Shown here: one piece after another, positions 1 through 63,118 of the stretch
How positions within the stretch are numbered: position 1 is the stretch's first letter
Layout: every line of letters starts with the position of its first letter
From: a virus
Taxonomy: Duplodnaviria > Caudoviricetes
Length of the DNA stretch: 63,118 nt
Strand: one strand, 5' to 3'
IMG/VR virus record: IMGVR_UViG_3300010042_000001
Location: 1 to 63,118 of that record
Notes under the pieces: generated by a model
What the model was told of the DNA's origin: nothing
What the model saw: the letters and a program-made list of their open reading frames with translations, nothing else
Databases searched by the model: none
Made by a program: the position numbers and the translations under genes

Positions 1-123
1 CGGCAGGATTTGAACCTGCGACCCTCTGCTCCCAAAGCAGTAGCGCTGCCAGACTGCGCCACATTCCGAAATCGCCGATGGGCACAGTCATCTGTTTCCA
101 GAGGCACAGGCCAGGTGCAAACA
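1..123. repeat. Terminal direct repeat identical to 62996-63118 (circular assembly overlap)
   Basis: The first and last 123 nt are identical, and the repeat cuts through a tRNA gene. Confidence 0.95.
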
Positions 124-139
124 GCCGTTGCTCGCGAAC

Positions 140-223
140 AAGCTAAGGGCCCACCGACTGGCAAGGTGTCACAGGCGCCAGCCGACTGACTTGTGTCGGT
201 GCGGGTCTGCGTACCCCTTGCTT
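140..223 (-). ncRNA. Putative ~85-nt hairpin RNA, first unit of the ncRNA operon
   Basis: Minus-strand stems AAGC-AAGGG/CCCTT-A-GCTT and CACCGAC/GTCGGTG start just after a sigma70 promoter; no credible ORF. Confidence 0.5.
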
Positions 224-230
224 GGAACCG

Positions 231-258
231 AATATAGCACACGCTAAAAAGACGTCAA
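231..258 (-). promoter_or_regulatory. Sigma70 promoter driving the ncRNA/tRNA cluster
   Basis: TTGACG-N16-TATATT with an extended -10 TG; the -35 overlaps the terL stop codon. Confidence 0.75.
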
Positions 259-2429
259 CCCAAATTTGCCTGCGCGTGCCGTCTTTTTTTCCGTTGCGCC
301 GGCCGCAGAACGCGGACCTCGGTAGGTTCCTCGCGCGTGTTGGCCTGCAGCGCGCGGCGGTCGGCCCTGGAAACCACCAGGCTGTTGCAGTAGAGCGGCG
401 AGAGCTGCGGCGGCACCTTGTTCCAGTCCACAATCTTGTCCAGGCCCAGGTAGAGGTAGCCGGCGTGGGCCATGCGGCACAAGTCGAATGTCTCGTTGCG
501 CGAGCGCACCTTGCTCCAGATCCCGCTCGGGCTGCGCGTCTCGGCGTGCAGCTCGTCGAAAAACGCCACCGTGACCCAGCCGTTTGGCCACAGGGTCGGA
601 TGCTTCGCCTTGGGGAAGTGGATGTAGCCAGGGCCTGGCACATCGCGGCGTAGCCCGCTGTCCACGGCGTCCGAGAGCAGGTGCGGATTGCAGAGCTGCA
701 GCGGCACGTCGCCGGTCTTGTTGTTCTTGCCCCCCACCATGGTCTCTCGGACCACTGGCGCCTTGGGCTCGCTCCCGCCCTTGTACAGCATCACGCGGTT
801 GTGCAGCTTCTCGGCGCGCAGGCGACGATACCAGGCGTATGCGTTGTGCGATACGCCCTCGCCGCCGTTGGCCTTGCCCTCACCGCCGGTATCGACCACG
901 GTCATGAGTGGGTGCAGCTCGCGCTCGTCCTCGGGTGTGCGCCACGTGGCCCGAATCACCAGCTCGGTGATCTGGTCCCAGTCCTCGGCAAAACCGGCGG
1001 GGTCGATTGGTGCGAACTCCTGGCCAGAGCCAGGGCGCCGCGAGTCCTTGATCTCGAAGCGGTCGATGACCCAGCGCTCGCCGTAGGGCCCGACTGCCTG
1101 GATCTGCACCACGAACCGCGCATTGGACCCACCCTGCACGTCCACTGCCGCGATGATGCAGCGGGTTTCCGCCGGTGCGATGTACTGCGGGTATTCCTCC
1201 GCACGCTCGGCAGGGGTCTTTCCGTTGGTCTTGTTGTCGGCCAGGTGCCTTGGCATGTAGGGCATGCCTTGGTCGGTGTTGACCGTCTGCTTTAGCTTTT
1301 CTTCCGAGCCCGTCAGCGCGAATTCCTGGAGCCCGATCAGGTACTGCTCGATCAGCGATTGCCAGGACTGGTATGCAGCGGCCACGCCCCCGAGCCAGTA
1401 GCCCTGCATGGTCGATTGCCGGCTCTCCCCGTGCATGTTTCCTTCGTCGTCCACAGTGACGCCATCGGGCAACCAGACACCGCGCGAATTCATTTCCTTT
1501 TTGGCGCTCGGTTGGATGATGCAGCCGTGGACGGGGCACGTGATGCGCGCATAGTGCTTGGCCATCACCGGTGCGCTGATCGAGCGCGCGTCTCGCACCA
1601 GTTCCTCGAAGGACGGCATGCGGAACAGGTCCAGGCCAGGGGCCGCCTCGAAGTACGAGCCGCACTCGGGACAGCGCCAGTACCAGCGCTGGCGGTCGGT
1701 GCGGTTGTAGAGCGACAAGATCCCGCCGGTGGGTGGGGCCTCGTGCGCCGTGGCCGGCGTCCAGCCGAGCGAGATCAGCGGCTTGCCGGGGCTGGACTCG
1801 ACTAGGGTCATGCCGCGCGACATGAAGGTGGTTGTGCGCTTTTTGGCCAAGTCGAACAACGGGCCTTCGCCGTCCACGTTCTCCGCGTTGGCCATCCGGT
1901 CGATATCGGTGATGGCCACGTACCGGTAGGTCGAGCCGGAGACGTTGGAGACGGTCGGCCAGGCGATCCGCACCCACATGCCATGCCGGAACATTTTGTC
2001 GAACGTGTTGTCGTCCACGTCGCGCGCCGAGAGCATGGCCTTGACGTGCTCGCTGTGGCGCAGCGCGCTGTCGATATCGGTCTTGGAGAATTCCCGCGCC
2101 TTGTCCTTGTTCATCTGGATGAACAGCATGTTGCCGGGGTCGTTCACCACGTTGTGGCACATCCAGCCGACCAGCAGGCCGGCGGTCTTGCCTGTCCGTG
2201 CCGGCCCGACGAACACAGTGGCCTCGTGCAGCCGCGAGGCGAGCGAATTGAGGGGGGCGACCATGTAGGGCGTCGCGCTCGCGCTCCAGGCCGTGGCCGC
2301 ACCGCCGGTCTGCTTAATGATCAGGTTTTTGGCGGCCCCTTCGCTGATGGTCACTCGGTTGGGTGCCTTGAACGCTTCGTACCCGCTGCACACATCGCTC
2401 AGCGCGCGCCCGTAGTGCGACTGGTCCAT
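255..2429 (-). CDS. terL: Terminase large subunit (lambda gpA family)
   Basis: 724 aa; Walker A GPARTGKT, WYWRCPECG, nuclease motif AAVDVQ, RNETFD; directly downstream of terS. Confidence 0.95.
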   Translation of the reverse strand: MDQSHYGRALSDVCSGYEAFKAPNRVTISEGAAKNLIIKQTGGAATAWSASATPYMVAPLNSLASRLHEATVFVGPARTGKTAGLLVGWMCHNVVNDPGNMLFIQMNKDKAREFSKTDIDSALRHSEHVKAMLSARDVDDNTFDKMFRHGMWVRIAWPTVSNVSGSTYRYVAITDIDRMANAENVDGEGPLFDLAKKRTTTFMSRGMTLVESSPGKPLISLGWTPATAHEAPPTGGILSLYNRTDRQRWYWRCPECGSYFEAAPGLDLFRMPSFEELVRDARSISAPVMAKHYARITCPVHGCIIQPSAKKEMNSRGVWLPDGVTVDDEGNMHGESRQSTMQGYWLGGVAAAYQSWQSLIEQYLIGLQEFALTGSEEKLKQTVNTDQGMPYMPRHLADNKTNGKTPAERAEEYPQYIAPAETRCIIAAVDVQGGSNARFVVQIQAVGPYGERWVIDRFEIKDSRRPGSGQEFAPIDPAGFAEDWDQITELVIRATWRTPEDERELHPLMTVVDTGGEGKANGGEGVSHNAYAWYRRLRAEKLHNRVMLYKGGSEPKAPVVRETMVGGKNNKTGDVPLQLCNPHLLSDAVDSGLRRDVPGPGYIHFPKAKHPTLWPNGWVTVAFFDELHAETRSPSGIWSKVRSRNETFDLCRMAHAGYLYLGLDKIVDWNKVPPQLSPLYCNSLVVSRADRRALQANTREEPTEVRVLRPAQRKKRRHAQANLG

Positions 2430-2908
2430 TATTTGCCCTTGCCTTTTTCTGGCTCGTCGGTCACGAACATTTCTAGTTCGTTGGCCAAAGTGGTCAGCGC
2501 TTCGTTAATCGACTCTTCGATTTTCACCAAAACCGCCGGGTCCAGGCCAAACTCCTTTTCCAGAATATCCGGGATCTGGCGAATATGGCTGGCCACGCTC
2601 GCGAGCGCTTCGGCCGATGCCTCCCGGTACGCTGACCGAGAGAGGTATTCCCCGCTGTCGATCTGGAATCTCAGTTCGGCGTTTTTGGCGTCGGCCTGCG
2701 CCTTGGCCAGCTTCGCGTCCGACAGTTCAATGGCCCGCTTCGTGGCCTCGGATAGGTGGGGCGCATCTGGGCTATCGGCCTGGCTCCGATCCTTGGGCGA
2801 ATATCCCGGTTTGCGGCCAGCGCCCTCCCGCCGCCCGCCTTTATTCGGTCGCAAAGTGCCATCGGTCTGGAGTTCAAAGTCAGCATTCATACCTGCATTA
2901 TTCCTCAT
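2429..2908 (-). CDS. terS: Terminase small subunit (start may be 2890)
   Basis: GGRREGAGRK DNA-binding motif and coiled coil; TAATG overlap with terL. Confidence 0.85.
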   Translation of the reverse strand: MRNNAGMNADFELQTDGTLRPNKGGRREGAGRKPGYSPKDRSQADSPDAPHLSEATKRAIELSDAKLAKAQADAKNAELRFQIDSGEYLSRSAYREASAEALASVASHIRQIPDILEKEFGLDPAVLVKIEESINEALTTLANELEMFVTDEPEKGKGK

Positions 2909-3015
2909 TTAGCGATTGCTATGTAAGACATAGGCATCTGTGACCTGGATGTAGGTAATCCGGTGTAACGGACGATTATCAATGACAAAAAAGTTCGGAA
3001 TAAGCGTTCACCGCG

Positions 3016-3027
3016 CTCATTGTCACC
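3016..3027 (-). other. Predicted cosN 12-nt cohesive end GGTGACAATGAG
   Basis: TGCG|GGTGACAATGAG|CGCG on the minus strand upstream of terS, lambda-like symmetric flanks, and a cosQ-like GGGGCCCC about 20 nt upstream. Confidence 0.5.
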
Positions 3028-3362
3028 CGCACGTCTATGAACTCCACAGGGGCCCCCGGAATTAATTAAATCCCGCGCGTGAACAGGATTGCTGTGGCTT
3101 GAGCTGTAACGCAACACACAACACATACACACAACAGAGTCTGCGCTGTGACGCATGGCCGGCTGTTGTTAGTTGTGCATAGCGTTACAACACACCGTGC
3201 ATACGCTGGTCTGTGCATGGTGTGTTGCGTGTTCATGCTCATTAGACGCACTGTGTACATGCATGCGCTACACGCCAGGTAGAGGTGGCCATGACCTGCC
3301 CTGTAGTGTGTGTTGTTACATGTAGCGTTACAATTTATTTTCAGCATGGTGCATGAAACCTA

Positions 3363-3390
3363 TTGACAGTGGATGCAGTAACGCTACAAT
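3363..3390 (+). promoter_or_regulatory. Strong sigma70 early promoter
   Basis: TTGACA-N16-TACAAT upstream of an AGGAG RBS and the early operon. Confidence 0.85.
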
Positions 3391-3425
3391 CAACACATCG
3401 CAACAGACAAACAGGAGCTGACACC

Positions 3426-3584
3426 ATGTACCGCAACGAACACACTGCCAACGAAGCCCTTGCCACTATGGCCACAGAGCGGGCCCGTTGGGCTGCAGCA
3501 CTGGCCGCACCTGCCAGCCGCACGGCACGCACCGTGCACAAGAAAATGGGTTTTATCGCCCGCATCGTGGCTTTGTTCGCATAA
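3426..3584 (+). CDS. Early hypothetical protein
   Basis: AGGAG RBS; first gene after the promoter. Confidence 0.7.
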   Translation: MYRNEHTANEALATMATERARWAAALAAPASRTARTVHKKMGFIARIVALFA

Positions 3585-3594
3585 GGGGCGAGTA

Positions 3595-3813
3595 ATGAAC
3601 ACAGCTCAAATTGAAGCGCTTGTAGTAGCAGATTCGCACCTCGCAAGTGTAGGTCTGTTGTCCTACGCCCAGTTACTTGAATTGTTGAATGACGCAGCCC
3701 GATTGGGTTTGACGTTCGATATTGGTAGCGCGTATATCCGCCGGTGCTATATCGACGAACAAACGGCCCTTTGCGCCCGCATAGCGGCTGCGAATGGCAA
3801 TGTGAAACCCTGA
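3595..3813 (+). CDS. Early hypothetical protein
   Basis: AAGGGG RBS; MNTAQIEA start; operon packing. Confidence 0.7.
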   Translation: MNTAQIEALVVADSHLASVGLLSYAQLLELLNDAARLGLTFDIGSAYIRRCYIDEQTALCARIAAANGNVKP

Positions 3814-3826
3814 GCAGGAATAAACC

Positions 3827-4021
3827 ATGCTTACCCTCTCTGCCCTGCTTTCCATCGTTCTGCAGTTCTATCCCTCTGCTCAAGTCGAATATGTGCCTGT
3901 TGGTAATATGGCCTATGCGTCTGATTGCATTATGCAATCCGCTACTGATGGTGTTTTGCTGTACTGCTTTGCAGACAACAAAGCCGTTGTTATGGCGACG
4001 AACGAAAAAGACTTTCTTTAA
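3827..4021 (+). CDS. Early hypothetical protein with hydrophobic N-terminus
   Basis: AGGA RBS; 64 aa. Confidence 0.65.
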   Translation: MLTLSALLSIVLQFYPSAQVEYVPVGNMAYASDCIMQSATDGVLLYCFADNKAVVMATNEKDFL

Positions 4022-4049
4022 TCCCTCTATTCTCGATAGGAGCTGAACC

Positions 4050-4475
4050 ATGCAAGCCATTCGCACAAAGTACATTGGCCCCTCGAATTTCAAGGGTTCA
4101 CGCATACAAGCCAAATGTGAAGCAAAAACGATTTACGTTTCTTATGACCATGCGCTGAACATCGACGAAAACCACAAAGCCGCGTGCACTGCGCTTTTGT
4201 CAGCCATGGGTTGGAATACTGATGGCTATGGCGATATGGTAGGGGGTGTTTTCGATAACTGCCATTATTGGGTTTTCGACGATAAGCGCCTTAAAGCCAT
4301 CGACGAATGGGTGAAACTGACCCGTAAAGCTACGCCTACCGGTAATCCATGGTGTAAACCGGAGTTTCGTGCATTGGTCGAATGCGTGGCCCGTTCACAG
4401 GGTTTTTATGGCACCGCTTTCGAGTGGTCAGATATTCGGGATGCTTCGCCTAAGTGGGGTACACCGAATGCCTAA
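4050..4475 (+). CDS. Early hypothetical protein
   Basis: AGGAG RBS; MQAIRTKYIGP..GSRI.A N-terminus of a kind seen in phage early genes. Confidence 0.8.
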   Translation: MQAIRTKYIGPSNFKGSRIQAKCEAKTIYVSYDHALNIDENHKAACTALLSAMGWNTDGYGDMVGGVFDNCHYWVFDDKRLKAIDEWVKLTRKATPTGNPWCKPEFRALVECVARSQGFYGTAFEWSDIRDASPKWGTPNA

Positions 4476-4695
4476 CCGAATTTATCCTGTTTCTTTCGGT
4501 TTTAATATCTCGGTAGAAATTATCCGAAACCTCGAAACCGACAATGCAAAGGTCGTTATCCATTCGCCTATGTACAGGAACAAACAAAGCGCAATGCCGC
4601 ATTCGTACAAAGCAAGCCAATATTCTGATTGTGAGATTTTGCGTGACTCGGATTTTATCCGGGTTATGGCTGGAAAATTTCCAGCGGTAAAGTAA
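4468..4695 (+). CDS. Early hypothetical protein
   Basis: MPNRIYP start overlapping the upstream stop. Confidence 0.65.
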   Translation: MPNRIYPVSFGFNISVEIIRNLETDNAKVVIHSPMYRNKQSAMPHSYKASQYSDCEILRDSDFIRVMAGKFPAVK

Positions 4696-4765
4696 CCACT
4701 GATAGGCGTAGAACCCTGCGCCTATTGTTGGGAATTTTCCCTAGTTGAAACGAATGGAGTTGATT

Positions 4766-5083
4766 ATGAAAATTGTTCTTGAACGCCACCGCTTCGCCCC
4801 GGAATTGAACAAAGCCTATGTTGGCCCATCGCGTGTTTGCGTGCCTGCACCCGGTTGCACAACTATCCGCGCCGTGCGCGAAAAACTGTTTGCCCCGTTG
4901 AAATATCGCGGTCGATTTGTGACTCTCCGGGCGGAAAATACGCCGGGTAATAGGGGTTGCAACGAAACCCGCACCGGTTTTTGCAACAATATTCGCTCCC
5001 TGTCTGGCGCATTGGTGCTTTTCCGCAATCGCCACAATCTGCCCGGTTGCGTGCATACCGTTAACACTCGATTGATTGGGTAA
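4766..5083 (+). CDS. Early hypothetical protein
   Basis: GGAG RBS before MKIVLERH. Confidence 0.7.
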   Translation: MKIVLERHRFAPELNKAYVGPSRVCVPAPGCTTIRAVREKLFAPLKYRGRFVTLRAENTPGNRGCNETRTGFCNNIRSLSGALVLFRNRHNLPGCVHTVNTRLIG

Positions 5084-5086
5084 GCT

Positions 5087-5197
5087 GTGGCCCACCAACA
5101 AACCATTAGCCGCCGTGTTTTCTATGCCCTTGGGGGCCTTGAAAATCCTGCACTGTATCGCAAGGGCAACCGCTTTTATATTCGAGGTGTGGCATGA
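5087..5197 (+). CDS. 36-aa early protein (below the ORF-track cutoff)
   Basis: GTG start, MAHQQTISRRVFYALGG..., ATGA overlap with the next gene. Confidence 0.55.
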   Translation: MAHQQTISRRVFYALGGLENPALYRKGNRFYIRGVA

Positions 5198-5604
5198 AAA
5201 AGACCGATTTTGAGTGGCAACAAGAATGCAAGTTTATCGATTCGTTGGTTGATAAAAAAGGCGTGGTTCCGAATATGAACAACGACACACCTACTTTCAT
5301 TCGCTATTGCGAAATGCAACGTGATGCTGCGGGGCGTGACGGCCAATTTGATGCATCGACGTCAATTCAGCACGTTATCGACGATATGCAAGACTACGCG
5401 CAATCGGTCGATACCGGCTATCTGCACCATGGCAAAGGAACAGCGGGCCCGTTTCGCACTGAATCGGTGAAACTCCGGCACGAAGCGCCTGACAATTGGT
5501 TTGCCCGATTTGAAGGCAAATGGCGCAAGGTTAACGTACAGGTAAATCGTACGTTTATCGTGTTCCAAGGCGAAAAGATCGATATTCAAATTTGGGGAGT
5601 CTGA
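5194..5604 (+). CDS. Early hypothetical protein
   Basis: GAGGTG RBS; 136 aa. Confidence 0.7.
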   Translation: MKKTDFEWQQECKFIDSLVDKKGVVPNMNNDTPTFIRYCEMQRDAAGRDGQFDASTSIQHVIDDMQDYAQSVDTGYLHHGKGTAGPFRTESVKLRHEAPDNWFARFEGKWRKVNVQVNRTFIVFQGEKIDIQIWGV

Positions 5605-5606
5605 AA

Positions 5607-5945
5607 ATGGACCGTTTCGCAATTTGCCAAGCGTACGCACAACTTGAGTCTGATTACAACGTTGGCGGTATTCTACGGGAACGCCCTAGTAACCAAAGGC
5701 GCAGAGAATCTATCGGTTGCCAGTTGTCACGCATGAGCTTTTCAAACCCGCATGGTTGGATCGATATCGAGGCGGAACTAGATGAAAACGCTGATCACAG
5801 CGACGACGATATACGCGAAGTTTACATGCGTGCCGTACTGCGTTGGAATTTGCCAATCGATGCGGGTTTGTTGTCGGCCATGCGCCGTTTCTTTGCACCT
5901 GAATTTCTGGCAAAGTATCCGCAAACACAAGGTGTGTCGGCATGA
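5607..5945 (+). CDS. Early hypothetical protein
   Basis: GGGGAG RBS before MDRFAIC. Confidence 0.7.
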   Translation: MDRFAICQAYAQLESDYNVGGILRERPSNQRRRESIGCQLSRMSFSNPHGWIDIEAELDENADHSDDDIREVYMRAVLRWNLPIDAGLLSAMRRFFAPEFLAKYPQTQGVSA

Positions 5946-6133
5946 ACTACCGTCACCCAACATCAAAGCGCCGTGCTGTGGTTTATCACGTGTACGGGAC
6001 TAAATCGGCCCATGGGGTCCAATTTTTCAATTACCGCCAGCGCGTGCCCTACTTGGATTCGACATACGCAAGCAAAGCGGATGCGCTGGGCCATCTTGCT
6101 GCACTGGGTTATTCAATCGAGGGGAAAGCATGA
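5942..6133 (+). CDS. Early hypothetical protein
   Basis: ATGA overlaps at both ends. Confidence 0.65.
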   Translation: MNYRHPTSKRRAVVYHVYGTKSAHGVQFFNYRQRVPYLDSTYASKADALGHLAALGYSIEGKA

Positions 6134-6273
6134 GAAAAGAATTCATCAAGTGCGCCAGTCGCACCACTGCGCGGCGCCGTGCTCCTTGGGCTGCGGCCAC
6201 TATCCAATGCGAAGACGGTTTTATGGTTTTCGAATGCGTCAACGAGGCGCGAATTTTCAGGGGGCAGAAATGA
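6130..6273 (+). CDS. 47-aa early protein
   Basis: MRKEFIKC...RRRAPWAA..; GAGGGG RBS; ATGA overlaps at both ends. Confidence 0.65.
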   Translation: MRKEFIKCASRTTARRRAPWAAATIQCEDGFMVFECVNEARIFRGQK

Positions 6274-6638
6274 ACGCCGAAATCCATCCTATCGGTTCTA
6301 TCGTCCTGTCCGTTGCGGGTGAGCAGGATTGCGACGAACAAGACAACGAACGCAGCACGGGCCCGCGCGCATGGGGTTACATAGAGGATCATTTCCCGGA
6401 ATCCGGTTATTCGGTCGTTTTCCGTTTTGGTGTCGCGGTATTTATCACCCATGCGGAACTGGCCGATAGCCGCGCCTACGCGGTTGTTACCCCCGCTGTA
6501 ATGGCTGGCCGGTTGCGCGATATGCAATCCATCGAAAATGAAATTTGGGAAAAGGAGCGTTGCCCCACGGGCGACGATTACAACGATGTTGCCGGGATTT
6601 TTGGCGTCAATCCGGTAACTAGGGGAGTGCCAGCGTGA
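6270..6638 (+). CDS. Early acidic hypothetical protein
   Basis: MNAEIHP start by ATGA overlap. Confidence 0.7.
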   Translation: MNAEIHPIGSIVLSVAGEQDCDEQDNERSTGPRAWGYIEDHFPESGYSVVFRFGVAVFITHAELADSRAYAVVTPAVMAGRLRDMQSIENEIWEKERCPTGDDYNDVAGIFGVNPVTRGVPA

Positions 6639-6847
6639 GAAAAGCCGACTATGCAACCCTTGCCCAATTGATTCAGCAAGAACACGCCCACGCGCGTAAG
6701 TGTGTCGCCGAATCGTGGCGCCCACCTGAAACCCTTGCAAATTTCGAGGGTCAATCTCATGCGCTGGAATGGCTTGCAAAAGAATTCGCAAAATCGGCCA
6801 GCGTCAACCCTGCCGAATTCCTGAAAGCCTGCGGAATCGATCCGTAA
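6635..6847 (+). CDS. Early hypothetical protein
   Basis: GTGA overlap; GGGGAG RBS; ends FLKACG. Confidence 0.7.
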   Translation: MRKADYATLAQLIQQEHAHARKCVAESWRPPETLANFEGQSHALEWLAKEFAKSASVNPAEFLKACGIDP

Positions 6848-6890
6848 AACCGTTTTCGCCACGTGCCACCGGCCGCACGATAAAAAGCCG

Positions 6891-6946
6891 AAAAGCCTAG
6901 GGGCTGCAAACCATCTTCACCGGTGGAATGCAGCCCCTAGGCTTTT
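6891..6946. terminator. 18-bp perfect inverted repeat; probable terminator or processing site
   Basis: AAAAGCCTAGGGGCTGCA ... TGCAGCCCCTAGGCTTTT with A and T tails. Confidence 0.7.
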
Positions 6947-6978
6947 TGCGTTTCCGATACACAAAGGAGGTCCACACC

Positions 6979-7275
6979 ATGCCCCGCTATGTCCTGTTTC
7001 CCGGCCCCGTGCGCAGCGCCTACGATGGCCAATCGCACAACGTCAACCCGGCAATGCTGCGCTTTCTGTACCGCGTGCCTATCGATGCGCCTTGGATCGA
7101 TGCATGCCGGCCACTGGGGCCGGGGCAAGCCCCCTATGTGCCGCATCCCGACGATATCGAATGCAGGCCGCGTGCGGATGGCCTGTACCCGCGAATGAGC
7201 ATCCACAGTGCGCAGCCTGCACAGGGTTTCGAGCGTTTCCGGGCGGCCTATCAAGGGGTGCACCATGGCCGATAA
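6979..7275 (+). CDS. Hypothetical protein
   Basis: AAGGAGG RBS before MPRYVLFPG. Confidence 0.75.
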   Translation: MPRYVLFPGPVRSAYDGQSHNVNPAMLRFLYRVPIDAPWIDACRPLGPGQAPYVPHPDDIECRPRADGLYPRMSIHSAQPAQGFERFRAAYQGVHHGR

Positions 7276-7528
7276 CCTGCCCCGCTTGCGCCGCGTTCAG
7301 GTGCATTGCAATCCGCCACTAGTCGGGCTCCATGCGGGCGCCTACCACGTGGTGTACAGCTACTGGGTGTGGGAGTGCATCACCACTGGGCCCGATGCGC
7401 AGCCATGGCAACGCGGCAGGGCCCAGACGCCAGAAAAAGCCTACCGGGTACTGCAAAAGAAACTGGCGATGGCTGCGCGGCAGGACGAACGGGCGCAGCG
7501 CCGTGCACGAGCTGGCCTTGAAAGCTAA
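7265..7528 (+). CDS. Hypothetical protein
   Basis: AAGGGG RBS before MADNLPR. Confidence 0.6.
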   Translation: MADNLPRLRRVQVHCNPPLVGLHAGAYHVVYSYWVWECITTGPDAQPWQRGRAQTPEKAYRVLQKKLAMAARQDERAQRRARAGLES

Positions 7529-7757
7529 TCCACCGATTGAGCGGAGCGCCACATTTTCGGCGGATGAAAAAACAGGGGCCTGGATTTTGGGAGCACCTGC
7601 GCCTGGTGCATAAAATTTACAGGTCCGTAAAAACGTCACGCACACCAAACGCGAATTCGCGCTCTGGCTGTGAAAAGACCCCGTGGGGTGGGAGGGGGCG
7701 CCCATCCAAAAATGAAATCGGCTGGCCCTGCCGACCCCACCCCCGCCCATCCGATTT

Positions 7758-8363
7758 TCAATTCCTGGGGCCTACTTGGTCCCAGCACCAGGCAGGCAGG
7801 CTGCTGCCGGCCGGCGCGGCGGCCACGGGGAGCGGCTGCGGGAACTTCTGGTCTCCCATGTGGTGCTCTGCGACGAATGCGATCCGACCCACCCAAAAGC
7901 TCAGATCCTCGGGCTCCGAATACTTCGGCAGGTGACCGCAGCGAACCAGTGGAACCCACAAACCAAAGCGAGCCTTCACGATGGCCTTGCACAGCGCCTC
8001 GGGCTGGTTGCGGCCGGTGGCCGTGGCCTCGGACAGCCGGAACTCCGGCCTGTTCACCGCGAGCTGCACACGAACGGCCCAGCGTGTGCCGTTACCACCA
8101 ACCGCCTCGACCAACTCGCATTGCTCGATCAGGTGTTGGAACCAGCGGCCTGGTCGAGACGGGCGATACCACTCCCACATCCGGCCTTCGCCTTCGGTGG
8201 TCTCTTCGTCGCAATAGTTCTCCGGGTCCCACTCGTGCTCGAAGGCCGGTTGACCGGTGATGGGGCGCAGCACCAGCCGACCTGAGCCGGGTATCGCGAC
8301 CGCTGCAGCCACCCAGAAATCCAGGGTTGGGCCGGCAAGAATACCATCTACGTAGACTTTCAC
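7758..8363 (-). CDS. NinX/DUF2591-like protein
   Basis: N-terminal LAGPTLDFWVA..V and later PS..W.....E and A.CKAIV..RFG motifs. Confidence 0.55.
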   Translation of the reverse strand: MKVYVDGILAGPTLDFWVAAAVAIPGSGRLVLRPITGQPAFEHEWDPENYCDEETTEGEGRMWEWYRPSRPGRWFQHLIEQCELVEAVGGNGTRWAVRVQLAVNRPEFRLSEATATGRNQPEALCKAIVKARFGLWVPLVRCGHLPKYSEPEDLSFWVGRIAFVAEHHMGDQKFPQPLPVAAAPAGSSLPAWCWDQVGPRN

Positions 8364-8452
8364 GTTACATTCTCCGTTTTCAATAGGGGTTCAAGAAGGC
8401 CCCTGTCTTCGTTCAAGCTACCACCCCACTACCTTCGCCACAGACCCACCTT

Positions 8453-8932
8453 CTACCCCTGCGGTAATTCGTCTGGGACGGCATCCTCCACCAGAATGGA
8501 CCCCCCATTTTTGTGGGGCGTTTTTTCGGGGAGTTTTGGCCTACCCCTTTTTGTGGGGGCAATTGGTGGGATCAATCCGGCCACCTCCAATTCCCGGCAG
8601 ATTTGCTGGACCCGTCTTTCGCTCATGCGAACGTGGACCGAAATGTGCTGGGTGGGGAGGCCGGCCTGCAGCAGCTCGCCGATTTGCTGGCGCTGCGTCC
8701 AGACCTCGTACTGCTGCAGCCGAGGAATACTCAGGTGCTTCCCTCCCCATTCCTGGGTGAGCTTTTTCGCGGACGATTCGCCCAGTAGCGCGACCAGGTG
8801 GTGGCCGTCCTTGACCGTCTTCGGGATGTAGCACTTGTGGAGGTCGCCGTACCACGCGGCCAACCGGATCGTTGCGGAGAAGCCAATGAGGGCCGAAATG
8901 TCGTCGAGCGTTGTGTTCTTTAGCGTCATCAT
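8453..8932 (-). CDS. Mor/C-like transcriptional activator (HTH), probable late regulator
   Basis: IG..AT..L...YG...YIP and LG...A..L...WGG..L.IP repeats, plus C-terminal HTH ...SERRVQQI. Confidence 0.7.
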   Translation of the reverse strand: MMTLKNTTLDDISALIGFSATIRLAAWYGDLHKCYIPKTVKDGHHLVALLGESSAKKLTQEWGGKHLSIPRLQQYEVWTQRQQIGELLQAGLPTQHISVHVRMSERRVQQICRELEVAGLIPPIAPTKRGRPKLPEKTPHKNGGSILVEDAVPDELPQG

Positions 8933-8959
8933 CTTTCCTTTGTTAGTCTTAGCGTTCCA

Positions 8960-9052
8960 GACGCATTCGACGCATTTGGGGCACTTTTCCTAAACTCTTT
9001 CTATGCATACAGGGAACAATAGTAAAAGTGGGTCAAATGCGTCGAATGCGTC
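8960..9052. repeat. Long inverted repeat with internal tandem repeats; candidate replication origin
   Basis: GACGCATTCGACGCATTTG at 8960-8978 and its exact reverse complement at 9034-9052, directly downstream of primase. Confidence 0.6.
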
Positions 9053-9063
9053 GAAAACTAACG

Positions 9064-11652
9064 CTAAACATCATCGAAATCGTCAGGTGTAACGCTACGC
9101 AGGGCAATTCCCCTCCGACACCGCACATCCTTCGCGTCCTTCATCGCCGGAAAACGCTGCTCCAATTTCCGACCAAGAGCCGTGCTCGACTTCACAAAAT
9201 GGAGGTTTCCACGGTTTTTTGCGAACAATTCCCAGCTCGCCCACAGGTCCACGGAGGGCGTCAACGCTGACTGATCCGTTACCACACAGCATTCGTCCAG
9301 CCACTCGGCCAGCAGATCCATCTGACCACGGTAAGCCTCGCGAGCCTCCTTGATCGCCGGAGGCGGGGCCAGGCCCTCCTTCTGGTATTTCAGTCCGGCA
9401 CGGACGAACCTGGCCAGGATGCCCGGCATTTCTGCACGCAGCTTTTCCACCCGTTTCTCGTCCTTGGCCACGGTCTTGTCGGCCTCAAAGTTGCGCTCGA
9501 AGGGCAGCAGCACCAGGCGGCGCCAGATACCGTTGTCGGTGCCGCGCACGATGGGCTTGTGGTTCGTTGGCATGAACACCGTCCAGGTCGGGATGATCTC
9601 CAGGGACTTTTTGGCATGCACGCCGCGCGCCGTGATGGCATCACCACCCGTCATGCTTTTAATCGCCCCTTCGCGCAGCTCGCCGTTTTCGTCCGGCTCG
9701 TTCACATACACGAACCGCGCGCCACGCAGCCTGACCAGATCCTCGCGGGGCCCGCCGGCATTACCGCCAATGGCATCGCGCACAAAGCTGCCGGCCTCCG
9801 CGCTCTTGGCATAGGCGCCGAAGACCTCGCGCGCTACACCGTAAAGCGTTGACTTGCCATTGCTCCCATTGCCAAACGGGATGATCAGCACGTCGGCAGT
9901 CGGGTTGCCTTGCAGAGCGTAGCCCAGCGTGCGCAGAAAGAAATTCGCCATGGGCCCGTCGCCGAAAAAGCAGTCGAGCACAGTGCTGTCGAACACAGGG
10001 CACTTCGCCAGGGGGTCGTACTCGCAACCGGCCACCATGGTGATCCGCAGCTCGGGGTCGGGATCGAGCAGTGCGCCGGACCGCAGATCCACAATGCCGT
10101 TCTTCACGCCGAGCAGATAGCTGTGCTTGTCCAGCTCGCGCGCCGGAGTGGCGACCCGTGGATCGCTACACGCCAGCTTGATCATGTTGCTCACCATCTT
10201 CGCCTGTTGGCTGATCGAGCAGAATAAGAAGAACTCGCTCGGGTCGTCGTGATCGGCGGCCTCGGCCGGCAGGTTGCGCACCGTCTCCTTTGCCAGGTGC
10301 TCGATCTCTACGTCTACGGCGGGCCGCCAGTACACCCCAGTCCACATGTACCAACTGCCCTCTTCGGGCACATACATCAGGCCGTCGCCGTAGCGGTCCA
10401 GCATGCGCTCCGCGTTCCCGAACTCGGTAAGCGGGCGGCGCGACTGGACAGTGCTTTGCCGGCGGCCCAGCACCAGCTCGCGCGCCTGGCCAATGGGCAG
10501 GTTGTGGCCAGTCAGGGCCTTGTACCGCTCCTGGAAAAGGGTGACCGCGTTGGAGCGCAAGAGCTGGTCGTCCGGCAACAAGCTGCGCAGGTGCTCCAGG
10601 AACTTCGTTCCCCCGAGGGTGGGGAGGTCTGCTACCTCGGCGATGGCCGCTTTGATGGCGTCCACGCTCTCCAGCTTGTGGGCGTGCTCGGCGTCGCGCT
10701 TCTCCTGGCCAGCGATCTTGATCAGCCAGCGCAGCGTGGTGCTCGCGCCGGAGTACCGGCCGAACGACTCCCATTTGTAGTCGTACTGGTTGGGCTTGTC
10801 CTTGTCGCTGCGCGCCCCATAGTCGCGCCACAAGTCCAGCGCGTCGTCTTCGTGCTCGGTGCCCGCGAACTCGTGGTGGAGGGCCGCGCCGACCTGGACC
10901 CACGTGTCGTAGGAATCACCGTCGTTGGCCATGTGCGCCATCAGCTCGCGCACGTCCTCAATCGACATGTCCGTCTTGTTGGAGAGCAGGGCCAGGTCGT
11001 CCACCTCGCCGACCACGGCCAGCGCAGTGCCCGACTTGCCGACGATCTCCACGCCACTCGTGCCGCGCGCCAGACGGGCTACCTCCGCGAGCAAGGCGTT
11101 CACCTGGTCCTCGGTGATCTCGGGCAGATCGGCGGCCGGCATGTTGACCATGCCATCCATGAGATCGACCCACTCGTAGTCGTTGCCCGTGTCGGGATGC
11201 TGATGGTAGGCCACGAACTGCTGCCCGAGGCCCAGGATCTCCACCTGCTGCTCGTTCTTTTTGCCTGATGGTTTCAGTGGGTCGGTCGGATCGTAGAACT
11301 GCACGCTGGCGCCCTTGGCCCAGCCGCTCGACGCAGCACGGTACACCAGCATTACGCGCGGCGCGGCCCCCACCCGTTGGATCGTGCTGCCCAGGTGCTG
11401 CTCGCACCAGTCGATGACCTTGGGGCCGATGGTGGGGTGGCTGATATCGACGTCCACGCCGACGATGGGCCACTGCCCTTGGCCACACAGCACACCCACT
11501 CCGTGGTCCCGCCACTGGGTGAGGTCGTGGGCCGTGAGGCGGGCATTTTGCCAGCCCTTTATCTGGGGGAATTTCTTGCCGCGTGGTAGCGGCAGGACGA
11601 GATAACCGTTGTCAATGAGTTGCTTGCCATAGGTCTTGAGGTGGTCGGTCAT
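9064..11652 (-). CDS. Primase-helicase (Prim-Pol + PriCT-2 + D5/P4-family SF3 helicase)
   Basis: 862 aa; DVD prim-pol motif, YDTWVQVGAALHHE, Walker A GNGSNGKST, TNHKP...D.GIWRR. Confidence 0.92.
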   Translation of the reverse strand: MTDHLKTYGKQLIDNGYLVLPLPRGKKFPQIKGWQNARLTAHDLTQWRDHGVGVLCGQGQWPIVGVDVDISHPTIGPKVIDWCEQHLGSTIQRVGAAPRVMLVYRAASSGWAKGASVQFYDPTDPLKPSGKKNEQQVEILGLGQQFVAYHQHPDTGNDYEWVDLMDGMVNMPAADLPEITEDQVNALLAEVARLARGTSGVEIVGKSGTALAVVGEVDDLALLSNKTDMSIEDVRELMAHMANDGDSYDTWVQVGAALHHEFAGTEHEDDALDLWRDYGARSDKDKPNQYDYKWESFGRYSGASTTLRWLIKIAGQEKRDAEHAHKLESVDAIKAAIAEVADLPTLGGTKFLEHLRSLLPDDQLLRSNAVTLFQERYKALTGHNLPIGQARELVLGRRQSTVQSRRPLTEFGNAERMLDRYGDGLMYVPEEGSWYMWTGVYWRPAVDVEIEHLAKETVRNLPAEAADHDDPSEFFLFCSISQQAKMVSNMIKLACSDPRVATPARELDKHSYLLGVKNGIVDLRSGALLDPDPELRITMVAGCEYDPLAKCPVFDSTVLDCFFGDGPMANFFLRTLGYALQGNPTADVLIIPFGNGSNGKSTLYGVAREVFGAYAKSAEAGSFVRDAIGGNAGGPREDLVRLRGARFVYVNEPDENGELREGAIKSMTGGDAITARGVHAKKSLEIIPTWTVFMPTNHKPIVRGTDNGIWRRLVLLPFERNFEADKTVAKDEKRVEKLRAEMPGILARFVRAGLKYQKEGLAPPPAIKEAREAYRGQMDLLAEWLDECCVVTDQSALTPSVDLWASWELFAKNRGNLHFVKSSTALGRKLEQRFPAMKDAKDVRCRRGIALRSVTPDDFDDV

Positions 11653-11670
11653 TCGTTGCTCGGTATCGTT

Positions 11671-11889
11671 CTATCGCAAGGCCGCCGGGTCGTGGCCACA
11701 GTAATCGGAGGGAGCTGGATTCTCGTCGAAGTCCACGCCCATCGCGCCGCACCAGGGGCACCGTGTCGGTTCGGACTCGTCCATTTCGGCCTGTCGTGCG
11801 GCCACGTCGTGCCGTGGGCCAACCGGGTCGCGCGAGGGGAAACGCTGCTCGAATCTCAGGGCTCGGGTTAGGTGAATCAGCTTGATCAT
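11671..11889 (-). CDS. Small Cys/His protein
   Basis: ATGA overlap; CPWC...CGH. Confidence 0.55.
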   Translation of the reverse strand: MIKLIHLTRALRFEQRFPSRDPVGPRHDVAARQAEMDESEPTRCPWCGAMGVDFDENPAPSDYCGHDPAALR

Positions 11890-12224
11890 GCTTCGTCCCC
11901 CGGCCGCCGGTCGTGCGCCCTCGCCAGATAGCCCTCTCGCAGCTTGGCGTGCAGGCCCACCGGCCACCACTGCACGAAGCCCCGCGACTTCTCGGCCGGT
12001 ATACGCACCGCAAGCCCCAGGTCCACCAGCTCCTGCAGCCGCTGACGGGCCAGGGCGTTCGCGCAGAACAGCGGCACGTGCCAGGTTCGCACGCCGTACC
12101 GCACACAGGCTTGCGTGTCATCGGCCAATGCGACCAGAGTGGCCAGGTTCTCGGTGCCACCGGAGAACTGCATGAGGCAAGCGCTGGTGAGCTTGTGCAG
12201 GTTGAGTTTTTGACGGTCGTTCAT
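11886..12224 (-). CDS. Hypothetical protein (possible winged helix)
   Basis: ATGA-coupled MNDRQKL...; RQRLQELVDLGL. Confidence 0.6.
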   Translation of the reverse strand: MNDRQKLNLHKLTSACLMQFSGGTENLATLVALADDTQACVRYGVRTWHVPLFCANALARQRLQELVDLGLAVRIPAEKSRGFVQWWPVGLHAKLREGYLARAHDRRPGDEA

Positions 12225-12373
12225 ACGTAGGGCCCCGCAGCGATAAGTGCGACCGCCCACGCGAAGAGGAACAGACTGCCCAACGGCGAGCGGTCGGAGA
12301 GGTGCGCGGCCATGAGCAGCAGGCCGGCGGCCCACAGGGCTAGGAGAATGTTGATCCAGTCGGTTGCGGTCAT
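12221..12373 (-). CDS. Small two-TM membrane protein
   Basis: Two hydrophobic stretches; ATGA overlaps. Confidence 0.6.
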   Translation of the reverse strand: MTATDWINILLALWAAGLLLMAAHLSDRSPLGSLFLFAWAVALIAAGPYV

Positions 12374-12522
12374 TTGGCTTGCTCCATCAGAAACAGAATC
12401 AACAGTACGCTCGCCGCGCCACATACTTTCGGCCATGGGCCTCTGTTTTTAGGGTCGATCAGGTCAAGCCAGCCAACCATAAAAAGCACCCAGGCGAGGC
12501 ACCACAACAGAGCGGTGCTCAC
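12370..12522 (-). CDS. Small two-TM membrane protein (50 aa, not in the track)
   Basis: GTG start MSTALLWCLAWVLF...; overlaps both neighbours. Confidence 0.55.
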   Translation of the reverse strand: MSTALLWCLAWVLFMVGWLDLIDPKNRGPWPKVCGAASVLLILFLMEQAK

Positions 12523-12773
12523 GCCGGACCCCCAATCTGCGGGGGCACCACAAACGCCACACCCTCCTGCTGGTGGATCTGCTCGGCCAGGCGGTCCTCC
12601 ACGAACTGCGATTCGGTAAAGGTCATCTGCTCAGTGGCCCCGTGGCACCACACGGTGATGGTGCGCGTTGCCGCTATCCAATCGCACCGGACTTCGATGG
12701 CGTCCACATGCTCGTTGCACACGGCGCAGCGGATGCGCAACAGGGGCTCGTTGGGGGCGAGGTTGAACATCAT
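12519..12773 (-). CDS. Hypothetical protein (CxxC)
   Basis: Operon packing; GGAG RBS. Confidence 0.6.
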   Translation of the reverse strand: MMFNLAPNEPLLRIRCAVCNEHVDAIEVRCDWIAATRTITVWCHGATEQMTFTESQFVEDRLAEQIHQQEGVAFVVPPQIGGPA

Positions 12774-13027
12774 GCCGGCTCTCCGAACCGCGCCACAACC
12801 TTCGCCCACGAACTGCGCTTACAGTCCACGAACCAGCGCACCTGGCCGACCTGTTGTGGGCCATCGAGCGTGTTGCGCGTCACCCAGTTGCCCTCGGCCT
12901 GCACCGTGATGCCGTTGATCACTCGCGTGACCGTCACACCAAACACCATACGCACGCCGCTGCTCGGCAGCTCCAGCGCCTTGATCCGCATGTTGCGCAG
13001 CTCACCCGTCGCTTTCATTTTCGCCAT
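12770..13027 (-). CDS. Hypothetical protein
   Basis: GGAGG RBS before MAKMKAT. Confidence 0.65.
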   Translation of the reverse strand: MAKMKATGELRNMRIKALELPSSGVRMVFGVTVTRVINGITVQAEGNWVTRNTLDGPQQVGQVRWFVDCKRSSWAKVVARFGEPA

Positions 13028-13158
13028 ACATCCTCCAACCATGCGGTTTCGATTTCAACCTGTCGGCAGATCCACAGCCACAGGGCCTTGGTAAGCAGGC
13101 ACGCCAGCACCAGGATGGCCAGGAGCAGCGCGGTGAAGATCAGCAGGTGCTCGATCAT
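13015..13158 (-). CDS. Small single-TM protein
   Basis: MIEHLLIFTALLLAILVLACLL; GAGG RBS. Confidence 0.55.
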   Translation of the reverse strand: MIEHLLIFTALLLAILVLACLLTKALWLWICRQVEIETAWLEDVWRK

Positions 13159-13481
13159 CGTTCGTAACCTCGTGGGCCGGGGTCGGTCCACATGTCCCGC
13201 TCGGCTGACCGCACGTGGCCTTCGGGCTTTGGCAGAGGCTGCACATCCACACCCAGCGCCACCGGCGGCATCGTCTGGCCAACGACCGACAGTTGCACTG
13301 CATGGCCAGCGTTCAGTGCAGCCAGTTCCTCGGGTGTCGGCACCCAGTAGCTGACCACCGCCGGCACGCCGTCCCACAGTACACGGGTGACGGGCAGCGC
13401 GTCGCAAGGCAGCTTGCTCTGGTCCCAGCCGGCCGGAGCGCCGAGCATCAGGTTTGTCGTTGGGTGTTTGGTGTGGTTCAT
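13155..13481 (-). CDS. Hypothetical phage protein
   Basis: AAGGA RBS; LGAPAGWD...S.W.PT.EELAALNAG...PP motif. Confidence 0.7.
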   Translation of the reverse strand: MNHTKHPTTNLMLGAPAGWDQSKLPCDALPVTRVLWDGVPAVVSYWVPTPEELAALNAGHAVQLSVVGQTMPPVALGVDVQPLPKPEGHVRSAERDMWTDPGPRGYER

Positions 13482-13483
13482 AG

Positions 13484-13795
13484 CTATCCTTTCGGCACCC
13501 GCTCCACCACAGTGATGCAGCGAACGAGGTTGGGTTGAATACGGTACATGTGCAGGGCCTCGGCCTCTGTGGCGGGCCGCCATGCGTACTGGACGCGCGT
13601 GCGCTGCTGCCACTCGACCTCTACCGGCACCTGGGCCGTGCGCAGATGGGCCAGGGGTGCGCCTGGCTTCGTGGCGTCCTCCAGGCCGGCAATGGCCGCG
13701 TCGAAAACGGCGTTGTCGTCGGTCAGGTACTTGTTCCTTCGGAACCCGCACATGAACATGGCCAGCAGGCCACGGGTGTGTTCCCAGGAGGTCAT
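13484..13795 (-). CDS. Hypothetical protein
   Basis: ATGA-coupled start MTSWEHT. Confidence 0.6.
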   Translation of the reverse strand: MTSWEHTRGLLAMFMCGFRRNKYLTDDNAVFDAAIAGLEDATKPGAPLAHLRTAQVPVEVEWQQRTRVQYAWRPATEAEALHMYRIQPNLVRCITVVERVPKG

Positions 13796-14100
13796 GGCCG
13801 AAACCCCCGGCGCTCGTGCTTCCACTGCGCCTCGCGCCGCTTGGGCGCTGGTGGCACGATGGCAAAGAATTCCTCGGCCCGCAACCGGCCCTTGTCCATT
13901 GCGGCGCACATGGCCAACATCGCAGCGGTGCTGATGCCGAGACCATCCACCACGAGGGTCATGTCCCGGCCGCCGCCGATGATGCGCGCGCCGGCCTGCA
14001 GCGGCTGGGCCAACGTCACGGTGAGGCCCTTAACATCCAGCACCTCGGACAAGTTGCCATCGGCGTCGATCAGGACGACGGTTCCGTGGTTGCTGCTCAT
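13792..14100 (-). CDS. Hypothetical protein
   Basis: ATGA overlaps. Confidence 0.6.
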   Translation of the reverse strand: MSSNHGTVVLIDADGNLSEVLDVKGLTVTLAQPLQAGARIIGGGRDMTLVVDGLGISTAAMLAMCAAMDKGRLRAEEFFAIVPPAPKRREAQWKHERRGFRP

Positions 14101-14411
14101 GGCAATTCCCCAGTCGCGACGAAGTGCTGCAGCGCCGGCAGCAGCTCGGCCACCTGCTGACGCGACAGATGCATGCGGGTGGTCAAGAACACGGCGTCGG
14201 GGATAGGGTACGGCACCCAGCCCACGGTCTCTGCCGTCTGCACGCCGTGCTGCGCCGCCTGCGAGGCCAGGATCTGTGGATCAGCGCTGGTCACCCCGAG
14301 CCATACCTTGTTTTCCGTTGCTGCGCTGCTCTTTTGCAGGCTGCAACCGGCACCGTTGGCGTCCTTGAACGTGAACAGCCGGAAACCTCGGGCGGTAGTT
14401 GTGCGGTTCAT
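14097..14411 (-). CDS. Hypothetical phage protein
   Basis: T.RGF....F.D..G..CSLQKSS.AT...WLG...TRMHL motif. Confidence 0.75.
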   Translation of the reverse strand: MNRTTTARGFRLFTFKDANGAGCSLQKSSAATENKVWLGVTSADPQILASQAAQHGVQTAETVGWVPYPIPDAVFLTTRMHLSRQQVAELLPALQHFVATGELP

Positions 14412-14656
14412 GGCTTCGCATCCCCATTGAACTTACCGCCGTTCCTGAGCCGGCCACGTGCCGCTTGTACCAGGTCAGCCGCGAACAACAGCGCCTCGTC
14501 CGGCGTCATTTCCATGCGCAGGGCGCCCACGTCGTTGATCGTGCGCTTGTCGAGGAACAACACGGAGATACCTGGGTCTCCGACCATGCGGACATGGGGC
14601 TGCTGGGTCTCGACCACCTGGGCCGATTTGAGGTTGAAATTCTTTTCGACTTGCAT
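14408..14656 (-). CDS. Hypothetical protein
   Basis: AAGGA RBS; ATGA overlap. Confidence 0.65.
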   Translation of the reverse strand: MQVEKNFNLKSAQVVETQQPHVRMVGDPGISVLFLDKRTINDVGALRMEMTPDEALLFAADLVQAARGRLRNGGKFNGDAKP

Positions 14657-14659
14657 GAG

Positions 14660-15163
14660 TCAGTCCTTGCAGTTTTCGGGCAGGCTGCTGAATGCAACCT
14701 TAAATGGGATCACCTTGGCATCCGCTGGCAGGCCCGTCTTGGGGTCGATGGGAATGGGCACAGCAGTCCAGCCCTCACCCCATCCGTCAACCGGCTTGAA
14801 ATAGGGGGCGCCCGTGAGTGGGTTGATCGGTGGGATACCGGCCTCTTCGTACTCACGCAGCTCGGCTAGGCGCTCGACAACACCTTGTACCAGGCTCTTG
14901 CCACGAACGTTCTGGTGGCGGCCGGTAGGTGTCGAGACGAGCACGGTACGCGCAGCAGGGAACGGTGTCGCACGCGCGCCGACTGATTTCATGCGCTCGA
15001 TCATTTCTTTCTGATACTGCTTCGGCTCCCAGTTGATGACGCCTGCCGTCGAGCCAGTGCCCAATGCTGCCAATTGCAGCAAGGCCGAGGTCGGTGCGTC
15101 GTAGGTCTCCAGGTCGAACCCGATGGTTCGGCGCTTCTGCAAGCGACGTTGATGTGCGTTCAT
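14660..15163 (-). CDS. Hypothetical protein
   Basis: GGAG RBS before MNAHQRR. Confidence 0.65.
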   Translation of the reverse strand: MNAHQRRLQKRRTIGFDLETYDAPTSALLQLAALGTGSTAGVINWEPKQYQKEMIERMKSVGARATPFPAARTVLVSTPTGRHQNVRGKSLVQGVVERLAELREYEEAGIPPINPLTGAPYFKPVDGWGEGWTAVPIPIDPKTGLPADAKVIPFKVAFSSLPENCKD

Positions 15164-15381
15164 AGCAGCTCGCTCCAGTCCTTGGCTTCCCACGCAGTCA
15201 TGCCCCGGCAAGCGCTGCACAGGCCGTCATAGGACGAGCCGTACCCCTGGCCACAGCCCTTGCACACCTGCTGGCCAGGATTGCGACGGCTGTACACGGG
15301 GCGGCGGTTGGCTACAGAGACCGCGTTGGCTCGGTTGCCTGCGCGGCCACGGCGGTTACCGGATTGGTTGTTGCGGCTCAT
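15160..15381 (-). CDS. Basic Zn-finger-like protein
   Basis: Arg/Asn-rich N-terminus; CKGC...CSAC. Confidence 0.6.
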   Translation of the reverse strand: MSRNNQSGNRRGRAGNRANAVSVANRRPVYSRRNPGQQVCKGCGQGYGSSYDGLCSACRGMTAWEAKDWSELL

Positions 15382-15385
15382 GGCA

Positions 15386-15700
15386 TCACCGTGGTTCGGG
15401 TGGTGGAACAGCGGTCGGGTGAACGGACTTGTGCGCTTCGAGCTTTTTGCGCATGCGTTCAACGCGATAGCCGGCGGCCACGTAGCGGTCACGTGCTTTC
15501 TCGTACTTGGTTTGTAGCGCGTCTACGCCTTCCCGCCAAGTCTGAAACAACTCGTCCTCGCGGCGGTAGAACCCGGCTTCGTCGCGCAGGGTGCCGTACG
15601 ACGAGTTGATTTCTACGATGGATATCAACCGGACATTACCGGCGCTGGTGAGCAACCATGCGCGGCAGGGTAGCTGATTTTGTTTGAGGTTATTGAACAA
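15386..15700 (-). CDS. Hypothetical protein downstream of the structured RNA leader
   Basis: TTG start with AGGAAAGG RBS. Confidence 0.6.
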   Translation of the reverse strand: MFNNLKQNQLPCRAWLLTSAGNVRLISIVEINSSYGTLRDEAGFYRREDELFQTWREGVDALQTKYEKARDRYVAAGYRVERMRKKLEAHKSVHPTAVPPPEPR

Positions 15701-15721
15701 GGCTGGCGACCTTTCCTGATC

Positions 15722-15804
15722 GCCGCGTGGTGGAGGCCCGAGAGTGGTGCGCCAGCGTTACCCCATCAATGCAGAAAGGGGCTCTCGGACCCCCGCCACG
15801 CGGC
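15722..15804 (-). ncRNA. C4/CI-like antisense RNA (83 nt)
   Basis: Stems GCCGCGTGG/CCACGCGGC, CCGAGAG/CTCTCGG and CCCC/GGGG; loops complementary to upstream and downstream sites. Confidence 0.65.
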
Positions 15805-15841
15805 TCTGCAGACGTGATGGTTTAGGGATGCTGGCGAGGTC

Positions 15842-15869
15842 AGTATATCGCAATCGCTAAAAAAGTCAC
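15842..15869 (-). promoter_or_regulatory. Sigma70 promoter with operator motif in the spacer
   Basis: GTGACT-N16-TATACT; the spacer contains TTTAGCGATTGCGA. Confidence 0.7.
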
Positions 15870-15883
15870 GCTCGTTTACAACT

Positions 15884-16027
15884 TCAAAACGGTAACTCGG
15901 GGTCGAACAGACGGCCCCACCGGCGCATGGCCCACGCGCGACGCAAGGCCACCCGAGTCGGCCGCCGCATGAGCCGAGACCGGATGACCAGCACCAGGGG
16001 CTTGTGGGGTCTCTTGCGGCAGCGCAC
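15884..16027 (-). CDS. 47-aa Arg-rich protein (tentative)
   Basis: GTG start 1 nt after the upstream stop; ends FDPELPF. Confidence 0.4.
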   Translation of the reverse strand: MRCRKRPHKPLVLVIRSRLMRRPTRVALRRAWAMRRWGRLFDPELPF

Positions 16028-16028
16028 C

Positions 16029-16250
16029 CTAGTTCATCTTCGCCGCGCGCTGCGATGGCAGCTCGACACGCAGCATGCGTTGCACGCCATCCAGAATGAA
16101 CCGGATGGTTTCCTCCCTGTTGGCGCCTTGCCGCACCATGCCCTCCAGGGTGATGCGATGGCCGATGGACAGGGCGCCAACCACGTCTGCGCTCTCCGTG
16201 CCGTCTGGAACAAGGGTGAGCATCTGTTTTGCCAAATCTCCGGGTGTCAT
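16029..16250 (-). CDS. Hypothetical protein
   Basis: AAGGA RBS; ATGA overlap. Confidence 0.6.
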   Translation of the reverse strand: MTPGDLAKQMLTLVPDGTESADVVGALSIGHRITLEGMVRQGANREETIRFILDGVQRMLRVELPSQRAAKMN

Positions 16251-16543
16251 ACCGTTTTCCTTTGCTGTTTAAATTCGTACTCTGCAATCGCCAGCTTGAC
16301 CTTGGCCACATCCACGGCCGAGACCAGACTGCTGCTCGGGCACGGTTCACCGGTCAGATAGAACCGCTTCCACGAGCCGGTGTAGAAACCCACCTCGCCG
16401 CACATGGTGCAGCGGAAAGTCCCGGTAACGAAATCCTCCTGGGCCGATTTCGTGCGCTGCACCCACTCAAGCTCGGTATCGCCCCACGGGGTGACCTCGA
16501 CCTCTTCGTAGCCGGCGGGGTAAGTCTCGTGGGGGCACGTCAT
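16247..16543 (-). CDS. Hypothetical protein (CxxC)
   Basis: ATGA overlaps. Confidence 0.65.
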   Translation of the reverse strand: MTCPHETYPAGYEEVEVTPWGDTELEWVQRTKSAQEDFVTGTFRCTMCGEVGFYTGSWKRFYLTGEPCPSSSLVSAVDVAKVKLAIAEYEFKQQRKTV

Positions 16544-16950
16544 CGTGCCTTTTCCTGGCTCAGTGCCGCAGCGCGTTCCGCTACCTCGGCCAGCGCCTCC
16601 TTGCGCCCAGCCTCTCGGCCGCTCGCTTCCCAGCGGGCGTACCGCGCGTTCAACTCGTCCTTGTTGACCACCACAGGATCACGCAGAGCGAAGGCTTGTT
16701 TGGCGACCTCTTCCCGGCGGATGATGGGTCCGAGGTCGCGCTGGATGGTGTCAAACAGCGACTCGATGCCGGCGGCGTGGGGCTGCAAGAACGACTTGCC
16801 CATCAGCTTGTAGAAGGCTTCGAGGAACGGCTGGGTGCCGTACTCCGTGAGCACGTGCAGGGCGCGGATCTCGACGCCGGTCAGCTCGATGGTCACGCTG
16901 CTGTTGACCTGTGCTTGCGAGCGCAGGCGGGTCTTTCGTTCGGCGGTCAT
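16540..16950 (-). CDS. Hypothetical protein
   Basis: GGAGGA RBS; ATGA overlaps. Confidence 0.7.
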   Translation of the reverse strand: MTAERKTRLRSQAQVNSSVTIELTGVEIRALHVLTEYGTQPFLEAFYKLMGKSFLQPHAAGIESLFDTIQRDLGPIIRREEVAKQAFALRDPVVVNKDELNARYARWEASGREAGRKEALAEVAERAAALSQEKAR

Positions 16951-17402
16951 TGGGGTTCCTCCGGCAGCTCTGCGCCGCTCTGGGCGACGTTGATGTAGCC
17001 CTGCAGCCAGGTCTCCTTGTGTCCCGCCTTGTGCAGCTCCTGGCGGGCCTTGAGCAGGCCGGCGAGCACAAGGCCCCAGTTGCCCCGGTTGATCTGCTCA
17101 GGCCCGGCATGCGCCCAGTCCGCGAGGCAGGTGATCGGCACGTCCGGCTGGGCGCCGAGGGACAGGAGCACGTAGTTGTCCTCCACCACAGACACCACAT
17201 TGAGTGCGTCCAACGTGTGCAGTCCGATGATCGTCCGCACGACCTCCAGGCCCGTGTGTCGGTTGGTCGTTTGGTCCCACTCCATCAGCCGCAGCAGATC
17301 GCCCACCTGGTAGTTGCGGTCGTTCTTGCGCAGCTCCCAGGTCTTGGTGCCGGCGATCACCTCGCGGAAATACGCGGGCCAGATTTTCAGTTCGTGGATC
17401 AT
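16947..17402 (-). CDS. DUF3850/ASCH (PUA-like) domain protein
   Basis: MIHELKIWPAYF..V..G.KTWELRKNDRNYQVGD.L.L.EW signature. Confidence 0.85.
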   Translation of the reverse strand: MIHELKIWPAYFREVIAGTKTWELRKNDRNYQVGDLLRLMEWDQTTNRHTGLEVVRTIIGLHTLDALNVVSVVEDNYVLLSLGAQPDVPITCLADWAHAGPEQINRGNWGLVLAGLLKARQELHKAGHKETWLQGYINVAQSGAELPEEPQ

Positions 17403-17854
17403 TGGGGTTCCTGCGGTGGGTTGGGTGCGGCGCAAGGCATGATGTGGGTGACCTCTCCCGCGTCGATGTACTGACCGGTGACGGACTGAAAGCAAGGCAG
17501 GCGGTCTGGCCAGCAGTAGACCTCTGGGATGTAGAAACCGATACGCGGCACCACAAACCCCAGTCCGAACATCCAGTACCTGGTATCGCGCGCGTCGATG
17601 TACTCCTTGGCCAGGCGCTCCACAACCTGTGGCGTCACCGTTTCCCACACCTCCGGCGGCCTCCAACCCAGCTTCTGCAGCGCCTCCCGCACGGCCTGGT
17701 CTTCGAGCGATACCAGCGTCTCTCGGTACTCGCGCACCTTGTCGTTGACCTTCTGCTGCAGAGTCACGACCACCTGGCCATCGACCACCGGGCCCACGGT
17801 GGTGTCGGCATGGAGCACAACGCCTTTTTGCAGGGGGTGATAGAAGTCCATCAC
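17399..17854 (-). CDS. Hypothetical protein
   Basis: Overlapping stop/start at both ends. Confidence 0.65.
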   Translation of the reverse strand: MMDFYHPLQKGVVLHADTTVGPVVDGQVVVTLQQKVNDKVREYRETLVSLEDQAVREALQKLGWRPPEVWETVTPQVVERLAKEYIDARDTRYWMFGLGFVVPRIGFYIPEVYCWPDRLPCFQSVTGQYIDAGEVTHIMPCAAPNPPQEPQ

Positions 17855-18321
17855 CGCGTCCGCCCGATGATCTGTTCGAAGCGTCCGGCCACTTCCGCGT
17901 TCACCTCGGCCTTGGCGGTGCTTTCCTCCGTGCCCTTGGCCCGGTGGTACGTCTCGTACTTGCGCAGCAGCGTGGCGGCCTCCTGCAGCGCCGCACGCGC
18001 TGTTACCAGCTCGCCCTCCAGGTCTTCGTTCCGCAGCCCCATGGCGGACATCATTTCCACCACTGCGTTGACCGAATCAGCGTAGACCTCGTGCTCGTGG
18101 TCTTCACCTGGCACTACGTCGAGCAGCACATTGGTTACCGACAGGGCTTCCAGCTCGTCGATGCGATTGAGCATGCAATGCACGATCTTGCTGAACTGGA
18201 ACCCCTGCAGCCCCGCCGGCCAGTGGTCGCCGTGGCGCCGCGCGTCCGTGATCAGACCACTGTCTGTGTTGCGGCTCAGTTGGTACTTGCCGTCCTCGAA
18301 TGAGTAGGTTTTGATTGCCAT
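17851..18321 (-). CDS. Hypothetical protein (ead/Ea22-like segment)
   Basis: AGGAG RBS before MAIKTYS; coiled-coil C-terminus. Confidence 0.6.
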   Translation of the reverse strand: MAIKTYSFEDGKYQLSRNTDSGLITDARRHGDHWPAGLQGFQFSKIVHCMLNRIDELEALSVTNVLLDVVPGEDHEHEVYADSVNAVVEMMSAMGLRNEDLEGELVTARAALQEAATLLRKYETYHRAKGTEESTAKAEVNAEVAGRFEQIIGRTR

Positions 18322-18394
18322 CTTGCTCTCCTGTTGATTGGTAAAGCCACCGAGGGCAAGGGTGCCCAGGTAGCCGAGTTGCACGGTGTCCATG

Positions 18395-18628
18395 TCAGTC
18401 GTCAGAATTGGCGTACTGGATTTCCTTGAGTTCCGATACGAGAGCTTTTGTCTCGTCTTCTACTTGCTCTTTCAAAGCCGCGACACGGGCGAGGCGGCGG
18501 GCCAGGCGCTGGTCCTTCTCGTCGGTTGACTGGGCCAGCCGGCGGCTATCGGCCAGCAGCTCACCGTGGTAGTCCCGCTCCAGGTTGTGCCGGATATCGG
18601 AGATATCGCTATTGGTGAGCATGCTCAT
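18395..18628 (-). CDS. Hypothetical protein
   Basis: AAGGAG RBS before MSMLTNS. Confidence 0.65.
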   Translation of the reverse strand: MSMLTNSDISDIRHNLERDYHGELLADSRRLAQSTDEKDQRLARRLARVAALKEQVEDETKALVSELKEIQYANSDD

Positions 18629-18990
18629 TCCGTCTTCTCCTTCAAACCAGCCGTCAGCCAGGTGCCGATGTTCAACACCGCCCGCATAGACGCGATCAGA
18701 TACCAACCCATGGCCGCGCAGAACACGACCCAGCCCCAGGTGATCCAGGTACTGGCCTTGCCCACAGCCGTGGCCTTCTGGTCGTGCCACTGTTGCGCTG
18801 TCGCATCCGCAAACGGTGACCGGCCAACCAGCACCCAGGTCAACCACGTGTAGAACAGCAGAAAGCCGATCAACAGGTACTGCAGGAACCAAGCGACGTT
18901 GTGCAGCCAAGGCCACGTGTCGTCGGTCATACAGAAGAACCACAGCGCATTCACAAGGAAATTGCTCACTAAAAACCAAGCACTTTTCAT
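18625..18990 (-). CDS. Multi-TM membrane protein
   Basis: GGAGG RBS; 3-4 Trp-rich hydrophobic segments. Confidence 0.7.
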   Translation of the reverse strand: MKSAWFLVSNFLVNALWFFCMTDDTWPWLHNVAWFLQYLLIGFLLFYTWLTWVLVGRSPFADATAQQWHDQKATAVGKASTWITWGWVVFCAAMGWYLIASMRAVLNIGTWLTAGLKEKTE

Positions 18991-19004
18991 TGACTACCTC
19001 CAGG

Positions 19005-19244
19005 TTAAAAAAGACCAGACTCCAACTCTTCCAGCGACAGAGGTATCTCTGCCACGTTGCGCTCCGGCTGGCCGCCAGTCGCCAACGAGATTGCATCCAG
19101 CATGGCCGCCCGAGGGGTGTATCCCTGGCCGAACACGTGGCCGTTGTTGACGCGCGCCGTCCAGCGCTTGAGGTTCGCGTCCCAGATGATCGTCCGCATG
19201 TACTCGATCAACTGCTCCGTGGGCAGCTCGTCGAACTTGATCAT
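19005..19244 (-). CDS. Hypothetical protein
   Basis: GGAGAG RBS. Confidence 0.65.
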   Translation of the reverse strand: MIKFDELPTEQLIEYMRTIIWDANLKRWTARVNNGHVFGQGYTPRAAMLDAISLATGGQPERNVAEIPLSLEELESGLF

Positions 19245-19309
19245 GGGTACTCTCCAAACAGTTCAAAATAATCAAACCGATACCGCCGCGCCGCCATCCA
19301 CATAGCAAG

Positions 19310-19645
19310 TCACGCGAAGCCTTCCACCTGCTGCGGCAAGGTTGTCACGTCCCGCACGCGGCCGGCGAGATCCAGCACCATCGGGTCCAAGCTCTGCGGC
19401 AGCACAGACAAGGACAGCAGCGTAAATTCGGCATAACGGGAGGGATACCGTTGTCCGAACAACATGCTGTACCGAGCCACCAGGGCGATGGCCACGTGCA
19501 ACGAGCACTCCACCGGCACGTAGAACGAAACCAGGGTCTCGTATCTGCTGCTGGGCTCTGTCCCGAGACGCATAGCCTCCGCTCGGCCAGCGCTACTCGC
19601 GCCACCGTTCTCGCGGTAGAGCAAAAGCATTGGGACGCCGCTCAT
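19310..19645 (-). CDS. Hypothetical protein
   Basis: ATGA-coupled MSGVPML. Confidence 0.55.
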   Translation of the reverse strand: MSGVPMLLLYRENGGASSAGRAEAMRLGTEPSSRYETLVSFYVPVECSLHVAIALVARYSMLFGQRYPSRYAEFTLLSLSVLPQSLDPMVLDLAGRVRDVTTLPQQVEGFA

Positions 19646-19857
19646 GCTGTGTCCCCCGGCACCAGGTGCCCATAGCCCTGCTTGCGCGCCTCGTCGTAGG
19701 ACACCCACAGGTAGTAGTGCTGTCCACGGCTGTTGACCACGTAGGCCCCGTTGTGCTTCTCGAAGATGCGGATCTGCTTACCGTGCTTGATCGTCTCGCG
19801 CAGGTCGCCGCACTTCGGACGTGGCCGCTGCCGGCCCGCCAGCACGTGGAGCCTCAT
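19642..19857 (-). CDS. Hypothetical protein
   Basis: ATGA-coupled MRLHVLA. Confidence 0.55.
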   Translation of the reverse strand: MRLHVLAGRQRPRPKCGDLRETIKHGKQIRIFEKHNGAYVVNSRGQHYYLWVSYDEARKQGYGHLVPGDTA

Positions 19858-20204
19858 GGCTTCGCCCCCAGAGTGGCCAGGTGCGCTACCAGCAGCGCGT
19901 GAGACTCCGCACGCCCGTGGCGGTTCTCGCCGTTGACTCGGTTTTCTTCGGCCCATCGGCGCACGACCGAGTAGAGATCCCAGAGCTGCTTGTCGGACCA
20001 ATCGGCCGCCTGCACCGGCTCCTTTGGCTTCACCTGCTCGCGCACCTCGGCCAGCAGCGTCTCGATGGGGTTGGTGTAATCCCCGCCCATCGAGTGCAAG
20101 CCGCGTGTCACCTGCAGCTCGCGGATCTCGTGCCCGTGGCCATTGATCGCGTTGAGCAACTGGATCAGGGCGTTGCGGTCAACGGTAAGTTTTTCGGCGG
20201 CCAT
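19854..20204 (-). CDS. Hypothetical protein
   Basis: GAAGGG RBS before MAAEKLT. Confidence 0.6.
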   Translation of the reverse strand: MAAEKLTVDRNALIQLLNAINGHGHEIRELQVTRGLHSMGGDYTNPIETLLAEVREQVKPKEPVQAADWSDKQLWDLYSVVRRWAEENRVNGENRHGRAESHALLVAHLATLGAKP

Positions 20205-20206
20205 GG

Positions 20207-20827
20207 TCAACCCTTCCAATCGATGGCGTCGGCCACGGGCGCGTCGGCCGGCCACTGGACCTTGAACGCTTCGACCGTGGGCGGGGTGAGCGTCGCGTTG
20301 ATCGTGAAGGTGGTGCCTTGCTGATTGGTGCTCTCGACCTTCAACGAAGGCCGGTTGATCAACTCGACCAGCTTCTCGCTGATCTTGCCCCAGTCGCTCT
20401 TGAGCGGCAGGCCCAGCAGCACCATCGTGTCGCCCAGCACGGCGTCTTGCTTTGCCTTCGCATGCTCCAGGTCATGCACCATGGCTCTCACGTCGGACAA
20501 GCGCACCAACTGGTCAGCCTTGTCCGGCCCGGCGCCCATGACCGCTACGTGTCGCGCCTCTACCGGTGAGTCTTTATGGTATGGCACGTGGTCCAGGTGC
20601 GCCACCACGGGCAGTTTGTCTGCCTCCGGGTAGTTAGTGTTCTTCGGCCGGATAGTCACCCCGTTCTCGTCGCAGTGCTGTTGGGTCAAGCGCACCGCGA
20701 ATCCCACGATCTGCTCAGGGTTACCCTGGAGCATTATCACTTCGGTATCGGGCTTGGTTCGGTATCCATAAAGGACGCCCTTCACGCGCGCCAACCCACA
20801 GATGCTATCGAAACTCAGCATTGTCAT
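20207..20827 (-). CDS. Hypothetical protein
   Basis: GGAGG RBS; 206 aa. Confidence 0.7.
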   Translation of the reverse strand: MTMLSFDSICGLARVKGVLYGYRTKPDTEVIMLQGNPEQIVGFAVRLTQQHCDENGVTIRPKNTNYPEADKLPVVAHLDHVPYHKDSPVEARHVAVMGAGPDKADQLVRLSDVRAMVHDLEHAKAKQDAVLGDTMVLLGLPLKSDWGKISEKLVELINRPSLKVESTNQQGTTFTINATLTPPTVEAFKVQWPADAPVADAIDWKG

Positions 20828-20853
20828 TTTTACCTCCAGGTAAAGAGTCTTTA

Positions 20854-20988
20854 CTATTCGCTGTCGTCGTCCGTCGTATGGAACAACCAGGCGAGCAAGG
20901 CCAGCAGTGCGACGAACGCCAGGCCGAGCCCGAGGATCGAGGCCATGGTGTACATGGCATCCCAGGCGTAGACGAGTTCAGCGGCCAC
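20854..20988 (-). CDS. 44-aa single-TM protein
   Basis: GAGGTG RBS; ILGLGLAFVALLALLAWLF; acidic tail. Confidence 0.55.
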   Translation of the reverse strand: MAAELVYAWDAMYTMASILGLGLAFVALLALLAWLFHTTDDDSE

Positions 20989-21391
20989 TGATCACCTCGC
21001 GCAGCAAAGCGGTGAAGTAGATAGCCCGCTCCTGCGAGACGTTGGCCACGGCCAAGGCGGCGACCTCTTCGGCCGTCAAGAAACCGATGGGTTGATCTCG
21101 GAAACGGGTTTCCCACAACGCGAAGGCAGCAGCAAACTGCACATGGATCGACTTCTCGTTTTCCGGCACCACGTTCAGGCGGCCAGCTTCCGCCAACGCG
21201 ATCAGCAGAACCGACCGCACGTTGTGGATAGTCGGCTTTTTGTCGCCCATGTTCATGGTCTCTGCAGCTCGGTCGAGCGCCATCACGAATTTTGGGTCTT
21301 CGTCCGTCAGCGCCTGGAAAGTCGAGTGCATCAGCTCGCCGTCCATGGCCAGTTGCTCGATGCCGATGGTCCGGTAAATGTCGTTGCTCAT
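20978..21391 (-). CDS. Hypothetical protein
   Basis: GAGGT RBS. Confidence 0.7.
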   Translation of the reverse strand: MSNDIYRTIGIEQLAMDGELMHSTFQALTDEDPKFVMALDRAAETMNMGDKKPTIHNVRSVLLIALAEAGRLNVVPENEKSIHVQFAAAFALWETRFRDQPIGFLTAEEVAALAVANVSQERAIYFTALLREVISGR

Positions 21392-21407
21392 GGGTTACCT
21401 CGGTAGG

Positions 21408-21674
21408 TCAGGTGGGTGGAACATCGCACGCGCACATCGTGGCCAGCACCTCGACGGTGATGGCTGCTGTGCCGTGCTTTTTGGAAATCGTCGCCGACGC
21501 CGCTGCGATCTTGCTGGCCAGGTCGGCTCGGCAGGACCGGCGGTTACAGCCGGCCAGTTGGTAGAGGTAGGCAACCGTGGTGCCCGCCTCGGTAGCGAAC
21601 TCTTGTCGCTTGGCGTCAGTGCCCAGGTCTCGCAAGAGAGCCAGGAGCGGGGTGGTGGGTGGTGTATTGCGCAT
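21408..21674 (-). CDS. Cro-like HTH regulator
   Basis: RQEFATEAGTTVAYLYQLAG..R......LA..I (Cro/YdaS-like); two operator-motif copies directly upstream. Confidence 0.8.
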   Translation of the reverse strand: MRNTPPTTPLLALLRDLGTDAKRQEFATEAGTTVAYLYQLAGCNRRSCRADLASKIAAASATISKKHGTAAITVEVLATMCACDVPPT

Positions 21675-21880
21675 GGAAAGTATTTTCGCATACGCTAAAA
21701 AACTTTGCAACGCTAAAAATCGTTTTCTTCGCTCTCGCGCTGCACATACCCCATGTTGAACCCCACCCATGCCGCCTCGAATTGATGCACGCCATAGGCG
21801 CCAGACGGATCTCGCCAGAAGAGAGCGGCCATGGTGGGGTCGCCTTCTGCACCTGGTTGCTGCCACCCTTGATCCTTGAG

Positions 21881-22258
21881 CTAGAGAAACCGGCGGAACA
21901 TTTCCCGCTCGAAGTCGGCACGCCGCGCCTCTGCCACCTGGGTGGGCTGCAGGCGTTTGGGGCCATGGTGCTCGATCAACGCCAGCAATCGGCACCGCAT
22001 CCCTTGCCGCAGCCCACGCAAGAGCTGGACATGTTGCGGCCGGTACTCCGTGTAACCCTGCGTCGGTATGAACAGACTTTCTTTGGCATACAAGGCCAGG
22101 GGCACCCAATCGTGCACACCATACCGGTGCAGATCCACCCGCACACGGGCCACGCGCGGCTCTGCCACGAGCGTCATGGTCCACAGCGTGCCGCCGGCCT
22201 GAACCTCGCGTTTGTTGTGGGGGTGCAGGCAGTAGAAGGGCTTGGGATCGAACTTCAT
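21881..22258 (-). CDS. Hypothetical protein; frame continues 55 codons past an in-frame TAG
   Basis: ATGA-coupled start; open frame from 21880 to 21716. Confidence 0.6.
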   Translation of the reverse strand: MKFDPKPFYCLHPHNKREVQAGGTLWTMTLVAEPRVARVRVDLHRYGVHDWVPLALYAKESLFIPTQGYTEYRPQHVQLLRGLRQGMRCRLLALIEHHGPKRLQPTQVAEARRADFEREMFRRFL

Positions 22259-22443
22259 GGGCGTTGCTCCGCAATAGGTGTGTTCAGGAACTCGGAGTGG
22301 TTGGCCTTCAGCGTGGCCAGGCGTTGCTGGTAGTCCTCGTGCCTTGCCGGGTCGTTCTCGTCCAGTTTGCGCTCGAAAAAGTCGATGCGCTCCAGCAAAG
22401 ATCGGTTGCGCTCAAGCACCCACAGCACGTCAGCGGGTGTCAT
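22255..22443 (-). CDS. Hypothetical protein
   Basis: ATGA overlaps. Confidence 0.6.
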   Translation of the reverse strand: MTPADVLWVLERNRSLLERIDFFERKLDENDPARHEDYQQRLATLKANHSEFLNTPIAEQRP

Positions 22444-22868
22444 CGCAACGCCACCTTGCCCAGGACCACCAGCACCAGCACGACCACGGAGCCCACGATC
22501 AGCCAGTCGTACCAGTTCACGCGGCCTCTTGTCTCCGGGTCGGGTTGCGGGTATGGGTTTCGGCTCAAACAACCGGGCTCGGTAGTGTTCTCGGAACCCC
22601 AGATATAGCTGCATCGGAGGCAGGCCGCTATCGTCCCGGTGGTGCCAACGCCAATCGCTTCGCAGTGCGTTGGTCTGCCGTCCGCTTTTCGGATTGCCGT
22701 GCGAGGATACCGACGCGGGGGAAACACCGGGTAGTGCGGGTCCATGTACGGGGCGCCCAGCTCCGGCACCATACCGACTTGCCGCGCTTGCCCCCTGGCC
22801 GCCTCTCTGGCGCCTTTCCAGCGTTCGTCTTCAACCCGCTGTTCGTTGACCAGTTGCACCGTGGTCAT
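22440..22868 (-). CDS. Hypothetical protein with C-terminal TM
   Basis: Ends WLIVGSVVVLVLVVLGK; start uncertain. Confidence 0.55.
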   Translation of the reverse strand: MTTVQLVNEQRVEDERWKGAREAARGQARQVGMVPELGAPYMDPHYPVFPPRRYPRTAIRKADGRPTHCEAIGVGTTGTIAACLRCSYIWGSENTTEPGCLSRNPYPQPDPETRGRVNWYDWLIVGSVVVLVLVVLGKVALR

Positions 22869-22897
22869 CAACTGCATCCGCTTTTTCGATACTGCTC

Positions 22898-23263
22898 TCA
22901 AAATAGTTCTCCTTGCGGCGCCCACATATCGGGCCACCAGAAATTGCCCTTGCGAGCGTTGGCCAACCAGTCGATCACCTGGAGGTTGGCAGGCACATGC
23001 AGGCCGCACACATACGGGCTGATCTTCGGCACGATGTGATCTACCACGTGCAGTCGGTCAGTGGCACGGGTGCGCGTCTTGGCCTCCCGGTAGAACGCCT
23101 TGATCGCGGCCATGTCTGCCCACGCTGGTGTAGCGCGCACCGTCTGGGCCCTATGCACGATCCCCTCCTTGCCCTTCGGCCGCAGCAGCGGGCGCCGGTG
23201 GTCCGGTGGGGCGAACAGAGGCCCCATGCAGAAGCCGTCGAGGTCGAGGGGCTGTTGGGTCAT
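22898..23263 (-). CDS. HNH endonuclease-like protein
   Basis: ATPAWAD...HVVDHIVP...VCGLHVPANLQVI....N..KGN. Confidence 0.85.
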   Translation of the reverse strand: MTQQPLDLDGFCMGPLFAPPDHRRPLLRPKGKEGIVHRAQTVRATPAWADMAAIKAFYREAKTRTRATDRLHVVDHIVPKISPYVCGLHVPANLQVIDWLANARKGNFWWPDMWAPQGELF

Positions 23264-23799
23264 TCGGTCCTTTTCCCTTGCCTCGCTGCGGTGGTGTTGA
23301 ACTCGTCGTTGGTGATCTTGCCACTGGCCAAGCCCATCAGTAAATTGCGCCCATTCTCGGCACCTTCCGAATAGGCGTGGTCCATACCCTTGGCTATGGC
23401 CGTGAACAGGTCCGCGAACTTCTTGGCCAGGAGCGGGTCCATGTGCCGGTAGGTCGCCCAACTGCTCTCTCGCTGTCCAGGCCACAGGTCTTTCACCTCG
23501 CTGCCGGGGTAGCCAAGCACCGGCGTGCTGACCGCGTTGGACAGAACGAGCAGCGCACCTCGGATCGTTTTGGTCTCGTCCTTTTCACGCGGTTCGTGCA
23601 TCAGGTATGGCAGGGCATACGCGACCTCGCGAGCGCGCACGACACCGGTGCCCCGCTCCGCAGCAGCCTTGCGTTCCTTGGCCATCTTCTGCGCCTCACT
23701 CAGCGCCGCCTGGCAGTCCTGGCACAGCCCATCCTTGGGCCGGCCGAACGTGCTTCCGCACCCATGGCACGGGGCCTTGGTGTAGCCGGCCCGTGTCAT
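23260..23799 (-). CDS. Hypothetical protein with N-terminal Zn finger
   Basis: CHGC...CQDC. Confidence 0.7.
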   Translation of the reverse strand: MTRAGYTKAPCHGCGSTFGRPKDGLCQDCQAALSEAQKMAKERKAAAERGTGVVRAREVAYALPYLMHEPREKDETKTIRGALLVLSNAVSTPVLGYPGSEVKDLWPGQRESSWATYRHMDPLLAKKFADLFTAIAKGMDHAYSEGAENGRNLLMGLASGKITNDEFNTTAARQGKRTE

Positions 23800-24659
23800 T
23801 GCGCCACGTCATTGAGCAACAACGCCTGTGCCAGGCTGCGCAGATCCGTGTGCTCGCCCAGCCCCTCGGGGAACACCAGGGTGGTCTCGCCCAGCATGCC
23901 CTCGTCCAGCTTGCAGTGCAGCACCATCACGCGGAACAAGGTGGCGTCCTCTTCGAGCTTCGCGAGCGCGGCTTTCTTTGCCGCCTTCTGGTCTTGCTGC
24001 AGCACGCCGGCCGTGACCTTGCCTTTTGGCGCCGTCTTGAGCGCGGCCTTGACCACCTGGCCGGCTTTCTCGCCATGCTTTTTCACCACCTTGACCGCCT
24101 CGGTGGCCGTGATCTTTTTGTCCTTGACCAGCTTTTTCAAGTCGCTGTTGGCGTCGCCCAGCTTCATGAGGTTGCGGATCTGCGGCGCCTTGATATCGGC
24201 AGCGACGGCGATCTGCTCAGGCGACCAGCCGAAGGCACGCAGGCGCTTGTAGCCCTCGGCCACCTCCAGCGGGTCGAGCGGCTTGCCCTTGGCGCTGGTG
24301 AGGATGCGCAAGGTGCGGTCGGCGTCACTGCCCTCGAAAGGGACGACGTGAATCCAGTTCTTGCCGTCCTTGGGGTTGGTGATCGGTGCGCCTTCCGACA
24401 GGGCCAGGAGCAGCGCACGGCGACGACGGTGGCCATCCACCACGAACACACCGCCCTCGTCCCGTGGCCGCACCTCCAGCGCCGGGTACTTGCCGCCGCG
24501 CTTGATGTGGTCGGCCAGGTCGCGGATCGAGGCGTCCAGGTCTTCACCTTCGGCCCGCAGGTTGAACCCTGGTTCCTCGTGGATGTTCTCCAGTTCGACC
24601 TGGTTCGCATCGGCGCGCTTGACCACGCCAGCGGCTTGCATTTGCTTGAAAGATGCCAT
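23796..24659 (-). CDS. ParB/Srx-like domain protein
   Basis: EEPGFNLR, VVDGHRRRRA, then HTH (GWSPEQIA). Confidence 0.85.
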   Translation of the reverse strand: MASFKQMQAAGVVKRADANQVELENIHEEPGFNLRAEGEDLDASIRDLADHIKRGGKYPALEVRPRDEGGVFVVDGHRRRRALLLALSEGAPITNPKDGKNWIHVVPFEGSDADRTLRILTSAKGKPLDPLEVAEGYKRLRAFGWSPEQIAVAADIKAPQIRNLMKLGDANSDLKKLVKDKKITATEAVKVVKKHGEKAGQVVKAALKTAPKGKVTAGVLQQDQKAAKKAALAKLEEDATLFRVMVLHCKLDEGMLGETTLVFPEGLGEHTDLRSLAQALLLNDVAQ

Positions 24660-24660
24660 T

Positions 24661-24975
24661 TCACTTACCTCGTTTCGTTGCTGTGAATTCCGTTACCACG
24701 GTTGTTTCGGGTGCGGGGTTGTTGGTGTAGGAAAATTTGCCCGTGGTGTAGTCCACAAAGCCGACCTCCTGGCCCGACTCGGTTACCAGGATGCCCTCGC
24801 CGTTGTCGGTGATCCTGCCCATTGCTGGGTCGTGGATCACCAGTCGGCCAACGGCATCAGTCTCGCCTTGCAGACCTTCACGCAGACGCATGCTGGCGTC
24901 CACCACGACAGGCTTTGGGCCCTTGTTCACCTGGCTCCAAAGCCCGCCCCGTGGCGGTCCGCTGCGGCGGCCCAT
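24661..24975 (-). CDS. Hypothetical protein
   Basis: TGATG-coupled start; AAGGAG RBS. Confidence 0.6.
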   Translation of the reverse strand: MGRRSGPPRGGLWSQVNKGPKPVVVDASMRLREGLQGETDAVGRLVIHDPAMGRITDNGEGILVTESGQEVGFVDYTTGKFSYTNNPAPETTVVTEFTATKRGK

Positions 24976-25517
24976 CAACCTTCTCCTTCGGGAATGTCCA
25001 GATACACGCGCCACGGGATGAAACCGTGCTCTGTCTGGAAACCCCAGGTGTGCTGCCACTCGCCGGTAATGAACAAGGTCCACACACCACCAGGGCTCAC
25101 CCCCTCGATGCTGTGGAACGTGCTGGCTTCCAAGCCCACCACGTCGCCTGCGCTGCGTCGGTAGAGCTGGCCATCGGCACGGCGCTCGTCGTACCAACCG
25201 GCGAGGATGATCGACACGGCATCCCACGGATGGTTGTGCAAGTGCCGGTCGCTGTCGGGCCGCATGATGTGGTGTACACGCGCCGATGGGCGAGCCGGGT
25301 CAAACGGTATCCGACCCGGCACCGCGACCTTGGCAGGTTCTGGGTTGTAAAGCCACCAGCGTTCCATGTACACCTCGCCCGTCTTTGGGTCGGTGATGGG
25401 GAAATATGGCGTCTGCTGGGCCTTGCCGATGATGACGTTGCACAAGGCCGGCGACTTGGCTGCGGCCCCAACACAGGCCCACTGCAGTGGGGTCAAAAGC
25501 GTGAACGGGTTACGCAT
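24975..25517 (-). CDS. Cupin-fold protein
   Basis: HHI..PDSDRHLHNHPW....IL.GWY.E ... FHSI ... WTLFITG....WGF. Confidence 0.7.
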   Translation of the reverse strand: MRNPFTLLTPLQWACVGAAAKSPALCNVIIGKAQQTPYFPITDPKTGEVYMERWWLYNPEPAKVAVPGRIPFDPARPSARVHHIMRPDSDRHLHNHPWDAVSIILAGWYDERRADGQLYRRSAGDVVGLEASTFHSIEGVSPGGVWTLFITGEWQHTWGFQTEHGFIPWRVYLDIPEGEG

Positions 25518-25725
25518 GCTCTGGCTCCCAGCAGTAGGTGATTTCGTCGGCCATCACTTCGGCGTGCAGGGCACCCGGTTTGGTGAACACGAAGCCAGGG
25601 GCATGGTCTACGACTACGGGGATACCACCTTCGACCATGAGCTGCTTGGTGTGCTTCGCCAGAGCACACCCGGTGCCCAGCGGCACCTCGGCCAACTGGC
25701 CGGCGGTAACTTGCACTCGGATCAT
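25510..25725 (-). CDS. Hypothetical protein
   Basis: GGAGAGG RBS; ATGA overlap. Confidence 0.6.
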   Translation of the reverse strand: MIRVQVTAGQLAEVPLGTGCALAKHTKQLMVEGGIPVVVDHAPGFVFTKPGALHAEVMADEITYCWEPEHA

Positions 25726-26042
25726 TGGGCCTCTCCGTTGTAGATGTACTCCGCGAAGATGCCGAACTCGCGCGGCTTGCCGGTCTTGGCGTTCTGCACG
25801 TGGATCGAGAGGTAGCCGTTCTTTGTGCCGATGCGGGTCACGCGGCCGGTGACGGGCTCGCGTTCACCCAAGGGATCTTCGACGGTCACGACCGAGCCCA
25901 CGGGGTACTCCAGCACGGCCTGGTTGTGGAGCATGGTCTGGATCGTGGCCACCTTCTCCAGCAGGGCGACCATGGTCGGTGATGCGTTGTGGCCCAGTTT
26001 GGTTTGCTGGTACTGCTTGACTGCACGGGTGTTGGTGCTCAT
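25722..26042 (-). CDS. Hypothetical protein
   Basis: AGGAG RBS. Confidence 0.7.
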   Translation of the reverse strand: MSTNTRAVKQYQQTKLGHNASPTMVALLEKVATIQTMLHNQAVLEYPVGSVVTVEDPLGEREPVTGRVTRIGTKNGYLSIHVQNAKTGKPREFGIFAEYIYNGEAQ

Positions 26043-26068
26043 GGTGGTTCTCCTGGTCAGTGGGTTGG

Positions 26069-26596
26069 TTAAGTGGTGTATCCGGCGCGCTTGTTCATGC
26101 TCTGGGCAATCAACATCGCGTCTTCGAGATCGGAGGGTAGGTTGCCGTTGAAGGACACAACGATATCGCCATTGCGGTGGATGAACGTGCCGTCGTCGTT
26201 GCGGATGACATACGACCAGTTGCCTTGCTGCAGTGAGTAGCGGTTGGCCACGGCCGCCAGCAGCTCCCGCTCGGCGTCTTGCTCCACCGGTGTGTTGCCG
26301 CCGTAGTACAGCGTTTCCTTGCTGAGAAAGTCGATGACCAGTGGCACCTCGCGGAACAACTGCACGGGGCCTGTCGTCGGGGTGTCCAGCTCCACAATGC
26401 GGGCGAACAGAGCTTGCGCTAATTCGTCGTTCTCCCGCTGGTGGGCCTGCTGACCGTCTTTCTTCGCGCCGATCTTGCCATCAGCTTTCATACCGACGGT
26501 CCATTCGCCGAAACGCAGCTTTTGCACAGCGGGTCCGCTGGGTATCACCGCCAGTCCGTCATAGTGCGCTTCGTCGTCTTGTTGTGCAGTCATCAA
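26069..26596 (-). CDS. Hypothetical protein
   Basis: GGAG RBS; overlap with upstream stop. Confidence 0.65.
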   Translation of the reverse strand: MMTAQQDDEAHYDGLAVIPSGPAVQKLRFGEWTVGMKADGKIGAKKDGQQAHQRENDELAQALFARIVELDTPTTGPVQLFREVPLVIDFLSKETLYYGGNTPVEQDAERELLAAVANRYSLQQGNWSYVIRNDDGTFIHRNGDIVVSFNGNLPSDLEDAMLIAQSMNKRAGYTT

Positions 26597-26904
26597 ATGC
26601 TCCAGTTCAAAGTGAGATAAAAATTCGGATCAGTCGGCCGAGGCTTGCGCTTCGGGTGGGTCGTCGGTAACTCAGCGGCGATCTGCGCCGTGATCAACAT
26701 CACCTCGGCATCGGACACCCCTGCTCGGGATGCCTCCAGCGCGGGGCTGTAGGGGTTCTTGTGGCAGTACGGCGAATCCGGCCGGTGTGGGCCCCATGGG
26801 TAACCGCCGCAGTTGCAGACCTTATGGCCCGTGTCCAGCAGGTGCTTGGTAAACAGGCCATGGCTGCGTCTACGGGTCCGGCACTCGGGGCAGCGGAACA
26901 GCAT
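26593..26904 (-). CDS. Cys/His-rich Zn-binding protein
   Basis: RCPEC...H.....H..CNCGGY..PHRP.S..C. Confidence 0.7.
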   Translation of the reverse strand: MLFRCPECRTRRRSHGLFTKHLLDTGHKVCNCGGYPWGPHRPDSPYCHKNPYSPALEASRAGVSDAEVMLITAQIAAELPTTHPKRKPRPTDPNFYLTLNWSI

Positions 26905-27207
26905 TCACAGGCCCAGCGAGCGCCGCTCACGCAGCCTGCGCACACGGTCAGCCGATGGGCGGGGGCCAGGCCGCGCGGCATCTTTCTTGTTGCCCCACGA
27001 GAACATGGCGATTACCGGCCGCTGGCGGTCGTCCTCTGCCCAGCCCGACACATGCACCGTCTTGATCGTCCGCATGGTCTTGATCCAGCGGGTCACGGTC
27101 GGCACGGCCAGGCCCGTCATCGCGGACAGATCCTTGTAGGTGTGCTTGCCGGCGCAGAGAGCAGTCTGCATGCGCAGGGTCAGCTCTGGTGTGTTTCTTA
27201 CAGCCAT
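26905..27207 (-). CDS. HTH/winged-helix DNA-binding protein
   Basis: TYKDLSAMTGLAVPTVTRWIK...VHVSGW..D. Confidence 0.7.
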   Translation of the reverse strand: MAVRNTPELTLRMQTALCAGKHTYKDLSAMTGLAVPTVTRWIKTMRTIKTVHVSGWAEDDRQRPVIAMFSWGNKKDAARPGPRPSADRVRRLRERRSLGL

Positions 27208-27278
27208 CGGTAAATTCCTCGGAGCGAGATTGCGATCAGGTACAGGCCGAGCCAGATGGCCAGGGTCAGGCGGGCCAT
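27198..27278 (-). CDS. 26-aa single-TM peptide
   Basis: MARLTLAIWLGLYLIAISLRGIYRWL; TGATG-coupled. Confidence 0.45.
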   Translation of the reverse strand: MARLTLAIWLGLYLIAISLRGIYRWL

Positions 27279-27511
27279 CAGCGCACCAGGCCCATGCCGT
27301 GGGGGTGCTTGAGCAGCATGGTGCCCGTGTAAGCCACGCTCACGCGGTCGATGCGCTGCGGGCTGTTGGCGGGGTGCAGCACGTGGCGGGTGCCCATGCG
27401 CTCCTTGACCTCTTGCAGGCGTTGCTCGTTGCGTGCGGCAACGTGGCCCAGGTGCTCTTTCTCGGCCGCCACGGCGTCGAGTTTCATTCGGTTGGCATTC
27501 ACAGCGCTCAT
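27278..27511 (-). CDS. Hypothetical protein, first gene of the leftward operon
   Basis: AGGAG RBS. Confidence 0.7.
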   Translation of the reverse strand: MSAVNANRMKLDAVAAEKEHLGHVAARNEQRLQEVKERMGTRHVLHPANSPQRIDRVSVAYTGTMLLKHPHGMGLVR

Positions 27512-27548
27512 GGTGATCTCCTGTTGATTTCGTGTTGCGATGAAACGT

Positions 27549-27577
27549 ACTGTACATACATTTTCCCGTTACGACAA
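27549..27577 (-). promoter_or_regulatory. Leftward sigma70 promoter
   Basis: TTGTCG-N17-TACAGT in the divergent intergenic region. Confidence 0.6.
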
Positions 27578-27580
27578 GTT

Positions 27581-27638
27581 TTTTAGCGATTGCGATGTTA
27601 GATAAATTTCTTTTCGCACTCGCTAAACGTGGTATGCT
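27581..27638 (+). promoter_or_regulatory. Two oppositely oriented operator motifs plus a rightward extended -10 promoter
   Basis: TTTTAGCGATTGCGA at 27581, TCGCACTCGCTAAA at 27614, TGgTATGCT at 27630-27638. Confidence 0.6.
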
Positions 27639-27690
27639 CCGCTCGCCTTTTACCCAGGTATCACTTTTCAACCTTTTTGGAGTCACATAC

Positions 27691-28200
27691 ATGAGCATCG
27701 AACAAGCATTGGCCGACAACACCGCAGCCCTCAAGCACCTGGCCACCGTGATCGCATCTGCTGGTGCAGCAGGCGCCCTGGCCGCAGGCGGTGATGCGGG
27801 AAACGCGACGGGAGCGGAGGGCAAGAAGGGTCCGGGTCGCCCAGCGGGCAGTGGCAAGAAGGAAGAACCCACTGGCAAGAGTGCGGAAACCCCTGCCGGT
27901 TCCACCCAAGGTGCTGGGAATGCATCCGCAAAGGACTCCAAGCAAACGCAGACAGCTACCGCCGGCAAGGTGTGGAATGACGTGGTGGAGAAGGTCAAGG
28001 AACTGCTCAAGAGCAAGGAAGACGGCCACGGCAAGCCCGGCGTCGAAAAGGTCATCGCGCATTTCGGCCTCGCCGGCCAGAAGGTGCCGGCCCTCGAAGC
28101 TCTGGGCAAGCACGACGAAGTGTTCGCGGCCATCGAAAAGGTGCTCAAGAACGAAGCCCTGGACGGCGCCGAAGAATCGGACGACGATATCCTCGGTTAA
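27691..28200 (+). CDS. Replication-module hypothetical protein
   Basis: MSIEQALADNTAAL..L N-terminus, low-complexity linker, acidic tail DDDILG; usual position before DUF2800. Confidence 0.8.
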   Translation: MSIEQALADNTAALKHLATVIASAGAAGALAAGGDAGNATGAEGKKGPGRPAGSGKKEEPTGKSAETPAGSTQGAGNASAKDSKQTQTATAGKVWNDVVEKVKELLKSKEDGHGKPGVEKVIAHFGLAGQKVPALEALGKHDEVFAAIEKVLKNEALDGAEESDDDILG

Positions 28201-28217
28201 TTTCGACGTGTTCGGTT

Positions 28218-28257
28218 AAAAAGGCCACCGCCGGCTCTCCAGGTGGCGGCCTTTTTT
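28218..28257 (+). terminator. Rho-independent terminator
   Basis: GGCCACCGCC..GGTGGCGGCC hairpin followed by T6. Confidence 0.75.
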
Positions 28258-28274
28258 GCAGAACAGACGAACCC

Positions 28275-29714
28275 ATGCCCTCCTACCACGCAGAACTCTC
28301 CCCCTCCGGCGCCGACCGCTGGACCGATTGCACCGCATCACCTGGTGCGCAGCGCGGTATCCCCAACAAGAACAGCCTCGCCAGCATGGACGGCACCTGC
28401 GGCCACCAGATCCTGGCCGAGTGCCTAGAGTGGGGCCACGAGCCGCAGGCGTACCTGGGCGCTGTGCTGGTGTTCTGGTATCACGACAACAGCGATTCGC
28501 ACGGGGAAGACTGGTACGAGCAGTTCGCTGAAATGGCCAACACCGAGGATATAGTGGACCTGGGCCGCGTCACGGTCACCCAAGAGCTGGTAGATGCGGT
28601 GTACTCCGTCATGGATTTCGTCCAGGAGTTGCACCTACTGCGCGGCGGCATGCTGGAGGTCGAGCAGGCTGTGCCCATTGGCCACATCACCGGCGAGCTG
28701 CGGGACGGCACGATCATCGATACCGACGACGCAGACGACTACCCAGACCACGTGCTCGCCAGTGGCACCTCGGACGTCACCATTGTGGGCGACGACTGGA
28801 TCATTGTGGTAGACGCCAAGTTCGGCCGCAAACCCGTGTTCGCGCGCACCATCATCCAGCAGGCTTGCCACGGTATCGTGGACGGGGACTATCAGGAGGA
28901 AATCGCGCGGGCCAACCTGCAGATGGCTTTCTACGCCCTCGGCGCCGCGCGCAAGTACGCCCAATTCGGCGATTTCAAAACGGTGACGGTGATCATCGCC
29001 CAGCCGTTCGCCGGGGCCAACATGAGCGAATACACCTGCAGCATGGACGAGCTGCGGGCCCTGGAGGTGTGGCTGCGGGCCAAGGCTGTGGAGACGCGCG
29101 AGAACCCGCAATACCGGCCCAGCCCAGAGAACTGTTTCTACTGCCGGGCCGCCGGCAACTGCAAGGCCCAGACAGACATGGTGCTGGAGCTGGCCCTGGA
29201 GGGCTTCGACGACGAGACCACGGTGCGGCCATTGGAGCGCAGCCGCCGCAGTCTCGGCACCTTGTACCAGTTGCTCCCGTTGGTGGCGCGCTGGATCGAA
29301 ATGGTCGAGGTCCAGGTCAAGACCAAGCTCCTGGCCGGGGCCCGTGTGACGCGCGACGACGGTGTGGGTTACAAGCTGATTGCCGGTAAGATGACACCCC
29401 GCCGTTGGATGAACGAGGCGCAGGCCGAAATGGTCATGCAGTTGCTCGGCGTGCCCGACGAACGGATGTACAAGGTCGAAATGATCAGCCCGTCAGAGGC
29501 AGAGAAGCTGGCCCGCCGCCCACGGGTGGCCAAGGGCGAGACGAAGATACCCCCGATCATCACGAAAGAGGATTGGGAAGAATTACAGGAACAGATCACC
29601 ACTCCCGTGCCTGGCGCGCCGGTGATCGTCCTCGAAACAGACCCGAGGCCGCCGGTGGAATCTCCCACCGATGGTTTCGAGGATGTGCCGCTAGACGACG
29701 ATTCGATTGTCTAG
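28275..29714 (+). CDS. DUF2800 PD-(D/E)XK (Cas4-like) exonuclease
   Basis: HAELSPSGADRWTDC, GTSD...VVDAKFG, N.Q...YALGA, CFYCRA...C. Confidence 0.88.
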   Translation: MPSYHAELSPSGADRWTDCTASPGAQRGIPNKNSLASMDGTCGHQILAECLEWGHEPQAYLGAVLVFWYHDNSDSHGEDWYEQFAEMANTEDIVDLGRVTVTQELVDAVYSVMDFVQELHLLRGGMLEVEQAVPIGHITGELRDGTIIDTDDADDYPDHVLASGTSDVTIVGDDWIIVVDAKFGRKPVFARTIIQQACHGIVDGDYQEEIARANLQMAFYALGAARKYAQFGDFKTVTVIIAQPFAGANMSEYTCSMDELRALEVWLRAKAVETRENPQYRPSPENCFYCRAAGNCKAQTDMVLELALEGFDDETTVRPLERSRRSLGTLYQLLPLVARWIEMVEVQVKTKLLAGARVTRDDGVGYKLIAGKMTPRRWMNEAQAEMVMQLLGVPDERMYKVEMISPSEAEKLARRPRVAKGETKIPPIITKEDWEELQEQITTPVPGAPVIVLETDPRPPVESPTDGFEDVPLDDDSIV

Positions 29715-29749
29715 GGTTGATTGTTGAACTTCAAAACTGGAAACACAAA

Positions 29750-30550
29750 ATGCCTGAATTCAAGAGTAGCAAAGAGGTCATCCTGAAAGGGCTCACGCTC
29801 GACTGGAACGACCTGTTCGTGCCCCAAGCCGGCCAAGATGGTGGCGCACCAAAGTTCAAGATCATCGGCCTGTTTGAAAAGGACAGCGACGCCTACAAGG
29901 TGGGGCTGGCCGCCATGCGCGAAGCAGCGACCTTGATGTGGGGCGCCAACGCCAACGACATGTTGAAGAACATGGCGGCCAACAGCAAGGCGATCCGCAA
30001 CGGCAACAGCAAGCGCGACGACGACGGCGCGGTGCGGCCCGAGTACGAAAACATGTTCTTTATCTCGGCCAGCAACAAGGGGAAACCCAAGGTCGTCGGT
30101 CCAACGCGCGTCGGCCGCACTGGGCCCGGCAAGTACAAGGTCGGCGCCCCTGGCGAGCAGTTCTTTGTGGAGATCCAGGAGGACGGTCGCTGCATGGTCA
30201 ACGGTGAATTCGTCGATCCACCGTACAAGATCACCGTGCCTTACCGTGGCTGCAAGGCCAACGCCAAGGTGCAATTCATTTCCGGCAAGTCGTTCAAGGG
30301 CAAGGACGAAAAAATCGTCCCCAACCAGGTGTATGCCAAGCTGATCGCCGTGCAGTTCGTTGGTGACGGCGTGCCGTTCGGCCCAGGTGCCACGAGCGCC
30401 GAAGGCTTCGACGACGAAGACATGCCCACGGGCAGCAACAGCGGCATGGACGACGAGGACGACGATATCCTCGGCGGTGCTGGCGGCTCGTCTTCCCCTC
30501 GCCGCGCCGCCAGCGGGTTTGACGATATGGATTCGGATATCCCATTTTGA
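29750..30550 (+). CDS. ssb: DUF2815-family ssDNA-binding protein with an SSB-like DIPF tail
   Basis: RNGNSK....RPEY, YRGC, L.AVQF..DG.PFG; acidic tail. Confidence 0.85.
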   Translation: MPEFKSSKEVILKGLTLDWNDLFVPQAGQDGGAPKFKIIGLFEKDSDAYKVGLAAMREAATLMWGANANDMLKNMAANSKAIRNGNSKRDDDGAVRPEYENMFFISASNKGKPKVVGPTRVGRTGPGKYKVGAPGEQFFVEIQEDGRCMVNGEFVDPPYKITVPYRGCKANAKVQFISGKSFKGKDEKIVPNQVYAKLIAVQFVGDGVPFGPGATSAEGFDDEDMPTGSNSGMDDEDDDILGGAGGSSSPRRAASGFDDMDSDIPF

Positions 30551-30561
30551 TGGGCTGAATC

Positions 30562-31221
30562 ATGCAATGCGGTCTGTGTTTGCAGGTCAAGCCTGCTACC
30601 GCGTTTTACGCGAGCAACAAAGCCAAGTGCAAGGAGTGCGTGAAAGCATCTGTGCGGGCGAATCGAGTCGCAAACATAGACCACTATCGCGCCTTTGATC
30701 GCAGACGCAGTAGCTTGCCGCACCGAGTCGAGGCACGGGCAAAGTACCAAGAAACACCAGAGTACGAAATCAGCCACAGTGCTGCGGCGCGGCGCTGGGC
30801 GGCAAACAACACGGTCCAACGGAAAGCGCAGATCAAACTCGGTAACGCAGTCCGCGACGGCAAGGTAACCCCCTGGCCCGGCTGCGCGGTCCCCTCCTGC
30901 TGTGAAGCACCAGAGGCCCACCACCCCGATTACAGCCGGCCACTCGATGTGGTATGGCTGTGCCCCAAGCATCACGCAGCGGCCCACTCACTGGTGAAGC
31001 CGCACAACATGAAGAAAGTGAGTAACGCAATGGCAACAGCATCGATCAAAGTAGGGCGCAAGGTGAGCATCACCAAGTCGCCCAGTCGGTTTACCGAGGG
31101 CAAGGTCACCGAGATCCTGGACACCCCCCGTGGCCAGTGGTATGTGGTGGACGTGAACACCGACCGCAAGAAACCGGCGAACCCTCAGAAGTACCGTCTG
31201 GGCGACCTCGCAGCCCGGTAA
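30562..31221 (+). CDS. HNH-like endonuclease reading in frame into a small basic gene (internal start 31030)
   Basis: CGLC..KP...FY....CKEC, EAHHPDYSRPLDVVWLCPKHH. Confidence 0.75.
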   Translation: MQCGLCLQVKPATAFYASNKAKCKECVKASVRANRVANIDHYRAFDRRRSSLPHRVEARAKYQETPEYEISHSAAARRWAANNTVQRKAQIKLGNAVRDGKVTPWPGCAVPSCCEAPEAHHPDYSRPLDVVWLCPKHHAAAHSLVKPHNMKKVSNAMATASIKVGRKVSITKSPSRFTEGKVTEILDTPRGQWYVVDVNTDRKKPANPQKYRLGDLAAR

Positions 31222-31238
31222 AACGACAAGCGAAAAAT

Positions 31239-31266
31239 AAACCGTCTTTCGAGGCGGTTTTCTTTT
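31239..31266 (+). terminator. Rho-independent terminator
   Basis: AAACCGTCT-TTCG-AGGCGGTTT followed by TCTTTT. Confidence 0.8.
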
Positions 31267-31293
31267 GACAAGTTATTTCGCATTCGCTAAACT
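31265..31293 (+). promoter_or_regulatory. Sigma70 promoter with operator motif
   Basis: TTGACA-N17-TAAACT; 31271-31298 is identical to 38875-38902. Confidence 0.8.
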
Positions 31294-31325
31294 CTGTATC
31301 TCAATCAACTGAACTGGAGGTTCGC

Positions 31326-32060
31326 ATGAACAGTGTCGATATCCGCCGCCCCAAGCTGGCTGCGGCTTTGAAGTGGGGCATTGGCCTGGTGGCGGTCTTC
31401 GTCGCCGGCCTGGCGGCCATCACCATCGTGAAGGGCATTCTCGCCCTGTCGTTGCTCGGGCTCGCGGCTGCAGCGGTCATCTATGGCTCCCCGTGGGCCG
31501 CGATGAAGCTGGCCAACATGTCCCTCTCGGCCCAGAAACACGAGGCGCGCGAAAACCCCATCGAGACGCGCCAGAACATGGCCGTGCAGATGCGGCAGCA
31601 ACTGGCCAGTGGCGAAGAGGCGTTGACCCTGTTCGCTGGCGCCGTGGCGGATTTTGCCGACCAGGTGAAGGCCCTCAAGCGCGACCAACCGGACGACGCG
31701 GCCGACTTCGACGAGCAGCTTGCCAAGATGCGTGAACTGCTCTCGTTCCGTGAGAAAGCCTGGCAGAACGCCAAGGCCACAGTGGTCGAATTCGAGAAGG
31801 CAACTGGCCGCGCAGCCAACAAATGGAAAGTCGCGCAGGTTGCAGCTCGGGTCAACAAACTCTCCGGTGCGGCTATCGGCACGGAAATGGACAAGCTCCT
31901 GGCCGCCGAGTCGCTGGACTCCGTGCAGTCGGCCATGAACCGCGCATTCGCTGACATGGACCGTGCTATCCGGGCCGAGAGCGTGCCGCAGCTCGCCGCC
32001 CAGCCCACCCACACCATCGACGTGAACGCCGTCGAGATCCGCGAAAAGGTGCGCCTGTGA
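31326..32060 (+). CDS. Membrane-anchored coiled-coil protein (PspA/IM30-like architecture)
   Basis: GGAGG RBS; two N-terminal TMs, ENPIET motif, long Ala/Glu-rich helix. Confidence 0.7.
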   Translation: MNSVDIRRPKLAAALKWGIGLVAVFVAGLAAITIVKGILALSLLGLAAAAVIYGSPWAAMKLANMSLSAQKHEARENPIETRQNMAVQMRQQLASGEEALTLFAGAVADFADQVKALKRDQPDDAADFDEQLAKMRELLSFREKAWQNAKATVVEFEKATGRAANKWKVAQVAARVNKLSGAAIGTEMDKLLAAESLDSVQSAMNRAFADMDRAIRAESVPQLAAQPTHTIDVNAVEIREKVRL

Positions 32061-32209
32061 TCTACAAAATCATCCTCTCCATTCTGCTGGTCATCGTGCT
32101 CGGTCTGGGCTTGCTCAAGACCATCGCCGACGACGGGCGGCCCACACCCTCTGTGTCGCCGGCCGGCAGCGCCGATGACGCATCCCGCAAGTCGCTGCGC
32201 ATCCCCTGA
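32057..32209 (+). CDS. 50-aa single-TM protein
   Basis: GTGA overlap; IILSILLVIVLGLGLL. Confidence 0.6.
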   Translation: MIYKIILSILLVIVLGLGLLKTIADDGRPTPSVSPAGSADDASRKSLRIP

Positions 32210-32236
32210 TCCCTCCACTCCTGAAAGGAAACCATC

Positions 32237-33163
32237 GTGAAAAAGTACCTCGTCGCATTCGCACTGGCCATCGGCGCCATGCTCTCCGCTTCTGCCCAAC
32301 AAGTCACGGTCTCGACCGGTGACGGCGCCGGCAGCACCTACGTGGCCATGCTCGGCAACATCGCGAAGTGGTGCGGAAACGCCGTCTCGCTCGTGCCCAT
32401 GCCGTCCAGCGGCTCCATCGAGAACCTGGACCGCCTGGTGGGCAACAAGGTCAACGCCGCTTTCGTCCAGTCGGACATGTTGTACATGCGTGCCCGCACC
32501 GAAGACCTGGGCGATATCAAAACGCTGCTGGCGTTGCACCCCGAGCAACTGCACTTCGTCGTGCCGCCCACCTCCGGGATTAAGACCGGCGGCGTGGTTG
32601 GCATCGGTGGCAAGGCTGTGGTCTTCTCGGACTTAGCCGACCTCCACGGCTACAGCATCGGCGCCTCGGGCGGTTCCGTTGAAACACTCAAGATCGTTCG
32701 CCTGCAGAGCGAAGTGAATTTCTCGGTGCTGGAGTACCCGGATGCCAAGGCCGTGAAGGAGGGCTTGGCCCGTGGTGAGGTCCAGGCCGCCCTGTTCGTC
32801 GGCGGCGCGCCCCTGCCCTCCGTGGAGTCCCTGCCGGCCGGCTATCGCATGCTGTCGGTCTCCGAAGCCCTGCAGAGCAAGATGAAGGGTGTGTACAAGC
32901 CGGCGCGCGGCAACTACCGCAACCTGGGCGCCACCGGCGTGCCCACGGTGTCCACCGACGCACTGCTCGTGACCCGCACGTACACGACGCCGAAGATGGT
33001 CCACGGTCTGGGCACGCTGCGCGCCTGCGTGATCGACAACCTGGCCGAGATCAAGGAGACCTCCGGCACACACCCCGCATGGCGTAACGTGAAGGCCGAC
33101 AACAAGGGCCCGTGGAGCTGGTACGAGCTGCCCGCCCCGCAACCTGGTACGGTGAAAAAGTAA
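32237..33163 (+). CDS. TAXI-family (TRAP) periplasmic solute-binding protein
   Basis: Signal peptide; STG...STY, SSGSIENL, AAFVQSD, LH.EQLH motifs. Confidence 0.8.
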   Translation: MKKYLVAFALAIGAMLSASAQQVTVSTGDGAGSTYVAMLGNIAKWCGNAVSLVPMPSSGSIENLDRLVGNKVNAAFVQSDMLYMRARTEDLGDIKTLLALHPEQLHFVVPPTSGIKTGGVVGIGGKAVVFSDLADLHGYSIGASGGSVETLKIVRLQSEVNFSVLEYPDAKAVKEGLARGEVQAALFVGGAPLPSVESLPAGYRMLSVSEALQSKMKGVYKPARGNYRNLGATGVPTVSTDALLVTRTYTTPKMVHGLGTLRACVIDNLAEIKETSGTHPAWRNVKADNKGPWSWYELPAPQPGTVKK

Positions 33164-33166
33164 GCC

Positions 33167-33574
33167 ATGGCCGCGCACCCCCACGCGGCCTTTATGGCCG
33201 AATTCGCGAAGGACGCAGCTACCACCGAAAGGCCGTGGCTGCTCTGGCAAGCAAAAGGCGCACGAGGCATCTGGTACACACTGCGTGTTGCGCCGACCTG
33301 GATGCCTGACATGCAGTACCGTCGCAAGGTTGCCTGCGTCAAGATCAACGGGGAAGAGATCCCGATGCCCGAACGCCATGCCCCAACCATGGGTTCTCAC
33401 TACTACACACCCAACCTCTCGGGCGAAGGGACCAACCGCTGCACCGAGCTGCGTTGGCACGCCTCTGATTTGGACTGCTTGTTACTGCGGCGGGGCTTGG
33501 TTCATGCATCGCACCAGGCGGCCACGCAGCACGCAATGGCCCTCACGGCGGCCACCCGAATCGCACCAGACTGA
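33167..33574 (+). CDS. Hypothetical phage protein
   Basis: HA..M..FA.DA..T.RPW.LW...P.W.....YRRK...ING motif. Confidence 0.75.
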   Translation: MAAHPHAAFMAEFAKDAATTERPWLLWQAKGARGIWYTLRVAPTWMPDMQYRRKVACVKINGEEIPMPERHAPTMGSHYYTPNLSGEGTNRCTELRWHASDLDCLLLRRGLVHASHQAATQHAMALTAATRIAPD

Positions 33575-33797
33575 CCAGCGGCGCGGTATCATTGGCACCT
33601 GGACTTAGGGCGTTGGCACCTCCAGTTTCGCACAGGCTTGCGCACCTCTCTCGGGCTGTCACGGGACGGCTGAGACAACAAGGCCATATGGATGCCTCGA
33701 TACGGGCCCTAGAGCACTTCCCCGGTCTTGGATAGTACGCCGCTGCCGATGGGCAACAATCAAGCGGCAATATGCGCAACGAGAGAAACAGCTACAT

Positions 33798-35915
33798 ATG
33801 AAACTTTGGCTTGATCGCGAGACCTTCGGCGAAGATGACTTGACCGAAGTCGGCGCCTACAAATACGCCGAGACAGCCGAGGATATCCTGGTCTCCTACG
33901 CCATCGACGATGGTCCGGTAAAAGACTGGGACGTTACCGCCGAACCGATACCGGCAGACCTCCGGCACGCGATGGAGCACGCCGAAGAGGTGTGGGCCCA
34001 CAACGCCACGTTCGACCGCGCCGTACAAGACGGCCCAAAGCAGAGCCACCTCCCACACATCGATCTTCGCCGCTGGCGCTGCAGCATGGCCATGGCGTTG
34101 TCGCACGCGCTGCCGGCCAGCCTCGCCGATCTGGGCATGGCCTTGAACCTGCCTGCCGAGCTGCAGAAGCTCGACACTGGCAAGAAACTGATCAACCTCT
34201 TTTGCAAGCCGCAGCCCAGCAACCGCAAGTTGCGCCGGTGCACTCGGCTGACACACCCCGTCGAATGGGAGAAGTTCCGCCAGTACGCGCGCAACGATAT
34301 CGCCGCCATGCGAGAGAGCGTTCGGCAGATGCCGGTCTTCAACTGGGACGCGGCCTGTATCGAGGAATACCACCACGACCAGGAGATCAACCAGCGCGGT
34401 TTCTACGCCGACCTGGAACTTACCGCCGCTGGACAGCGGGCCTCGGAGACGGAAAAGGTCCGCATCCATGCCCAGGTGGCGCAGATCCTCGGTTGCAGCA
34501 TCCGGGTGAGCCAGCGGGACAAGTTCCGTGACCTATTGAACGAGCGCTATGGGCTCGATCTGGAGGACACGAAAAAGGACACATTCCTCCACGTCCTCAA
34601 GAATTCCAACCTCCACCCAGAGTGCGCCGCGCTGCTCAATCTCGCGCTGCAGGCCAACAAGACCTCGACGGCCAAGTACGCCAAGCTGCACCCCGCCATC
34701 CAGCACGACCGCCGGTTCCGTGGGGGCCTGCAGTTCTGTGGCGCGAGCCGCACGCGGCGCCTGGCCGGCCGGATGTTCCAGGCCCAGAACCTGCCCAGCC
34801 GTGGCTTGCCCAAAGCGGACAAGGTGGAGCTGTACATCGACACGCTGAAAGAGGACGCGCACCACCTCTTTTTCGAGGACAAGGAACTGATGTGGTACGG
34901 GGCGGCTGCGCTGCGCGGCGTGATCATTGCGCCCCCTGGCAAAAAGCTCGTGGCCTGCGACTTGTCCAACATCGAAGGCCGCATGCTGGCATGGGTGTCC
35001 GGCGAGCAGTGGAAACTCGATGCGTTCCGCGCCTATGACGCCGGCACCGGGCCCGACCTCTACAACATCACCGCTGTGAACATCATCGGCGGCGACCCCT
35101 GGAAAGTCGAGAAGCACAACCGCAACGCCTTCGGCAAGGTGCCTGATCTGGCCTCGGGCTACATGGGCGGCGTGTCCGGCTACCAGACCTTCGCCAAGGC
35201 GTACAACACGCGCATGGCCGACCACTGGGGCACGATCCAAAAGCAGATCGCCCCGGCCCACATCAGCAAGGCGCGCGACAACCTGGAGAAGTTCGGCCGC
35301 CGGCAGATGGACGAAATGCAGATCAGCGAGATCGAGTGGCTGGCCAGTGAGACCTGCAAGGTCGCTTGGCGCGCCCGCCATCCGGCCACCGTGGCGTTCT
35401 GGTATGCGCTGCAGGACGCGGCGATGAACGCGATCAACGAGTGGGGCAAGACCTTCCGCGCCGGCAAGCTGGTCAAAGTGAAGTGCGTCACGGTCAATGG
35501 CCACCGCTGGCTGATCGTCCGCTTGCCCTCGGGTCGGTATCTCACCTACTACGACCCCAAGCTCTTGCCTGGCTCGTTCGGCCGCAAGCAGATCACCTAC
35601 ATGGGCGACGCAGCGGAAAAGGCCGGCGACAAGCGCGGTTGGATTCGGGTCTACACCCATGGCGGCAAGATGACCGGTAACGTGTGCCAGAGCACGGCGC
35701 GCGATATCCTGGTGCCTGCCCTGCAGAAAGCTGAAACGATGGGCTACCTGCCTGTGATCAGCGTCCACGACGAGGGTGTTTGCGAGGTGCCTGACCACCC
35801 CAGTTTCAGCGTCGAGGGCTTGTCGGCGCTGCTCACCGAGGAACGCGACTGGACCAAGGGCCTGCCCCTGGCGGCCAGCGGCTTCGAGGGCCCCCGGTAC
35901 AAGAAAGAGGACTGA
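33798..35915 (+). CDS. Family A DNA polymerase with 3'-5' exonuclease domain
   Basis: WLDRET, AHNATFDR, motif A DLSNIEGR, motif B R..GKV..LA.GY.GG, motif C SVHDE. Confidence 0.95.
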   Translation: MKLWLDRETFGEDDLTEVGAYKYAETAEDILVSYAIDDGPVKDWDVTAEPIPADLRHAMEHAEEVWAHNATFDRAVQDGPKQSHLPHIDLRRWRCSMAMALSHALPASLADLGMALNLPAELQKLDTGKKLINLFCKPQPSNRKLRRCTRLTHPVEWEKFRQYARNDIAAMRESVRQMPVFNWDAACIEEYHHDQEINQRGFYADLELTAAGQRASETEKVRIHAQVAQILGCSIRVSQRDKFRDLLNERYGLDLEDTKKDTFLHVLKNSNLHPECAALLNLALQANKTSTAKYAKLHPAIQHDRRFRGGLQFCGASRTRRLAGRMFQAQNLPSRGLPKADKVELYIDTLKEDAHHLFFEDKELMWYGAAALRGVIIAPPGKKLVACDLSNIEGRMLAWVSGEQWKLDAFRAYDAGTGPDLYNITAVNIIGGDPWKVEKHNRNAFGKVPDLASGYMGGVSGYQTFAKAYNTRMADHWGTIQKQIAPAHISKARDNLEKFGRRQMDEMQISEIEWLASETCKVAWRARHPATVAFWYALQDAAMNAINEWGKTFRAGKLVKVKCVTVNGHRWLIVRLPSGRYLTYYDPKLLPGSFGRKQITYMGDAAEKAGDKRGWIRVYTHGGKMTGNVCQSTARDILVPALQKAETMGYLPVISVHDEGVCEVPDHPSFSVEGLSALLTEERDWTKGLPLAASGFEGPRYKKED

Positions 35916-35917
35916 CC

Positions 35918-36175
35918 ATGGGCGACGAAGCCGACCGACTGATCGATCTTTTCTGGAAAGGCATCGACGTGCGCGCCGGTCGTGGTTTTGCCCGCCGGCC
36001 AAGCTGGCAAGAGCACCCAGACCCTAAGTGCAGCTACTGCGGCCAGAGCGAGGGGCTGCGCTGGAAAGAAACCGAGAACGGCTGGCGGCTCCATGAAAAG
36101 GAGCACCCCGGCAATCGGTATGTACAACACGTCTGCCCGACGACGGCAGACGGCTTTGAGGATGAATCCCTGTGA
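35918..36175 (+). CDS. Small Zn-ribbon protein
   Basis: GAGGA RBS; CSYC...L.W......W.L...HVC; acidic tail DGFEDESL. Confidence 0.7.
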   Translation: MGDEADRLIDLFWKGIDVRAGRGFARRPSWQEHPDPKCSYCGQSEGLRWKETENGWRLHEKEHPGNRYVQHVCPTTADGFEDESL

Positions 36176-36732
36176 CTGAATTCCATGACCTGATGATCGA
36201 CGTCGAGAGCGCAGGCAAGGGCGCAACGGGCGCGCTCATGTCCATCGGCGCTGTCTTTTTCAACTACACCAACGAGTGCGTGCTGGGCCCCACCTTCAAC
36301 AAAGTGATCCACCTGGCCACGTCCGTTCGCGACGGCGGAACCATGGACCCGAGCACGTTCCTGTGGTGGATGCGGCAAAGCCAAGAGGCACGGTTTGCCG
36401 TGGCCTTCGGCGGCGGTGAGGTCCGCGAGGTGCTGGCTGAGTTCACCAAATTCATCGAAGAGACCAGTACGGTCAAGGACGTCCGGCCATGGGGCAACTC
36501 CCCGAAGTTCGACATGCAGAAGATCGAACACGCCTACAAAGGCGCGCGCTTGCCGGTCCCCTGGCACTTTACCAACGAGCGGTGTTTCCGCACCGTGCGA
36601 TGCCTGCATGCCCATGTCGTTTACGACCCAAAGGAGAAGGGCACAGGCAATCACAACGCCCTGGACGATGCTATCTTTCAGGCGAAACACCTGTTCAAAA
36701 TCCGCAACTACCGAAAGGCACCCAATGCGTGA
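36172..36732 (+). CDS. 3'-5' exonuclease (DEDDh, ExoVIII/DUF5051-like)
   Basis: LMIDVES, WGNSPKFD, RCFRT, HNALDDAIFQA. Confidence 0.88.
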   Translation: MTEFHDLMIDVESAGKGATGALMSIGAVFFNYTNECVLGPTFNKVIHLATSVRDGGTMDPSTFLWWMRQSQEARFAVAFGGGEVREVLAEFTKFIEETSTVKDVRPWGNSPKFDMQKIEHAYKGARLPVPWHFTNERCFRTVRCLHAHVVYDPKEKGTGNHNALDDAIFQAKHLFKIRNYRKAPNA

Positions 36733-36994
36733 AAGCGATATCGAGAAGTACCTGCACGACCGCGTGCGCGAGCTGGGCGGCGATTACCGTCGCTGCCAAT
36801 GGATCGGCGCCAACAATGCGCAGGACGATTTCATTCGGCTCCCCGGCCGGCACCTGTGGGTCGAGTGCAAGCGCCCCGGTAAGCGGGTCACACCGGCGCA
36901 AGCGCGCGAGCGCGACCGCATGCGAGCCGCTGGCTGCGAAGTCCACGAAGTCAACAGCACTGCTGAAATCGACGCCATCCTGCCCAAGCCGTGA
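36725..36994 (+). CDS. VRR-NUC nuclease
   Basis: MRESDIEKYL...V...GG, WVECKRPG....PAQ. Confidence 0.88.
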   Translation: MRESDIEKYLHDRVRELGGDYRRCQWIGANNAQDDFIRLPGRHLWVECKRPGKRVTPAQARERDRMRAAGCEVHEVNSTAEIDAILPKP

Positions 36995-37425
36995 GCACAG
37001 AGCAGGCACTGGCTGTCCTGCGCGCACGCACGGCGGCAAAGGAAAACGAGCTGGTGGCGCACATGCGCAAGCAGCCGAACGGTATGACCGTGCGGGAGAT
37101 CGCGGACCACATGCACCTGGGCATCGAGCGCGCGAAAAAGTACGGGCGACAACTGCTGGCCCAGAAGCGGATCTACATCGCCGAGTGGCGACCGTGTGAT
37201 GGCACGCTCGGCCAGCGAGCCCAGGTCTTCCGGGTCGGCAACCTGCCCAGCGTGAAGCGGCCCAAGGCAAAGCCAAGGGTTGTTGTCCAGCGGCAAAGCC
37301 GAGCCCGCCGTCGCAAAGCGGACCCGGATCAACACGCAGCGCGTCTTGACCGCGCAAACACCAGACGTCGTAAACCACCCAAGCCGGACATGCTCCTGGC
37401 TGCTTTCTTTGGACCCACCGCATGA
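36991..37425 (+). CDS. HTH DNA-binding protein
   Basis: GMTVREIADHMHLG...IYIAEW; basic C-terminal half. Confidence 0.65.
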   Translation: MSTEQALAVLRARTAAKENELVAHMRKQPNGMTVREIADHMHLGIERAKKYGRQLLAQKRIYIAEWRPCDGTLGQRAQVFRVGNLPSVKRPKAKPRVVVQRQSRARRRKADPDQHAARLDRANTRRRKPPKPDMLLAAFFGPTA

Positions 37426-38876
37426 GCCGCATTTTCGTCCCGCGCGAGTACCAGCACCTGATGCTGGATTTCGGCATGGAGCACGAGCGCTGCAACTGGT
37501 TTGTAGGCATGGGCTTGGGCAAGACCAGTAGCGGCGTGGAGCTGTTCGACCGCCTACGCCTGCTGGGTGAAGTCCAGCGGCTGCTGGTGCTGGCGCCCAA
37601 GCGCGTGGCCGAGTCATCCTGGCCAGGGGAGGTCACGAAGTGGGGTGAGTCGTTCGGCCACCTCAAGGTCGCCGCAGCCATCGGCACGCCAGAAAAGCGC
37701 CTGGCCGCGCTGCGCAGCACACCGGACATTCTCACAATCAACTACGACAACATCGAGTGGCTGATGGAGCAGTACGGCGAGCACTGGCCATTCGACATGG
37801 TGATAGCGGACGAGAGCACGCGATTGAAGGGCTTGCGGATCAGCTACCAACAGCGCAGGAAAAAGGACGGCACGCTCGGCAAGGAATTCATGCAGGGTCA
37901 AGGTGCCTCGCGCGCCAAGGCCCTTGCCGGCATAGCGCACAAGAAAGTCCGCCGGTGGGTCAACCTGACCGGTAGCCCAGCGCCGAACGGCCTGGTGGAC
38001 CTGTGGGGCCAGCAGTGGTTTATCGACCGAGGCGAGGGCCTCGGCAACTCGTTCGACCACTTCAAGAAACGCTGGTTCACGCAGAAGATCGGCAGCAGCC
38101 GCGAGCAGGAGCGCCTGGAGCCCAAGGCGCACGCGCTGCGCGAGATCCGGCGCGAAGTGAAGAAACACAGCATTGTGGTGGATGCGCGCGACTGGTTCGA
38201 TATCAAGGCGCCCATCGTCTCCCACCAGATGATCACGCTGCCGCCGGCCGCCCGCAGGCAGTACCGGGAAATGGAAAAGGAATTTTTCACCTGGGTGGGC
38301 GAGCACCCGCTGGAGGTCTTCGCCGCCGGCCCCAAGATGAATAAGTGCCTGCAGTTGGCCAGTGGCTCTGTGCTCTACAACCACGAGGGTGATTGGGCCC
38401 CTGTCCACAAAGAGAAGCTGGAGGCCCTGCGCAGCATCGTCGAGGAAACGAACGGCGAGCCGCTGCTGGTTGCCTACCAGTACCGCGCTGATCTGGAGCG
38501 AATCTTGAAAGAGTTCCCGCAGGCCCGCAGCCTGCAGAAGAACAGCGACCGCACGATCAAGGCATTCCAGGCCGGCGAGATCCCCATGCTCGTCGTCCAT
38601 CCAGCCAGCGCTGGCCACGGGTTGGATCTGCAGCATAGCTGCCACATCATGGTGGACTACTCCAGCGGCTGGAACCTAGAGCTGGACGAGCAGGTGATCG
38701 AGCGCATCGGGCCCACCCGGCAAGCGCAGATCGGCCGCAACGTGGCGGTGTTCCGTTACCGCATCGTGGCTCAGGACACACTCGAAGAGACGTTCATCCT
38801 GCCGCTGCTGGAGCAGAAGGCCGGATTCCAAGAGGCCCTGAAAAATGCAATGAAACGCCAACGAGCCCTTGCGTAG
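37422..38876 (+). CDS. SNF2-family helicase
   Basis: GMGLGKT, IADES, LTGSPAPN, HPASAGHGLDLQ. Confidence 0.92.
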   Translation: MSRIFVPREYQHLMLDFGMEHERCNWFVGMGLGKTSSGVELFDRLRLLGEVQRLLVLAPKRVAESSWPGEVTKWGESFGHLKVAAAIGTPEKRLAALRSTPDILTINYDNIEWLMEQYGEHWPFDMVIADESTRLKGLRISYQQRRKKDGTLGKEFMQGQGASRAKALAGIAHKKVRRWVNLTGSPAPNGLVDLWGQQWFIDRGEGLGNSFDHFKKRWFTQKIGSSREQERLEPKAHALREIRREVKKHSIVVDARDWFDIKAPIVSHQMITLPPAARRQYREMEKEFFTWVGEHPLEVFAAGPKMNKCLQLASGSVLYNHEGDWAPVHKEKLEALRSIVEETNGEPLLVAYQYRADLERILKEFPQARSLQKNSDRTIKAFQAGEIPMLVVHPASAGHGLDLQHSCHIMVDYSSGWNLELDEQVIERIGPTRQAQIGRNVAVFRYRIVAQDTLEETFILPLLEQKAGFQEALKNAMKRQRALA

Positions 38877-38897
38877 TTATTTCGCATTCGCTAAACT
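38869..38897 (+). promoter_or_regulatory. Sigma70 promoter with operator motif
   Basis: TTGCGT-N17-TAAACT; duplicate of the 31265 promoter core. Confidence 0.75.
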
Positions 38898-38929
38898 CTG
38901 TACTCCTTTTCCCAACCACCTGAAAGACC

Positions 38930-39886
38930 GTGACTATGCACACCAAATACACCCTCGGCTCAACCTGGATCACCAGCGAAGGCCACGAGGTCTACATCGC
39001 GGGCCATATCGCATCCCGCGATCTGCTGCGCGGTGTTTCTTTCACCGCCGACGAAAAAGGGCAAGACGCATTCGGCTTCTGGGGCGCGACTACCGGCACC
39101 GCTTTCGATCTCACCGCTACCAACATCGGGCACCTGGAACGTCGGGTCGGTCAATCCTCGGCGCACGGCAGTACCGCACACATCGACCGTGGCGACGGCA
39201 GCAATCAAATCTTCCGCGATATCAGCGAACTGGCTCGCCAAAACGACGCTGTTTCGATTCGCCATCTGCATGTTGACGCAGATCCAGCCGCCGTGGAAAA
39301 AGTGCTCGCCAACATGGGCATCAAGGTGATCAAGGTCGATGTGAAAAACCTGCGGTCAAGCCCCTTCAATCACCGAGTTGAGCCGGCCAGTGCGACAACC
39401 CAAGCATGCCGGGACATGTTCGTGAGCGGGGTACAGGACCGCATGGCTGCGGACAGCGGCCCTGACGCCGATGGACTGGCCTCTGAAACGCTCTCGGCCT
39501 TGGGCTGGGTGTTCAACGGCCAGGCGTGGGAGGAACCCGAACCAGGTGAACTCGCCAACATGGCCGGCTGGCCAGCGCCTGTCGAGGGCTACGCGGTCTT
39601 GCAAGCGGCCCTCGGTGCTGCCTACGACCAGTCGGCACGCGGCAAAGGCAAGGAACGCCACGCGACCGCCGGCACCGCCTTCGAGAACCAACCGCTGATC
39701 AGCATCAACGAAATGCTCGGTTCTGTGGACGGCGCCCTCTACCAGGTCATGAAAAAGACCCAGGAGTCGAGTCGCCTGCCCGTGGAGCGCGCTCGTGCCG
39801 AGCTGTTGGGCGCCATGGTCTACGCCGCTGCCGCCTGGCACATGCTGGGCGAAAAGCAGATCCAACAGAACCTGGACCAATTCTGA
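38930..39886 (+). CDS. Hypothetical protein with C-terminal GKG.ERHA domain
   Basis: AYDQSA.GKGKERHA....FE.QP...ELLGA.VY motif. Confidence 0.75.
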   Translation: MTMHTKYTLGSTWITSEGHEVYIAGHIASRDLLRGVSFTADEKGQDAFGFWGATTGTAFDLTATNIGHLERRVGQSSAHGSTAHIDRGDGSNQIFRDISELARQNDAVSIRHLHVDADPAAVEKVLANMGIKVIKVDVKNLRSSPFNHRVEPASATTQACRDMFVSGVQDRMAADSGPDADGLASETLSALGWVFNGQAWEEPEPGELANMAGWPAPVEGYAVLQAALGAAYDQSARGKGKERHATAGTAFENQPLISINEMLGSVDGALYQVMKKTQESSRLPVERARAELLGAMVYAAAAWHMLGEKQIQQNLDQF

Positions 39887-40182
39887 TGACCGACACACTT
39901 TGGATCATGCTCGCCCTGGTCTTGGTGGTGCTCCTGGTGCTGCTGGTGGGCATCTGGGCCTTCCGAAAGGGGGTGGTCGAGGGGTCGGCCCCGTTCACTG
40001 ACCAAGGGGCCTTGCTGGAGATCCTGGCAGCGGGCCCCTACATGCTGATGCCGAACTCACGTGGCCAGTGGTGCGTGGCCACGGCCGAGGGCAAGCTGGT
40101 GCTGGCGGGTCACGACCCTCTCGACGCGCTGAAAGGCTTGCGCGAGCACTACCACCACATGCCGGACCCCGAGCAGTCATGA
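39886..40182 (+). CDS. N-terminal TM protein
   Basis: LWIMLALVLVVLLVLLVGIW; TGATG-coupled. Confidence 0.65.
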   Translation: MTDTLWIMLALVLVVLLVLLVGIWAFRKGVVEGSAPFTDQGALLEILAAGPYMLMPNSRGQWCVATAEGKLVLAGHDPLDALKGLREHYHHMPDPEQS

Positions 40183-40481
40183 GAGTCATCGTTTCCGGCC
40201 CCGTCGAGTACGAGGACATTCAAGACGCCGAGTTGCTGGCCGGGATTGTGACCACGCAGCTCGTGAGCAACGGTGTGGAGCACCTGCCCGACCTTGAGCT
40301 GTTCATCGATCTCAAGCCAGCACTGGTCTTTCCACTGGACCCAAAAATCCTCGGCCTGTTCGGTGTGCTCTCTCGGGATTACACCCTGGTGCAGAACGCG
40401 GATGCCCTGATCGTTAAAGGCAAGAACAAGCACCTGGTGAAGGTGGCGACCCAGTACAAGCTGCTGATCTACGAAGCATAA
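40179..40481 (+). CDS. SLOG/DUF2493-like protein (degenerate)
   Basis: MRVIVSG..., R...LV..ADALI. Confidence 0.55.
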   Translation: MRVIVSGPVEYEDIQDAELLAGIVTTQLVSNGVEHLPDLELFIDLKPALVFPLDPKILGLFGVLSRDYTLVQNADALIVKGKNKHLVKVATQYKLLIYEA

Positions 40482-40510
40482 AAAAGGGCCCCTCGGGGCC
40501 CTTCTCTTTT
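40481..40510. terminator. Bidirectional terminator between convergent operons
   Basis: AAAAAGGGCCCC-TC-GGGGCCCTTCTCTTTT. Confidence 0.85.
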
Positions 40511-40709
40511 ACGACGGTGGGGGCAAGCCCTGTCGCTTGCTTCCCGCCGGCACTTCGCTGATCTGGATGCCCTGTGTGCTGTGCACCAGCAAATCCACCG
40601 ACTCACCTGGTTCCAGGATCTGCGCCTGGCCATTCTGCCCGCCAACACGCACCAGGGCCTCGTAGGGTCCGTTTTCTTTTGGCACCGTGATCTTTACCGT
40701 CAAGGTCAT
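40509..40709 (-). CDS. Hypothetical protein
   Basis: GGGAGAG RBS before MTLTVKI. Confidence 0.65.
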   Translation of the reverse strand: MTLTVKITVPKENGPYEALVRVGGQNGQAQILEPGESVDLLVHSTQGIQISEVPAGSKRQGLPPPS

Positions 40710-40754
40710 TTTTCTCTCCCAAAGCAAATTGCCGGCATCCGGCCGGCGCGGGGT

Positions 40755-41276
40755 TCAGTTGGCCAGGAGTGCTCGGTCCGCGTCCAGTTGCCGGCGCAGC
40801 AAGACTACTTCTGCGTCCCGCCGCCCAAGATCCGCTCGGAGTCCTGCGACCACTTCAACCCCTTCGACAATGTGCCGGTCGAAGGTTTCAAGTCGATCTG
40901 CGAGACCTCGGCAGGCAGCTTCGTTGGCTTGGGCCGTGGCACGGTAAGTGGCGGCTCTGCGGTCGGCTTCGACGCGCAGCCGCTCACTGCGGCCAAGCTC
41001 GCTGCGCAAAGCATCATCACGAGCAGGTTTCGACTGTTGGAATTCATGTACGGCTCCTTGGGTTGATTCGGCGTGTGCGACTTGCTTCTCCGAATTCTGG
41101 GTGACGGCCGAGGCATACGCGATGGCCGCCTTGGCTCGGTTGGCTTCGACCTCGGCGATCAAGGTGCGCCTGGCCAGTTGCTCGGTGTGCAGGCGCCAGG
41201 TCTGGGTGAGCACAGCGGCCAGCAGCACGAGCGCGAGGATCTGGAAACCATAGGCTTTGATTTTATCGAACAGCAT
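40755..41276 (-). CDS. Rz: i-spanin
   Basis: N-terminal TM, coiled coil, nested lipoprotein gene. Confidence 0.8.
   Translation of the reverse strand: MLFDKIKAYGFQILALVLLAAVLTQTWRLHTEQLARRTLIAEVEANRAKAAIAYASAVTQNSEKQVAHAESTQGAVHEFQQSKPARDDALRSELGRSERLRVEADRRAATYRATAQANEAACRGLADRLETFDRHIVEGVEVVAGLRADLGRRDAEVVLLRRQLDADRALLAN
40805..41047 (-). CDS. Rz1: o-spanin lipoprotein embedded in Rz
   Basis: AAGGAG RBS; lipobox VSG-C; Pro-rich mature part; alternate frame. Confidence 0.8.
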   Translation of the reverse strand: MNSNSRNLLVMMLCAASLAAVSGCASKPTAEPPLTVPRPKPTKLPAEVSQIDLKPSTGTLSKGLKWSQDSERILGGGTQK

Positions 41277-41277
41277 G

Positions 41278-41502
41278 TCATACCTCAATGATTACATCGG
41301 TTAGCGCCGGGGCCTGCGCCTGAATAACCCCTGCTTGGAAATACACCTGGTCGTCCACGGCGGCATCGCCTCGTGCGGTATGCCGGCCGCCCTCCGGTGT
41401 CTCAATAGTGGCAACGCCACCGCTGTATTCCACCACGACCCCGACCAGCAGTGGCTCGTTCGGCAAGAGCTTGCGGAAACGGGTGAAAAAGTTGTTACTC
41501 AT
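41278..41502 (-). CDS. Small tail-associated protein
   Basis: N.F..F..LLP..PL.VG motif at the end of the tail module. Confidence 0.7.
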   Translation of the reverse strand: MSNNFFTRFRKLLPNEPLLVGVVVEYSGGVATIETPEGGRHTARGDAAVDDQVYFQAGVIQAQAPALTDVIIEV

Positions 41503-43381
41503 GGACCTCTACCTCCAGGGTTTGCGTGATCACGTTGGCATCAGCGGCCACCGCCACGGAGCGAGAGAGCCCGATGCGGGTCACACCCTCGTCCACGTAG
41601 CGCACGAACCGGCCTGGCTTGATCACCCCTGTGCTTTCCAGGACCGGCAGTTTCAGGCCGACCGTCGCAATGCTACCCGTGTTTGCCAGTACCGGGATGC
41701 CGCGCTGCCGGGCTGCGATCTCGTGGGTCATGAGTGCGTCCACCACCATCTGGGCCGCCAGGTCGCCAGCGGTCCCGGCGCGCGTCACACGGCCCCGCAC
41801 ACCCACGCTCATGCCTTGCACGAACACGCGGTTGTAGCGCGGCCGGTAGGCCCAACGGATGCTCTCGCGCGAGGCCACGGCCGATGGCAGCTCGAAGTCC
41901 GGCACCACGTCGCCCCAATTCCACGGCGCCTCGGGGTAGTGGAGGTGAACCTGCAGCTCGTCGTCGGTGTTGTGGGGCTGCAGGTAGCCGCCTGCGCTGG
42001 CGGCCAGCGACTGCAGGGCCGTGATGTACGTCCCCTGGTGATTCCACACGCCGGCCGGCACGAGCCAGTCGTTGGGGTTCCACTGCAGATCCCAGCCGAT
42101 GCCCACGCCGTTGTCGGTCAGGATCTCGTTGCCGATCTGCTGCGCGTTGCGGTCGCCTGTGTTGAAAAAGCTCTTGATCGGCGAATAGGGGTCGGCCAGC
42201 AACGCGGACTTGCCCGTGCCGGTTATGGCCAGGGTGCCCTTCGCGAACTCACGGTCGCTGTCCACGAGCTGGATCAGCAGATTGAACTCTTCCCCGTTGA
42301 TCGTGGCGATGGCTTCGATGGGCTCCCCGAACGTGTTCCGGCGGACCAGAGGCAGTGCAGCGATGGGCGCCGTAGCCCTGAAATTCCAGGTGTACGAATC
42401 CCGGTCCAGGGTCAGGCCCATGCTGGTGCAAGGGATGTTGGCGCCGTTATCCGCGCGCACGAGGGACGAGGAATTGATCACGATATAGCTCTCCAGAACC
42501 GGAACGATGATGGTCTCGCCAGGTGGCGTGACGTGGCGTTCGCAGAAAAACACGAGGTCGGTGCTGCCCGTCCAGGGGTCTTTGAACACCAGGTTGGCGG
42601 GCACTACCGGCAGATAGCATGGGTCGACCTCGGGCGGCTGCACCCCGCCGATAACCGAACGACCTGGTGGCGGCGGGCGACCCTCTTCGTAGCGCAACCG
42701 CAGATATGTGTTCAGTTGTCGAGCCGAACCAGCGCGGTCACGGAAACTCTGCTGCAGAGGCACTGTCTCTTGAAACCGCTGGCGGCCGGCGGCCTGCACA
42801 AAACGGCCTTCCTGGAACCGCTGCACCACGGTGTGCATCAGGCGCTCGGCCTCTTGGAACCGTTGGCGATTCGCAGCCTGTACAGACCGACCCTCTTGGA
42901 ACGTCTGCCGGGTATACACCTGCAAGCCCTTGGCCTCTTGCCAGCTCTGGCCAGCGGTTGCGTGCAAACCACGGGTATCCTGCCAACGGGACGTGACCGC
43001 GCGCTGCAAAGGCGCGGCCTCCTGATATCGGTCGGCCACGGGCGCCCGCAGAAACGGCGCGTCTTCCCAGTGCTGCCCTACCGTCACCTGCAGCGGTTTT
43101 GCATCCTGCCAGCGCTGACGCACCTCGCCGACGAGAGAACGGTCCACGTTCACATCGTAGGCCGCGCGCACAGACCCCCGTAGGCCCGTCAGACGGCCCG
43201 TGGAGGTAAGGATCACCGCCAGCTTGACCCGAGCGGTGCCGCGCAGCCCTGTAAGCCGCCCTGACGCCGTTAGCGTGACGTCGGGGATAGCCGGCGGGCC
43301 GGACTCTTCGCCGAACACCAACGGTACGGGGTTGCCGGTTGTGTGCGGCGGTAGCCCAAAAACGAGATCGACTGACGCCAC
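41495..43381 (-). CDS. Tail tip/hub structural protein
   Basis: 628 aa with (W/F/Y)QE repeats; tail module position. Confidence 0.75.
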   Translation of the reverse strand: MASVDLVFGLPPHTTGNPVPLVFGEESGPPAIPDVTLTASGRLTGLRGTARVKLAVILTSTGRLTGLRGSVRAAYDVNVDRSLVGEVRQRWQDAKPLQVTVGQHWEDAPFLRAPVADRYQEAAPLQRAVTSRWQDTRGLHATAGQSWQEAKGLQVYTRQTFQEGRSVQAANRQRFQEAERLMHTVVQRFQEGRFVQAAGRQRFQETVPLQQSFRDRAGSARQLNTYLRLRYEEGRPPPPGRSVIGGVQPPEVDPCYLPVVPANLVFKDPWTGSTDLVFFCERHVTPPGETIIVPVLESYIVINSSSLVRADNGANIPCTSMGLTLDRDSYTWNFRATAPIAALPLVRRNTFGEPIEAIATINGEEFNLLIQLVDSDREFAKGTLAITGTGKSALLADPYSPIKSFFNTGDRNAQQIGNEILTDNGVGIGWDLQWNPNDWLVPAGVWNHQGTYITALQSLAASAGGYLQPHNTDDELQVHLHYPEAPWNWGDVVPDFELPSAVASRESIRWAYRPRYNRVFVQGMSVGVRGRVTRAGTAGDLAAQMVVDALMTHEIAARQRGIPVLANTGSIATVGLKLPVLESTGVIKPGRFVRYVDEGVTRIGLSRSVAVAADANVITQTLEVEVHE

Positions 43382-43390
43382 GTGGGCCCC

Positions 43391-43801
43391 TTAGAAGAAT
43401 TGCAGCGGGCCGAGGATGATCAGGCCGCCAGCCTGCAGCGTGGGACTGGTCTCCCCTGGCTCAGTAGTGCCGCCTTCGATCTTCCAAGGGGCTGTGCCGA
43501 GGTCGTCGCTGACAATGCCGCTCGCCACGAGTTTGTCATCCGAACGTGACCAAACCGCGATCAGGGGTATGCCGTCCGTGAGAACCATGGGTACCGCGCT
43601 CGGGTCGGGATTCAAGAACGCCTCATAGCCGACGATGGTGGCACAGGGTTTATCCAGGGGGATCTCGACTTGCGGCGAGCCAGAAGGTGGGTCCGTGGTA
43701 TAGAAGCGGACCACCGAGGGCCCCGACGCTGCATCCGCGAAGGCGATGGTGGCGGCCATCTGCGCCACTGCCAAGTCGGCACCAATTGTGAAGTCGCTCA
43801 T
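43391..43801 (-). CDS. Tail structural protein
   Basis: Tail module position; ATGA-coupled. Confidence 0.65.
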   Translation of the reverse strand: MSDFTIGADLAVAQMAATIAFADAASGPSVVRFYTTDPPSGSPQVEIPLDKPCATIVGYEAFLNPDPSAVPMVLTDGIPLIAVWSRSDDKLVASGIVSDDLGTAPWKIEGGTTEPGETSPTLQAGGLIILGPLQFF

Positions 43802-44583
43802 GGCATCAGTTCCGCAGTGAGATTGTCAGAGGCCACCGCGCGTTTGTCGTGCGTGGGGTCGTAGGCGAGGACGGTGTATTTGTACGCCGGGTTCAGGTCT
43901 CGGAACTCGTAATAGCCCGCCCCGTTGGACCAAGTTTCTCGGATAGCCAAACCGTCTACGTCGCGCATGAGTCGAACTCGACGGTTAGCGACTGTCGTAT
44001 CCGGCGACCCATCCAAGTACGTGATTCCAGAAATGTAGCCTCCGCCGCCGTGAATGAAATCGGGGGACAGCACGGGGGTGTGATTTAGCGCCGATAGCGG
44101 CAAGAACACCGTAGGAGCAAAAAGCTCGCCCGACCCCGCGAGCCCGTGCACCAAAGCCGCCTGAGGCCCCGGTAAAACATCGTAGACACGTGTGACTGCA
44201 GACAGAGGATTAGCGCCCGCCAAAGGGAATGTTGTCCAGGGGCCAGATCCGCTATTAGCTGCCTCCAAGCGCAGAGCGCTGGGCGTGTACGACGATGAGG
44301 CTGAAAACCGAACACTTAGCTTGGCTACGTCCACGGCCGAACCAAGGGCGTACTGAATCCAGGGGTCTGGGTCTCCGTTGGTCGTGGCCCATTCCGTCGT
44401 GTCGTTTTTGTCGAAGGCAGCACTAGCGGGAAAGCCGACACTGAACACCGAGCTGGCCGAGGCAGTGCCTCCTACGGACAAGTCCGTCCCACCAGAGCTT
44501 AGGAGAGTTACCTCCCCCAGTTGTACGTAGTTGTTGCCTGCGCCAAGCCAGCAGCGCAACCGCCAATGCGTGTAAGCCGCCAT
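43798..44583 (-). CDS. Putative receptor-binding protein (discoidin/F5-8-like N-terminus)
   Basis: GGTASASS......AFD....TEW...WIQY; C-terminal RRVRL....G....ETWS...GYYEF. Confidence 0.65.
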   Translation of the reverse strand: MAAYTHWRLRCWLGAGNNYVQLGEVTLLSSGGTDLSVGGTASASSVFSVGFPASAAFDKNDTTEWATTNGDPDPWIQYALGSAVDVAKLSVRFSASSSYTPSALRLEAANSGSGPWTTFPLAGANPLSAVTRVYDVLPGPQAALVHGLAGSGELFAPTVFLPLSALNHTPVLSPDFIHGGGGYISGITYLDGSPDTTVANRRVRLMRDVDGLAIRETWSNGAGYYEFRDLNPAYKYTVLAYDPTHDKRAVASDNLTAELMP

Positions 44584-44585
44584 GC

Positions 44586-45779
44586 TTACCTCCAAGGGCC
44601 GGTGATATCCATCCAGCAGTGCCCGGATACCGAAGGGGCTTCGTTAAGTGCAATAGCCTGCCGCACAGACACCAAAACCCTGCCGTCAACCGTCATGCGC
44701 GTGCCGCGAGGAAAGCTGGCCCCGCCACCAGACAACGGCACGTAGAAAATGCCAGGGAACGAACCGCGCAGCAACGTGTTCACGGTCTGGATCGCCACGC
44801 CTTCGGTGGCGTGGATTCGGGACAGGCGCAACTTACCGTCGATAGTTGGAAACGCGCCCCAGTAGGTGTCTACCCCTGAGATCGCGCCCTGAGAACCAGA
44901 CAGAGGAATACCCCAAGACTGGATAGCGACGCCAAGACCCGTGTACGAGCGCAACAGCCTCGCTCCAGCTTGGCTGTTACCACCTTGCTGCCCCAGTCCC
45001 ACGCTACCGTAGGACTGGGCTGCGTTGTTGGTGGCCGCAATCCACACCGCATAGGGGTCGATGCTGCGATAGGAGATCAAGTCACCGAAGTAGTAGGTGG
45101 GCTGGGCCTGCACCGTGTTCGCGGCCCCGTATCCTGGAGTTGGGCAAAAGTACAAGCCCCGCGTGTCCCCGAACAAATCCCAGGTGTTGGCGGTGCTGTT
45201 GGCTACCGTGGACTTGACCCAGAAAGGGGTAGCCATGTCTGCCACCGTGGGAGCCGGATTGGTGCCCGTGCCAAAGGCCGACATTGTTTCGTACATTCGC
45301 ACCGTGGCGGTGGTGGTGCCGGTGTCTGTCACCTGCAGGAACGCGCCCACCGTGGCGGGGTCCGTGCTGCGGTAGCACGCGATGTTGGTGCTGCTGTAGG
45401 TCTTTTCCCAGTACGGGATGGGGGCCTGCTTGATCGTGATCGTGCCGGCCGCCGTGCCATCCGCAAGGGCCGTCGCCCAAGAGATCGTAGTGGCAGTGGC
45501 CGCCGTGATCTTCTGCTCTCCGTTCAGGTTCACATAGCCGCCTGTGACGCCGGCCACGAGTTGCACCGAACTGACCAGGTTCAGGTTCTTGACGTCCGAG
45601 GCCACAGTGGCGGTGGCGACACCACCGGCCACAACGATGGTACACGAGCGAGACCCAAAGCCGTTGATCAAACAGGCGTCAAACAGTGCAATGCACGCAC
45701 CCGCAACACCATTCAGAACCGGCGCACCGGGCATGTCGTCGCGGAAAATTTTTACCGAGGTATCTACTGGGGAAACCAT
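44586..45779 (-). CDS. Tail fibre-like protein
   Basis: M.GAPVL.G.AG..I...DACL.NGFG N-terminus; ends DITGPWR. Confidence 0.7.
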   Translation of the reverse strand: MVSPVDTSVKIFRDDMPGAPVLNGVAGACIALFDACLINGFGSRSCTIVVAGGVATATVASDVKNLNLVSSVQLVAGVTGGYVNLNGEQKITAATATTISWATALADGTAAGTITIKQAPIPYWEKTYSSTNIACYRSTDPATVGAFLQVTDTGTTTATVRMYETMSAFGTGTNPAPTVADMATPFWVKSTVANSTANTWDLFGDTRGLYFCPTPGYGAANTVQAQPTYYFGDLISYRSIDPYAVWIAATNNAAQSYGSVGLGQQGGNSQAGARLLRSYTGLGVAIQSWGIPLSGSQGAISGVDTYWGAFPTIDGKLRLSRIHATEGVAIQTVNTLLRGSFPGIFYVPLSGGGASFPRGTRMTVDGRVLVSVRQAIALNEAPSVSGHCWMDITGPWR

Positions 45780-45796
45780 GATGCTGTCCTTTCTGT

Positions 45797-47695
45797 TTAT
45801 GGGGTGGTTGGCTCGCGGTCCACGCTGCCGCGACCGATAACCTCGTAGTCGTAATCAATGCCGCCGGGGGGCCCCATCTGCACCGTGCGGATCTGTGCGA
45901 ACGCGGCCATGGCGCCCTCGAAGTGGATGAACTGCACGTTGCCCGGAATCCAGCCAGCGCCCCAGCCGTTCTCGCGGATCGTGAAGTATGGGGTAGTTCC
46001 GCCTGGCACCAGGGGGTTGATCGGCGAGAAATCCGCGTTGATCGTACCCGAACCGATGTTGCCCACGAACTCGCCGATGCAGTCGAACGAGCTGCTGCTG
46101 GTAAAGCGCAAGGCAAACCGCTGGGTCAGCGTGCCTGCGTTGTTGACCTCAATGGGGTACAGGGCCGCGTTGTAGTTCGCCAGGGCGGGGTCTCCAACGA
46201 TGCCGTTGGCCCACTGGAGGTTCCAGGTCTGCTGATCCCACATGGCCGACACGCGCGCTTTCATGTCGCCGATCAGGAGCGCGCTGCTGACCACAGAGCC
46301 GATTGGGAAGTCGTGCGCAAGCTGGCCGACGATCTTGATCGTGCCGTCGATTTGCACGTCAGCAATGCGGACCATCTGCTCTTTGCGGAACTCGATGCGC
46401 GCCGGCTGATCCCAGCCCGTCACGTCCACGATGGTGACAAAGCCGGTATCCAGGTTGACCGTGTAGCCGCTGGTGATTACCACGTCGTCGTCGCCGAAGA
46501 TCCGCACGCGCGAAAGGCGGTCCGTGCCGGTGTCGATGGTCTGCCCGTTGGAGTACGTGGCTTCGGACATGGTGGTCACGTTACCGAGTACCATCTGGCC
46601 GCCATTGCGAAATATCGGCACTCGGCCATCGGCAGGCAAACGCACCGGGTCCAGGCCCAGGATCTCAGCCTCCACGGGGAGGTAGAAGTAGGACACGCTG
46701 TTGTAGCGCAGCGTGGTAGGGTCCACCGGCCAGGGGCGCCAGATTTTCAGCGCCTCGACCGCACCGACGTCGGCCGCGTTGTACCACCATTCCAGTTTCT
46801 GCGCGGCAGTGAGCGACGAGTCGAGCACGAAATCCCCGAACTGCAAGTTGACCACGCCGGTGAGAAAATCCACCTTGCCCAGCAGGTGCGTGCCCACGAG
46901 GTCTCCATCGTTGTCGGCCGTGGCTGTGAGCGCGTTGCCTTGGGTGTCGGTGAGCACCATCACGAAGCCGCCAGGGGCCAGAGGGGCGCTCTGCGTACGC
47001 ATCATGATGGTGGCCGTCTTCCACTTCTGGCGCGTGGTCCACAGGCTGTCCAGGGTGAACGAGTCAGGGCTACCGGAAACAACCCAGTCGTACATTTGCG
47101 CGATGCCGGATGCGTAGTCAATGTTCCCCGAGGCGATACCGGCCACCGAGTCCGTGCGGTCGCGGTAGATGACGCCCTCGAAGTCGCGGTAGACATGACC
47201 CATCCAGGTGAATTGCACGCTGCCAGGGACGATGTAATCCGAGGTCAGAGGGCACAGGTCGATGCTGAGAATGTCGGGTGTGAAGGTCTGTGTGTGCGCC
47301 GTCTCCGGTTCGACACCCGTGTTGTAGAAAACGTAAATGCTGCCACCGGCCAGAGTCTCGCTCTCGATCTTGGCCGAGCTGTAAACCCCACCTTTTTGGC
47401 TGTCGCTGCCGCCACCGCCAGAGCTGCCGCCCCCTGTGAGTTCCGCGAAGATCGCGGCGTCCTCGTAGTCGCTGTTGTAGCTGTCCGTTTTCGCGTCGTT
47501 CTGCACCACGCGCACAGAGAGCGTCTTGGCGACGTAGTTCACCACACCCATCCAGGGGCCGAAGGTGCCGGCCCCGTTGTCCAGCAGCTCGTGGCCCACC
47601 AGGTCTTGTGTGCGGCTTTCCGTGCTCATGGCCGTGTTGTGGCGGGCGATGTTACCGAGCGTGCTGTACGCCTGGTTTGTGATCGTGTATGGCAT
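45797..47695 (-). CDS. Large tail structural protein, second part
   Basis: AAGGA RBS; G.IDY.SG repeats; LGLDPVRLPADGRVPIFR. Confidence 0.75.
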   Translation of the reverse strand: MPYTITNQAYSTLGNIARHNTAMSTESRTQDLVGHELLDNGAGTFGPWMGVVNYVAKTLSVRVVQNDAKTDSYNSDYEDAAIFAELTGGGSSGGGGSDSQKGGVYSSAKIESETLAGGSIYVFYNTGVEPETAHTQTFTPDILSIDLCPLTSDYIVPGSVQFTWMGHVYRDFEGVIYRDRTDSVAGIASGNIDYASGIAQMYDWVVSGSPDSFTLDSLWTTRQKWKTATIMMRTQSAPLAPGGFVMVLTDTQGNALTATADNDGDLVGTHLLGKVDFLTGVVNLQFGDFVLDSSLTAAQKLEWWYNAADVGAVEALKIWRPWPVDPTTLRYNSVSYFYLPVEAEILGLDPVRLPADGRVPIFRNGGQMVLGNVTTMSEATYSNGQTIDTGTDRLSRVRIFGDDDVVITSGYTVNLDTGFVTIVDVTGWDQPARIEFRKEQMVRIADVQIDGTIKIVGQLAHDFPIGSVVSSALLIGDMKARVSAMWDQQTWNLQWANGIVGDPALANYNAALYPIEVNNAGTLTQRFALRFTSSSSFDCIGEFVGNIGSGTINADFSPINPLVPGGTTPYFTIRENGWGAGWIPGNVQFIHFEGAMAAFAQIRTVQMGPPGGIDYDYEVIGRGSVDREPTTP

Positions 47696-47711
47696 CGTTG
47701 GTCCTTTTCAA

Positions 47712-49448
47712 TCAGTAATCGGCGTGCAGGGCCGTGCCGCCAGGGAAAGTGTTGCTCAGGAAATTCCAACCACTGTTGGTTGTCGTAGCGGGCGGTGGTT
47801 CAGAAACAGTAGACGTTGTGATCTCGTCCGGCGTAAAGACCCCCGACGATCCGTGGTAAGCCGGGTTTTTCTGGTTGTTCGTGCCCGCTGTGCTGCCTGC
47901 TGTGTTGTTCGTGAACCGGGACGTGACCCAACGGACGGCCACTGTGCCAGGGGTCGCTTGCTCAGCGAGGCTGACGCTCACAAAGCCCCCGCTGTCGGGC
48001 GTGAGGCCCGAGAAGGTTTCGATCTCTGCCTCGGCCCAGTCGAACTCAATGTTGAACTCCGCACCTGGGTCGGGGAAAGCCGTGGGCCGAATGCGGAACC
48101 GGCCCGAGTGGTAGATGATCGTGCCCGTGGCATCGCCGGTAAAACCCCCCGTGCCGTTGTCCGTCGCGGTCTTGGTAACACCACCCGACAACCAGGTAAC
48201 GACCAGGGAGCCGATGATCACAAAATCGTGATCGAGAACGATCTCAAACTCCGGCTTGCGGAAACCAGATACCGAGCCCGAGCGGTTGGTGTACGCCACC
48301 TTTTCACCCCACTGCAGAATGATTTCACTGCCGACGTCCGGCATTTCCTGGAGCGTGATCGAGACGCTACCGGTGGTGTAGACCACTTGGCCCGCGCCTG
48401 CGCCAGTGAACGCGCCGTTGCCATCGTCCCAAACGGTGTACCAGTTGCCCAGTGCCATGTAGCTGATCGCCACCGTGCCGGGGGCCGGGAAGGGACGCAG
48501 CATGTCGGTATACGAGCTACGGCGGTTCTCCTGTCCGATCTTGATGCGATGGGTGTGGGGCGACTGGCCCACCTCGACTTGACGCGGCGCCGTGGCGAGC
48601 ACCAGATTACGTACCGAGGCAGGCCGTTGGTCCAGTGCTACCGACTCCGTGCGTGCACTGGGCACGAGTTGGCTGTACACCGATTCGACTTTGATAGCCG
48701 CCTCGCCAATCTCACCGGCCACGGTCAACCGCGTGGCACCAAAATACTGTGCTGCGTCGGCCACGGTTGTGTCCCGCACGATGGTCTTGGTTACGTCCCG
48801 CGTGTAGATTCTGCTCGGTGGGCTACCGGGGAAATTCTGCGTCAAGCGGTCGCTCAGGTCACACACGATCACATCGGCTTGATAGTCCACAAAGCCGCCA
48901 CTCACGGACATGGTGAACGTGCGGGTCTCGGTCACTGCGCGTGTGATGCGGACGTACTGCCTGCGTTCTGTGCCGGTCCCCTCTTGGTAGATCAGGCACA
49001 ACGTGCGACCGATAGCCGGTGCAGCAGACCCGACCCGCTGGAACAACTGGATTTGCGCCATGCCCACGACGTGATTTTCCAGCAGGTAACCGCTCCATTC
49101 CGACGCCTGGATCAGGTAGCTTTCGATGGCGTTCGCGATCTCCGTGCGCCTCGCAAAATCGCTGACCTTGGCAAGTGTGATCGCCACGTTGTCGTCGTTT
49201 GGCGGCTTGGACACGATGATGTTCGCGCCCATGAAAGTGGCTGTGTTGTTCGTGCGAACAGCGAGGAAAGTCTGGCGGATCGACACGTCACCGTTGGATC
49301 GGTCCAGCTCGCTGATATCGTTGAAAACACCGTTGCTGCCGCCATCCGGGATGATGTTGCCCGAGGGCCCGCCACCGCCATTGTCCTCGTCGTCCATGAC
49401 CACGGACGCCAGCAGGATCACATCACCTTGCAAGATTGGGTCTGCCAT
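47712..49448 (-). CDS. Large tail structural protein, first part
   Basis: I..GDV.LLAS.VMDD...GGG...DG.SN.VF.DISELDR N-terminus. Confidence 0.75.
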   Translation of the reverse strand: MADPILQGDVILLASVVMDDEDNGGGGPSGNIIPDGGSNGVFNDISELDRSNGDVSIRQTFLAVRTNNTATFMGANIIVSKPPNDDNVAITLAKVSDFARRTEIANAIESYLIQASEWSGYLLENHVVGMAQIQLFQRVGSAAPAIGRTLCLIYQEGTGTERRQYVRITRAVTETRTFTMSVSGGFVDYQADVIVCDLSDRLTQNFPGSPPSRIYTRDVTKTIVRDTTVADAAQYFGATRLTVAGEIGEAAIKVESVYSQLVPSARTESVALDQRPASVRNLVLATAPRQVEVGQSPHTHRIKIGQENRRSSYTDMLRPFPAPGTVAISYMALGNWYTVWDDGNGAFTGAGAGQVVYTTGSVSITLQEMPDVGSEIILQWGEKVAYTNRSGSVSGFRKPEFEIVLDHDFVIIGSLVVTWLSGGVTKTATDNGTGGFTGDATGTIIYHSGRFRIRPTAFPDPGAEFNIEFDWAEAEIETFSGLTPDSGGFVSVSLAEQATPGTVAVRWVTSRFTNNTAGSTAGTNNQKNPAYHGSSGVFTPDEITTSTVSEPPPATTTNSGWNFLSNTFPGGTALHADY

Positions 49449-49451
49449 TTT

Positions 49452-49859
49452 TTATACCTCAAGAAAACGAAACACACACAAGAAAAAATCGGTATCCACA
49501 ACATCGTTGAAGTGGACCACGGGCGTCGCCTCGAAACCTCCACCGTCGCCGCTGTGGCGAAAAATCACCTGGTAGTCCTCGCCGTGGATATTGAGGGTCA
49601 TGAGCTTGCCTGGCACTGCGGCCCAGAGCTTGACTGCTTCAACCAGGTCACTGGTCATCCACGTGTCCTCGTTCTCTGGCTGCAGTGTTATCTCACGGCC
49701 CTTGATCTTGGCGCCGATATGTACGATGGGCGCACCGGTCAAGCCAAACTCCACCGTCTGCCGTACAGGACTCCAGTTGTTCCGGTCTACCCACATCAGG
49801 TCTCGGTGCAGACTGATCGTGTCCGTTCCATCGGTAAGTGTGATCGTTGGCGTGGGCAT
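49452..49859 (-). CDS. Distal tail-like protein
   Basis: Directly after tape measure; L..DL.W.D...WSPV.Q....LTGA...GR.ITL. Confidence 0.7.
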   Translation of the reverse strand: MPTPTITLTDGTDTISLHRDLMWVDRNNWSPVRQTVEFGLTGAPIVHIGAKIKGREITLQPENEDTWMTSDLVEAVKLWAAVPGKLMTLNIHGEDYQVIFRHSGDGGGFEATPVVHFNDVVDTDFFLCVFRFLEV

Positions 49860-52800
49860 TTATCGAACCGCCGTCAGTGCGGCGGCCTCCAGGGATTGCA
49901 GCAAGTTATTGGCACCGGCCTCGTCGCTGCCGATGTTCACACGGCGGCCGTCAGGCAGCACAACCGTCGTATTGTGCGTGATGCCGGCGCCGGTAGACAG
50001 ACCGCGTGAACCGCCCTTTTTCGTCGTTTCCTTTTCCGTGGTGCTAGCCGTTGGCGTGGTGGTTGATTGTTCCGTGGTAGGCGCAGCCGTGTTCAACAGC
50101 TCTTGCTCCAGTTGCTGCAGCTCACGGCGCTCGTCCGCGCTCATGGTGTCGTTCGGCGTCACGAGCCCGTTGCCCTGGCTACGGAGGCGAGCCAACGCAC
50201 GCAGTTGACGTGCGCGGCGAGCCTTCTCGTTGTCCCGGTTCGCTTCCCCGTAGAGGTTGGCCACGTCGTCGGAAACATCCTGCTCGGTCTCCCCGGCCAT
50301 CACCCGTTCGCCCGCCGTGTTCAAGGAGTAGTGCTCCTTGTCCATGTTCCACTTTTTCTCGTAGGCGCGTTGCAGGCGTTCAACCGCCGCAGCCTCTTCG
50401 TCGAGGATCTTGATCTGCCGCTCCGAGAGATCCTTGGTCATGGTGTAGGGCATGAGCAGCTTGGCCATCGCGTCCGACACATCAGCCAGTTTGGTGATCT
50501 GCTGGCCACGGGCCGCCGTCTCACCTTGCACCGCCGTCGTGAGCTGCTGTGTGAGGCTCAGGTCGCTCTGGCGAATGCGCAACAGCTCGCGCTGGGCGCC
50601 GAGGCTCTTGGTCTGGGTATCGATCAACTGAATGCGCAATTGCAGCTCCTTTTGCTTGATCAGGTTCAAAGGCTCGTCCACCTTGAGCTGATCGAGCTTG
50701 GCCTGCAGCTCGTCTTTCTGCAGTTGCAGCTCGATGGCCTTGATCTCGATGCTGATCCGATCCACCTCGATTTTCTTCTGCTTGGCATCACGCTCTGCCA
50801 TGGTGGCCAGAGTTAGTTGACCGCTCATGCGATAGCTGTTGGCCTTGGCTTCCGCCAGTTGCACCTCCCCATCCAACGACGCCTGCGTGGCCTGCAGCGC
50901 CACTGTCTTGGCCTGCGCCTCGACCTGCAGATTCTTCACCAGGTCCGCCACCGAGTCGCGGTAACGGAAAGTCGCCTCGGCCAGTTGCTGCCTGATAGCT
51001 GCCACCTCCGCGTCCGTCTTTTTGCCCTCCAGTTGCAGTCGTTCGTACTCCTGCAACGTGGCGGTAAGGCGCTCCATTTCCGCACGGAACAAGCCCATTT
51101 GCTTGGACTGGTCACCATAGGACTGGGCCACCAAACGGCGGGCTTGCACCTCTTGCTGCGCCGCGCGCGATGCCGCCTCGCTCTGTGCGACCTCTGCCTT
51201 ACTCGTGTTGATCTTTTTGTCCAGCTCCAGGGTCTGCTGGGCAATGGCCTCGGTGGTAGCGCCTTGCTCTGTGCGCGTCTTGATCAGCAGCACTCGTTGC
51301 TGGTCCAGCAGCTCCAGCTCGACCCGTTGCGACGCGGCCACCGACGCCAAGGCCGCCGCGTGGTCTTCGGCCGCCTGCGCGCTAATGCGCAGCGTTTCCG
51401 CCTCGTTGCCCCGGAGCTTCGCGACCTCGACCATGGTGTCGCCGATCTCCTTCACTGCCTTGGCCTGCTTGCCCAGCGCCTCGGTCTCTTTGGTCTGTGC
51501 GGCCAGACGCTCTTGGGACACCGCTGTGATGGCCACGAGCTGGGCGCTCAGGTCGCCCTGGCGAGCTTTCACCAGTTCGGTCGCGATGGCATTGGCCTGC
51601 TGGGCACGGGTCATGGTGTCCCATTGCGCGCCGGCTTGTTGGACCGCTGCCGTGGTGGCTTGTGTCGTGTTGCGCAGGTTGACCGCACTCACCGCTGCGG
51701 CATCACCACCGATGATGGCTCGGTCAAATGCTTCGGTCAGCGAAGCCTGCCGCTGGGCCGCACCACCCCAGATTTCACTGAGCGCTTCCCACGGGGCCGT
51801 CCAGGTGAAGGCTGCTGCCGCCAGCGTACCGCCGGAGCGAAGGAGTCCGCCGATGATCTCAAACAGTGCGTTCAAGGGCAGGAGCACAGAGCCTGCCGCG
51901 ACACCGAGTGCCCGCAACGAAACACCCAGCACTTCTGTCCAGCCTGCGTCACCCGCGTTCTGCGCCGACTCGGTGAATGCGTTGGTCAAACGGGCCCAGG
52001 TGTTGGCCAGGCTGTTGGTCTCACCTTGCAACTCCCGCAGACCCTTCGCAAACGCAGGGAAAAAGTCCCGCGCAGCGAGCTGGCCGCCCTCTACCAACTT
52101 GATCAACTGGGCTTCTGTAACACCAAGACCGTTAGCGGCTGCACTCAGCGCGCCCGGCATACGATCTCCGAGTTGTTGCCTCAATTCTTCGAGGCTCACT
52201 ACACCTTTGCTAGCAATCTGGCCAAGCGCATCAAGGGTTCCAGCGGTGGCGTCTGCTGAAAGGCCCAGTGTACCGGCCGTCTGCGCAACCGACTGAAAGA
52301 GGTCGTTGGTAACGGCAAGCGGTATGTTAGACGCTTTGGTAGCGGCACTGAATCGAGTAAAGGACGCCTGGATGCCGCCCACTGAGACACCGGCCTGGTT
52401 CGCTGCCGTGCGCAGAAACTGGAACTGGCTCGCCGCAATCGAGGTGTCCTTGTACACCGCGTTCAGGGCCTTGCGAAAGGTCTCCGTCTCGACGATGGTG
52501 ATCACGAACTCACGGCCGAGATCCTTGACCTTCTGCACCAGGAAACCGACACCATCTGCGATCAGGTTACCGGCCGCGATCTGGCCGAGCGAGTTGGCAA
52601 ACAGCTTCGTGAGGCGATCAGCCGTGGTGAGCTGGCCATTCAGCCCACGGATCTCGCGCTCGATGGCCTTGATCCTGGCCTCGCCAGCCGTGAATGCACC
52701 GGTCATGACCTGGCCAGTGCGAGCAGCCTCGGCCGCCACGGTGGCCATGGACGCACGGGTGCTGGTCAGCTCAAGCTGCAGTTGCTCGACCGAGCGCACA

Positions 52801-54005
52801 CCCAGCGTGCCAAAGGCGGTCTCGATCCGGCGGGCGGCCTGTTCCGCAGCCGTGGCGGCATCGCGTGCATCGGTCTCGGCCTTTTGCAGGGTCTCGCTCC
52901 AGAACCGCACATACCCCGCCGCTTCGACCAAGCTGCGTGCATCGGCCGCTTGCTTCTCGAATGCGGCCTGCGCAGCCAGCTCGCTCGCTGCCGCCTCCGC
53001 GATCCGGGTTTGACGGGCGAGCTGCGCTGCCGCCTCCGCAGTCCGCACGATCTCGTCGGCCTCCCGCTGCCACCGGCCTTCGTCGGCCAGGGCCTGCGCC
53101 TTGGCAGCGGCATAGGCGACCGCACCGGCCGCAGCACGGTTCTGGGCCGCCGTCATGTCGATCAGCTCGGCCGTGGCGCGGCGCTGCAGCTCGATCAAGG
53201 TGCGTTCTTCGATGGCCAGCAGGCGGTCTGCCTCCACCAGGTCGATGGTCTCTTGCCGGCGGCGCACTGCCGCTGCGCTGACCCCATTCAGAGCCGAGAG
53301 CAACGCCGCCTCTGCAGCGGCCACGTCCGTCGTGGACACCCCAAGGGCCTCGGCCGCGTCCGCAGCCCCCCGCATGGCCGTCTCCTGGGCCTCCAGGGCC
53401 CGATCTGCGGCTTGGAGGGTGCCGATGGCGGCTCGTTGCTGGTTCTCCAGCGTGGTGATGCCGCGTGCGGCCTCTGCAACGGCCTGGTTCGCCTCCCGCG
53501 TGGCCGAAGCCAACCCCACCTGCGCCTGGCGCAGTTGACCTTGGGTTTCGAGCAGGGCCCGCTCACGGCCGGCGAAGTCGGTGACGGCAGTACCGTTCTC
53601 GCGGTACTCCTGGCGCAGCAGCCGCAACGCGGTGGTGGTCTCGACCATCGCACGGCGGTTTTCGTCGAGCGCGGTTGATGCCTGCGCCTGTGCGGCACGC
53701 GAGCCCTCGACCTGGGTGCGCTGGTTCTGCAGCGCCGTGGTCAGTGTCGCGGCTGCGGCTGCAGCGGCCTGCTGCCGGTCGCCCAGGAGCTGCGCGTCGT
53801 CGGCCAGGGTGCGGAACGCATCCAGGGCCTGTGTCTGCTCGCCAATGCGGCCGATCTGGTTTGCCAGTTCCTGGAACTCCGGTGCTGCTGCACCACCCTC
53901 GTCGGCCAGTCGCTGCACCGCCTGCTGGAGCTGCAAGACCTCCGACTCCCCGAGCGTGTTCACGCGCAGGGTCATTGTCACATCACGTTGGTTCCGAGTC
54001 GCCAT
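49860..54005 (-). CDS. Tape measure protein
   Basis: 1381 aa, Ala/Gln-rich helical; ALGQIASKGVVSLEELRQQLGDRMPGA tape-measure domain. Confidence 0.93.
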   Translation of the reverse strand: MATRNQRDVTMTLRVNTLGESEVLQLQQAVQRLADEGGAAAPEFQELANQIGRIGEQTQALDAFRTLADDAQLLGDRQQAAAAAAATLTTALQNQRTQVEGSRAAQAQASTALDENRRAMVETTTALRLLRQEYRENGTAVTDFAGRERALLETQGQLRQAQVGLASATREANQAVAEAARGITTLENQQRAAIGTLQAADRALEAQETAMRGAADAAEALGVSTTDVAAAEAALLSALNGVSAAAVRRRQETIDLVEADRLLAIEERTLIELQRRATAELIDMTAAQNRAAAGAVAYAAAKAQALADEGRWQREADEIVRTAEAAAQLARQTRIAEAAASELAAQAAFEKQAADARSLVEAAGYVRFWSETLQKAETDARDAATAAEQAARRIETAFGTLGVRSVEQLQLELTSTRASMATVAAEAARTGQVMTGAFTAGEARIKAIEREIRGLNGQLTTADRLTKLFANSLGQIAAGNLIADGVGFLVQKVKDLGREFVITIVETETFRKALNAVYKDTSIAASQFQFLRTAANQAGVSVGGIQASFTRFSAATKASNIPLAVTNDLFQSVAQTAGTLGLSADATAGTLDALGQIASKGVVSLEELRQQLGDRMPGALSAAANGLGVTEAQLIKLVEGGQLAARDFFPAFAKGLRELQGETNSLANTWARLTNAFTESAQNAGDAGWTEVLGVSLRALGVAAGSVLLPLNALFEIIGGLLRSGGTLAAAAFTWTAPWEALSEIWGGAAQRQASLTEAFDRAIIGGDAAAVSAVNLRNTTQATTAAVQQAGAQWDTMTRAQQANAIATELVKARQGDLSAQLVAITAVSQERLAAQTKETEALGKQAKAVKEIGDTMVEVAKLRGNEAETLRISAQAAEDHAAALASVAASQRVELELLDQQRVLLIKTRTEQGATTEAIAQQTLELDKKINTSKAEVAQSEAASRAAQQEVQARRLVAQSYGDQSKQMGLFRAEMERLTATLQEYERLQLEGKKTDAEVAAIRQQLAEATFRYRDSVADLVKNLQVEAQAKTVALQATQASLDGEVQLAEAKANSYRMSGQLTLATMAERDAKQKKIEVDRISIEIKAIELQLQKDELQAKLDQLKVDEPLNLIKQKELQLRIQLIDTQTKSLGAQRELLRIRQSDLSLTQQLTTAVQGETAARGQQITKLADVSDAMAKLLMPYTMTKDLSERQIKILDEEAAAVERLQRAYEKKWNMDKEHYSLNTAGERVMAGETEQDVSDDVANLYGEANRDNEKARRARQLRALARLRSQGNGLVTPNDTMSADERRELQQLEQELLNTAAPTTEQSTTTPTASTTEKETTKKGGSRGLSTGAGITHNTTVVLPDGRRVNIGSDEAGANNLLQSLEAAALTAVR

Positions 54006-54017
54006 CTGTCATTCCTC

Positions 54018-54056
54018 AAAAAGAAAGCCCACCGCTGCCGAGGCATACGGTGGGCT
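54018..54056 (-). terminator. Terminator between major tail and tape measure genes
   Basis: AGCCCACCG...CGGTGGGCT followed by TTCTTTTT on the minus strand. Confidence 0.75.
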
Positions 54057-54090
54057 CGGGCTGCGGGCAAGCCCCGCCACCTAGCGACCC

Positions 54091-54846
54091 TTAGACGACG
54101 GGATCTTGCATCACGACGATAAACGGAGCGTTCTTGCCGACAGGCGTTTTGAGCTTGCCGGTCATGGACACGTTGTTGAAGTCGTCGGCCAGAAAGTCGA
54201 ACGCGGAGTCAGCGGCCACGACAGCCTCCCACACCGTGACCGTGACCTGTTGACCGTCAGCCAGGTTGATGCCGTCGAAAATTATTTCGGCGCGAACGTC
54301 AACCTTGGTGGCGCCGGAAATGACCACGCCCGTGGCGGCCTTGTACGCACCGGAGACGTTCAAGCTGGCCGCGTCAGCGATGGCGCTGGCCTCCAGAACC
54401 ATGAGCAGGCCCAGTGGTTTGTTCAGCTTGTAGTCCGTGCCTTCGACATAGGTCGTGCTGCCGGCAGTGTTTTCCACGACGATAACGCCGTCCAGGTTCT
54501 TTTTGCCGATATCGACCCACGAGCCTTTTTTGATGGTTACCGGTGCGTCAACCAGCGTGCCAGAAACCTGGTTCAACGCTTCGGAGGTGCCCAGGAGCGC
54601 CATCAGCAGCACGTCGCCCACGATTTCCTTGAGGTCCATCGTGAAGTCGGCAGGCTGGTTCAGTTGCACGGTTTCGAGCACCTGGCCGTAGTCTTCGCGG
54701 CCCTTGCTGGTCGATTCCTTGGTCTCGACGTTGGGCTTGATCTCGAATTTGTCGGCCTTGTACGGGCCCTTGAGACCCTGCTTGACACCGGCCACGGTGC
54801 GGTTGATGAAAATATCGCCAGCGCCCAAAAAGCTACGTGCTGCCAT
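54091..54846 (-). CDS. Major tail tube protein
   Basis: GGAG RBS; ARSFLGAGDIF...; upstream of tape measure. Confidence 0.8.
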   Translation of the reverse strand: MAARSFLGAGDIFINRTVAGVKQGLKGPYKADKFEIKPNVETKESTSKGREDYGQVLETVQLNQPADFTMDLKEIVGDVLLMALLGTSEALNQVSGTLVDAPVTIKKGSWVDIGKKNLDGVIVVENTAGSTTYVEGTDYKLNKPLGLLMVLEASAIADAASLNVSGAYKAATGVVISGATKVDVRAEIIFDGINLADGQQVTVTVWEAVVAADSAFDFLADDFNNVSMTGKLKTPVGKNAPFIVVMQDPVV

Positions 54847-54899
54847 TTCGATTCTCCAAAGGTTGGCCGCCATAGGGGCAGCGAGATAAAACAGTCGCG

Positions 54900-54943
54900 A
54901 GTATAGGTGGGATGCTTTCCCGATTGCCGACCGGACAATTTCG
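54900..54943 (-). promoter_or_regulatory. Putative activator-dependent late promoter
   Basis: CGAAATTGTCCGGTCGG-N21-TATACT; same motif and spacing at 59223-59266. Confidence 0.75.
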
Positions 54944-54945
54944 TA

Positions 54946-55404
54946 TTATTGACCTCCTGGTAGTGTTTCCGCGATATCAACGGTGAAGTGCAAAACGGCC
55001 ATCACGAACGGCTGACCATCGGAACGCGCACCAATGTCGCGGCCACGGTAGTCCAGGGCGCCCACCCGGAAACCCAAACGGGTCTTCTCGAAAATGACTT
55101 TTTTCAAATCGCGCAGCGCCTGGTGGGCCGCTGTATTGGGTCGATCTGGGTCACACCGGAGGTACGCCACCAGGGCGTAATCCACACCGGTTTTTATCTC
55201 GGTGCGGTTGCGTGTATCACCGGGGTGGTCTAAGCCTTCGATAATCGAAATACACGGTATCTCGTCGTCGTCCACGGCCCGTTTCCCTTGAAACACCCGC
55301 AGGCCGATATCGGTTTCAAAACCATCGGCGATTTTGATCGTGCTGACCAGGGACTCGATATGCAGCGATACCGCCTCGGTCGTCTTGAGAATAATGTCAG
55401 CCAT
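54946..55404 (-). CDS. Tail terminator-like protein
   Basis: I..ADGF.TD.G..VF.G motif; position. Confidence 0.65.
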   Translation of the reverse strand: MADIILKTTEAVSLHIESLVSTIKIADGFETDIGLRVFQGKRAVDDDEIPCISIIEGLDHPGDTRNRTEIKTGVDYALVAYLRCDPDRPNTAAHQALRDLKKVIFEKTRLGFRVGALDYRGRDIGARSDGQPFVMAVLHFTVDIAETLPGGQ

Positions 55405-56083
55405 TCAGGACTTTCTGGAGTTCGATTTGTGCATTGTCGATCAGCTCGCGCTCCAGGTCCGCTGCCACCTCGTCCTCAATCAGCGGGATCTGATAGCGGA
55501 ACAGTTGGTACACGCTGGGCCCGAGCAGGCTGTTCACCTTGCCGTTGGCATCCCGCCGAAAAACGAGGTAGTTGCCTTCCGTATCTTTGCGGCCGGGGAG
55601 CGCGAACGCAGATCGCAATGACTTGCGCGAGCCCTTGTTGACTTCGGCGCCACGGCCGGCGGCCTTCTCATTGGGCTGGATGCCGAGTGTGGGGCGGCCA
55701 ATGCGCTCCGTCCACCCTGGCCACCGGCCGAATTTCTTGCCCATGCCGAGGATCAGCGCGTTGTTCCACGTTACCGGCTTGACCTCCTGCGTGGCGTCGT
55801 AGTGCGAGAGCTGGGTCTGGAACCCCTTACCGCCGGGGGACGTGATCGATGCCTCGGGCTTGCTGTTGGTGGCCCGCTCGACCGTCATCCGCCGGCGCAG
55901 GTAGTCGTCTGTGATGTTGATCCCGGCGCTGATGCGACGACGGGAGAGATCGTAGGTGCGCTCCACAACCGCATTCAACGCAGTCACCACCACGCGGCCT
56001 GTGACAGCCTCTGGGATCTGCCCGATGGTGGCGGCCAGGCGCTCCACCTGGCGTGTGTCTGCGGTGAAAATGAACGAGGTCAT
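55397..56083 (-). CDS. Tail completion/neck protein (lambda gpZ-like)
   Basis: Basic; ALN..., L.GPSVYQLF. Confidence 0.65.
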   Translation of the reverse strand: MTSFIFTADTRQVERLAATIGQIPEAVTGRVVVTALNAVVERTYDLSRRRISAGINITDDYLRRRMTVERATNSKPEASITSPGGKGFQTQLSHYDATQEVKPVTWNNALILGMGKKFGRWPGWTERIGRPTLGIQPNEKAAGRGAEVNKGSRKSLRSAFALPGRKDTEGNYLVFRRDANGKVNSLLGPSVYQLFRYQIPLIEDEVAADLERELIDNAQIELQKVLNG

Positions 56084-56406
56084 GGCAGTGCGATCACGAT
56101 AAATCGGGGGTTCATGCCCGAGTCCTCGATCCGCTTTTCCAAGCGGTACACGGGCCCTGTCGGCAGGCCCGCCGCGTCCACGAATTGGAACGTCTCTTTG
56201 CCCTTGGGTGCCAGCTCAAACGGCACCGTGGCCACGTCCCTGCGGACGGTTGCATAGCCCCGGTTTCCTGCGCCTTCTCCGTCCACGCCGTCGAATTCAA
56301 CGTCTTTTTCAAGGTTGATTTTTACGACAGCACCACGGAAAAGAGCCCCCTCGCCCAGGAGGGAAAGGAGGCTCTGGGCTGCGCGCTGAAACAGCGCCAG
56401 GGTCAT
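56080..56406 (-). CDS. Head-tail joining protein
   Basis: Directly downstream of the capsid gene; 108 aa. Confidence 0.65.
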   Translation of the reverse strand: MTLALFQRAAQSLLSLLGEGALFRGAVVKINLEKDVEFDGVDGEGAGNRGYATVRRDVATVPFELAPKGKETFQFVDAAGLPTGPVYRLEKRIEDSGMNPRFIVIALP

Positions 56407-57416
56407 GGTGCCGAGCTGTCCAGCTCGATCACTGCCTCGGGCAGCGTGTTCAGGTACAGCGGGCAGGAGACGGCCAGGCCGTCAATCGCCGAACCCCAGT
56501 CGTTCTGCTTCTGCTTGGCGTAGTAGGGCAGACCCATGGAACCCACCGTTTCGATGAACGGCGCAGGCGCAAACAGCGTCTGGAACATGTTCGGCACACC
56601 GGTGGGGAAGGCATAGCCCTTACCAGCCGGGATGAAGTCGCCCGCATCGGTGCCGCCTTCGTACACGGTGTACCGCACGCCAGCGAACTCGAAGTCGTCT
56701 TCGTTCTGTTGCTGGCGCAGGTAGGCGCCGTTGTTCCACAGCTCCCAAGCCTTTTTCATCTTGTCGTGGCCCACCAGCTTGTCGAAGTAGTCGGCCGCCA
56801 CGTAGGCTTTCACGCCCGTGAACGAACGACCGCCCAGCTTCGCCTTGATCATGCGCTTGATCGTCAGGCTGGTGGCCTTCGGATCGGTCGTGCTCGCTGG
56901 GTTGTCGATGTTGGTCTTGAGCGTCTGCTTGGTCATGCCGAACAGGTCGTACATGTCGTACAGCACAGAGGTGCCATCCGCGTCCAGCACCTGGCCCTTG
57001 ATACCGCCCACGCGGTGGTACTCGTGGGTCAGGTCCATCTGGTTTTTGGCCAGTGCCATGCGCTCGCGCACCAGTTGCAGGATCGGCACCGTTTCGTCTT
57101 CCGAGCCGAAGGCACGAACGCCCAGAATCTCGTCCGCTTGGACGTTCCAGGATTCGGCCATGTGCACGGCGGCTACAGGGATCAGCTTGCGGCCCTTCGT
57201 GTGCACCGGCTCAGGCACGCCACCGCGAGGCGACGTAGGCACCAGCTTCAGCTCGGAGCCCTTGCGTTCGATCATCATCACGACGCCGGTCATACCGGCG
57301 GACGAGTACAGGCCGCTGTCGCCGATCTGGGTCGGGACGCGCGGAATGTCGATGATGGTCTGCGTGAGTGCCGACAGGCGGAACGCATCGTTGTTGAAAA
57401 TGTCAAGAGTTGCCAT
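56403..57416 (-). CDS. Major capsid protein (lambda gpE-like)
   Basis: MATLDIFNNDAF...LT..I, D.T.EY.R.G..KG..LDADG. Confidence 0.92.
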   Translation of the reverse strand: MATLDIFNNDAFRLSALTQTIIDIPRVPTQIGDSGLYSSAGMTGVVMMIERKGSELKLVPTSPRGGVPEPVHTKGRKLIPVAAVHMAESWNVQADEILGVRAFGSEDETVPILQLVRERMALAKNQMDLTHEYHRVGGIKGQVLDADGTSVLYDMYDLFGMTKQTLKTNIDNPASTTDPKATSLTIKRMIKAKLGGRSFTGVKAYVAADYFDKLVGHDKMKKAWELWNNGAYLRQQQNEDDFEFAGVRYTVYEGGTDAGDFIPAGKGYAFPTGVPNMFQTLFAPAPFIETVGSMGLPYYAKQKQNDWGSAIDGLAVSCPLYLNTLPEAVIELDSSAP

Positions 57417-57460
57417 TTTGTTTTCTCTCCAGGTGAGTCAAGCTCGTTGTGGTACTTGGC

Positions 57461-58120
57461 TCACAGAGCCGGGGTGGCGACCTTGGGCAGGCCGGCCGTG
57501 CCACGGACCTTGATACCCTTGGTCAGCAACTGCGCTTCCGCCGTTGCGTCGAGGCCCGTCAGTTGCACGCGCGAGACTTCCGCGTCGCCCGTGATACCAA
57601 CCGCTTTCGCGTCGCCGGTGATCGCCGGCAGGCCGTTGTACAGGATCGCATCGGCCGAGCCGGCAGCGCCAGCAGCGGTGTACGGGATGTACTTGCCCGA
57701 GCCAGCGGCCACGGTGATGATCCACTCGTCGCCAGCCGCAGCGGGGGTGCCGCCAGCCGTCAACGTGAAACCAATGCCCGCCTTGCTGAATGCGACGCCG
57801 GTGGTTCCGGTGCCGATCTTCACGCCGTTGGGATCTTCCACGTCGAACTTGGTCGGCGCGGTGAAGGTCAGTTTATAGGCGCCAGGGATGCCAGCCGCAC
57901 CGACCGTGATCGTGCCGAACGTCGGGTTACCCACGTTGCCGGCAGTAGCCGCAGCGGAGCCCGTGGTCGCGGTATCGACCTTGGTCAGAATGGTGCCCGA
58001 CTTCACCGCCGTGCCCGTCTGGGTCACGATGATGTTGTCACGGCTGCGGTGGTTATTGGCTTCGCTAACGAGGAAGTCAATGACCGGCAGCAGGCCAGGG
58101 TAGAGGTGAACGGTTGCCAT
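57461..58120 (-). CDS. Head decoration protein with a Gly/Thr-rich insertion
   Basis: FLVSEAN..RSRD...GT.L, A.AIL, DAEV....L motifs; position before capsid. Confidence 0.8.
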   Translation of the reverse strand: MATVHLYPGLLPVIDFLVSEANNHRSRDNIIVTQTGTAVKSGTILTKVDTATTGSAAATAGNVGNPTFGTITVGAAGIPGAYKLTFTAPTKFDVEDPNGVKIGTGTTGVAFSKAGIGFTLTAGGTPAAAGDEWIITVAAGSGKYIPYTAAGAAGSADAILYNGLPAITGDAKAVGITGDAEVSRVQLTGLDATAEAQLLTKGIKVRGTAGLPKVATPAL

Positions 58121-58143
58121 GTTGAAAGTCCTTTCGTACTTGC

Positions 58144-59196
58144 TTACTTGCTTGCTGCGGCCGACTTCTCGGCTTTGCTCTTTTCAGCAGCCCAATAGCC
58201 GGTGGCGGAAAAATCGCCTGCCTTGCTCTTGTTCTGCGGAGGCACGTTGTTCACGTGCTCGTCCTTGTCAGCCATCTTGTCCAGGAGCTGCGCGCGCAGC
58301 GTGGCGAGGGACATGCCAGCTTTGATCGCCTTGCCGGCCATGTCGGGCTGGTCGGCCAGCTTGCACAGCGTCACGGCCTCCTTGGCGTGGGCCAGGGCGG
58401 CGGTCAGGTCGCCTTGTGTGGCGCAACGCACCGAGAGCACCTTGGCATGTGCATCCAGGCCGGCGGTCTTGGCTTGCGCAGTCACCTGCTCAGCCGTCAC
58501 AGGCGCCTTGGCGGCCTCGTCCTCTTCAACGACTGGCGGGACCACGGGCGGCTCGACGGGTGGTGTGTTCTCGGCCTTCGGAGCGGGCTTGGCCTTGGCG
58601 TAAACCTTGGCCACGTTCGCGGGCAGATCGGCACGGGCCAGATCGAAAGACGCCTGCGCCTCGATAGCGTCGGAAACGTCGGTGGCCAGGCCGTTGGTCT
58701 TGGCTTCGGAGGCCGTAAACCAGGTGTCCTTTTTCATGAGCGGCGTGAGGTCTTCCGATTTCATGCCGCTGCGCGAGGTGTACGTGGCCAGGAGCGACGT
58801 ACCGATCTTGTCCAGGGTGTCCGCTGTGTCCCGCAGTTCGTCGGCATTGCCGGCGACGATGGTCCAGGGGTTGTGGAGCATCAGAAACGAGTTCGCAGGC
58901 ATCGAACGCTTCGAGCCCGCCATGAAAACCACGCTGGCGGCCGAGGCGGCAACGCCCATGGCGACCGTTTCGATTTTCTTGCCGGAGGCCACCAGGATGT
59001 TGTACATCGCGATACCGGCCATCACGTCGCCGCCGGGGGAATTGATTTCCACCCGCACGTCGTCGCCTTCGATGGCTTTGATTTGGTCGGCGAAGTCCTT
59101 GGCCTGCACGCCCCAGAATCCGATCTCTTCGTAGAGTTCGATTACTGCGGGCTTGTTGGCACCGACACTAGCTTTGATTTTGAAGCAGGGGCGCAT
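58144..59196 (-). CDS. ClpP-like head maturation protease/scaffold
   Basis: INSPGGDV, GVAASAAS, LMLHNPW, DTWFTA.EA. Confidence 0.92.
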   Translation of the reverse strand: MRPCFKIKASVGANKPAVIELYEEIGFWGVQAKDFADQIKAIEGDDVRVEINSPGGDVMAGIAMYNILVASGKKIETVAMGVAASAASVVFMAGSKRSMPANSFLMLHNPWTIVAGNADELRDTADTLDKIGTSLLATYTSRSGMKSEDLTPLMKKDTWFTASEAKTNGLATDVSDAIEAQASFDLARADLPANVAKVYAKAKPAPKAENTPPVEPPVVPPVVEEDEAAKAPVTAEQVTAQAKTAGLDAHAKVLSVRCATQGDLTAALAHAKEAVTLCKLADQPDMAGKAIKAGMSLATLRAQLLDKMADKDEHVNNVPPQNKSKAGDFSATGYWAAEKSKAEKSAAASK

Positions 59197-59222
59197 GGGT
59201 TGGTCCTTTTCAGAATGGCCGG

Positions 59223-59266
59223 AGTCTAAGCCATATCCTGAAAAGGGAACCGACCGGACAATTTCG
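59223..59266 (-). promoter_or_regulatory. Putative activator-dependent late promoter
   Basis: CGAAATTGTCCGGTCGG-N21-TAGACT. Confidence 0.75.
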
Positions 59267-59268
59267 CG

Positions 59269-59589
59269 TTATTTCGGTGGGTATTGCCAAATAACCGGGC
59301 CGGCTCCAAAAAGCCAACCGAACTCCGCGACCTTCTCACCATCGGCACGGATCTGGATCTCCAGAGTGGCCATATCTGCAAGGGAAAGCTCCCCGCGCAA
59401 GAGCTGGACGGGCTCACCTGGGAACGTCTGGCACTGGCTGAAGCACAGGTATTCCGGCACCCAGCCATCAAAACGACGATAACCGAGGACGGTATTACCG
59501 GAGATAGCCGTGTACTTTACCGGAGCTGCCGAGGCAGGTGCGGTAATAAAAACGGCGGCCGAAACCAGCTCAATAAGCAGCGATGACAT
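59269..59589 (-). CDS. Hypothetical protein, possibly secreted
   Basis: Overlaps the endolysin 3' end; hydrophobic N-terminus with an ASA site. Confidence 0.5.
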   Translation of the reverse strand: MSSLLIELVSAAVFITAPASAAPVKYTAISGNTVLGYRRFDGWVPEYLCFSQCQTFPGEPVQLLRGELSLADMATLEIQIRADGEKVAEFGWLFGAGPVIWQYPPK

Positions 59590-60193
59590 AGCTTTGCACC
59601 AGGTTTACCTGCTTGTAGGCCAGGCAGTTTTTCGTTTCCGCATCCCGGCGATTGGCCAGGCCCTGCACGAATTTATATTCCGGTTTTCCGTCCGGCAGCT
59701 TGCGGCCCGTTTTGACATAGGACCAGACGTATTTTCCCGCGTCCGAGCGGCTGATGCGGCGGCAACCGAGATCCCATTGGCCGTTGTTCCAGGCCGCCAT
59801 GGCGAGGCTGGTGCACGTGTTGGCAACCCCGTTGTTCCAGGCGTGGCTGGTGGCCATGTCGAAGACCTCTTGCGGAGGCAGTTTGGTGAAGCACTGCACC
59901 AGGCGCTCCTGCAGTCGCACAATGGCCGCTGCCTCTTCCCGCGCGCACTTCTCAGGTGCCCAGCGCTCCCCTACCACCACGGGCAAAACGGTCACGTGCT
60001 TGGTGATGCCGTTGCATACGGTCGGTAGGTCGCCGGCCAGCTTGTCCGCATAGACCAGGCCGGGGTCTTTCTTGTCCGGTTCCCAGACGTTCAGGAACGC
60101 AAAAACGGCCCCACTGGCAAGGACCAGGGAGCCGCCGAGGCGAGGGATGTAGCGCACTACATTGCGCAGGTTCTGCTGGGTGGTCGGGTTCAT
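59570..60193 (-). CDS. GH24 lysozyme, probable SAR endolysin
   Basis: Gly/Ala-rich N-terminal hydrophobic segment, E..Y.D....PTVC.G.T, WN.G, GLANRR..E...C. Confidence 0.88.
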   Translation of the reverse strand: MNPTTQQNLRNVVRYIPRLGGSLVLASGAVFAFLNVWEPDKKDPGLVYADKLAGDLPTVCNGITKHVTVLPVVVGERWAPEKCAREEAAAIVRLQERLVQCFTKLPPQEVFDMATSHAWNNGVANTCTSLAMAAWNNGQWDLGCRRISRSDAGKYVWSYVKTGRKLPDGKPEYKFVQGLANRRDAETKNCLAYKQVNLVQSYVIAAY

Positions 60194-60567
60194 AGCGGCG
60201 CCCTGTCCGTGTCATCGATCCGGTCCCCGCGACTGCGCACAAAAGCCTCGTACTCCTGAACCGTCATGATCCGAGGTTGTTTCGGCTTGAGCCAGCCTTG
60301 TCGCTCGGCCAGGGGGCGCCACAACTTTTTCCAGAACCACTCGGTGATCAGCAAGGTGGTGTAGACCGCAGCCACAATGGATGCGATGGTTCCCCATGGA
60401 ATCGCGTTGATCGCGGCCCAGGTGGTGTACCTCGTGCCGGCCGTGGCGGCTTGCACCACCTGGTCGGCTACGTCAGCCTTGGCGGCTGCAGCGACAGTTA
60501 TGGCGCTGGATGCCTTGGCAAAAGGCATGCTAATTTCAGAGGCGGTAGAAGCGGCACGATCCATCAC
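60190..60567 (-). CDS. Putative holin/antiholin
   Basis: TM IPWGTIASIVAAVYTTLLI.EW.WKK; ATGA-coupled to endolysin. Confidence 0.65.
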   Translation of the reverse strand: MMDRAASTASEISMPFAKASSAITVAAAAKADVADQVVQAATAGTRYTTWAAINAIPWGTIASIVAAVYTTLLITEWFWKKLWRPLAERQGWLKPKQPRIMTVQEYEAFVRSRGDRIDDTDRAPL

Positions 60568-60642
60568 AGGTGTCTCCGTTGGCAGTGAGGTTGGGGGAAA
60601 GTAATCGCGGGCCCCAGGTCTTGCGGGCTCCGCGATTATCGT

Positions 60643-62259
60643 TCACTGTCCCTCGGGACCAGGCGGTGGTTCTGCCGGATCTGCACCGCCCGATTGCGCC
60701 GGAGCCTGACCAGTGGCTCCCGGTGGGGGCAGAATCCCCAGCTTTTTCTCCCGCTTCTGCTCTGCTGCTCGCTCGTCGTCCACCTGGTCGGGGTCGTCGC
60801 CGCGCTCGGAAATGACACTGGAGCGGCTGCGGAAACCTGCCTCGACTTCGATCTTTTTGCCTTCTGGATCTTGCGTCGGGTGGATGTGGGCCCATCCATG
60901 CGGGAAGTGGCCAGCGAGCTTGATCAGCTCGGCCTCTTCCAATGTTGCATCGTTTTGCAACACCAGCGTGTCAGCGAACCACTCGATTACACGTTGGCAG
61001 TACATCGGGATGACCATCTGCCACTGGCGGCGCTCGGCCAGACGGCGGAACTCGTTCATGACCACGCGCAGGGTGCGGTCGCTGATATCCTTGATATCGC
61101 CGCTCATGAGTTCGTAGGGCATGCCGGCGCCGGCCGCCGTGCCGAGCTGTTCCGTGCGGATGTAATCGCTGTACGTGGTGCCCGCCTCGGGCGGGTTGGC
61201 AAAGGTCACATCCTGGCCGTCCTCCAGCTCCTGGATCAGACCCGGCGCCAGCGGCACAAGCGGCTGGCCAGTGGCTTCGTCGATCTCGTCGGCCAGGCCC
61301 GTCATCTGGTTGAATGGGTTGGCCGGGTCCAGCAAAGGCAGTTTCTTTGTGACAAACATCACAAACAGGTTCGCAATTTGCTGGCGCAGCAGCACCGCAT
61401 CCTGGTAGTCACCGATGCCGCGAAGGCGCGTGAGCACCGGCGCCAGCAGCGAGACACCACGGAGCTGGCCAGGGCGCGTCGGCTCATACATGTGCGAGAC
61501 CTGGCTGGCCGCCACGCGCACGAGCGACTTACTGGTGTAGTTCACGTTGGCCTCGTCGCCGGGGTGGTCCTTGTAGAACCAATACGCCACGCGCTTACCG
61601 CGATAGTTCAACTCGATACCGTTTTGGATGCGGTTACCGACAGGCAGACCCTCGTAGGTGTCCGTGGTCAGATCCATCGGGCACATTTCCGATTCCAGGA
61701 GCTGTACCTGGAGCGAGACCCGCAGGCCGTCCTCGTCGGGCTTGCGCGGGCGGCGGCGGACGAACACCTCTCCACCGTCTGCCCACGACAGCACCGCCAG
61801 GGTCTGCTGGCCGAAGTAGTCGAGCACCCCGTCCGCGTCGATGGTCTTGAAAAAGGCAATGGCCAGGTCGTTGATCTCCTGGCGACGGGTCTTGTTCGCG
61901 ATCCGCAGAAAGCGTGGCGTGATACCGATGCCGATCAGCGTGGTGGCCCACTTCTGGGATACCGATTCGCCCGACCAGTCGTTGCGGCGCACGTCCCGCG
62001 CACGGCTGCGCAGCTTGGGCACCGTGTCGAGCACGCGGTTCGGGCCCGCTGCTGGCGGTTGCCAACCAGACATACGCTTGCCGCTGCCGCCGCCGTCGTA
62101 CTTGTTGCTGAATTTGCGGATGGCCTTGCGGATCTCCGCGTCCTTGGTGAGCTGCACAGGTGGGCGCGCCACTGGCACAACCGCAGTGCTAGGTGCAACT
62201 GCTTTCGGAGGACGGCCGAGGCGCTTACCGGCGGGCGAGAGGCGAGGTGGGTTGGCCAT
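60643..62259 (-). CDS. Portal protein (lambda family)
   Basis: LRSRARD..RND, GEVF, LQ.QLLE.E, RPGQ.RGVS.LAP. Confidence 0.95.
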   Translation of the reverse strand: MANPPRLSPAGKRLGRPPKAVAPSTAVVPVARPPVQLTKDAEIRKAIRKFSNKYDGGGSGKRMSGWQPPAAGPNRVLDTVPKLRSRARDVRRNDWSGESVSQKWATTLIGIGITPRFLRIANKTRRQEINDLAIAFFKTIDADGVLDYFGQQTLAVLSWADGGEVFVRRRPRKPDEDGLRVSLQVQLLESEMCPMDLTTDTYEGLPVGNRIQNGIELNYRGKRVAYWFYKDHPGDEANVNYTSKSLVRVAASQVSHMYEPTRPGQLRGVSLLAPVLTRLRGIGDYQDAVLLRQQIANLFVMFVTKKLPLLDPANPFNQMTGLADEIDEATGQPLVPLAPGLIQELEDGQDVTFANPPEAGTTYSDYIRTEQLGTAAGAGMPYELMSGDIKDISDRTLRVVMNEFRRLAERRQWQMVIPMYCQRVIEWFADTLVLQNDATLEEAELIKLAGHFPHGWAHIHPTQDPEGKKIEVEAGFRSRSSVISERGDDPDQVDDERAAEQKREKKLGILPPPGATGQAPAQSGGADPAEPPPGPEGQ

Positions 62260-62261
62260 GC

Positions 62262-62492
62262 TCAGTACCCCCGGCCAGCGTAGACGGCTTGGTGCTGCCG
62301 TGCCCGAGGCCCGATAACCGCCTCGTTCAACTGACCCTGCAAGTCGTTGCGCGCGGCAATCAACGAGTCGGTCGTGTTGTAGGTCACCGTCTGGCCGCCC
62401 AGTGTGACCGAGCGCACGCCGGCCGCAATCGCGTCGTTCAGTGCCTGGATCTGGGTCTGCAGTTTCGCAATCGCTTCGGGGGTCAATGCCAT
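62262..62492 (-). CDS. gpW-like head-tail adaptor
   Basis: L..AIA.G.RSV...G.TVTY.....L..AR; directly before portal. Confidence 0.85.
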   Translation of the reverse strand: MALTPEAIAKLQTQIQALNDAIAAGVRSVTLGGQTVTYNTTDSLIAARNDLQGQLNEAVIGPRARQHQAVYAGRGY

Positions 62493-62557
62493 GGTCGCCT
62501 CGCTTTCAGTTGCCGCATTATCATTTATTTTTAAAAAGTAAAAGAAAATGAATTCGG

Positions 62558-62586
62558 AAAAAGAAAAACCCAGCCGAAGCTGGGTT
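62558..62586 (-). terminator. Terminator closing the ncRNA operon
   Basis: AACCCAGC-TTCG-GCTGGGTT followed by TTTCTTTTT. Confidence 0.85.
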
Positions 62587-62621
62587 GTAAAGGGCTGCGA
62601 TCAGCCGAGAGGGAGACAATT

Positions 62622-62713
62622 TTGAGCCCGCGTTGTGGAATCGAACCACCGACCTCCGTCTATGCAACGGTGCTCTACCTCGGACTGGCCAGGTCCACTG
62701 AGCTACCGCAGGC
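62622..62713 (-). ncRNA. Remodelled tRNA-like RNA
   Basis: Acceptor GCCTGCG/CGCGGGC, TAGCTCAG..GGTAGAGC D-arm with a 16-nt insert, GGTTCGATTCC T-loop, shortened anticodon arm, ends CAA. Confidence 0.7.
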
Positions 62714-62719
62714 GTAAAA

Positions 62720-62803
62720 CAAGGCTAGGACAACGGTATCGGCTCAGGTGATGCATCATTCCCTTCCGGGAGTGTCAAGCGCCGAATCCCGTCGTCTTCG
62801 CAC
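62720..62803 (-). ncRNA. ~83-nt hairpin RNA, unit A
   Basis: GTGCGAA-GACGACGG...CCGTTGTC-CTAGCCTTG; internal TCCC-GGAA-GGGA. Confidence 0.55.
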
Positions 62804-62808
62804 AAAAA

Positions 62809-62895
62809 TGCAGACTGGGGATACCCCTAGTCCGTCGTCGCGCTTACCGGCAGATCCGGTAACTATCAAGCTGCAGCAGGGCGACGACTTTGCAA
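62809..62895 (-). ncRNA. Multi-stem RNA, unit B
   Basis: GTCGTCGC/GCGACGAC, TTACCGG/CCGGTAA and GACTAGGGG/CCCCAGTC stems closed by TGCA/TGCA. Confidence 0.55.
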
Positions 62896-62897
62896 AC

Positions 62898-62980
62898 CAA
62901 GGCTCGGGTGGACCGCCGTATCTCCGTTGTGTGACTACACACGAGCCCCACGCTGGTCCTCTAACGGTCCACCTTCGCAC
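62898..62980 (-). ncRNA. ~82-nt hairpin RNA, unit C
   Basis: GTGCGAA-GGTGGACCG...CGGTCCACC-CGAGCCTTG; internal GTGTG/CACAC. Confidence 0.55.
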
Positions 62981-62986
62981 AAAAAC

Positions 62987-63063
62987 TGGTCGGAACGGCA
63001 GGATTTGAACCTGCGACCCTCTGCTCCCAAAGCAGTAGCGCTGCCAGACTGCGCCACATTCCG
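62987..63063 (-). tRNA. tRNA-Pro(UGG) with encoded CCA
   Basis: CGGAATG...CTGC-TT-TGG-GA-GCAG...GCAGGTTCAAATCCTGC-CGTTCCG-ACCA; 77-nt cloverleaf. Confidence 0.95.
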
Positions 63064-63118
63064 AAATCGCCGATGGGCACAGTCATCTGTTTCCAGAGGC
63101 ACAGGCCAGGTGCAAACA

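Follow-up and report, generated by a model that had tools for sequence, protein, structure and literature searches.

Comparative sequence analysis shows that the early replication operon of a phage is headed by a structured and conserved regulatory RNA whose architecture is C4/CI-like. The phage genome was analyzed here as a single window, which takes in the whole of its IMG/VR virus record (complete; 63,118 bases; G+C content 61.5%). The first 123 bases of this record are repeated at its end as a direct terminal repeat. RNAs of the C4/CI type are the textbook example of phage self-regulation by an antisense RNA that shares its transcript with its targets and, to our knowledge, their role has so far been linked to immunity in temperate elements, among them P1, P7, P4, and N15. 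The window RNA is probably a cis-encoded antisense RNA that, like P1 C4 and P4 CI, acts in trans, as a translational repressor of the early replication operon. Judged by its sequences, the RNA family is not in Rfam 15, and no description of this RNA element was found in the literature searched.

The positions that a preliminary description had assigned to the promoter, the leader, the hairpin, and the CGCCAGC copies were all correct on the minus strand when checked to the base; all features of the locus described below lie on that strand. The promoter-like site GTGACT-16-TATACT (15869-15842), the predicted promoter of the RNA and the early operon, is the only sigma-70-like site in 14500-17000, a region in which shuffled sequences hold a mean of 0.6. 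It reads GCGATATACT in five of seven aligned sequences, and GCGTTATACT and GCGATATAAA in L021 and L018, respectively. The upstream target b1, CGCCAGC (15836-15830), is the complement of the junction element b' of the hairpin. It begins 5-6 nt past the -10 hexamer in the window, and 5-7 nt past it across all 13 sequences where that hexamer can be recognized, which places it at approximately the 5' end of the predicted transcript. The upstream target a1, CCATCA-cgtc-TGCAGA (15805..15820; CCATCA at 15820-15815, TGCAGA at 15810-15805), is the complement of the hairpin loop and is followed directly by the structured core of 83 nt, GCCGCGUGG...CCACGCGGC (15804-15722). The core carries the loop recognition element a', TCTGCA-T-TGATGG (TCTGCATTGATGG, 15775-15763), and the junction recognition element b', GCTGGCG (15756-15750). 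Behind it come the Shine-Dalgarno (SD) sequence AGGAAAGG (15717-15710) and the TTG start codon (15700-15698) of ORF1, the first gene behind the RNA, an open reading frame of 104 amino acids (15386..15700). The second CGCCAGC that had been claimed to lie between the SD and the start is present in this 9-nt spacer (15708-15702) and is referred to as the downstream target b2. The promoter-proximal RNA would make up the first ~145 nt of the operon transcript, and all pairing partners lie inside those 145 nt.

The core hairpin has a minimum free energy of -55.3 kcal/mol compared with -34.2 +/- 3.3 for its shuffles (z -6.46), none of 200 shuffles being as stable. Its parts are a basal helix of 23 bp, in which one C.A mismatch occurs, an inner hairpin, and the strand of the junction, where b' is perhaps partly held in a weak 3-bp hairpin whose changes are one-sided only. 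Across 13 distinct sequences, 98.5% of 472 cells are standard pairs, compared with 36-48% when the partners are slid against each other; 12 of the 37 helix pairs have changes on both sides, and none of 500 shuffles reaches any of the five measures. This structure alignment was fitted to the covariance model, and an independent MAFFT/RNAalifold analysis of six sequences gave the same helices with 10 of the 37 pairs compensatory. Several G.U pairs are conserved (51-119 in 11 of 13 sequences, 53-117 in 8 of 13, and 69-80 in 12 of 13), and the members score 62-149 bits against the covariance model on the forward strand compared with 23-27 bits on the reverse strand. Together, the conserved G.U pairs and the strand-asymmetric scores point to an RNA of the minus strand and not to an inverted repeat at the DNA level.

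The same evidence bears on a reading in which the GCCAGC repeats are an operator or iterons and the inverted repeat is a cruciform or an origin element near the primase gene. Three copies of the 6-7-mer, two direct and one inverted, do lie within 135 bp and change together in L021, and a primase gene is found downstream of the element in every locus with context. Such DNA signals are nevertheless highly improbable: read on the opposite strand, the conserved G.U pairs would turn into C.A mismatches, the model scores fall on reversal as given above, a1 and the complement of a' differ at a G.U position in 11 of 13 sequences, and the third copy keeps a fixed place in the SD-start spacer.

The complementarity of the hairpin loop and junction to the leader, a central claim of the preliminary description, is borne out to the base. 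When the loop and junction elements are set against their upstream targets, 95.7% of 187 cells are paired, compared with 31-44% after sliding, and two pairs are changed on both sides, which is the case in 0 of 500 shuffles. Among 15 sequences, b' is GCUGGC in 12 and GUUGGC in three (L021, L120, and L123), most members reading GGCUGGCG, and in all three GUUGGC sequences the upstream target is GCCAAC. An exact 6-mer complement of b' lies upstream in 14 of the 15, b1 of the remaining sequence (L103) being a G.U variant. L021 reads GGUUGGCG at b' and GCCAAC at both b1 and b2, which amounts to coordinated changes of C to U, G to A, and G to A at three sites. The downstream target b2 stands beside the start codon in 13 of the 15 sequences and is missing in the tentative relatives L120 and L123; its covariation comes from a single lineage (L021), is equaled in 45 of 500 shuffles, and is statistically weak alone. 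The loop pairing varies as well. Pair 37-72 of a1/a' is G.U in 11 sequences, A-U in one, and G-C in one, with another A-U in L122, which fits RNA pairing over a repeated DNA motif, and pair 34-75 changes from G-C to A-U in L021. The window loop (TCTGCA/TGATGG) and leader (CCATCA/TGCAGA) have diverged jointly, the consensus being UUUUGCGG with CCGCAGAG. At the level of the aligned sequences, the analysis shows the fold and the strand to which it belongs, its conservation, and the joint change of b', b1, and b2. The loop target was not found downstream, where the candidate matches of 5-6 bp were inconsistent across members. One such candidate, termed a2 (GCAGAA in the consensus, CAGGAA in the window) and lying over the SD, pairs with the 5' loop in differing registers and was dropped as unsupported, given that L021 and L018 do not follow it.

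Chance tests confined to the single genome gave a mixed picture. CGCCAGC is common in the window genome, with 25 copies on the plus strand and 20 on the minus strand. When flanks were drawn at random from the same genome, the same 7-mer complement occurred in both hairpin flanks in 9 of 20,000 draws, and a 7-mer complement occurred in the upstream flank alone in 7.75% and in the downstream flank alone in 4.8% of draws. The leader duplex (-27.8 kcal/mol) was equaled by 3 of 1000 shuffles and the ribosome-site duplex (-19.3) by 102 of 1000, and in a genome-wide ranking of unconstrained duplex energies of the inner part of the RNA over 20,988 segments the best leader duplex came 1525th and the best ribosome-site duplex 4134th, neither being an outlier. 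A matrix of cognate and non-cognate leader duplexes was not diagonal save for L021, and it is uninformative because the G/C-rich leaders pair with the GGGG stem of any member. Since these tests are mixed, the weight of the evidence comes from conservation and covariation in the relatives.

The ribosome site of ORF1 is conserved as a unit. The GAAAGG of the SD is found in all 13 aligned family members, and the segment GAAAGGTCGCCAGCCTTG, which spans the SD, b2, and the start, is identical in 11 of the 13, with one change in L021 and several in L018. At the start position L018 has ATG, and L122, which lies outside the alignment, has ATG one base further on. The open reading frame behind the start is unrelated in five of nine loci (L004, L005, L007, L021, and L018). 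ORF1 itself had no family match in protein family searches; homologs are found in the window, Acidovorax phage ACF1, L025, L029, and L122, and their conservation from residue 1 supports TTG as the start. The junction stays exactly at the start codon even where the gene that follows has been replaced, which argues that the ribosome site is part of the RNA module. A conserved cassette of SD, target, and start placed on interchangeable genes would be a natural example of a portable module of translational control.

A long run of co-oriented genes occupies the minus strand from ~27.5 kb down to 0.25 kb. The suggestion that the operon downstream of the RNA runs to a primase and a late activator holds, as both genes were found in the same orientation. 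The primase-helicase (Prim-Pol, PriCT-2, and D5_N; 9064..11652, minus strand) lies 4 kb downstream of the RNA, and just past it, also on the minus strand, is the gene of a Mor-family late transcription activator (8453..8932), whose product matches phrog_836 at 1.3e-16 and PF08765 (Mor) at 26.4 bits, with a cut-off of 24.9. The genes for the small (2429-2908) and large (255-2429) terminase subunits stand further on, on the same strand.

In the mechanism that we propose, the RNA would have its own promoter and form the leading ~145 nt of the transcript of the early replication operon, and the 23-bp basal helix would display the loop element a' and the junction element b' (GCUGGCG). Pairing of b' with the CGCCAGC in the 9-nt SD-TTG spacer would block ribosome binding at a weak TTG codon, and polarity would then reduce the output of the genes in the same orientation, among them those of the primase-helicase and the Mor-like activator. 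Rho-dependent polarity operates in P1. The second and stronger target set in the leader, b1 together with a1, may serve as a decoy or as a second target for RNA made from earlier transcripts. The hairpin would be released or processed to a species of ~80 nt and act in trans, and the early operon would in this way come under negative feedback that depends on dosage, or under homo-immunity. Processing, action in trans, and the role as a timer or in immunity are steps that we infer. Since a1 adjoins the base of the 23-bp helix and a' lies at its far end, a1:a' pairing in cis is sterically implausible while the helix is intact, which leaves pairing in trans or a transient co-transcriptional fold. 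As modeled, this geometry favors a released, trans-acting RNA for which the leader sites are a decoy or a second target.

A purely cis-acting leader would confine the pairings to one transcript and release no RNA. Either b1 and b2 would compete for b', or a transient a1:a'/b1:b' fold would compete with the hairpin, and the effect would be to set ORF1 translation or mRNA stability. This arrangement would suit the presence of all partners inside 145 nt of one transcript and the position of b1 at the predicted 5' end in both subfamilies, as expected for 5'-end sequestration; in addition, the tentative relatives L120 and L123 retain b1/b' without b2, and this analysis gave no sign of processing. 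The hairpin, however, at -55 kcal/mol far outweighs the leader duplex at -27.8, which makes a stable cis switch unlikely, and a1:a' presumably does not form in cis with the helix intact. The precedents of P1, P4, and N15 also act in trans after processing, according to the P1 record, PMC8198154, and the reference list of PMC4488713. A cis-acting leader is therefore a possible but rather unlikely account.

A further alternative is that the structured RNA acts on transcription or processing and not on the ribosome site, as a put-like processive antiterminator, a site for RNase III or RNase P, or a terminator-inducing RNA of the P4 type. The RNA lies directly behind the promoter, and ~7 kb of genes follow in the same orientation before the Mor-like gene is reached, with terminase beyond; this position would agree with such a role, as would the precedent of P4 CI, which acts by premature transcription termination. 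Terminator-like sites in 2300-15800 number 16 compared with 14.3 +/- 4.6 in shuffles, which is no excess and is counted in favor of this alternative. RNase P substrates are also brought to mind by a conserved ACC(A) that follows an 11-bp helix segment on the 3' strand: all 13 aligned sequences have ACC behind the helix and 11 have ACCA, although these bases are paired within the lower helix, and an ACC(A)-like 3' segment after a helix is an RNase P-substrate feature of C4. C4 is named as an RNase P substrate in PMC2190699. An action on transcription or processing is nonetheless improbable, given that the window sequence has no U-tract behind the hairpin, that no Rfam antiterminator or ribozyme family matches the element, and that such an action leaves unexplained the exact retention of the b' complement in the SD-start spacer despite the swaps of the ORF. 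Translational repression in trans remains the preferred reading.

The likeness to C4 and CI claimed in the preliminary description holds for the architecture but not for recognizable membership of the Rfam C4 clan. The comparison with Rfam covariance models for C4 and related RNAs, which it had put forward as a check, gave no match at the element: the C4 clan model (RF01695, CL00128) has no match in the window at its gathering threshold of 45 bits, C4, c4-a1b1, and isrK have none at E<=10 in 15400-16200, and the same three models have none at E<=5 at the element in the loci of six relatives. In control searches the C4 model found P4 CI at 74.9 bits and P1 C4 at 68.8 bits, and c4-a1b1 (RF03163), which has no match in the window, found its P1 control at 51 bits. 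The element is consequently not a demonstrable member of the C4 family, since these models miss it yet find P1 C4 and P4 CI. Conversely, the covariance model of the family described here (R1) matched nothing at C4 of P1 or CI of P4. One match of c4-a1b1 in L018 (7099-7143, minus strand; 18.5 bits, E 4) was set aside, as it lies 1.2 kb from the element and on the opposite strand.

The annotation of the P1 record gives a promoter, a1, b1, the 77-nt C4 RNA, a2, and b2 just before icd, and in the P1 sequence the loop and junction elements follow each other as they do in the window RNA. As in C4 of P1 and P7, the window RNA and its targets are in one transcript directly behind their own promoter, the long basal helix bears one element in a hairpin loop and another, single-stranded, in the 3' junction, the complements of both elements lie upstream in the order 5'-junction target...loop target-3', and a downstream target covers the ribosome site of the first open reading frame. 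The ends of the RNAs are also alike: P1 C4 begins with GGUGGGG and ends with CCUGCCACC, and the window family has GG(U/C)GGGG and CUCCACC, or GGYGGGG...CUCCACC against uGGcgGg...cCcgCCaCC in the C4 consensus. These similar end motifs are a lead for distant homology with C4, to be taken as nothing more, and other features differ. The basal helix of the C4 consensus encloses two hairpins, a 5' tetraloop hairpin among them, and a single-stranded junction follows these; the window RNA has one loop-bearing hairpin and the junction strand, lacks the tetraloop hairpin, and possesses, unlike C4, a further lower helix of 9 bp that covaries. In the window family the upstream targets adjoin the RNA, but in P1 they are 70-90 nt away. 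Downstream, the window family has the junction target only, between the SD and the start, whereas b2 of P1 is a loop target 10-18 nt ahead of the start. The genes under control are icd-ant in P1 and would be ORF1 with the primase/Mor operon in the window, and unlike P1, the window genome has no C1-type repressor (no HTH_3 or S24 match). C4, icd, and ant are treated in PMC8198154, and in PMC2864571 c4 antisense RNA and c4-a1b1 are entered under Proteobacteria and phages.

The replication-operon context of the window RNA resembles that of P4. As in P4, where CI (8420-8507) and the alpha gene (4636-6969) are on the same strand, the window RNA (15.8 kb) heads an operon that runs through a few small open reading frames to a primase-helicase (11.65 kb). 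The two primases have the helicase half alone in common, and this half of the window protein is a distant relative of P4 alpha (22% identity over 278 aa, pairwise E 6e-6). In P4 the complementary sites seqA and seqC flank the CI RNA on both sides, and the window RNA likewise has complementary sites on both sides. CI is the immunity factor of P4, without a protein repressor. The two systems differ in that P4 CI acts by premature transcription termination whereas the target of the window RNA lies in the ribosome site, and in that P4 has an integrase whereas the window phage has none. The N15 anti-immunity operon reportedly gives rise to CA, likewise a small processed RNA that controls downstream genes of its own operon (Ravin et al. 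1999, in the reference list of PMC4488713). PMC4488713 presents N15 as a temperate linear-plasmid prophage with a CB repressor and an operon with icd and antirepressor functions, and it discusses N15 immA. None of these features (temperate linear plasmid, CB repressor, icd, antirepressor) was found in the window phage.

The carriers are a small group of soil and water phages of betaproteobacteria, with one cultured member infecting Acidovorax citrulli. A blastn search of window positions 15000-16400 against 50,697 GenBank phage records matched only Acidovorax phage ACF1, in which query positions 541-706, corresponding to window 15860-15695, cover the RNA element only. The ACF1 element is intergenic, co-oriented, and upstream of three small open reading frames and a primase gene. 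More members were obtained by exact-motif scans and primase-based locus searches, with R1 accepting or rejecting each locus, and the family totals 17 records and 14 distinct sequences at the forward-strand scores given above. It comprises the window, ACF1, the IMG/VR contigs L004, L005, L006/L007, L018, L021/L146, and L122, the assemblies L025-L028 with an identical copy, a Giesbergeria metagenome-assembled genome (MAG; L029), and the metagenome contigs L103, L105 (partial), L109, and L110. L120 (28.1 bits) and L123 (26.5 bits) are tentative distant relatives only, as their scores fall in the reverse-strand range of true members. The element was found in no GenBank phage besides ACF1, and no match was found among PLSDB plasmids. 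Within the family of the Giesbergeria MAG, one of 151 genomes matched, which was the MAG itself, and the other 150 gave no match under stricter filters. Among 18 loci with primase relatives, the element was present in three (L007, L018, and L021, with primases 58-63% identical) and absent from the other 15, BPP-1-like contigs included.

Several groups of candidate loci were discarded. The pattern TTTGCGGC..GGCTGGCG..CACC, whose second gap was too long, gave 72 loci by chance, and among 78 sources R1 matched L025-L029 only and none of these 72. L030, L104, L106, and L107 were chance pattern matches with no model match, and L108 (34.6 bits) proved on inspection to be a false positive in a coding region. 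A scan with GAAAGGTCGCCNNCCTTG gave 25 new loci, of which 24 were chance and the one model match was the L021 contig again.

The preliminary description had spoken of a phage without an integrase, and for this complete genome that statement stands. In six-frame searches of the whole record in which the controls worked, no tyrosine recombinase, serine recombinase, or rve transposase was found, and likewise no ParB_N, ParA-type ATPase (AAA_31, CbiA), S24 peptidase, or HTH_3 (families PF00589, PF00239, PF00665, PF02195, PF00717, PF01381, PF13614, and PF01656). One ParB-HTH-like protein is encoded in the window at 23796-24659, and no antirepressor family was found among the 30 window open reading frames scanned against PHROGs. 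Among the four relatives with full-length records, the PF00589 integrase is missing in three and present in ACF1. An integrase homolog in ACF1 is also reported in PMC8851203, whose authors suggest pseudolysogeny.

Most of these phages, the window phage among them, show no lysogeny genes, and C4/CI logic appears here in a lineage beyond the curated models, with the RNA heading an operon for replication and the late activator. In a wider and doubtful reading, the RNA family would be either a very distant offshoot of C4/CI or an independent reinvention, and it would be the sole immunity or shut-off factor of phages without an integrase, a protein repressor, or a partition ATPase. As RNA built up from the first genome, it would bind the early operon at the 5' leader and at the ribosome site, the throttling of primase and Mor would yield a self-timed switch from early to late expression or an RNA-only carrier state with superinfection immunity, and the specificity of immunity would lie in the loop, whose sequence has diverged in the window and in L021. 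Should the RNA act as proposed in the main reading above, the C4/CI design would be more widespread and more divergent than the databases suggest, and the cultured phage ACF1 would be a test system for the limiting or timing of early genes in a phage without a repressor.

Two neighboring features were also considered. The protein classed in PHROGs as an RNA-binding protein, at 16947-17666 upstream of the RNA, has an ASCH/DUF3850 domain and is not an obvious chaperone of the RNA. Within the promoter spacer, on the minus strand, the box TTTTAGCGATTGCGAT (15847..15862) represents a motif that recurs in the genome, with nine matches at <=3 mismatches compared with 0.27 expected; at its position L122 has the perfect palindrome TTTAGCGATCGCTAAA, and the box may be an operator.

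The motif TTTAGCGnnTGCGAw recurs nine times in the window, against 0.27 occurrences expected, at 234-249, 2907-2922, 6943-6958, 15847-15862, 21685-21700, 27581-27596, 27613-27628, 31277-31292, and 38881-38896. Every copy lies in a promoter-like context, on either strand; the two copies at 27.58-27.63 kb, in a divergent control region, form an inverted pair, and plus-strand structural-gene promoters (TTGACA/TTGCGT-17-TAAACT) hold two identical 24-nt motif copies. In L122, an IMG/VR contig that carries the RNA element, the perfect palindrome TTTAGCGATCGCTAAA occupies the position equivalent to the motif copy in the element's promoter. TTTAGCGnnTGCGAw may be the operator of a phage regulator that also governs the promoter of the RNA element.

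The TTTAGCG copy at 234-249 is part of a promoter-like TTGACG-16-TATATT at approximately 234-260 on the minus strand, just upstream of a tRNA-Pro(UGG) gene (62987-63063, minus strand). Most of this gene falls inside the 123-bp direct terminal repeat (1-123 and 62996-63118) and the tRNA is therefore seen at both ends of the window.

The Shine-Dalgarno (SD) and start region of the window (15698-15717, minus strand) and of its relatives could fold into a 5-bp hairpin, AAGGU/GCCUU, with CGCCAG in the loop, and a 3-bp hairpin displaying UGGC is possible at b', the recognition element in the junction of the RNA. Since both partners can display their complements in hairpin loops, a loop-loop kissing contact may initiate the pairing between b' and the SD-start region. 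Both hairpin stems are nearly invariant, so the alignment speaks neither for nor against either of them.

In L120, a tentative distant relative, a 10-codon mini-ORF (248-279) comes after the RNA, and its stop overlaps the primase start (ATGA), suggesting that the primase is translationally coupled to this leader peptide. The contigs L025, L026, L027, and L028 are phage-like and share a single covariance-model score for the element, 139.6 bits, although they are assigned to four unrelated assemblies, namely ruminant-gut Clostridia, Aeriscardovia, and Eggerthellaceae MAGs and a Vreelandella isolate; this identity points less to four hosts than to a phage that was mis-binned or is a contaminant.

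The window also encodes a ParB-like protein (23796-24659, minus strand) that matches phrog_1033 at 2e-64 and Pfam HTH_ParB at 6e-8 but not ParB_N, and that lacks a ParA partner in the window. Partition, nuclease, and regulator are its candidate roles, and it could be relevant to a carrier state of plasmid-like type. At 16947-17666 on the minus strand, 1.1 kb upstream of the RNA element, lies the gene for an ASCH/DUF3850 (PUA-like) protein that PHROGs labels 'RNA-binding protein'.

What the first reader, a model, noticed from the sequence alone, without database searches (positions are those of the whole stretch)
62558..63118. Top candidate: a tRNA-punctuated array of structured small RNAs between terL and gpW
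Seen: about 660 nt across the circular junction (about 224 to 1, then 62995 to 62558) with no credible ORF, bounded by its own promoter and terminator, in a spot where lambda-type phages have terL abutting gpW. Transcript order is hairpin RNA, GNRA hairpins, tRNA-Pro, unit C, unit B, unit A, remodelled tRNA, CU-rich element, terminator, with units separated by short U-rich linkers. Inference: a polycistronic precursor cut by tRNA-processing enzymes into several ~80-nt RNAs with a constant handle and variable interior. They could be guides or antisense RNAs, or decoys for host RNA-sensing or tRNA-cleaving defences. I cannot assign it to a known family.
Basis: partly seen in the sequence, partly recalled or inferred. 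Interest (0 to 1): 0.9.

Follow-up and report, generated by a model that had tools for sequence, protein, structure and literature searches.

The report
Phage operon of tRNA-like RNAs
Between two packaging genes this uncultured phage carries a small non-coding RNA operon (one normal proline tRNA, one conserved tRNA look-alike, three hairpin-closed RNA modules and a pyrimidine-rich tail), much like the still unexplained small stable RNAs beside phage T4's tRNA genes; related phages swap the insides of such modules wholesale.

Summary
On the minus strand, across the junction of a circular phage contig, a promoter overlapping the terL stop codon and an intrinsic terminator bound about 660 nt with no credible gene. 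In order it holds a leader, a canonical tRNA-Pro(UGG), three stem-closed modules (C, B, A), a tRNA mimic, a CU-rich tail and the terminator. Rfam and ARAGORN recognise only tRNA-Pro.

One close relative (L093) keeps the mimic. Its 6 stem substitutions form 3 compensated pairs and none breaks a pair. L093 keeps module C's handles and closing stem unchanged while C's interior drifts, and it replaces B+A with an unrelated 179-nt module.

Of 47 distinct relatives' loci, 10 clusters (11 arrays) hold comparable promoter-to-terminator RNA arrays in this slot, including cultured Acidovorax phage ACF1. Three sibling pairs show four interiors at chance identity inside 80-100% identical flanks.

My reading: a tRNA-type stable-RNA operon matured by host RNase P and RNase E, closest to T4's tRNA cluster with rnaC/rnaD. 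I have no usable expression or processing data. Tests for guide targets, VIPR, retron, Ro/Y-RNA and known large RNAs were negative. It is a new variant of a known kind, and the function of the accessory RNAs is unknown.

The parts
231..258 (-). Promoter of the RNA operon (TTGACG-N16-TATATT); its -35 hexamer overlaps the terL stop codon
   Evidence: 10 of 12 matches, TG before the -10 hexamer, 1 found against 0.0 expected. Promoter-like sequences at the same place in relatives were read by eye.
235..248 (+). Copy (1 mismatch) of the phage's 14-nt promoter-associated motif TCGCANWCGCTAAA, lying in the spacer and -10 region of the operon promoter
   Evidence: 10 matches in the window at up to 2 mismatches, against 2.08 expected; 0 of 100 shuffles reach 10.
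69..225 (-). 5' leader, about 155 nt. The transcription start is inferred. Bases 69-123 also appear as 63064-63118 in the terminal repeat.
   Evidence: folds no better than shuffles (z = -1.1 and -0.2). Absent from L093.
62987..63063 (-). tRNA-Pro(UGG), canonical, with encoded CCA. A truncated second copy at 1-68 is the assembly's terminal repeat.
   Evidence: 59.9 bits. CCA makes up 16% of proline codons in 58 crude ORFs.
62894..62985 (-). Unit C: 5' handle UUUUUGUGCGAAG, 9-bp closing stem GGUGGACCG/CGGUCCACC, variable interior, 3' handle CCGAGCCUUGGUUU
   Evidence: (repeats D1 and D2, inverted repeat I2). Handles and stem are invariant in L093; the interior has 14 differences.
62809..62893 (-). 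Unit B: GCAAAG, a closing stem (11-nt inverted-repeat arms) and a second hairpin GGACU-AGGGGUAUCCCC-AGUCU
   Evidence: z = -2.7; I1: 11-nt arms, 91% complementary. Replaced in L093.
62716..62808 (-). Unit A: same handles as unit C, closing stem ACGACGG/CCGUUGU, unrelated interior
   Evidence: (z = -2.6). Replaced in L093.
62625..62713 (-). tRNA mimic: 7-bp acceptor stem, D-stem with a hairpin inserted in the D-loop, 4-bp anticodon stem with loop UGCAUAG, T-arm GGUGGUUCGAUUCCAC, an extra G and A at the acceptor/T junction, no CCA
   Evidence: tRNA-Sec model 24.2 bits, gathering score 47; not called by ARAGORN; 10 differences from L093, 6 of them forming 3 compensated pairs.
62607..62619 (-). 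CU-rich single-stranded element UUGUCUCCCUCUC
   Evidence: It differs from L093 by a single inserted C. Related UCUCCC or UCCUCCC motifs precede the terminator in L027, L006, ACF1, L017 and L095.
62558..62606 (-). Small hairpin GGCUG-AUCG-CAGCC, then CCUUUACA, then the intrinsic terminator and its U-tract
   Evidence: z = -3.7; identical in L093.

Best explanation
This is a phage 'stable-RNA operon' of the tRNA-cluster type, inserted as an independent transcription unit between terL and the head-tail adaptor gene.

Shown by sequence: its own strong promoter, which carries the phage's promoter-associated 14-nt motif, and an intrinsic terminator frame a transcript of about 660 nt. The order is leader, tRNA-Pro(UGG)-CCA, modules C, B and A, tRNA mimic, CU-rich tail.

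Inferred from established tRNA maturation: host RNase P cuts at the 5' side of tRNA-Pro and of the mimic. RNase E cuts in the U-rich linkers and 3' trailers, followed by exonuclease trimming. The products would be tRNA-Pro, the stem-closed modules, the mimic, and a 3' RNA of about 65 nt. That RNA has a single-stranded CU-rich 5' end, a small hairpin and a terminator with a U-tail, which is the layout of a base-pairing small RNA.

Likely roles. tRNA-Pro is an ordinary supplementary or replacement tRNA. The mimic cannot decode: it has no U33, a 4-bp anticodon stem and a D-loop hairpin. Its acceptor stem, T-arm and insert hairpin are conserved, so it most likely acts through tRNA-recognising host factors. 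It could serve as a processing and stability signal and/or as a decoy for tRNA-directed enzymes. The modules keep their handles and closing stems while their interiors are free to change or be swapped.

I take the modules and mimic to be accumulating accessory RNAs like T4 rnaC and rnaD. Their trans function is not known.
For: - Promoter and terminator.
- Only tRNA-Pro reaches tRNA thresholds.
- Mimic, WIN versus L093: 10 differences in 90 columns. Six make 3 compensated pairs (acceptor G-C to A-U; insert hairpin A-U to G-C and C-G to G-C). None of 36 pairs is broken, and registers slid by 1-3 columns give 0 compensated pairs.
- A covariance model built from the mimic also finds a tRNA-like element with a hairpin in the same D region in L040, whose terL is 59% identical (27.5 bits).
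- Unit C: 0 of 35 handle/stem columns changed against 14 of 49 interior columns, p = 2.4e-4.
- Units and the whole block fold better than shuffles, z = -2.0 to -2.7.
- Same slot in relatives: of 67 evaluable loci (47 distinct by the first 250 nt after the terL stop), 10 clusters hold promoter-to-terminator RNA arrays. That is 11 arrays, since L007 and L008 fall in one cluster. They carry 0-3 canonical tRNAs plus aberrant tRNA-like and stem-closed modules, and all have terL 53-65% identical. The array class was assigned by my reading; the count is. L093 is a further array but has no terL on its contig and is not counted.
- The CU-rich motif plus terminator recurs at the 3' end of the arrays.
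- T4 has the same layout: eight tRNAs, the GIY-YIG homing endonuclease segB, then rnaD and rnaC directly after tRNA-Arg. rnaC contains a T-arm. Like the mimic, it gets only a weak tRNA-Sec match and no family-level match (17.5 bits).
- PMC9697503 (passages read) calls RNAC and RNAD late RNAs 'of yet unknown functions'.
- In L093 an ORF of the MUG113/T5orf172 nuclease-type family sits at the tRNA-Pro breakpoint.
Against: - There is no usable expression or processing evidence.
- The interiors of C, B and A have no detectable relatives, so their structures cannot be tested. For unit C, 0 of 18 predicted pairs are compensated and the predicted inner hairpins are not kept in L093.
- The z-scores are moderate for a GC-rich phage. 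The mimic and leader fold no better than shuffles.
- The compensation evidence rests on two sequences; the shuffle control reaches the observed value in 63 of 500 trials.
- L093 has lost the leader and the 5' half of tRNA-Pro, so those parts are dispensable there.
- The closing stems of C, B and A are short (7-11 bp).
- Only two tRNA-type elements punctuate the array.
- No phage-encoded partner protein was found. TROVE, RVT_1, ProQ, Hfq, RtcB, PolyA_pol and tyrosine integrase were all absent.
Confidence: 0.62

Rival explanations
1. Decaying tRNA island. Only tRNA-Pro is functional. The mimic and units are relics of tRNA genes and recombination scars left by homing-endonuclease traffic in an accessory hot spot, transcribed but without function.
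For: - The slot is a hot spot. It holds a small antisense ORF in 13 distinct loci and other genes elsewhere.
- Four interiors in three sibling pairs are at chance identity (0.40-0.53, against shuffle means of 0.39-0.50). Each of the eight versions is a singleton among all loci fetched, apart from a 57-nt piece of one L008 interior that recurs within L007 and L008.
- L093 carries half a tRNA-Pro next to a MUG113/T5orf172 ORF.
- L003's 'tRNA-Ala' has a shortened anticodon loop.
- The unit interiors show no covariation.
Against: - All six stem substitutions in the mimic are compensated.
- Handles and closing stems are invariant while interiors change (p = 2.4e-4).
- The units show no tRNA similarity even at E up to 10.
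- The promoter, the closing-stem design and the CU-rich tail plus terminator persist across phages whose terL is only 53-65% identical.
- From general knowledge: phage genomes rarely keep 400-1200 nt of junk.
Confidence: 0.2
2. Cis-acting boundary element. The structures serve only to end and stabilise the terS-terL message and to insulate it from the head-gene message, acting as a 3' UTR with processing hairpins. The tRNA is a passenger.
For: - Position between two late operons.
- No terminator lies between terL and the array, so terL read-through would include it.
- A strong terminator precedes an AT-rich region ahead of gpW.
Against: - The array has its own near-consensus promoter at the terL stop codon, in WIN and in relatives.
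- Curvibacter phage PCA1 does without the region; its terL-gpW gap is 38 nt.
- A boundary element needs neither a conserved tRNA mimic nor arrays of up to about 1.2 kb.
Confidence: 0.08
3. A platform for programmable or decoy RNAs. The handles are bound by a host or phage protein, and the variable interiors are guides or baits aimed at host defences or rival phages.
For: - Constant handles with hypervariable interiors.
- Wholesale interior swaps between phages that are 98-100% identical in the flanks (L007/L008).
- Literature context: phage tRNA loci act as counter-defence (PMC13096335, abstract; preprint 10.1101/2023.03.15.532788, search listing only).
Against: - No complementarity above chance to the phage's own genome, to 50,697 phage records or to 301 sampled genomes.
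- No partner protein gene was found.
- No GGY-NN arrays of the VIPR type.
- The interiors are themselves folded, not single-stranded.
Confidence: 0.1

Closest known systems
Phage T4 tRNA gene cluster with the small stable RNAs rnaC (species 1) and rnaD (species 2)
   Same: - tRNA genes and non-tRNA stable RNAs abut head to tail on one strand.
- rnaC carries a T-arm, and rnaD ends in ...CACCA.
- rnaC, like the mimic here, gets only a weak tRNA-Sec match, and neither rnaC nor rnaD matches any other Rfam family at E up to 1.
- A homing endonuclease of the GIY-YIG family (segB) sits inside the cluster. In L093 a MUG113/T5orf172 ORF sits at the tRNA-Pro breakpoint.
- The function of RNAC and RNAD is still unknown (PMC9697503, passages read).
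   Different: - No sequence relation. The model built from the mimic hits only T4 tRNA-Thr.
- The location differs: here between terL and the head-tail adaptor of a lambda-like module.
- Only one canonical tRNA is present.
- Modules have shared handles and swapped interiors.
- There is a conserved CU-rich terminal element.
tRNA-linked small RNAs and tRNA-like processing signals: the 3' external transcribed spacer of E. coli leuZ, plant mitochondrial t-elements, mascRNA-type signals (recalled, not checked in any call). An earlier scan note, e1-5356611, describes a phage tRNA cluster with mini-tRNA mimics.
   Same: A tRNA-shaped element would define the ends of neighbouring RNAs through RNase P and 3' processing. 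The CU-rich 3' RNA would be released from the trailer of the mimic.
   Different: Processing is untested here. The mimic carries a conserved D-loop hairpin that those signals lack.
Betaproteobacterial CU-rich small RNAs: Rfam anti-hemB (RF02837) and 'Betaproteobacteria toxic small RNA' (RF02278)
   Same: A pyrimidine-rich (CCUCCC-type) single-stranded stretch followed by hairpins and a terminator. Weak matches: WIN tail 19.3 bits; L017 tail 27.9 and 25.9 bits.
   Different: All matches are far below the gathering scores (49.5 and 50). The tail is not a member on this evidence.
Bacterial Y RNA YrlA with Ro60/Rsr (recalled)
   Same: A non-decoding RNA that imitates the acceptor, T and D region of a tRNA.
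   Different: No TROVE (Ro60) gene in the phage. No Rfam Y-RNA-type match at E up to 10. No long Ro-binding helix.
ROOL and GOLLD large phage RNAs; theta (HDV-like) ribozymes next to phage tRNAs (PMC10879173, passages read)
   Same: Phage-borne structured RNA next to tRNA genes.
   Different: No Rfam match to ROOL, GOLLD or HDV-type families at E up to 10. This is a modular array with a different make-up in each relative, not one conserved fold. By eye, the bases right after tRNA-Pro have no strong P1 partner. The theta descriptor file is in a supplement that I could not see.

Membership tests
tRNA (Rfam RF00005), applied to tRNA-Pro 62987-63063 | Cloverleaf scoring above the gathering score, with a 7-nt anticodon loop | tested here: met
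   59.9 bits against a gathering score of 29. ARAGORN calls tRNA-Pro(tgg).
tRNA, applied to the mimic 62626-62713 | Recognised by the tRNA model or by ARAGORN | tested here: not met
   Not called by ARAGORN. The only clan match is tRNA-Sec at 24.2 bits, against a gathering score of 47.
tRNA, applied to the mimic | 7-bp acceptor stem and a T-arm with the GUUCGAUUC loop | tested here: met
   The acceptor pair 7-66 is compensated between WIN and L093.
tRNA, applied to the mimic | Normal D-loop; 5-bp anticodon stem; 7-nt loop with U33 | tested here: not met
   17-nt hairpin insert in the D-loop, 4-bp anticodon stem, loop UGCAUAG with G at position 33.
tRNA-Sec (RF01852) | Gathering score, UCA anticodon, long variable arm | tested here: not met
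   24.2 bits against 47. The central triplet is CAU and the variable region is short.
T4-type tRNA cluster with co-transcribed stable RNAs | tRNA gene(s) and non-tRNA structured RNAs abutting on one strand within one promoter-terminator unit | tested here: met
   for WIN; for T4.
T4-type tRNA cluster with co-transcribed stable RNAs | The extra RNAs accumulate as discrete stable species | not testable with these tools
   No listed run holding the stretch is on record as RNA. Contigs cannot show RNA ends.
T4-type tRNA cluster with co-transcribed stable RNAs | Sequence or model homology to rnaC or rnaD | tested here: not met
   Model R1 hits only tRNA-Thr in the T4 region.
Y RNA / YrlA-Ro60 | A Ro60 (TROVE) gene, and a Y-RNA family match | tested here: not met
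   TROVE absent from the phage, with controls positive. No match at E up to 10. The host genome is unknown.
ROOL / GOLLD / HDV-like ribozymes | Rfam covariance-model match | tested here: not met
   window; seven relatives.
VIPR vrRNA arrays | Alternating GGY/NN pentamers (preprint 10.64898/2026.04.26.720920, search listing) and a Vipr protein | tested here: not met
   No run of 3 or more GGYNN on either strand of the 757-nt region. I did not search for a Vipr protein.
Retron ncRNA | An adjacent reverse transcriptase | tested here: not met
   RVT_1 absent from the whole phage.
CRISPR-like or solitary-repeat RNA | Repeated units of 25-40 nt with spacers | tested here: not met
   The only direct repeats are the 13- and 14-nt handles, two copies each.
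anti-hemB / Betaproteobacteria toxic sRNA (CU-rich tail) | Rfam gathering score | tested here: not met
   19.3 bits against 49.5. For L017: 27.9 against 49.5 and 25.9 against 50.

The most novel reading that the evidence does not exclude
The terL-adaptor slot of this Comamonadaceae-type phage lineage may be a dedicated, promoter-driven RNA cassette platform. In this reading, handle-and-stem-bounded RNA modules have interiors that are exchanged wholesale between otherwise 98-100% identical phages. The locus would then be a diversity hot spot for trans-acting RNAs (decoys, sponges or guides) used in conflicts with host tRNA-directed defences or rival phages. tRNA-type elements would mature the modules, and a conserved anti-Shine-Dalgarno-like small RNA would end the transcript.
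Probability: 0.18. Interest if true: 0.85.

Novelty: new variant of a known kind. Interest (0 to 1): 0.55.

Why it matters
Phage T4's rnaC and rnaD have had no assigned function; PMC9697503 (passages read) still calls them RNAs of unknown function. This locus shows that the same design occurs in an unrelated, lambda-like phage lineage of betaproteobacteria: tRNA genes co-transcribed with tRNA-like and other stable RNAs, sometimes next to a homing-type nuclease.

Two features here are not described for T4:
- stem- and handle-bounded modules whose interiors turn over extremely fast;
- a conserved CU-rich terminal RNA.

One member, Acidovorax phage ACF1, is cultured, so the question can be tested at the bench. 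Phage tRNA loci are now known to counter tRNA-cleaving defences (PMC13096335, abstract). Non-decoding tRNA mimics under purifying selection are therefore plausible candidates for RNA-based counter-defence or for hijacking of RNA processing.

Tried and rejected
- Homologues of units A and C by handle pattern in IMG/VR. The 14 hits were all unrelated sequences on inspection.
- A 24-nt core of the mimic as a pattern in IMG/VR. Only L093 matched.
- Portal-based search for close relatives. Only the L093 contig (97%) and L095 (58%) were useful.
- BLAST of the region against INPHARED phages. Only tRNA-Pro matched.
- Guide-target search. Nothing above chance.
- Scan of the phage genome for targets of the CU-rich seed. 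The best sites, about -20 to -22 kcal/mol, are not at starts of credible genes.
- Alignment of the 3' tails of eight arrays. At 52% mean column identity it was too loose for a useful model, so none was built.
- Parent of the mimic. Its T-arm half is 82% like host tRNA-Ile(GAU) over 44 nt. The best tRNA among relatives' arrays under model R1 is a tRNA-Met(CAU). This suggests a CAU-type Ile/Met origin but does not show one.
- Sequencing runs. No listed holder is on record as RNA.
- Laid contigs:
  - Low-depth near-identical pieces in two other metagenomes (X2, X5).
  - One contig in X4 that follows tRNA-Pro into unit C and then diverges, keeping the 3' handle in its CUAGC form.
  - One exact 129-nt contig (62989-63117) in a run labelled RNA-Seq that the tool judges probably DNA.
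  - None of this is evidence on expression.
- Pfam and PHROGs gave no family for the small antisense ORF that fills the slot in 13 relatives. My impression that it is ribbon-helix-helix-like is unverified.
- HDV-like/theta ribozyme. There was no Rfam match, and by eye no P1 partner.
- A preprint on language-model mapping of non-coding RNA (10.64898/2026.10.21.760802) has no occurrence of 'tRNA-like', 'terminase', 'tRNA array', 'prophage' or 'portal'.
- I did not find this array family in print. Searches.
Full report
WHAT IS THERE

The window is a circularly assembled IMG/VR phage. Bases 1-123 repeat 62996-63118, so the unique length is 62995. I call this phage WIN below.

On the minus strand the gene order is terS, terL (2429-255), a 757-nt gap that crosses the junction, the head-tail adaptor gpW (62492-62262; PHROG 'head-tail adaptor Ad1') and portal.

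A sigma-70-type promoter, TTGACG-N16-TATATT (258-231), overlaps the terL stop codon. It matches 10 of 12 positions, and 1 was found against 0.0 expected. An intrinsic terminator lies at 62586-62567. Together they frame about 660 nt.

Only tRNA-Pro(UGG), with an encoded CCA, is recognised by ARAGORN and by Rfam at gathering score. A permissive Rfam scan of the region (E up to 10) adds only a sub-threshold tRNA-Sec match at 62626-62713 (24.2 bits, gathering score 47) and noise.

ANATOMY

Downstream of tRNA-Pro lie three modules.

- Units C (62985-62894) and A (62808-62716) are 92 and 93 nt. They share a 13-nt 5' handle (identical) and a 14-nt 3' handle (86% identical) at spacings of 177 and 178 nt.
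- Each of C and A folds as GC / 3x3 internal loop / 7-10-bp closing stem / variable interior.
- Unit B (62893-62809) shares only GCAAAG, and adds a second hairpin.
- Fold z-scores are -2.0, -2.7 and -2.6 for C, B and A, and -2.65 for the whole block.
- U-rich linkers separate the units.

The tRNA mimic follows. It has:
- a 7-bp acceptor stem;
- a normal D-stem with a 17-nt insert that forms a GGAC/GUCC hairpin;
- a 4-bp anticodon stem with loop UGCAUAG (no U33);
- a T-arm;
- an extra G and A at the acceptor/T junction;
- no CCA.

The transcript ends with UUGUCUCCCUCUC, a small hairpin, CCUUUACA and the terminator (z = -3.7). The 5' leader folds no better than shuffles.

ORFs in the gap have no PHROG family; 3 of 3 that I could reference were tested.

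RELATIVES

Searches with terL and portal gave 67 evaluable loci, 47 of them distinct. I classified the slot after terL by reading the sequences.

- 10 clusters, making 11 arrays, hold promoter-to-terminator non-coding arrays of 0.3-1.3 kb. Their terL is 53-65% identical. They include cultured Acidovorax phage ACF1.
- 13 hold a small conserved antisense ORF.
- 24 hold other content or none. Curvibacter phage PCA1, for example, has a 38-nt gap.

The arrays carry 0-3 canonical tRNAs. They also carry aberrant T-arm-bearing elements:
- L003's tRNA-Ala has a shortened anticodon loop.
- ACF1's 92-nt 'tRNA-Ala' is called by ARAGORN but gets no Rfam match.
- L040 has a tRNA-like element with a D-region hairpin (27.5 bits with my model).

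Long closed stems recur in these arrays, and a CU-rich motif precedes the terminator.

THE INFORMATIVE RELATIVE

A degenerate pattern found L093. Its adaptor and portal region is about 89% identical to WIN at the DNA level, and its portal protein is 97% identical.

- It keeps only the 3' half of tRNA-Pro. The 5' half and the leader are replaced by a reverse ORF of the MUG113/T5orf172 family.
- Unit C is kept. There are 0 differences in 35 handle/closing-stem columns and 14 in 49 interior columns (p = 2.4e-4). None of the 18 predicted pairs is compensated.
- Units B+A (162 nt) are replaced by an unrelated 179-nt module. Its closing helix extends from a perfect 17-bp core, and a 201-nt stretch containing the module folds with z = -5.3. 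Identity between the two versions is 0.50, the same as the shuffle mean of 0.50, while the flanks are 0.86 and 0.92 identical.
- The mimic differs at 10 of 90 positions. Six form three compensated pairs, two lie in the insert's loop, one in the T-loop and one at the discriminator position. No pair is broken, and slid registers give no compensated pairs.

With two sequences this is modest, since the shuffle control reaches the observed value in 63 of 500 trials. It is nevertheless consistent with selection on the acceptor stem and on the inserted hairpin.

CASSETTE-LIKE TURNOVER

The same pattern appears in two more sibling pairs.
- L007/L008: flanks 0.98-1.00 identical; two interiors at 0.40 and 0.48.
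- L006/L027: flanks 0.81 and 0.80; interior at 0.53.

Each interior is a singleton among all loci fetched, apart from a 57-nt piece of one L008 interior that recurs within L007 and L008.

WHAT IT IS NOT

- No Rfam family matches beyond tRNA.
- The phage has no TROVE, RVT_1, ProQ, Hfq, RtcB, PolyA_pol or tyrosine integrase gene.
- There are no GGY-NN arrays.
- No guide-like complementarity was found.

CLOSEST KNOWN

The T4 record shows eight tRNAs, segB (a GIY-YIG homing endonuclease), then rnaD and rnaC directly after tRNA-Arg. rnaC has a T-arm. Like the mimic here, it draws only a weak tRNA-Sec match. PMC9697503 (passages read) calls RNAC and RNAD late RNAs of unknown function. PMC13096335 (abstract) shows that SegB amplifies a phage tRNA gene to escape a tRNA-cleaving defence.

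MECHANISM

- Shown: the transcription signals, the tRNA, the conserved mimic, the module design, and the slot-wide recurrence.
- Inferred from textbook tRNA maturation (recalled): RNase P at the two tRNA-type 5' ends, RNase E in the U-rich linkers, and exonuclease trimming.
- Speculative: the mimic as a decoy or a processing and stability signal, the CU-rich tail as a base-pairing small RNA, and the interiors as fast-evolving cargo.

VERDICT

This is a new variant of a known kind, the phage tRNA-cluster stable RNAs. It is moderately interesting because of the cassette-like turnover and because a cultured relative makes it testable.

Noticed in passing
window 235-248, 2908-2921, 15848-15861, 21686-21699, 27582-27595, 27614-27627, 31278-31291, 38882-38895: The 14-nt motif TCGCANWCGCTAAA occurs 10 times at up to 2 mismatches against 2.08 expected; 8 sites have at most 1 mismatch. 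One copy lies in the RNA-operon promoter and one lies just upstream of terS. By eye, array promoters of relatives carry similar TTTAGC-N4-GC spacers. It is probably the operator or promoter element of a phage regulator.
   Followed up: partly
L093 166-693 (minus) and 777-823: In the closest relative, an ORF of the MUG113/T5orf172 nuclease-type family replaces the leader and the 5' half of tRNA-Pro. The breakpoint lies in the anticodon stem. The arrangement recalls segB inside the T4 tRNA cluster.
   Followed up: partly
L009-L016, L018, L021, L043, L045, L047, L054 (slot between terL and gpW, opposite strand): 13 distinct relatives fill the same slot with a conserved antisense ORF of about 64-95 aa (68-76 aa in most) with a basic N-terminus. 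It has no Pfam or PHROG family.
   Followed up: partly
L038 (ACF1) 208-3432; L022 484-3735; L024 616-3813: The terL matches in these loci span about 3.2 kb where about 2.1 kb is expected. In ACF1 the match comes in 2 pieces. This suggests an intein or another insertion in terL.
   Followed up: no
L003 3300-3440; L040 3390-3505; L007 about 3430-3680; L095 2480-2995; L038 4260-4420: In several arrays the 3' strand of a long upstream hairpin is also the 5' acceptor strand of the next tRNA-like module. Two mutually exclusive foldings are therefore possible (read by eye; folds). WIN does not show this.
   Followed up: no
L019 / L057, slot after terL: Here the slot holds a single 742-aa ORF on the terL strand. 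I did not identify it.
   Followed up: no
L112 (phage T4) 1909-2172: T4 rnaC and rnaD have no Rfam family at E up to 1. The 3' part of rnaC gets a 17.5-bit tRNA-Sec match.
   Followed up: partly
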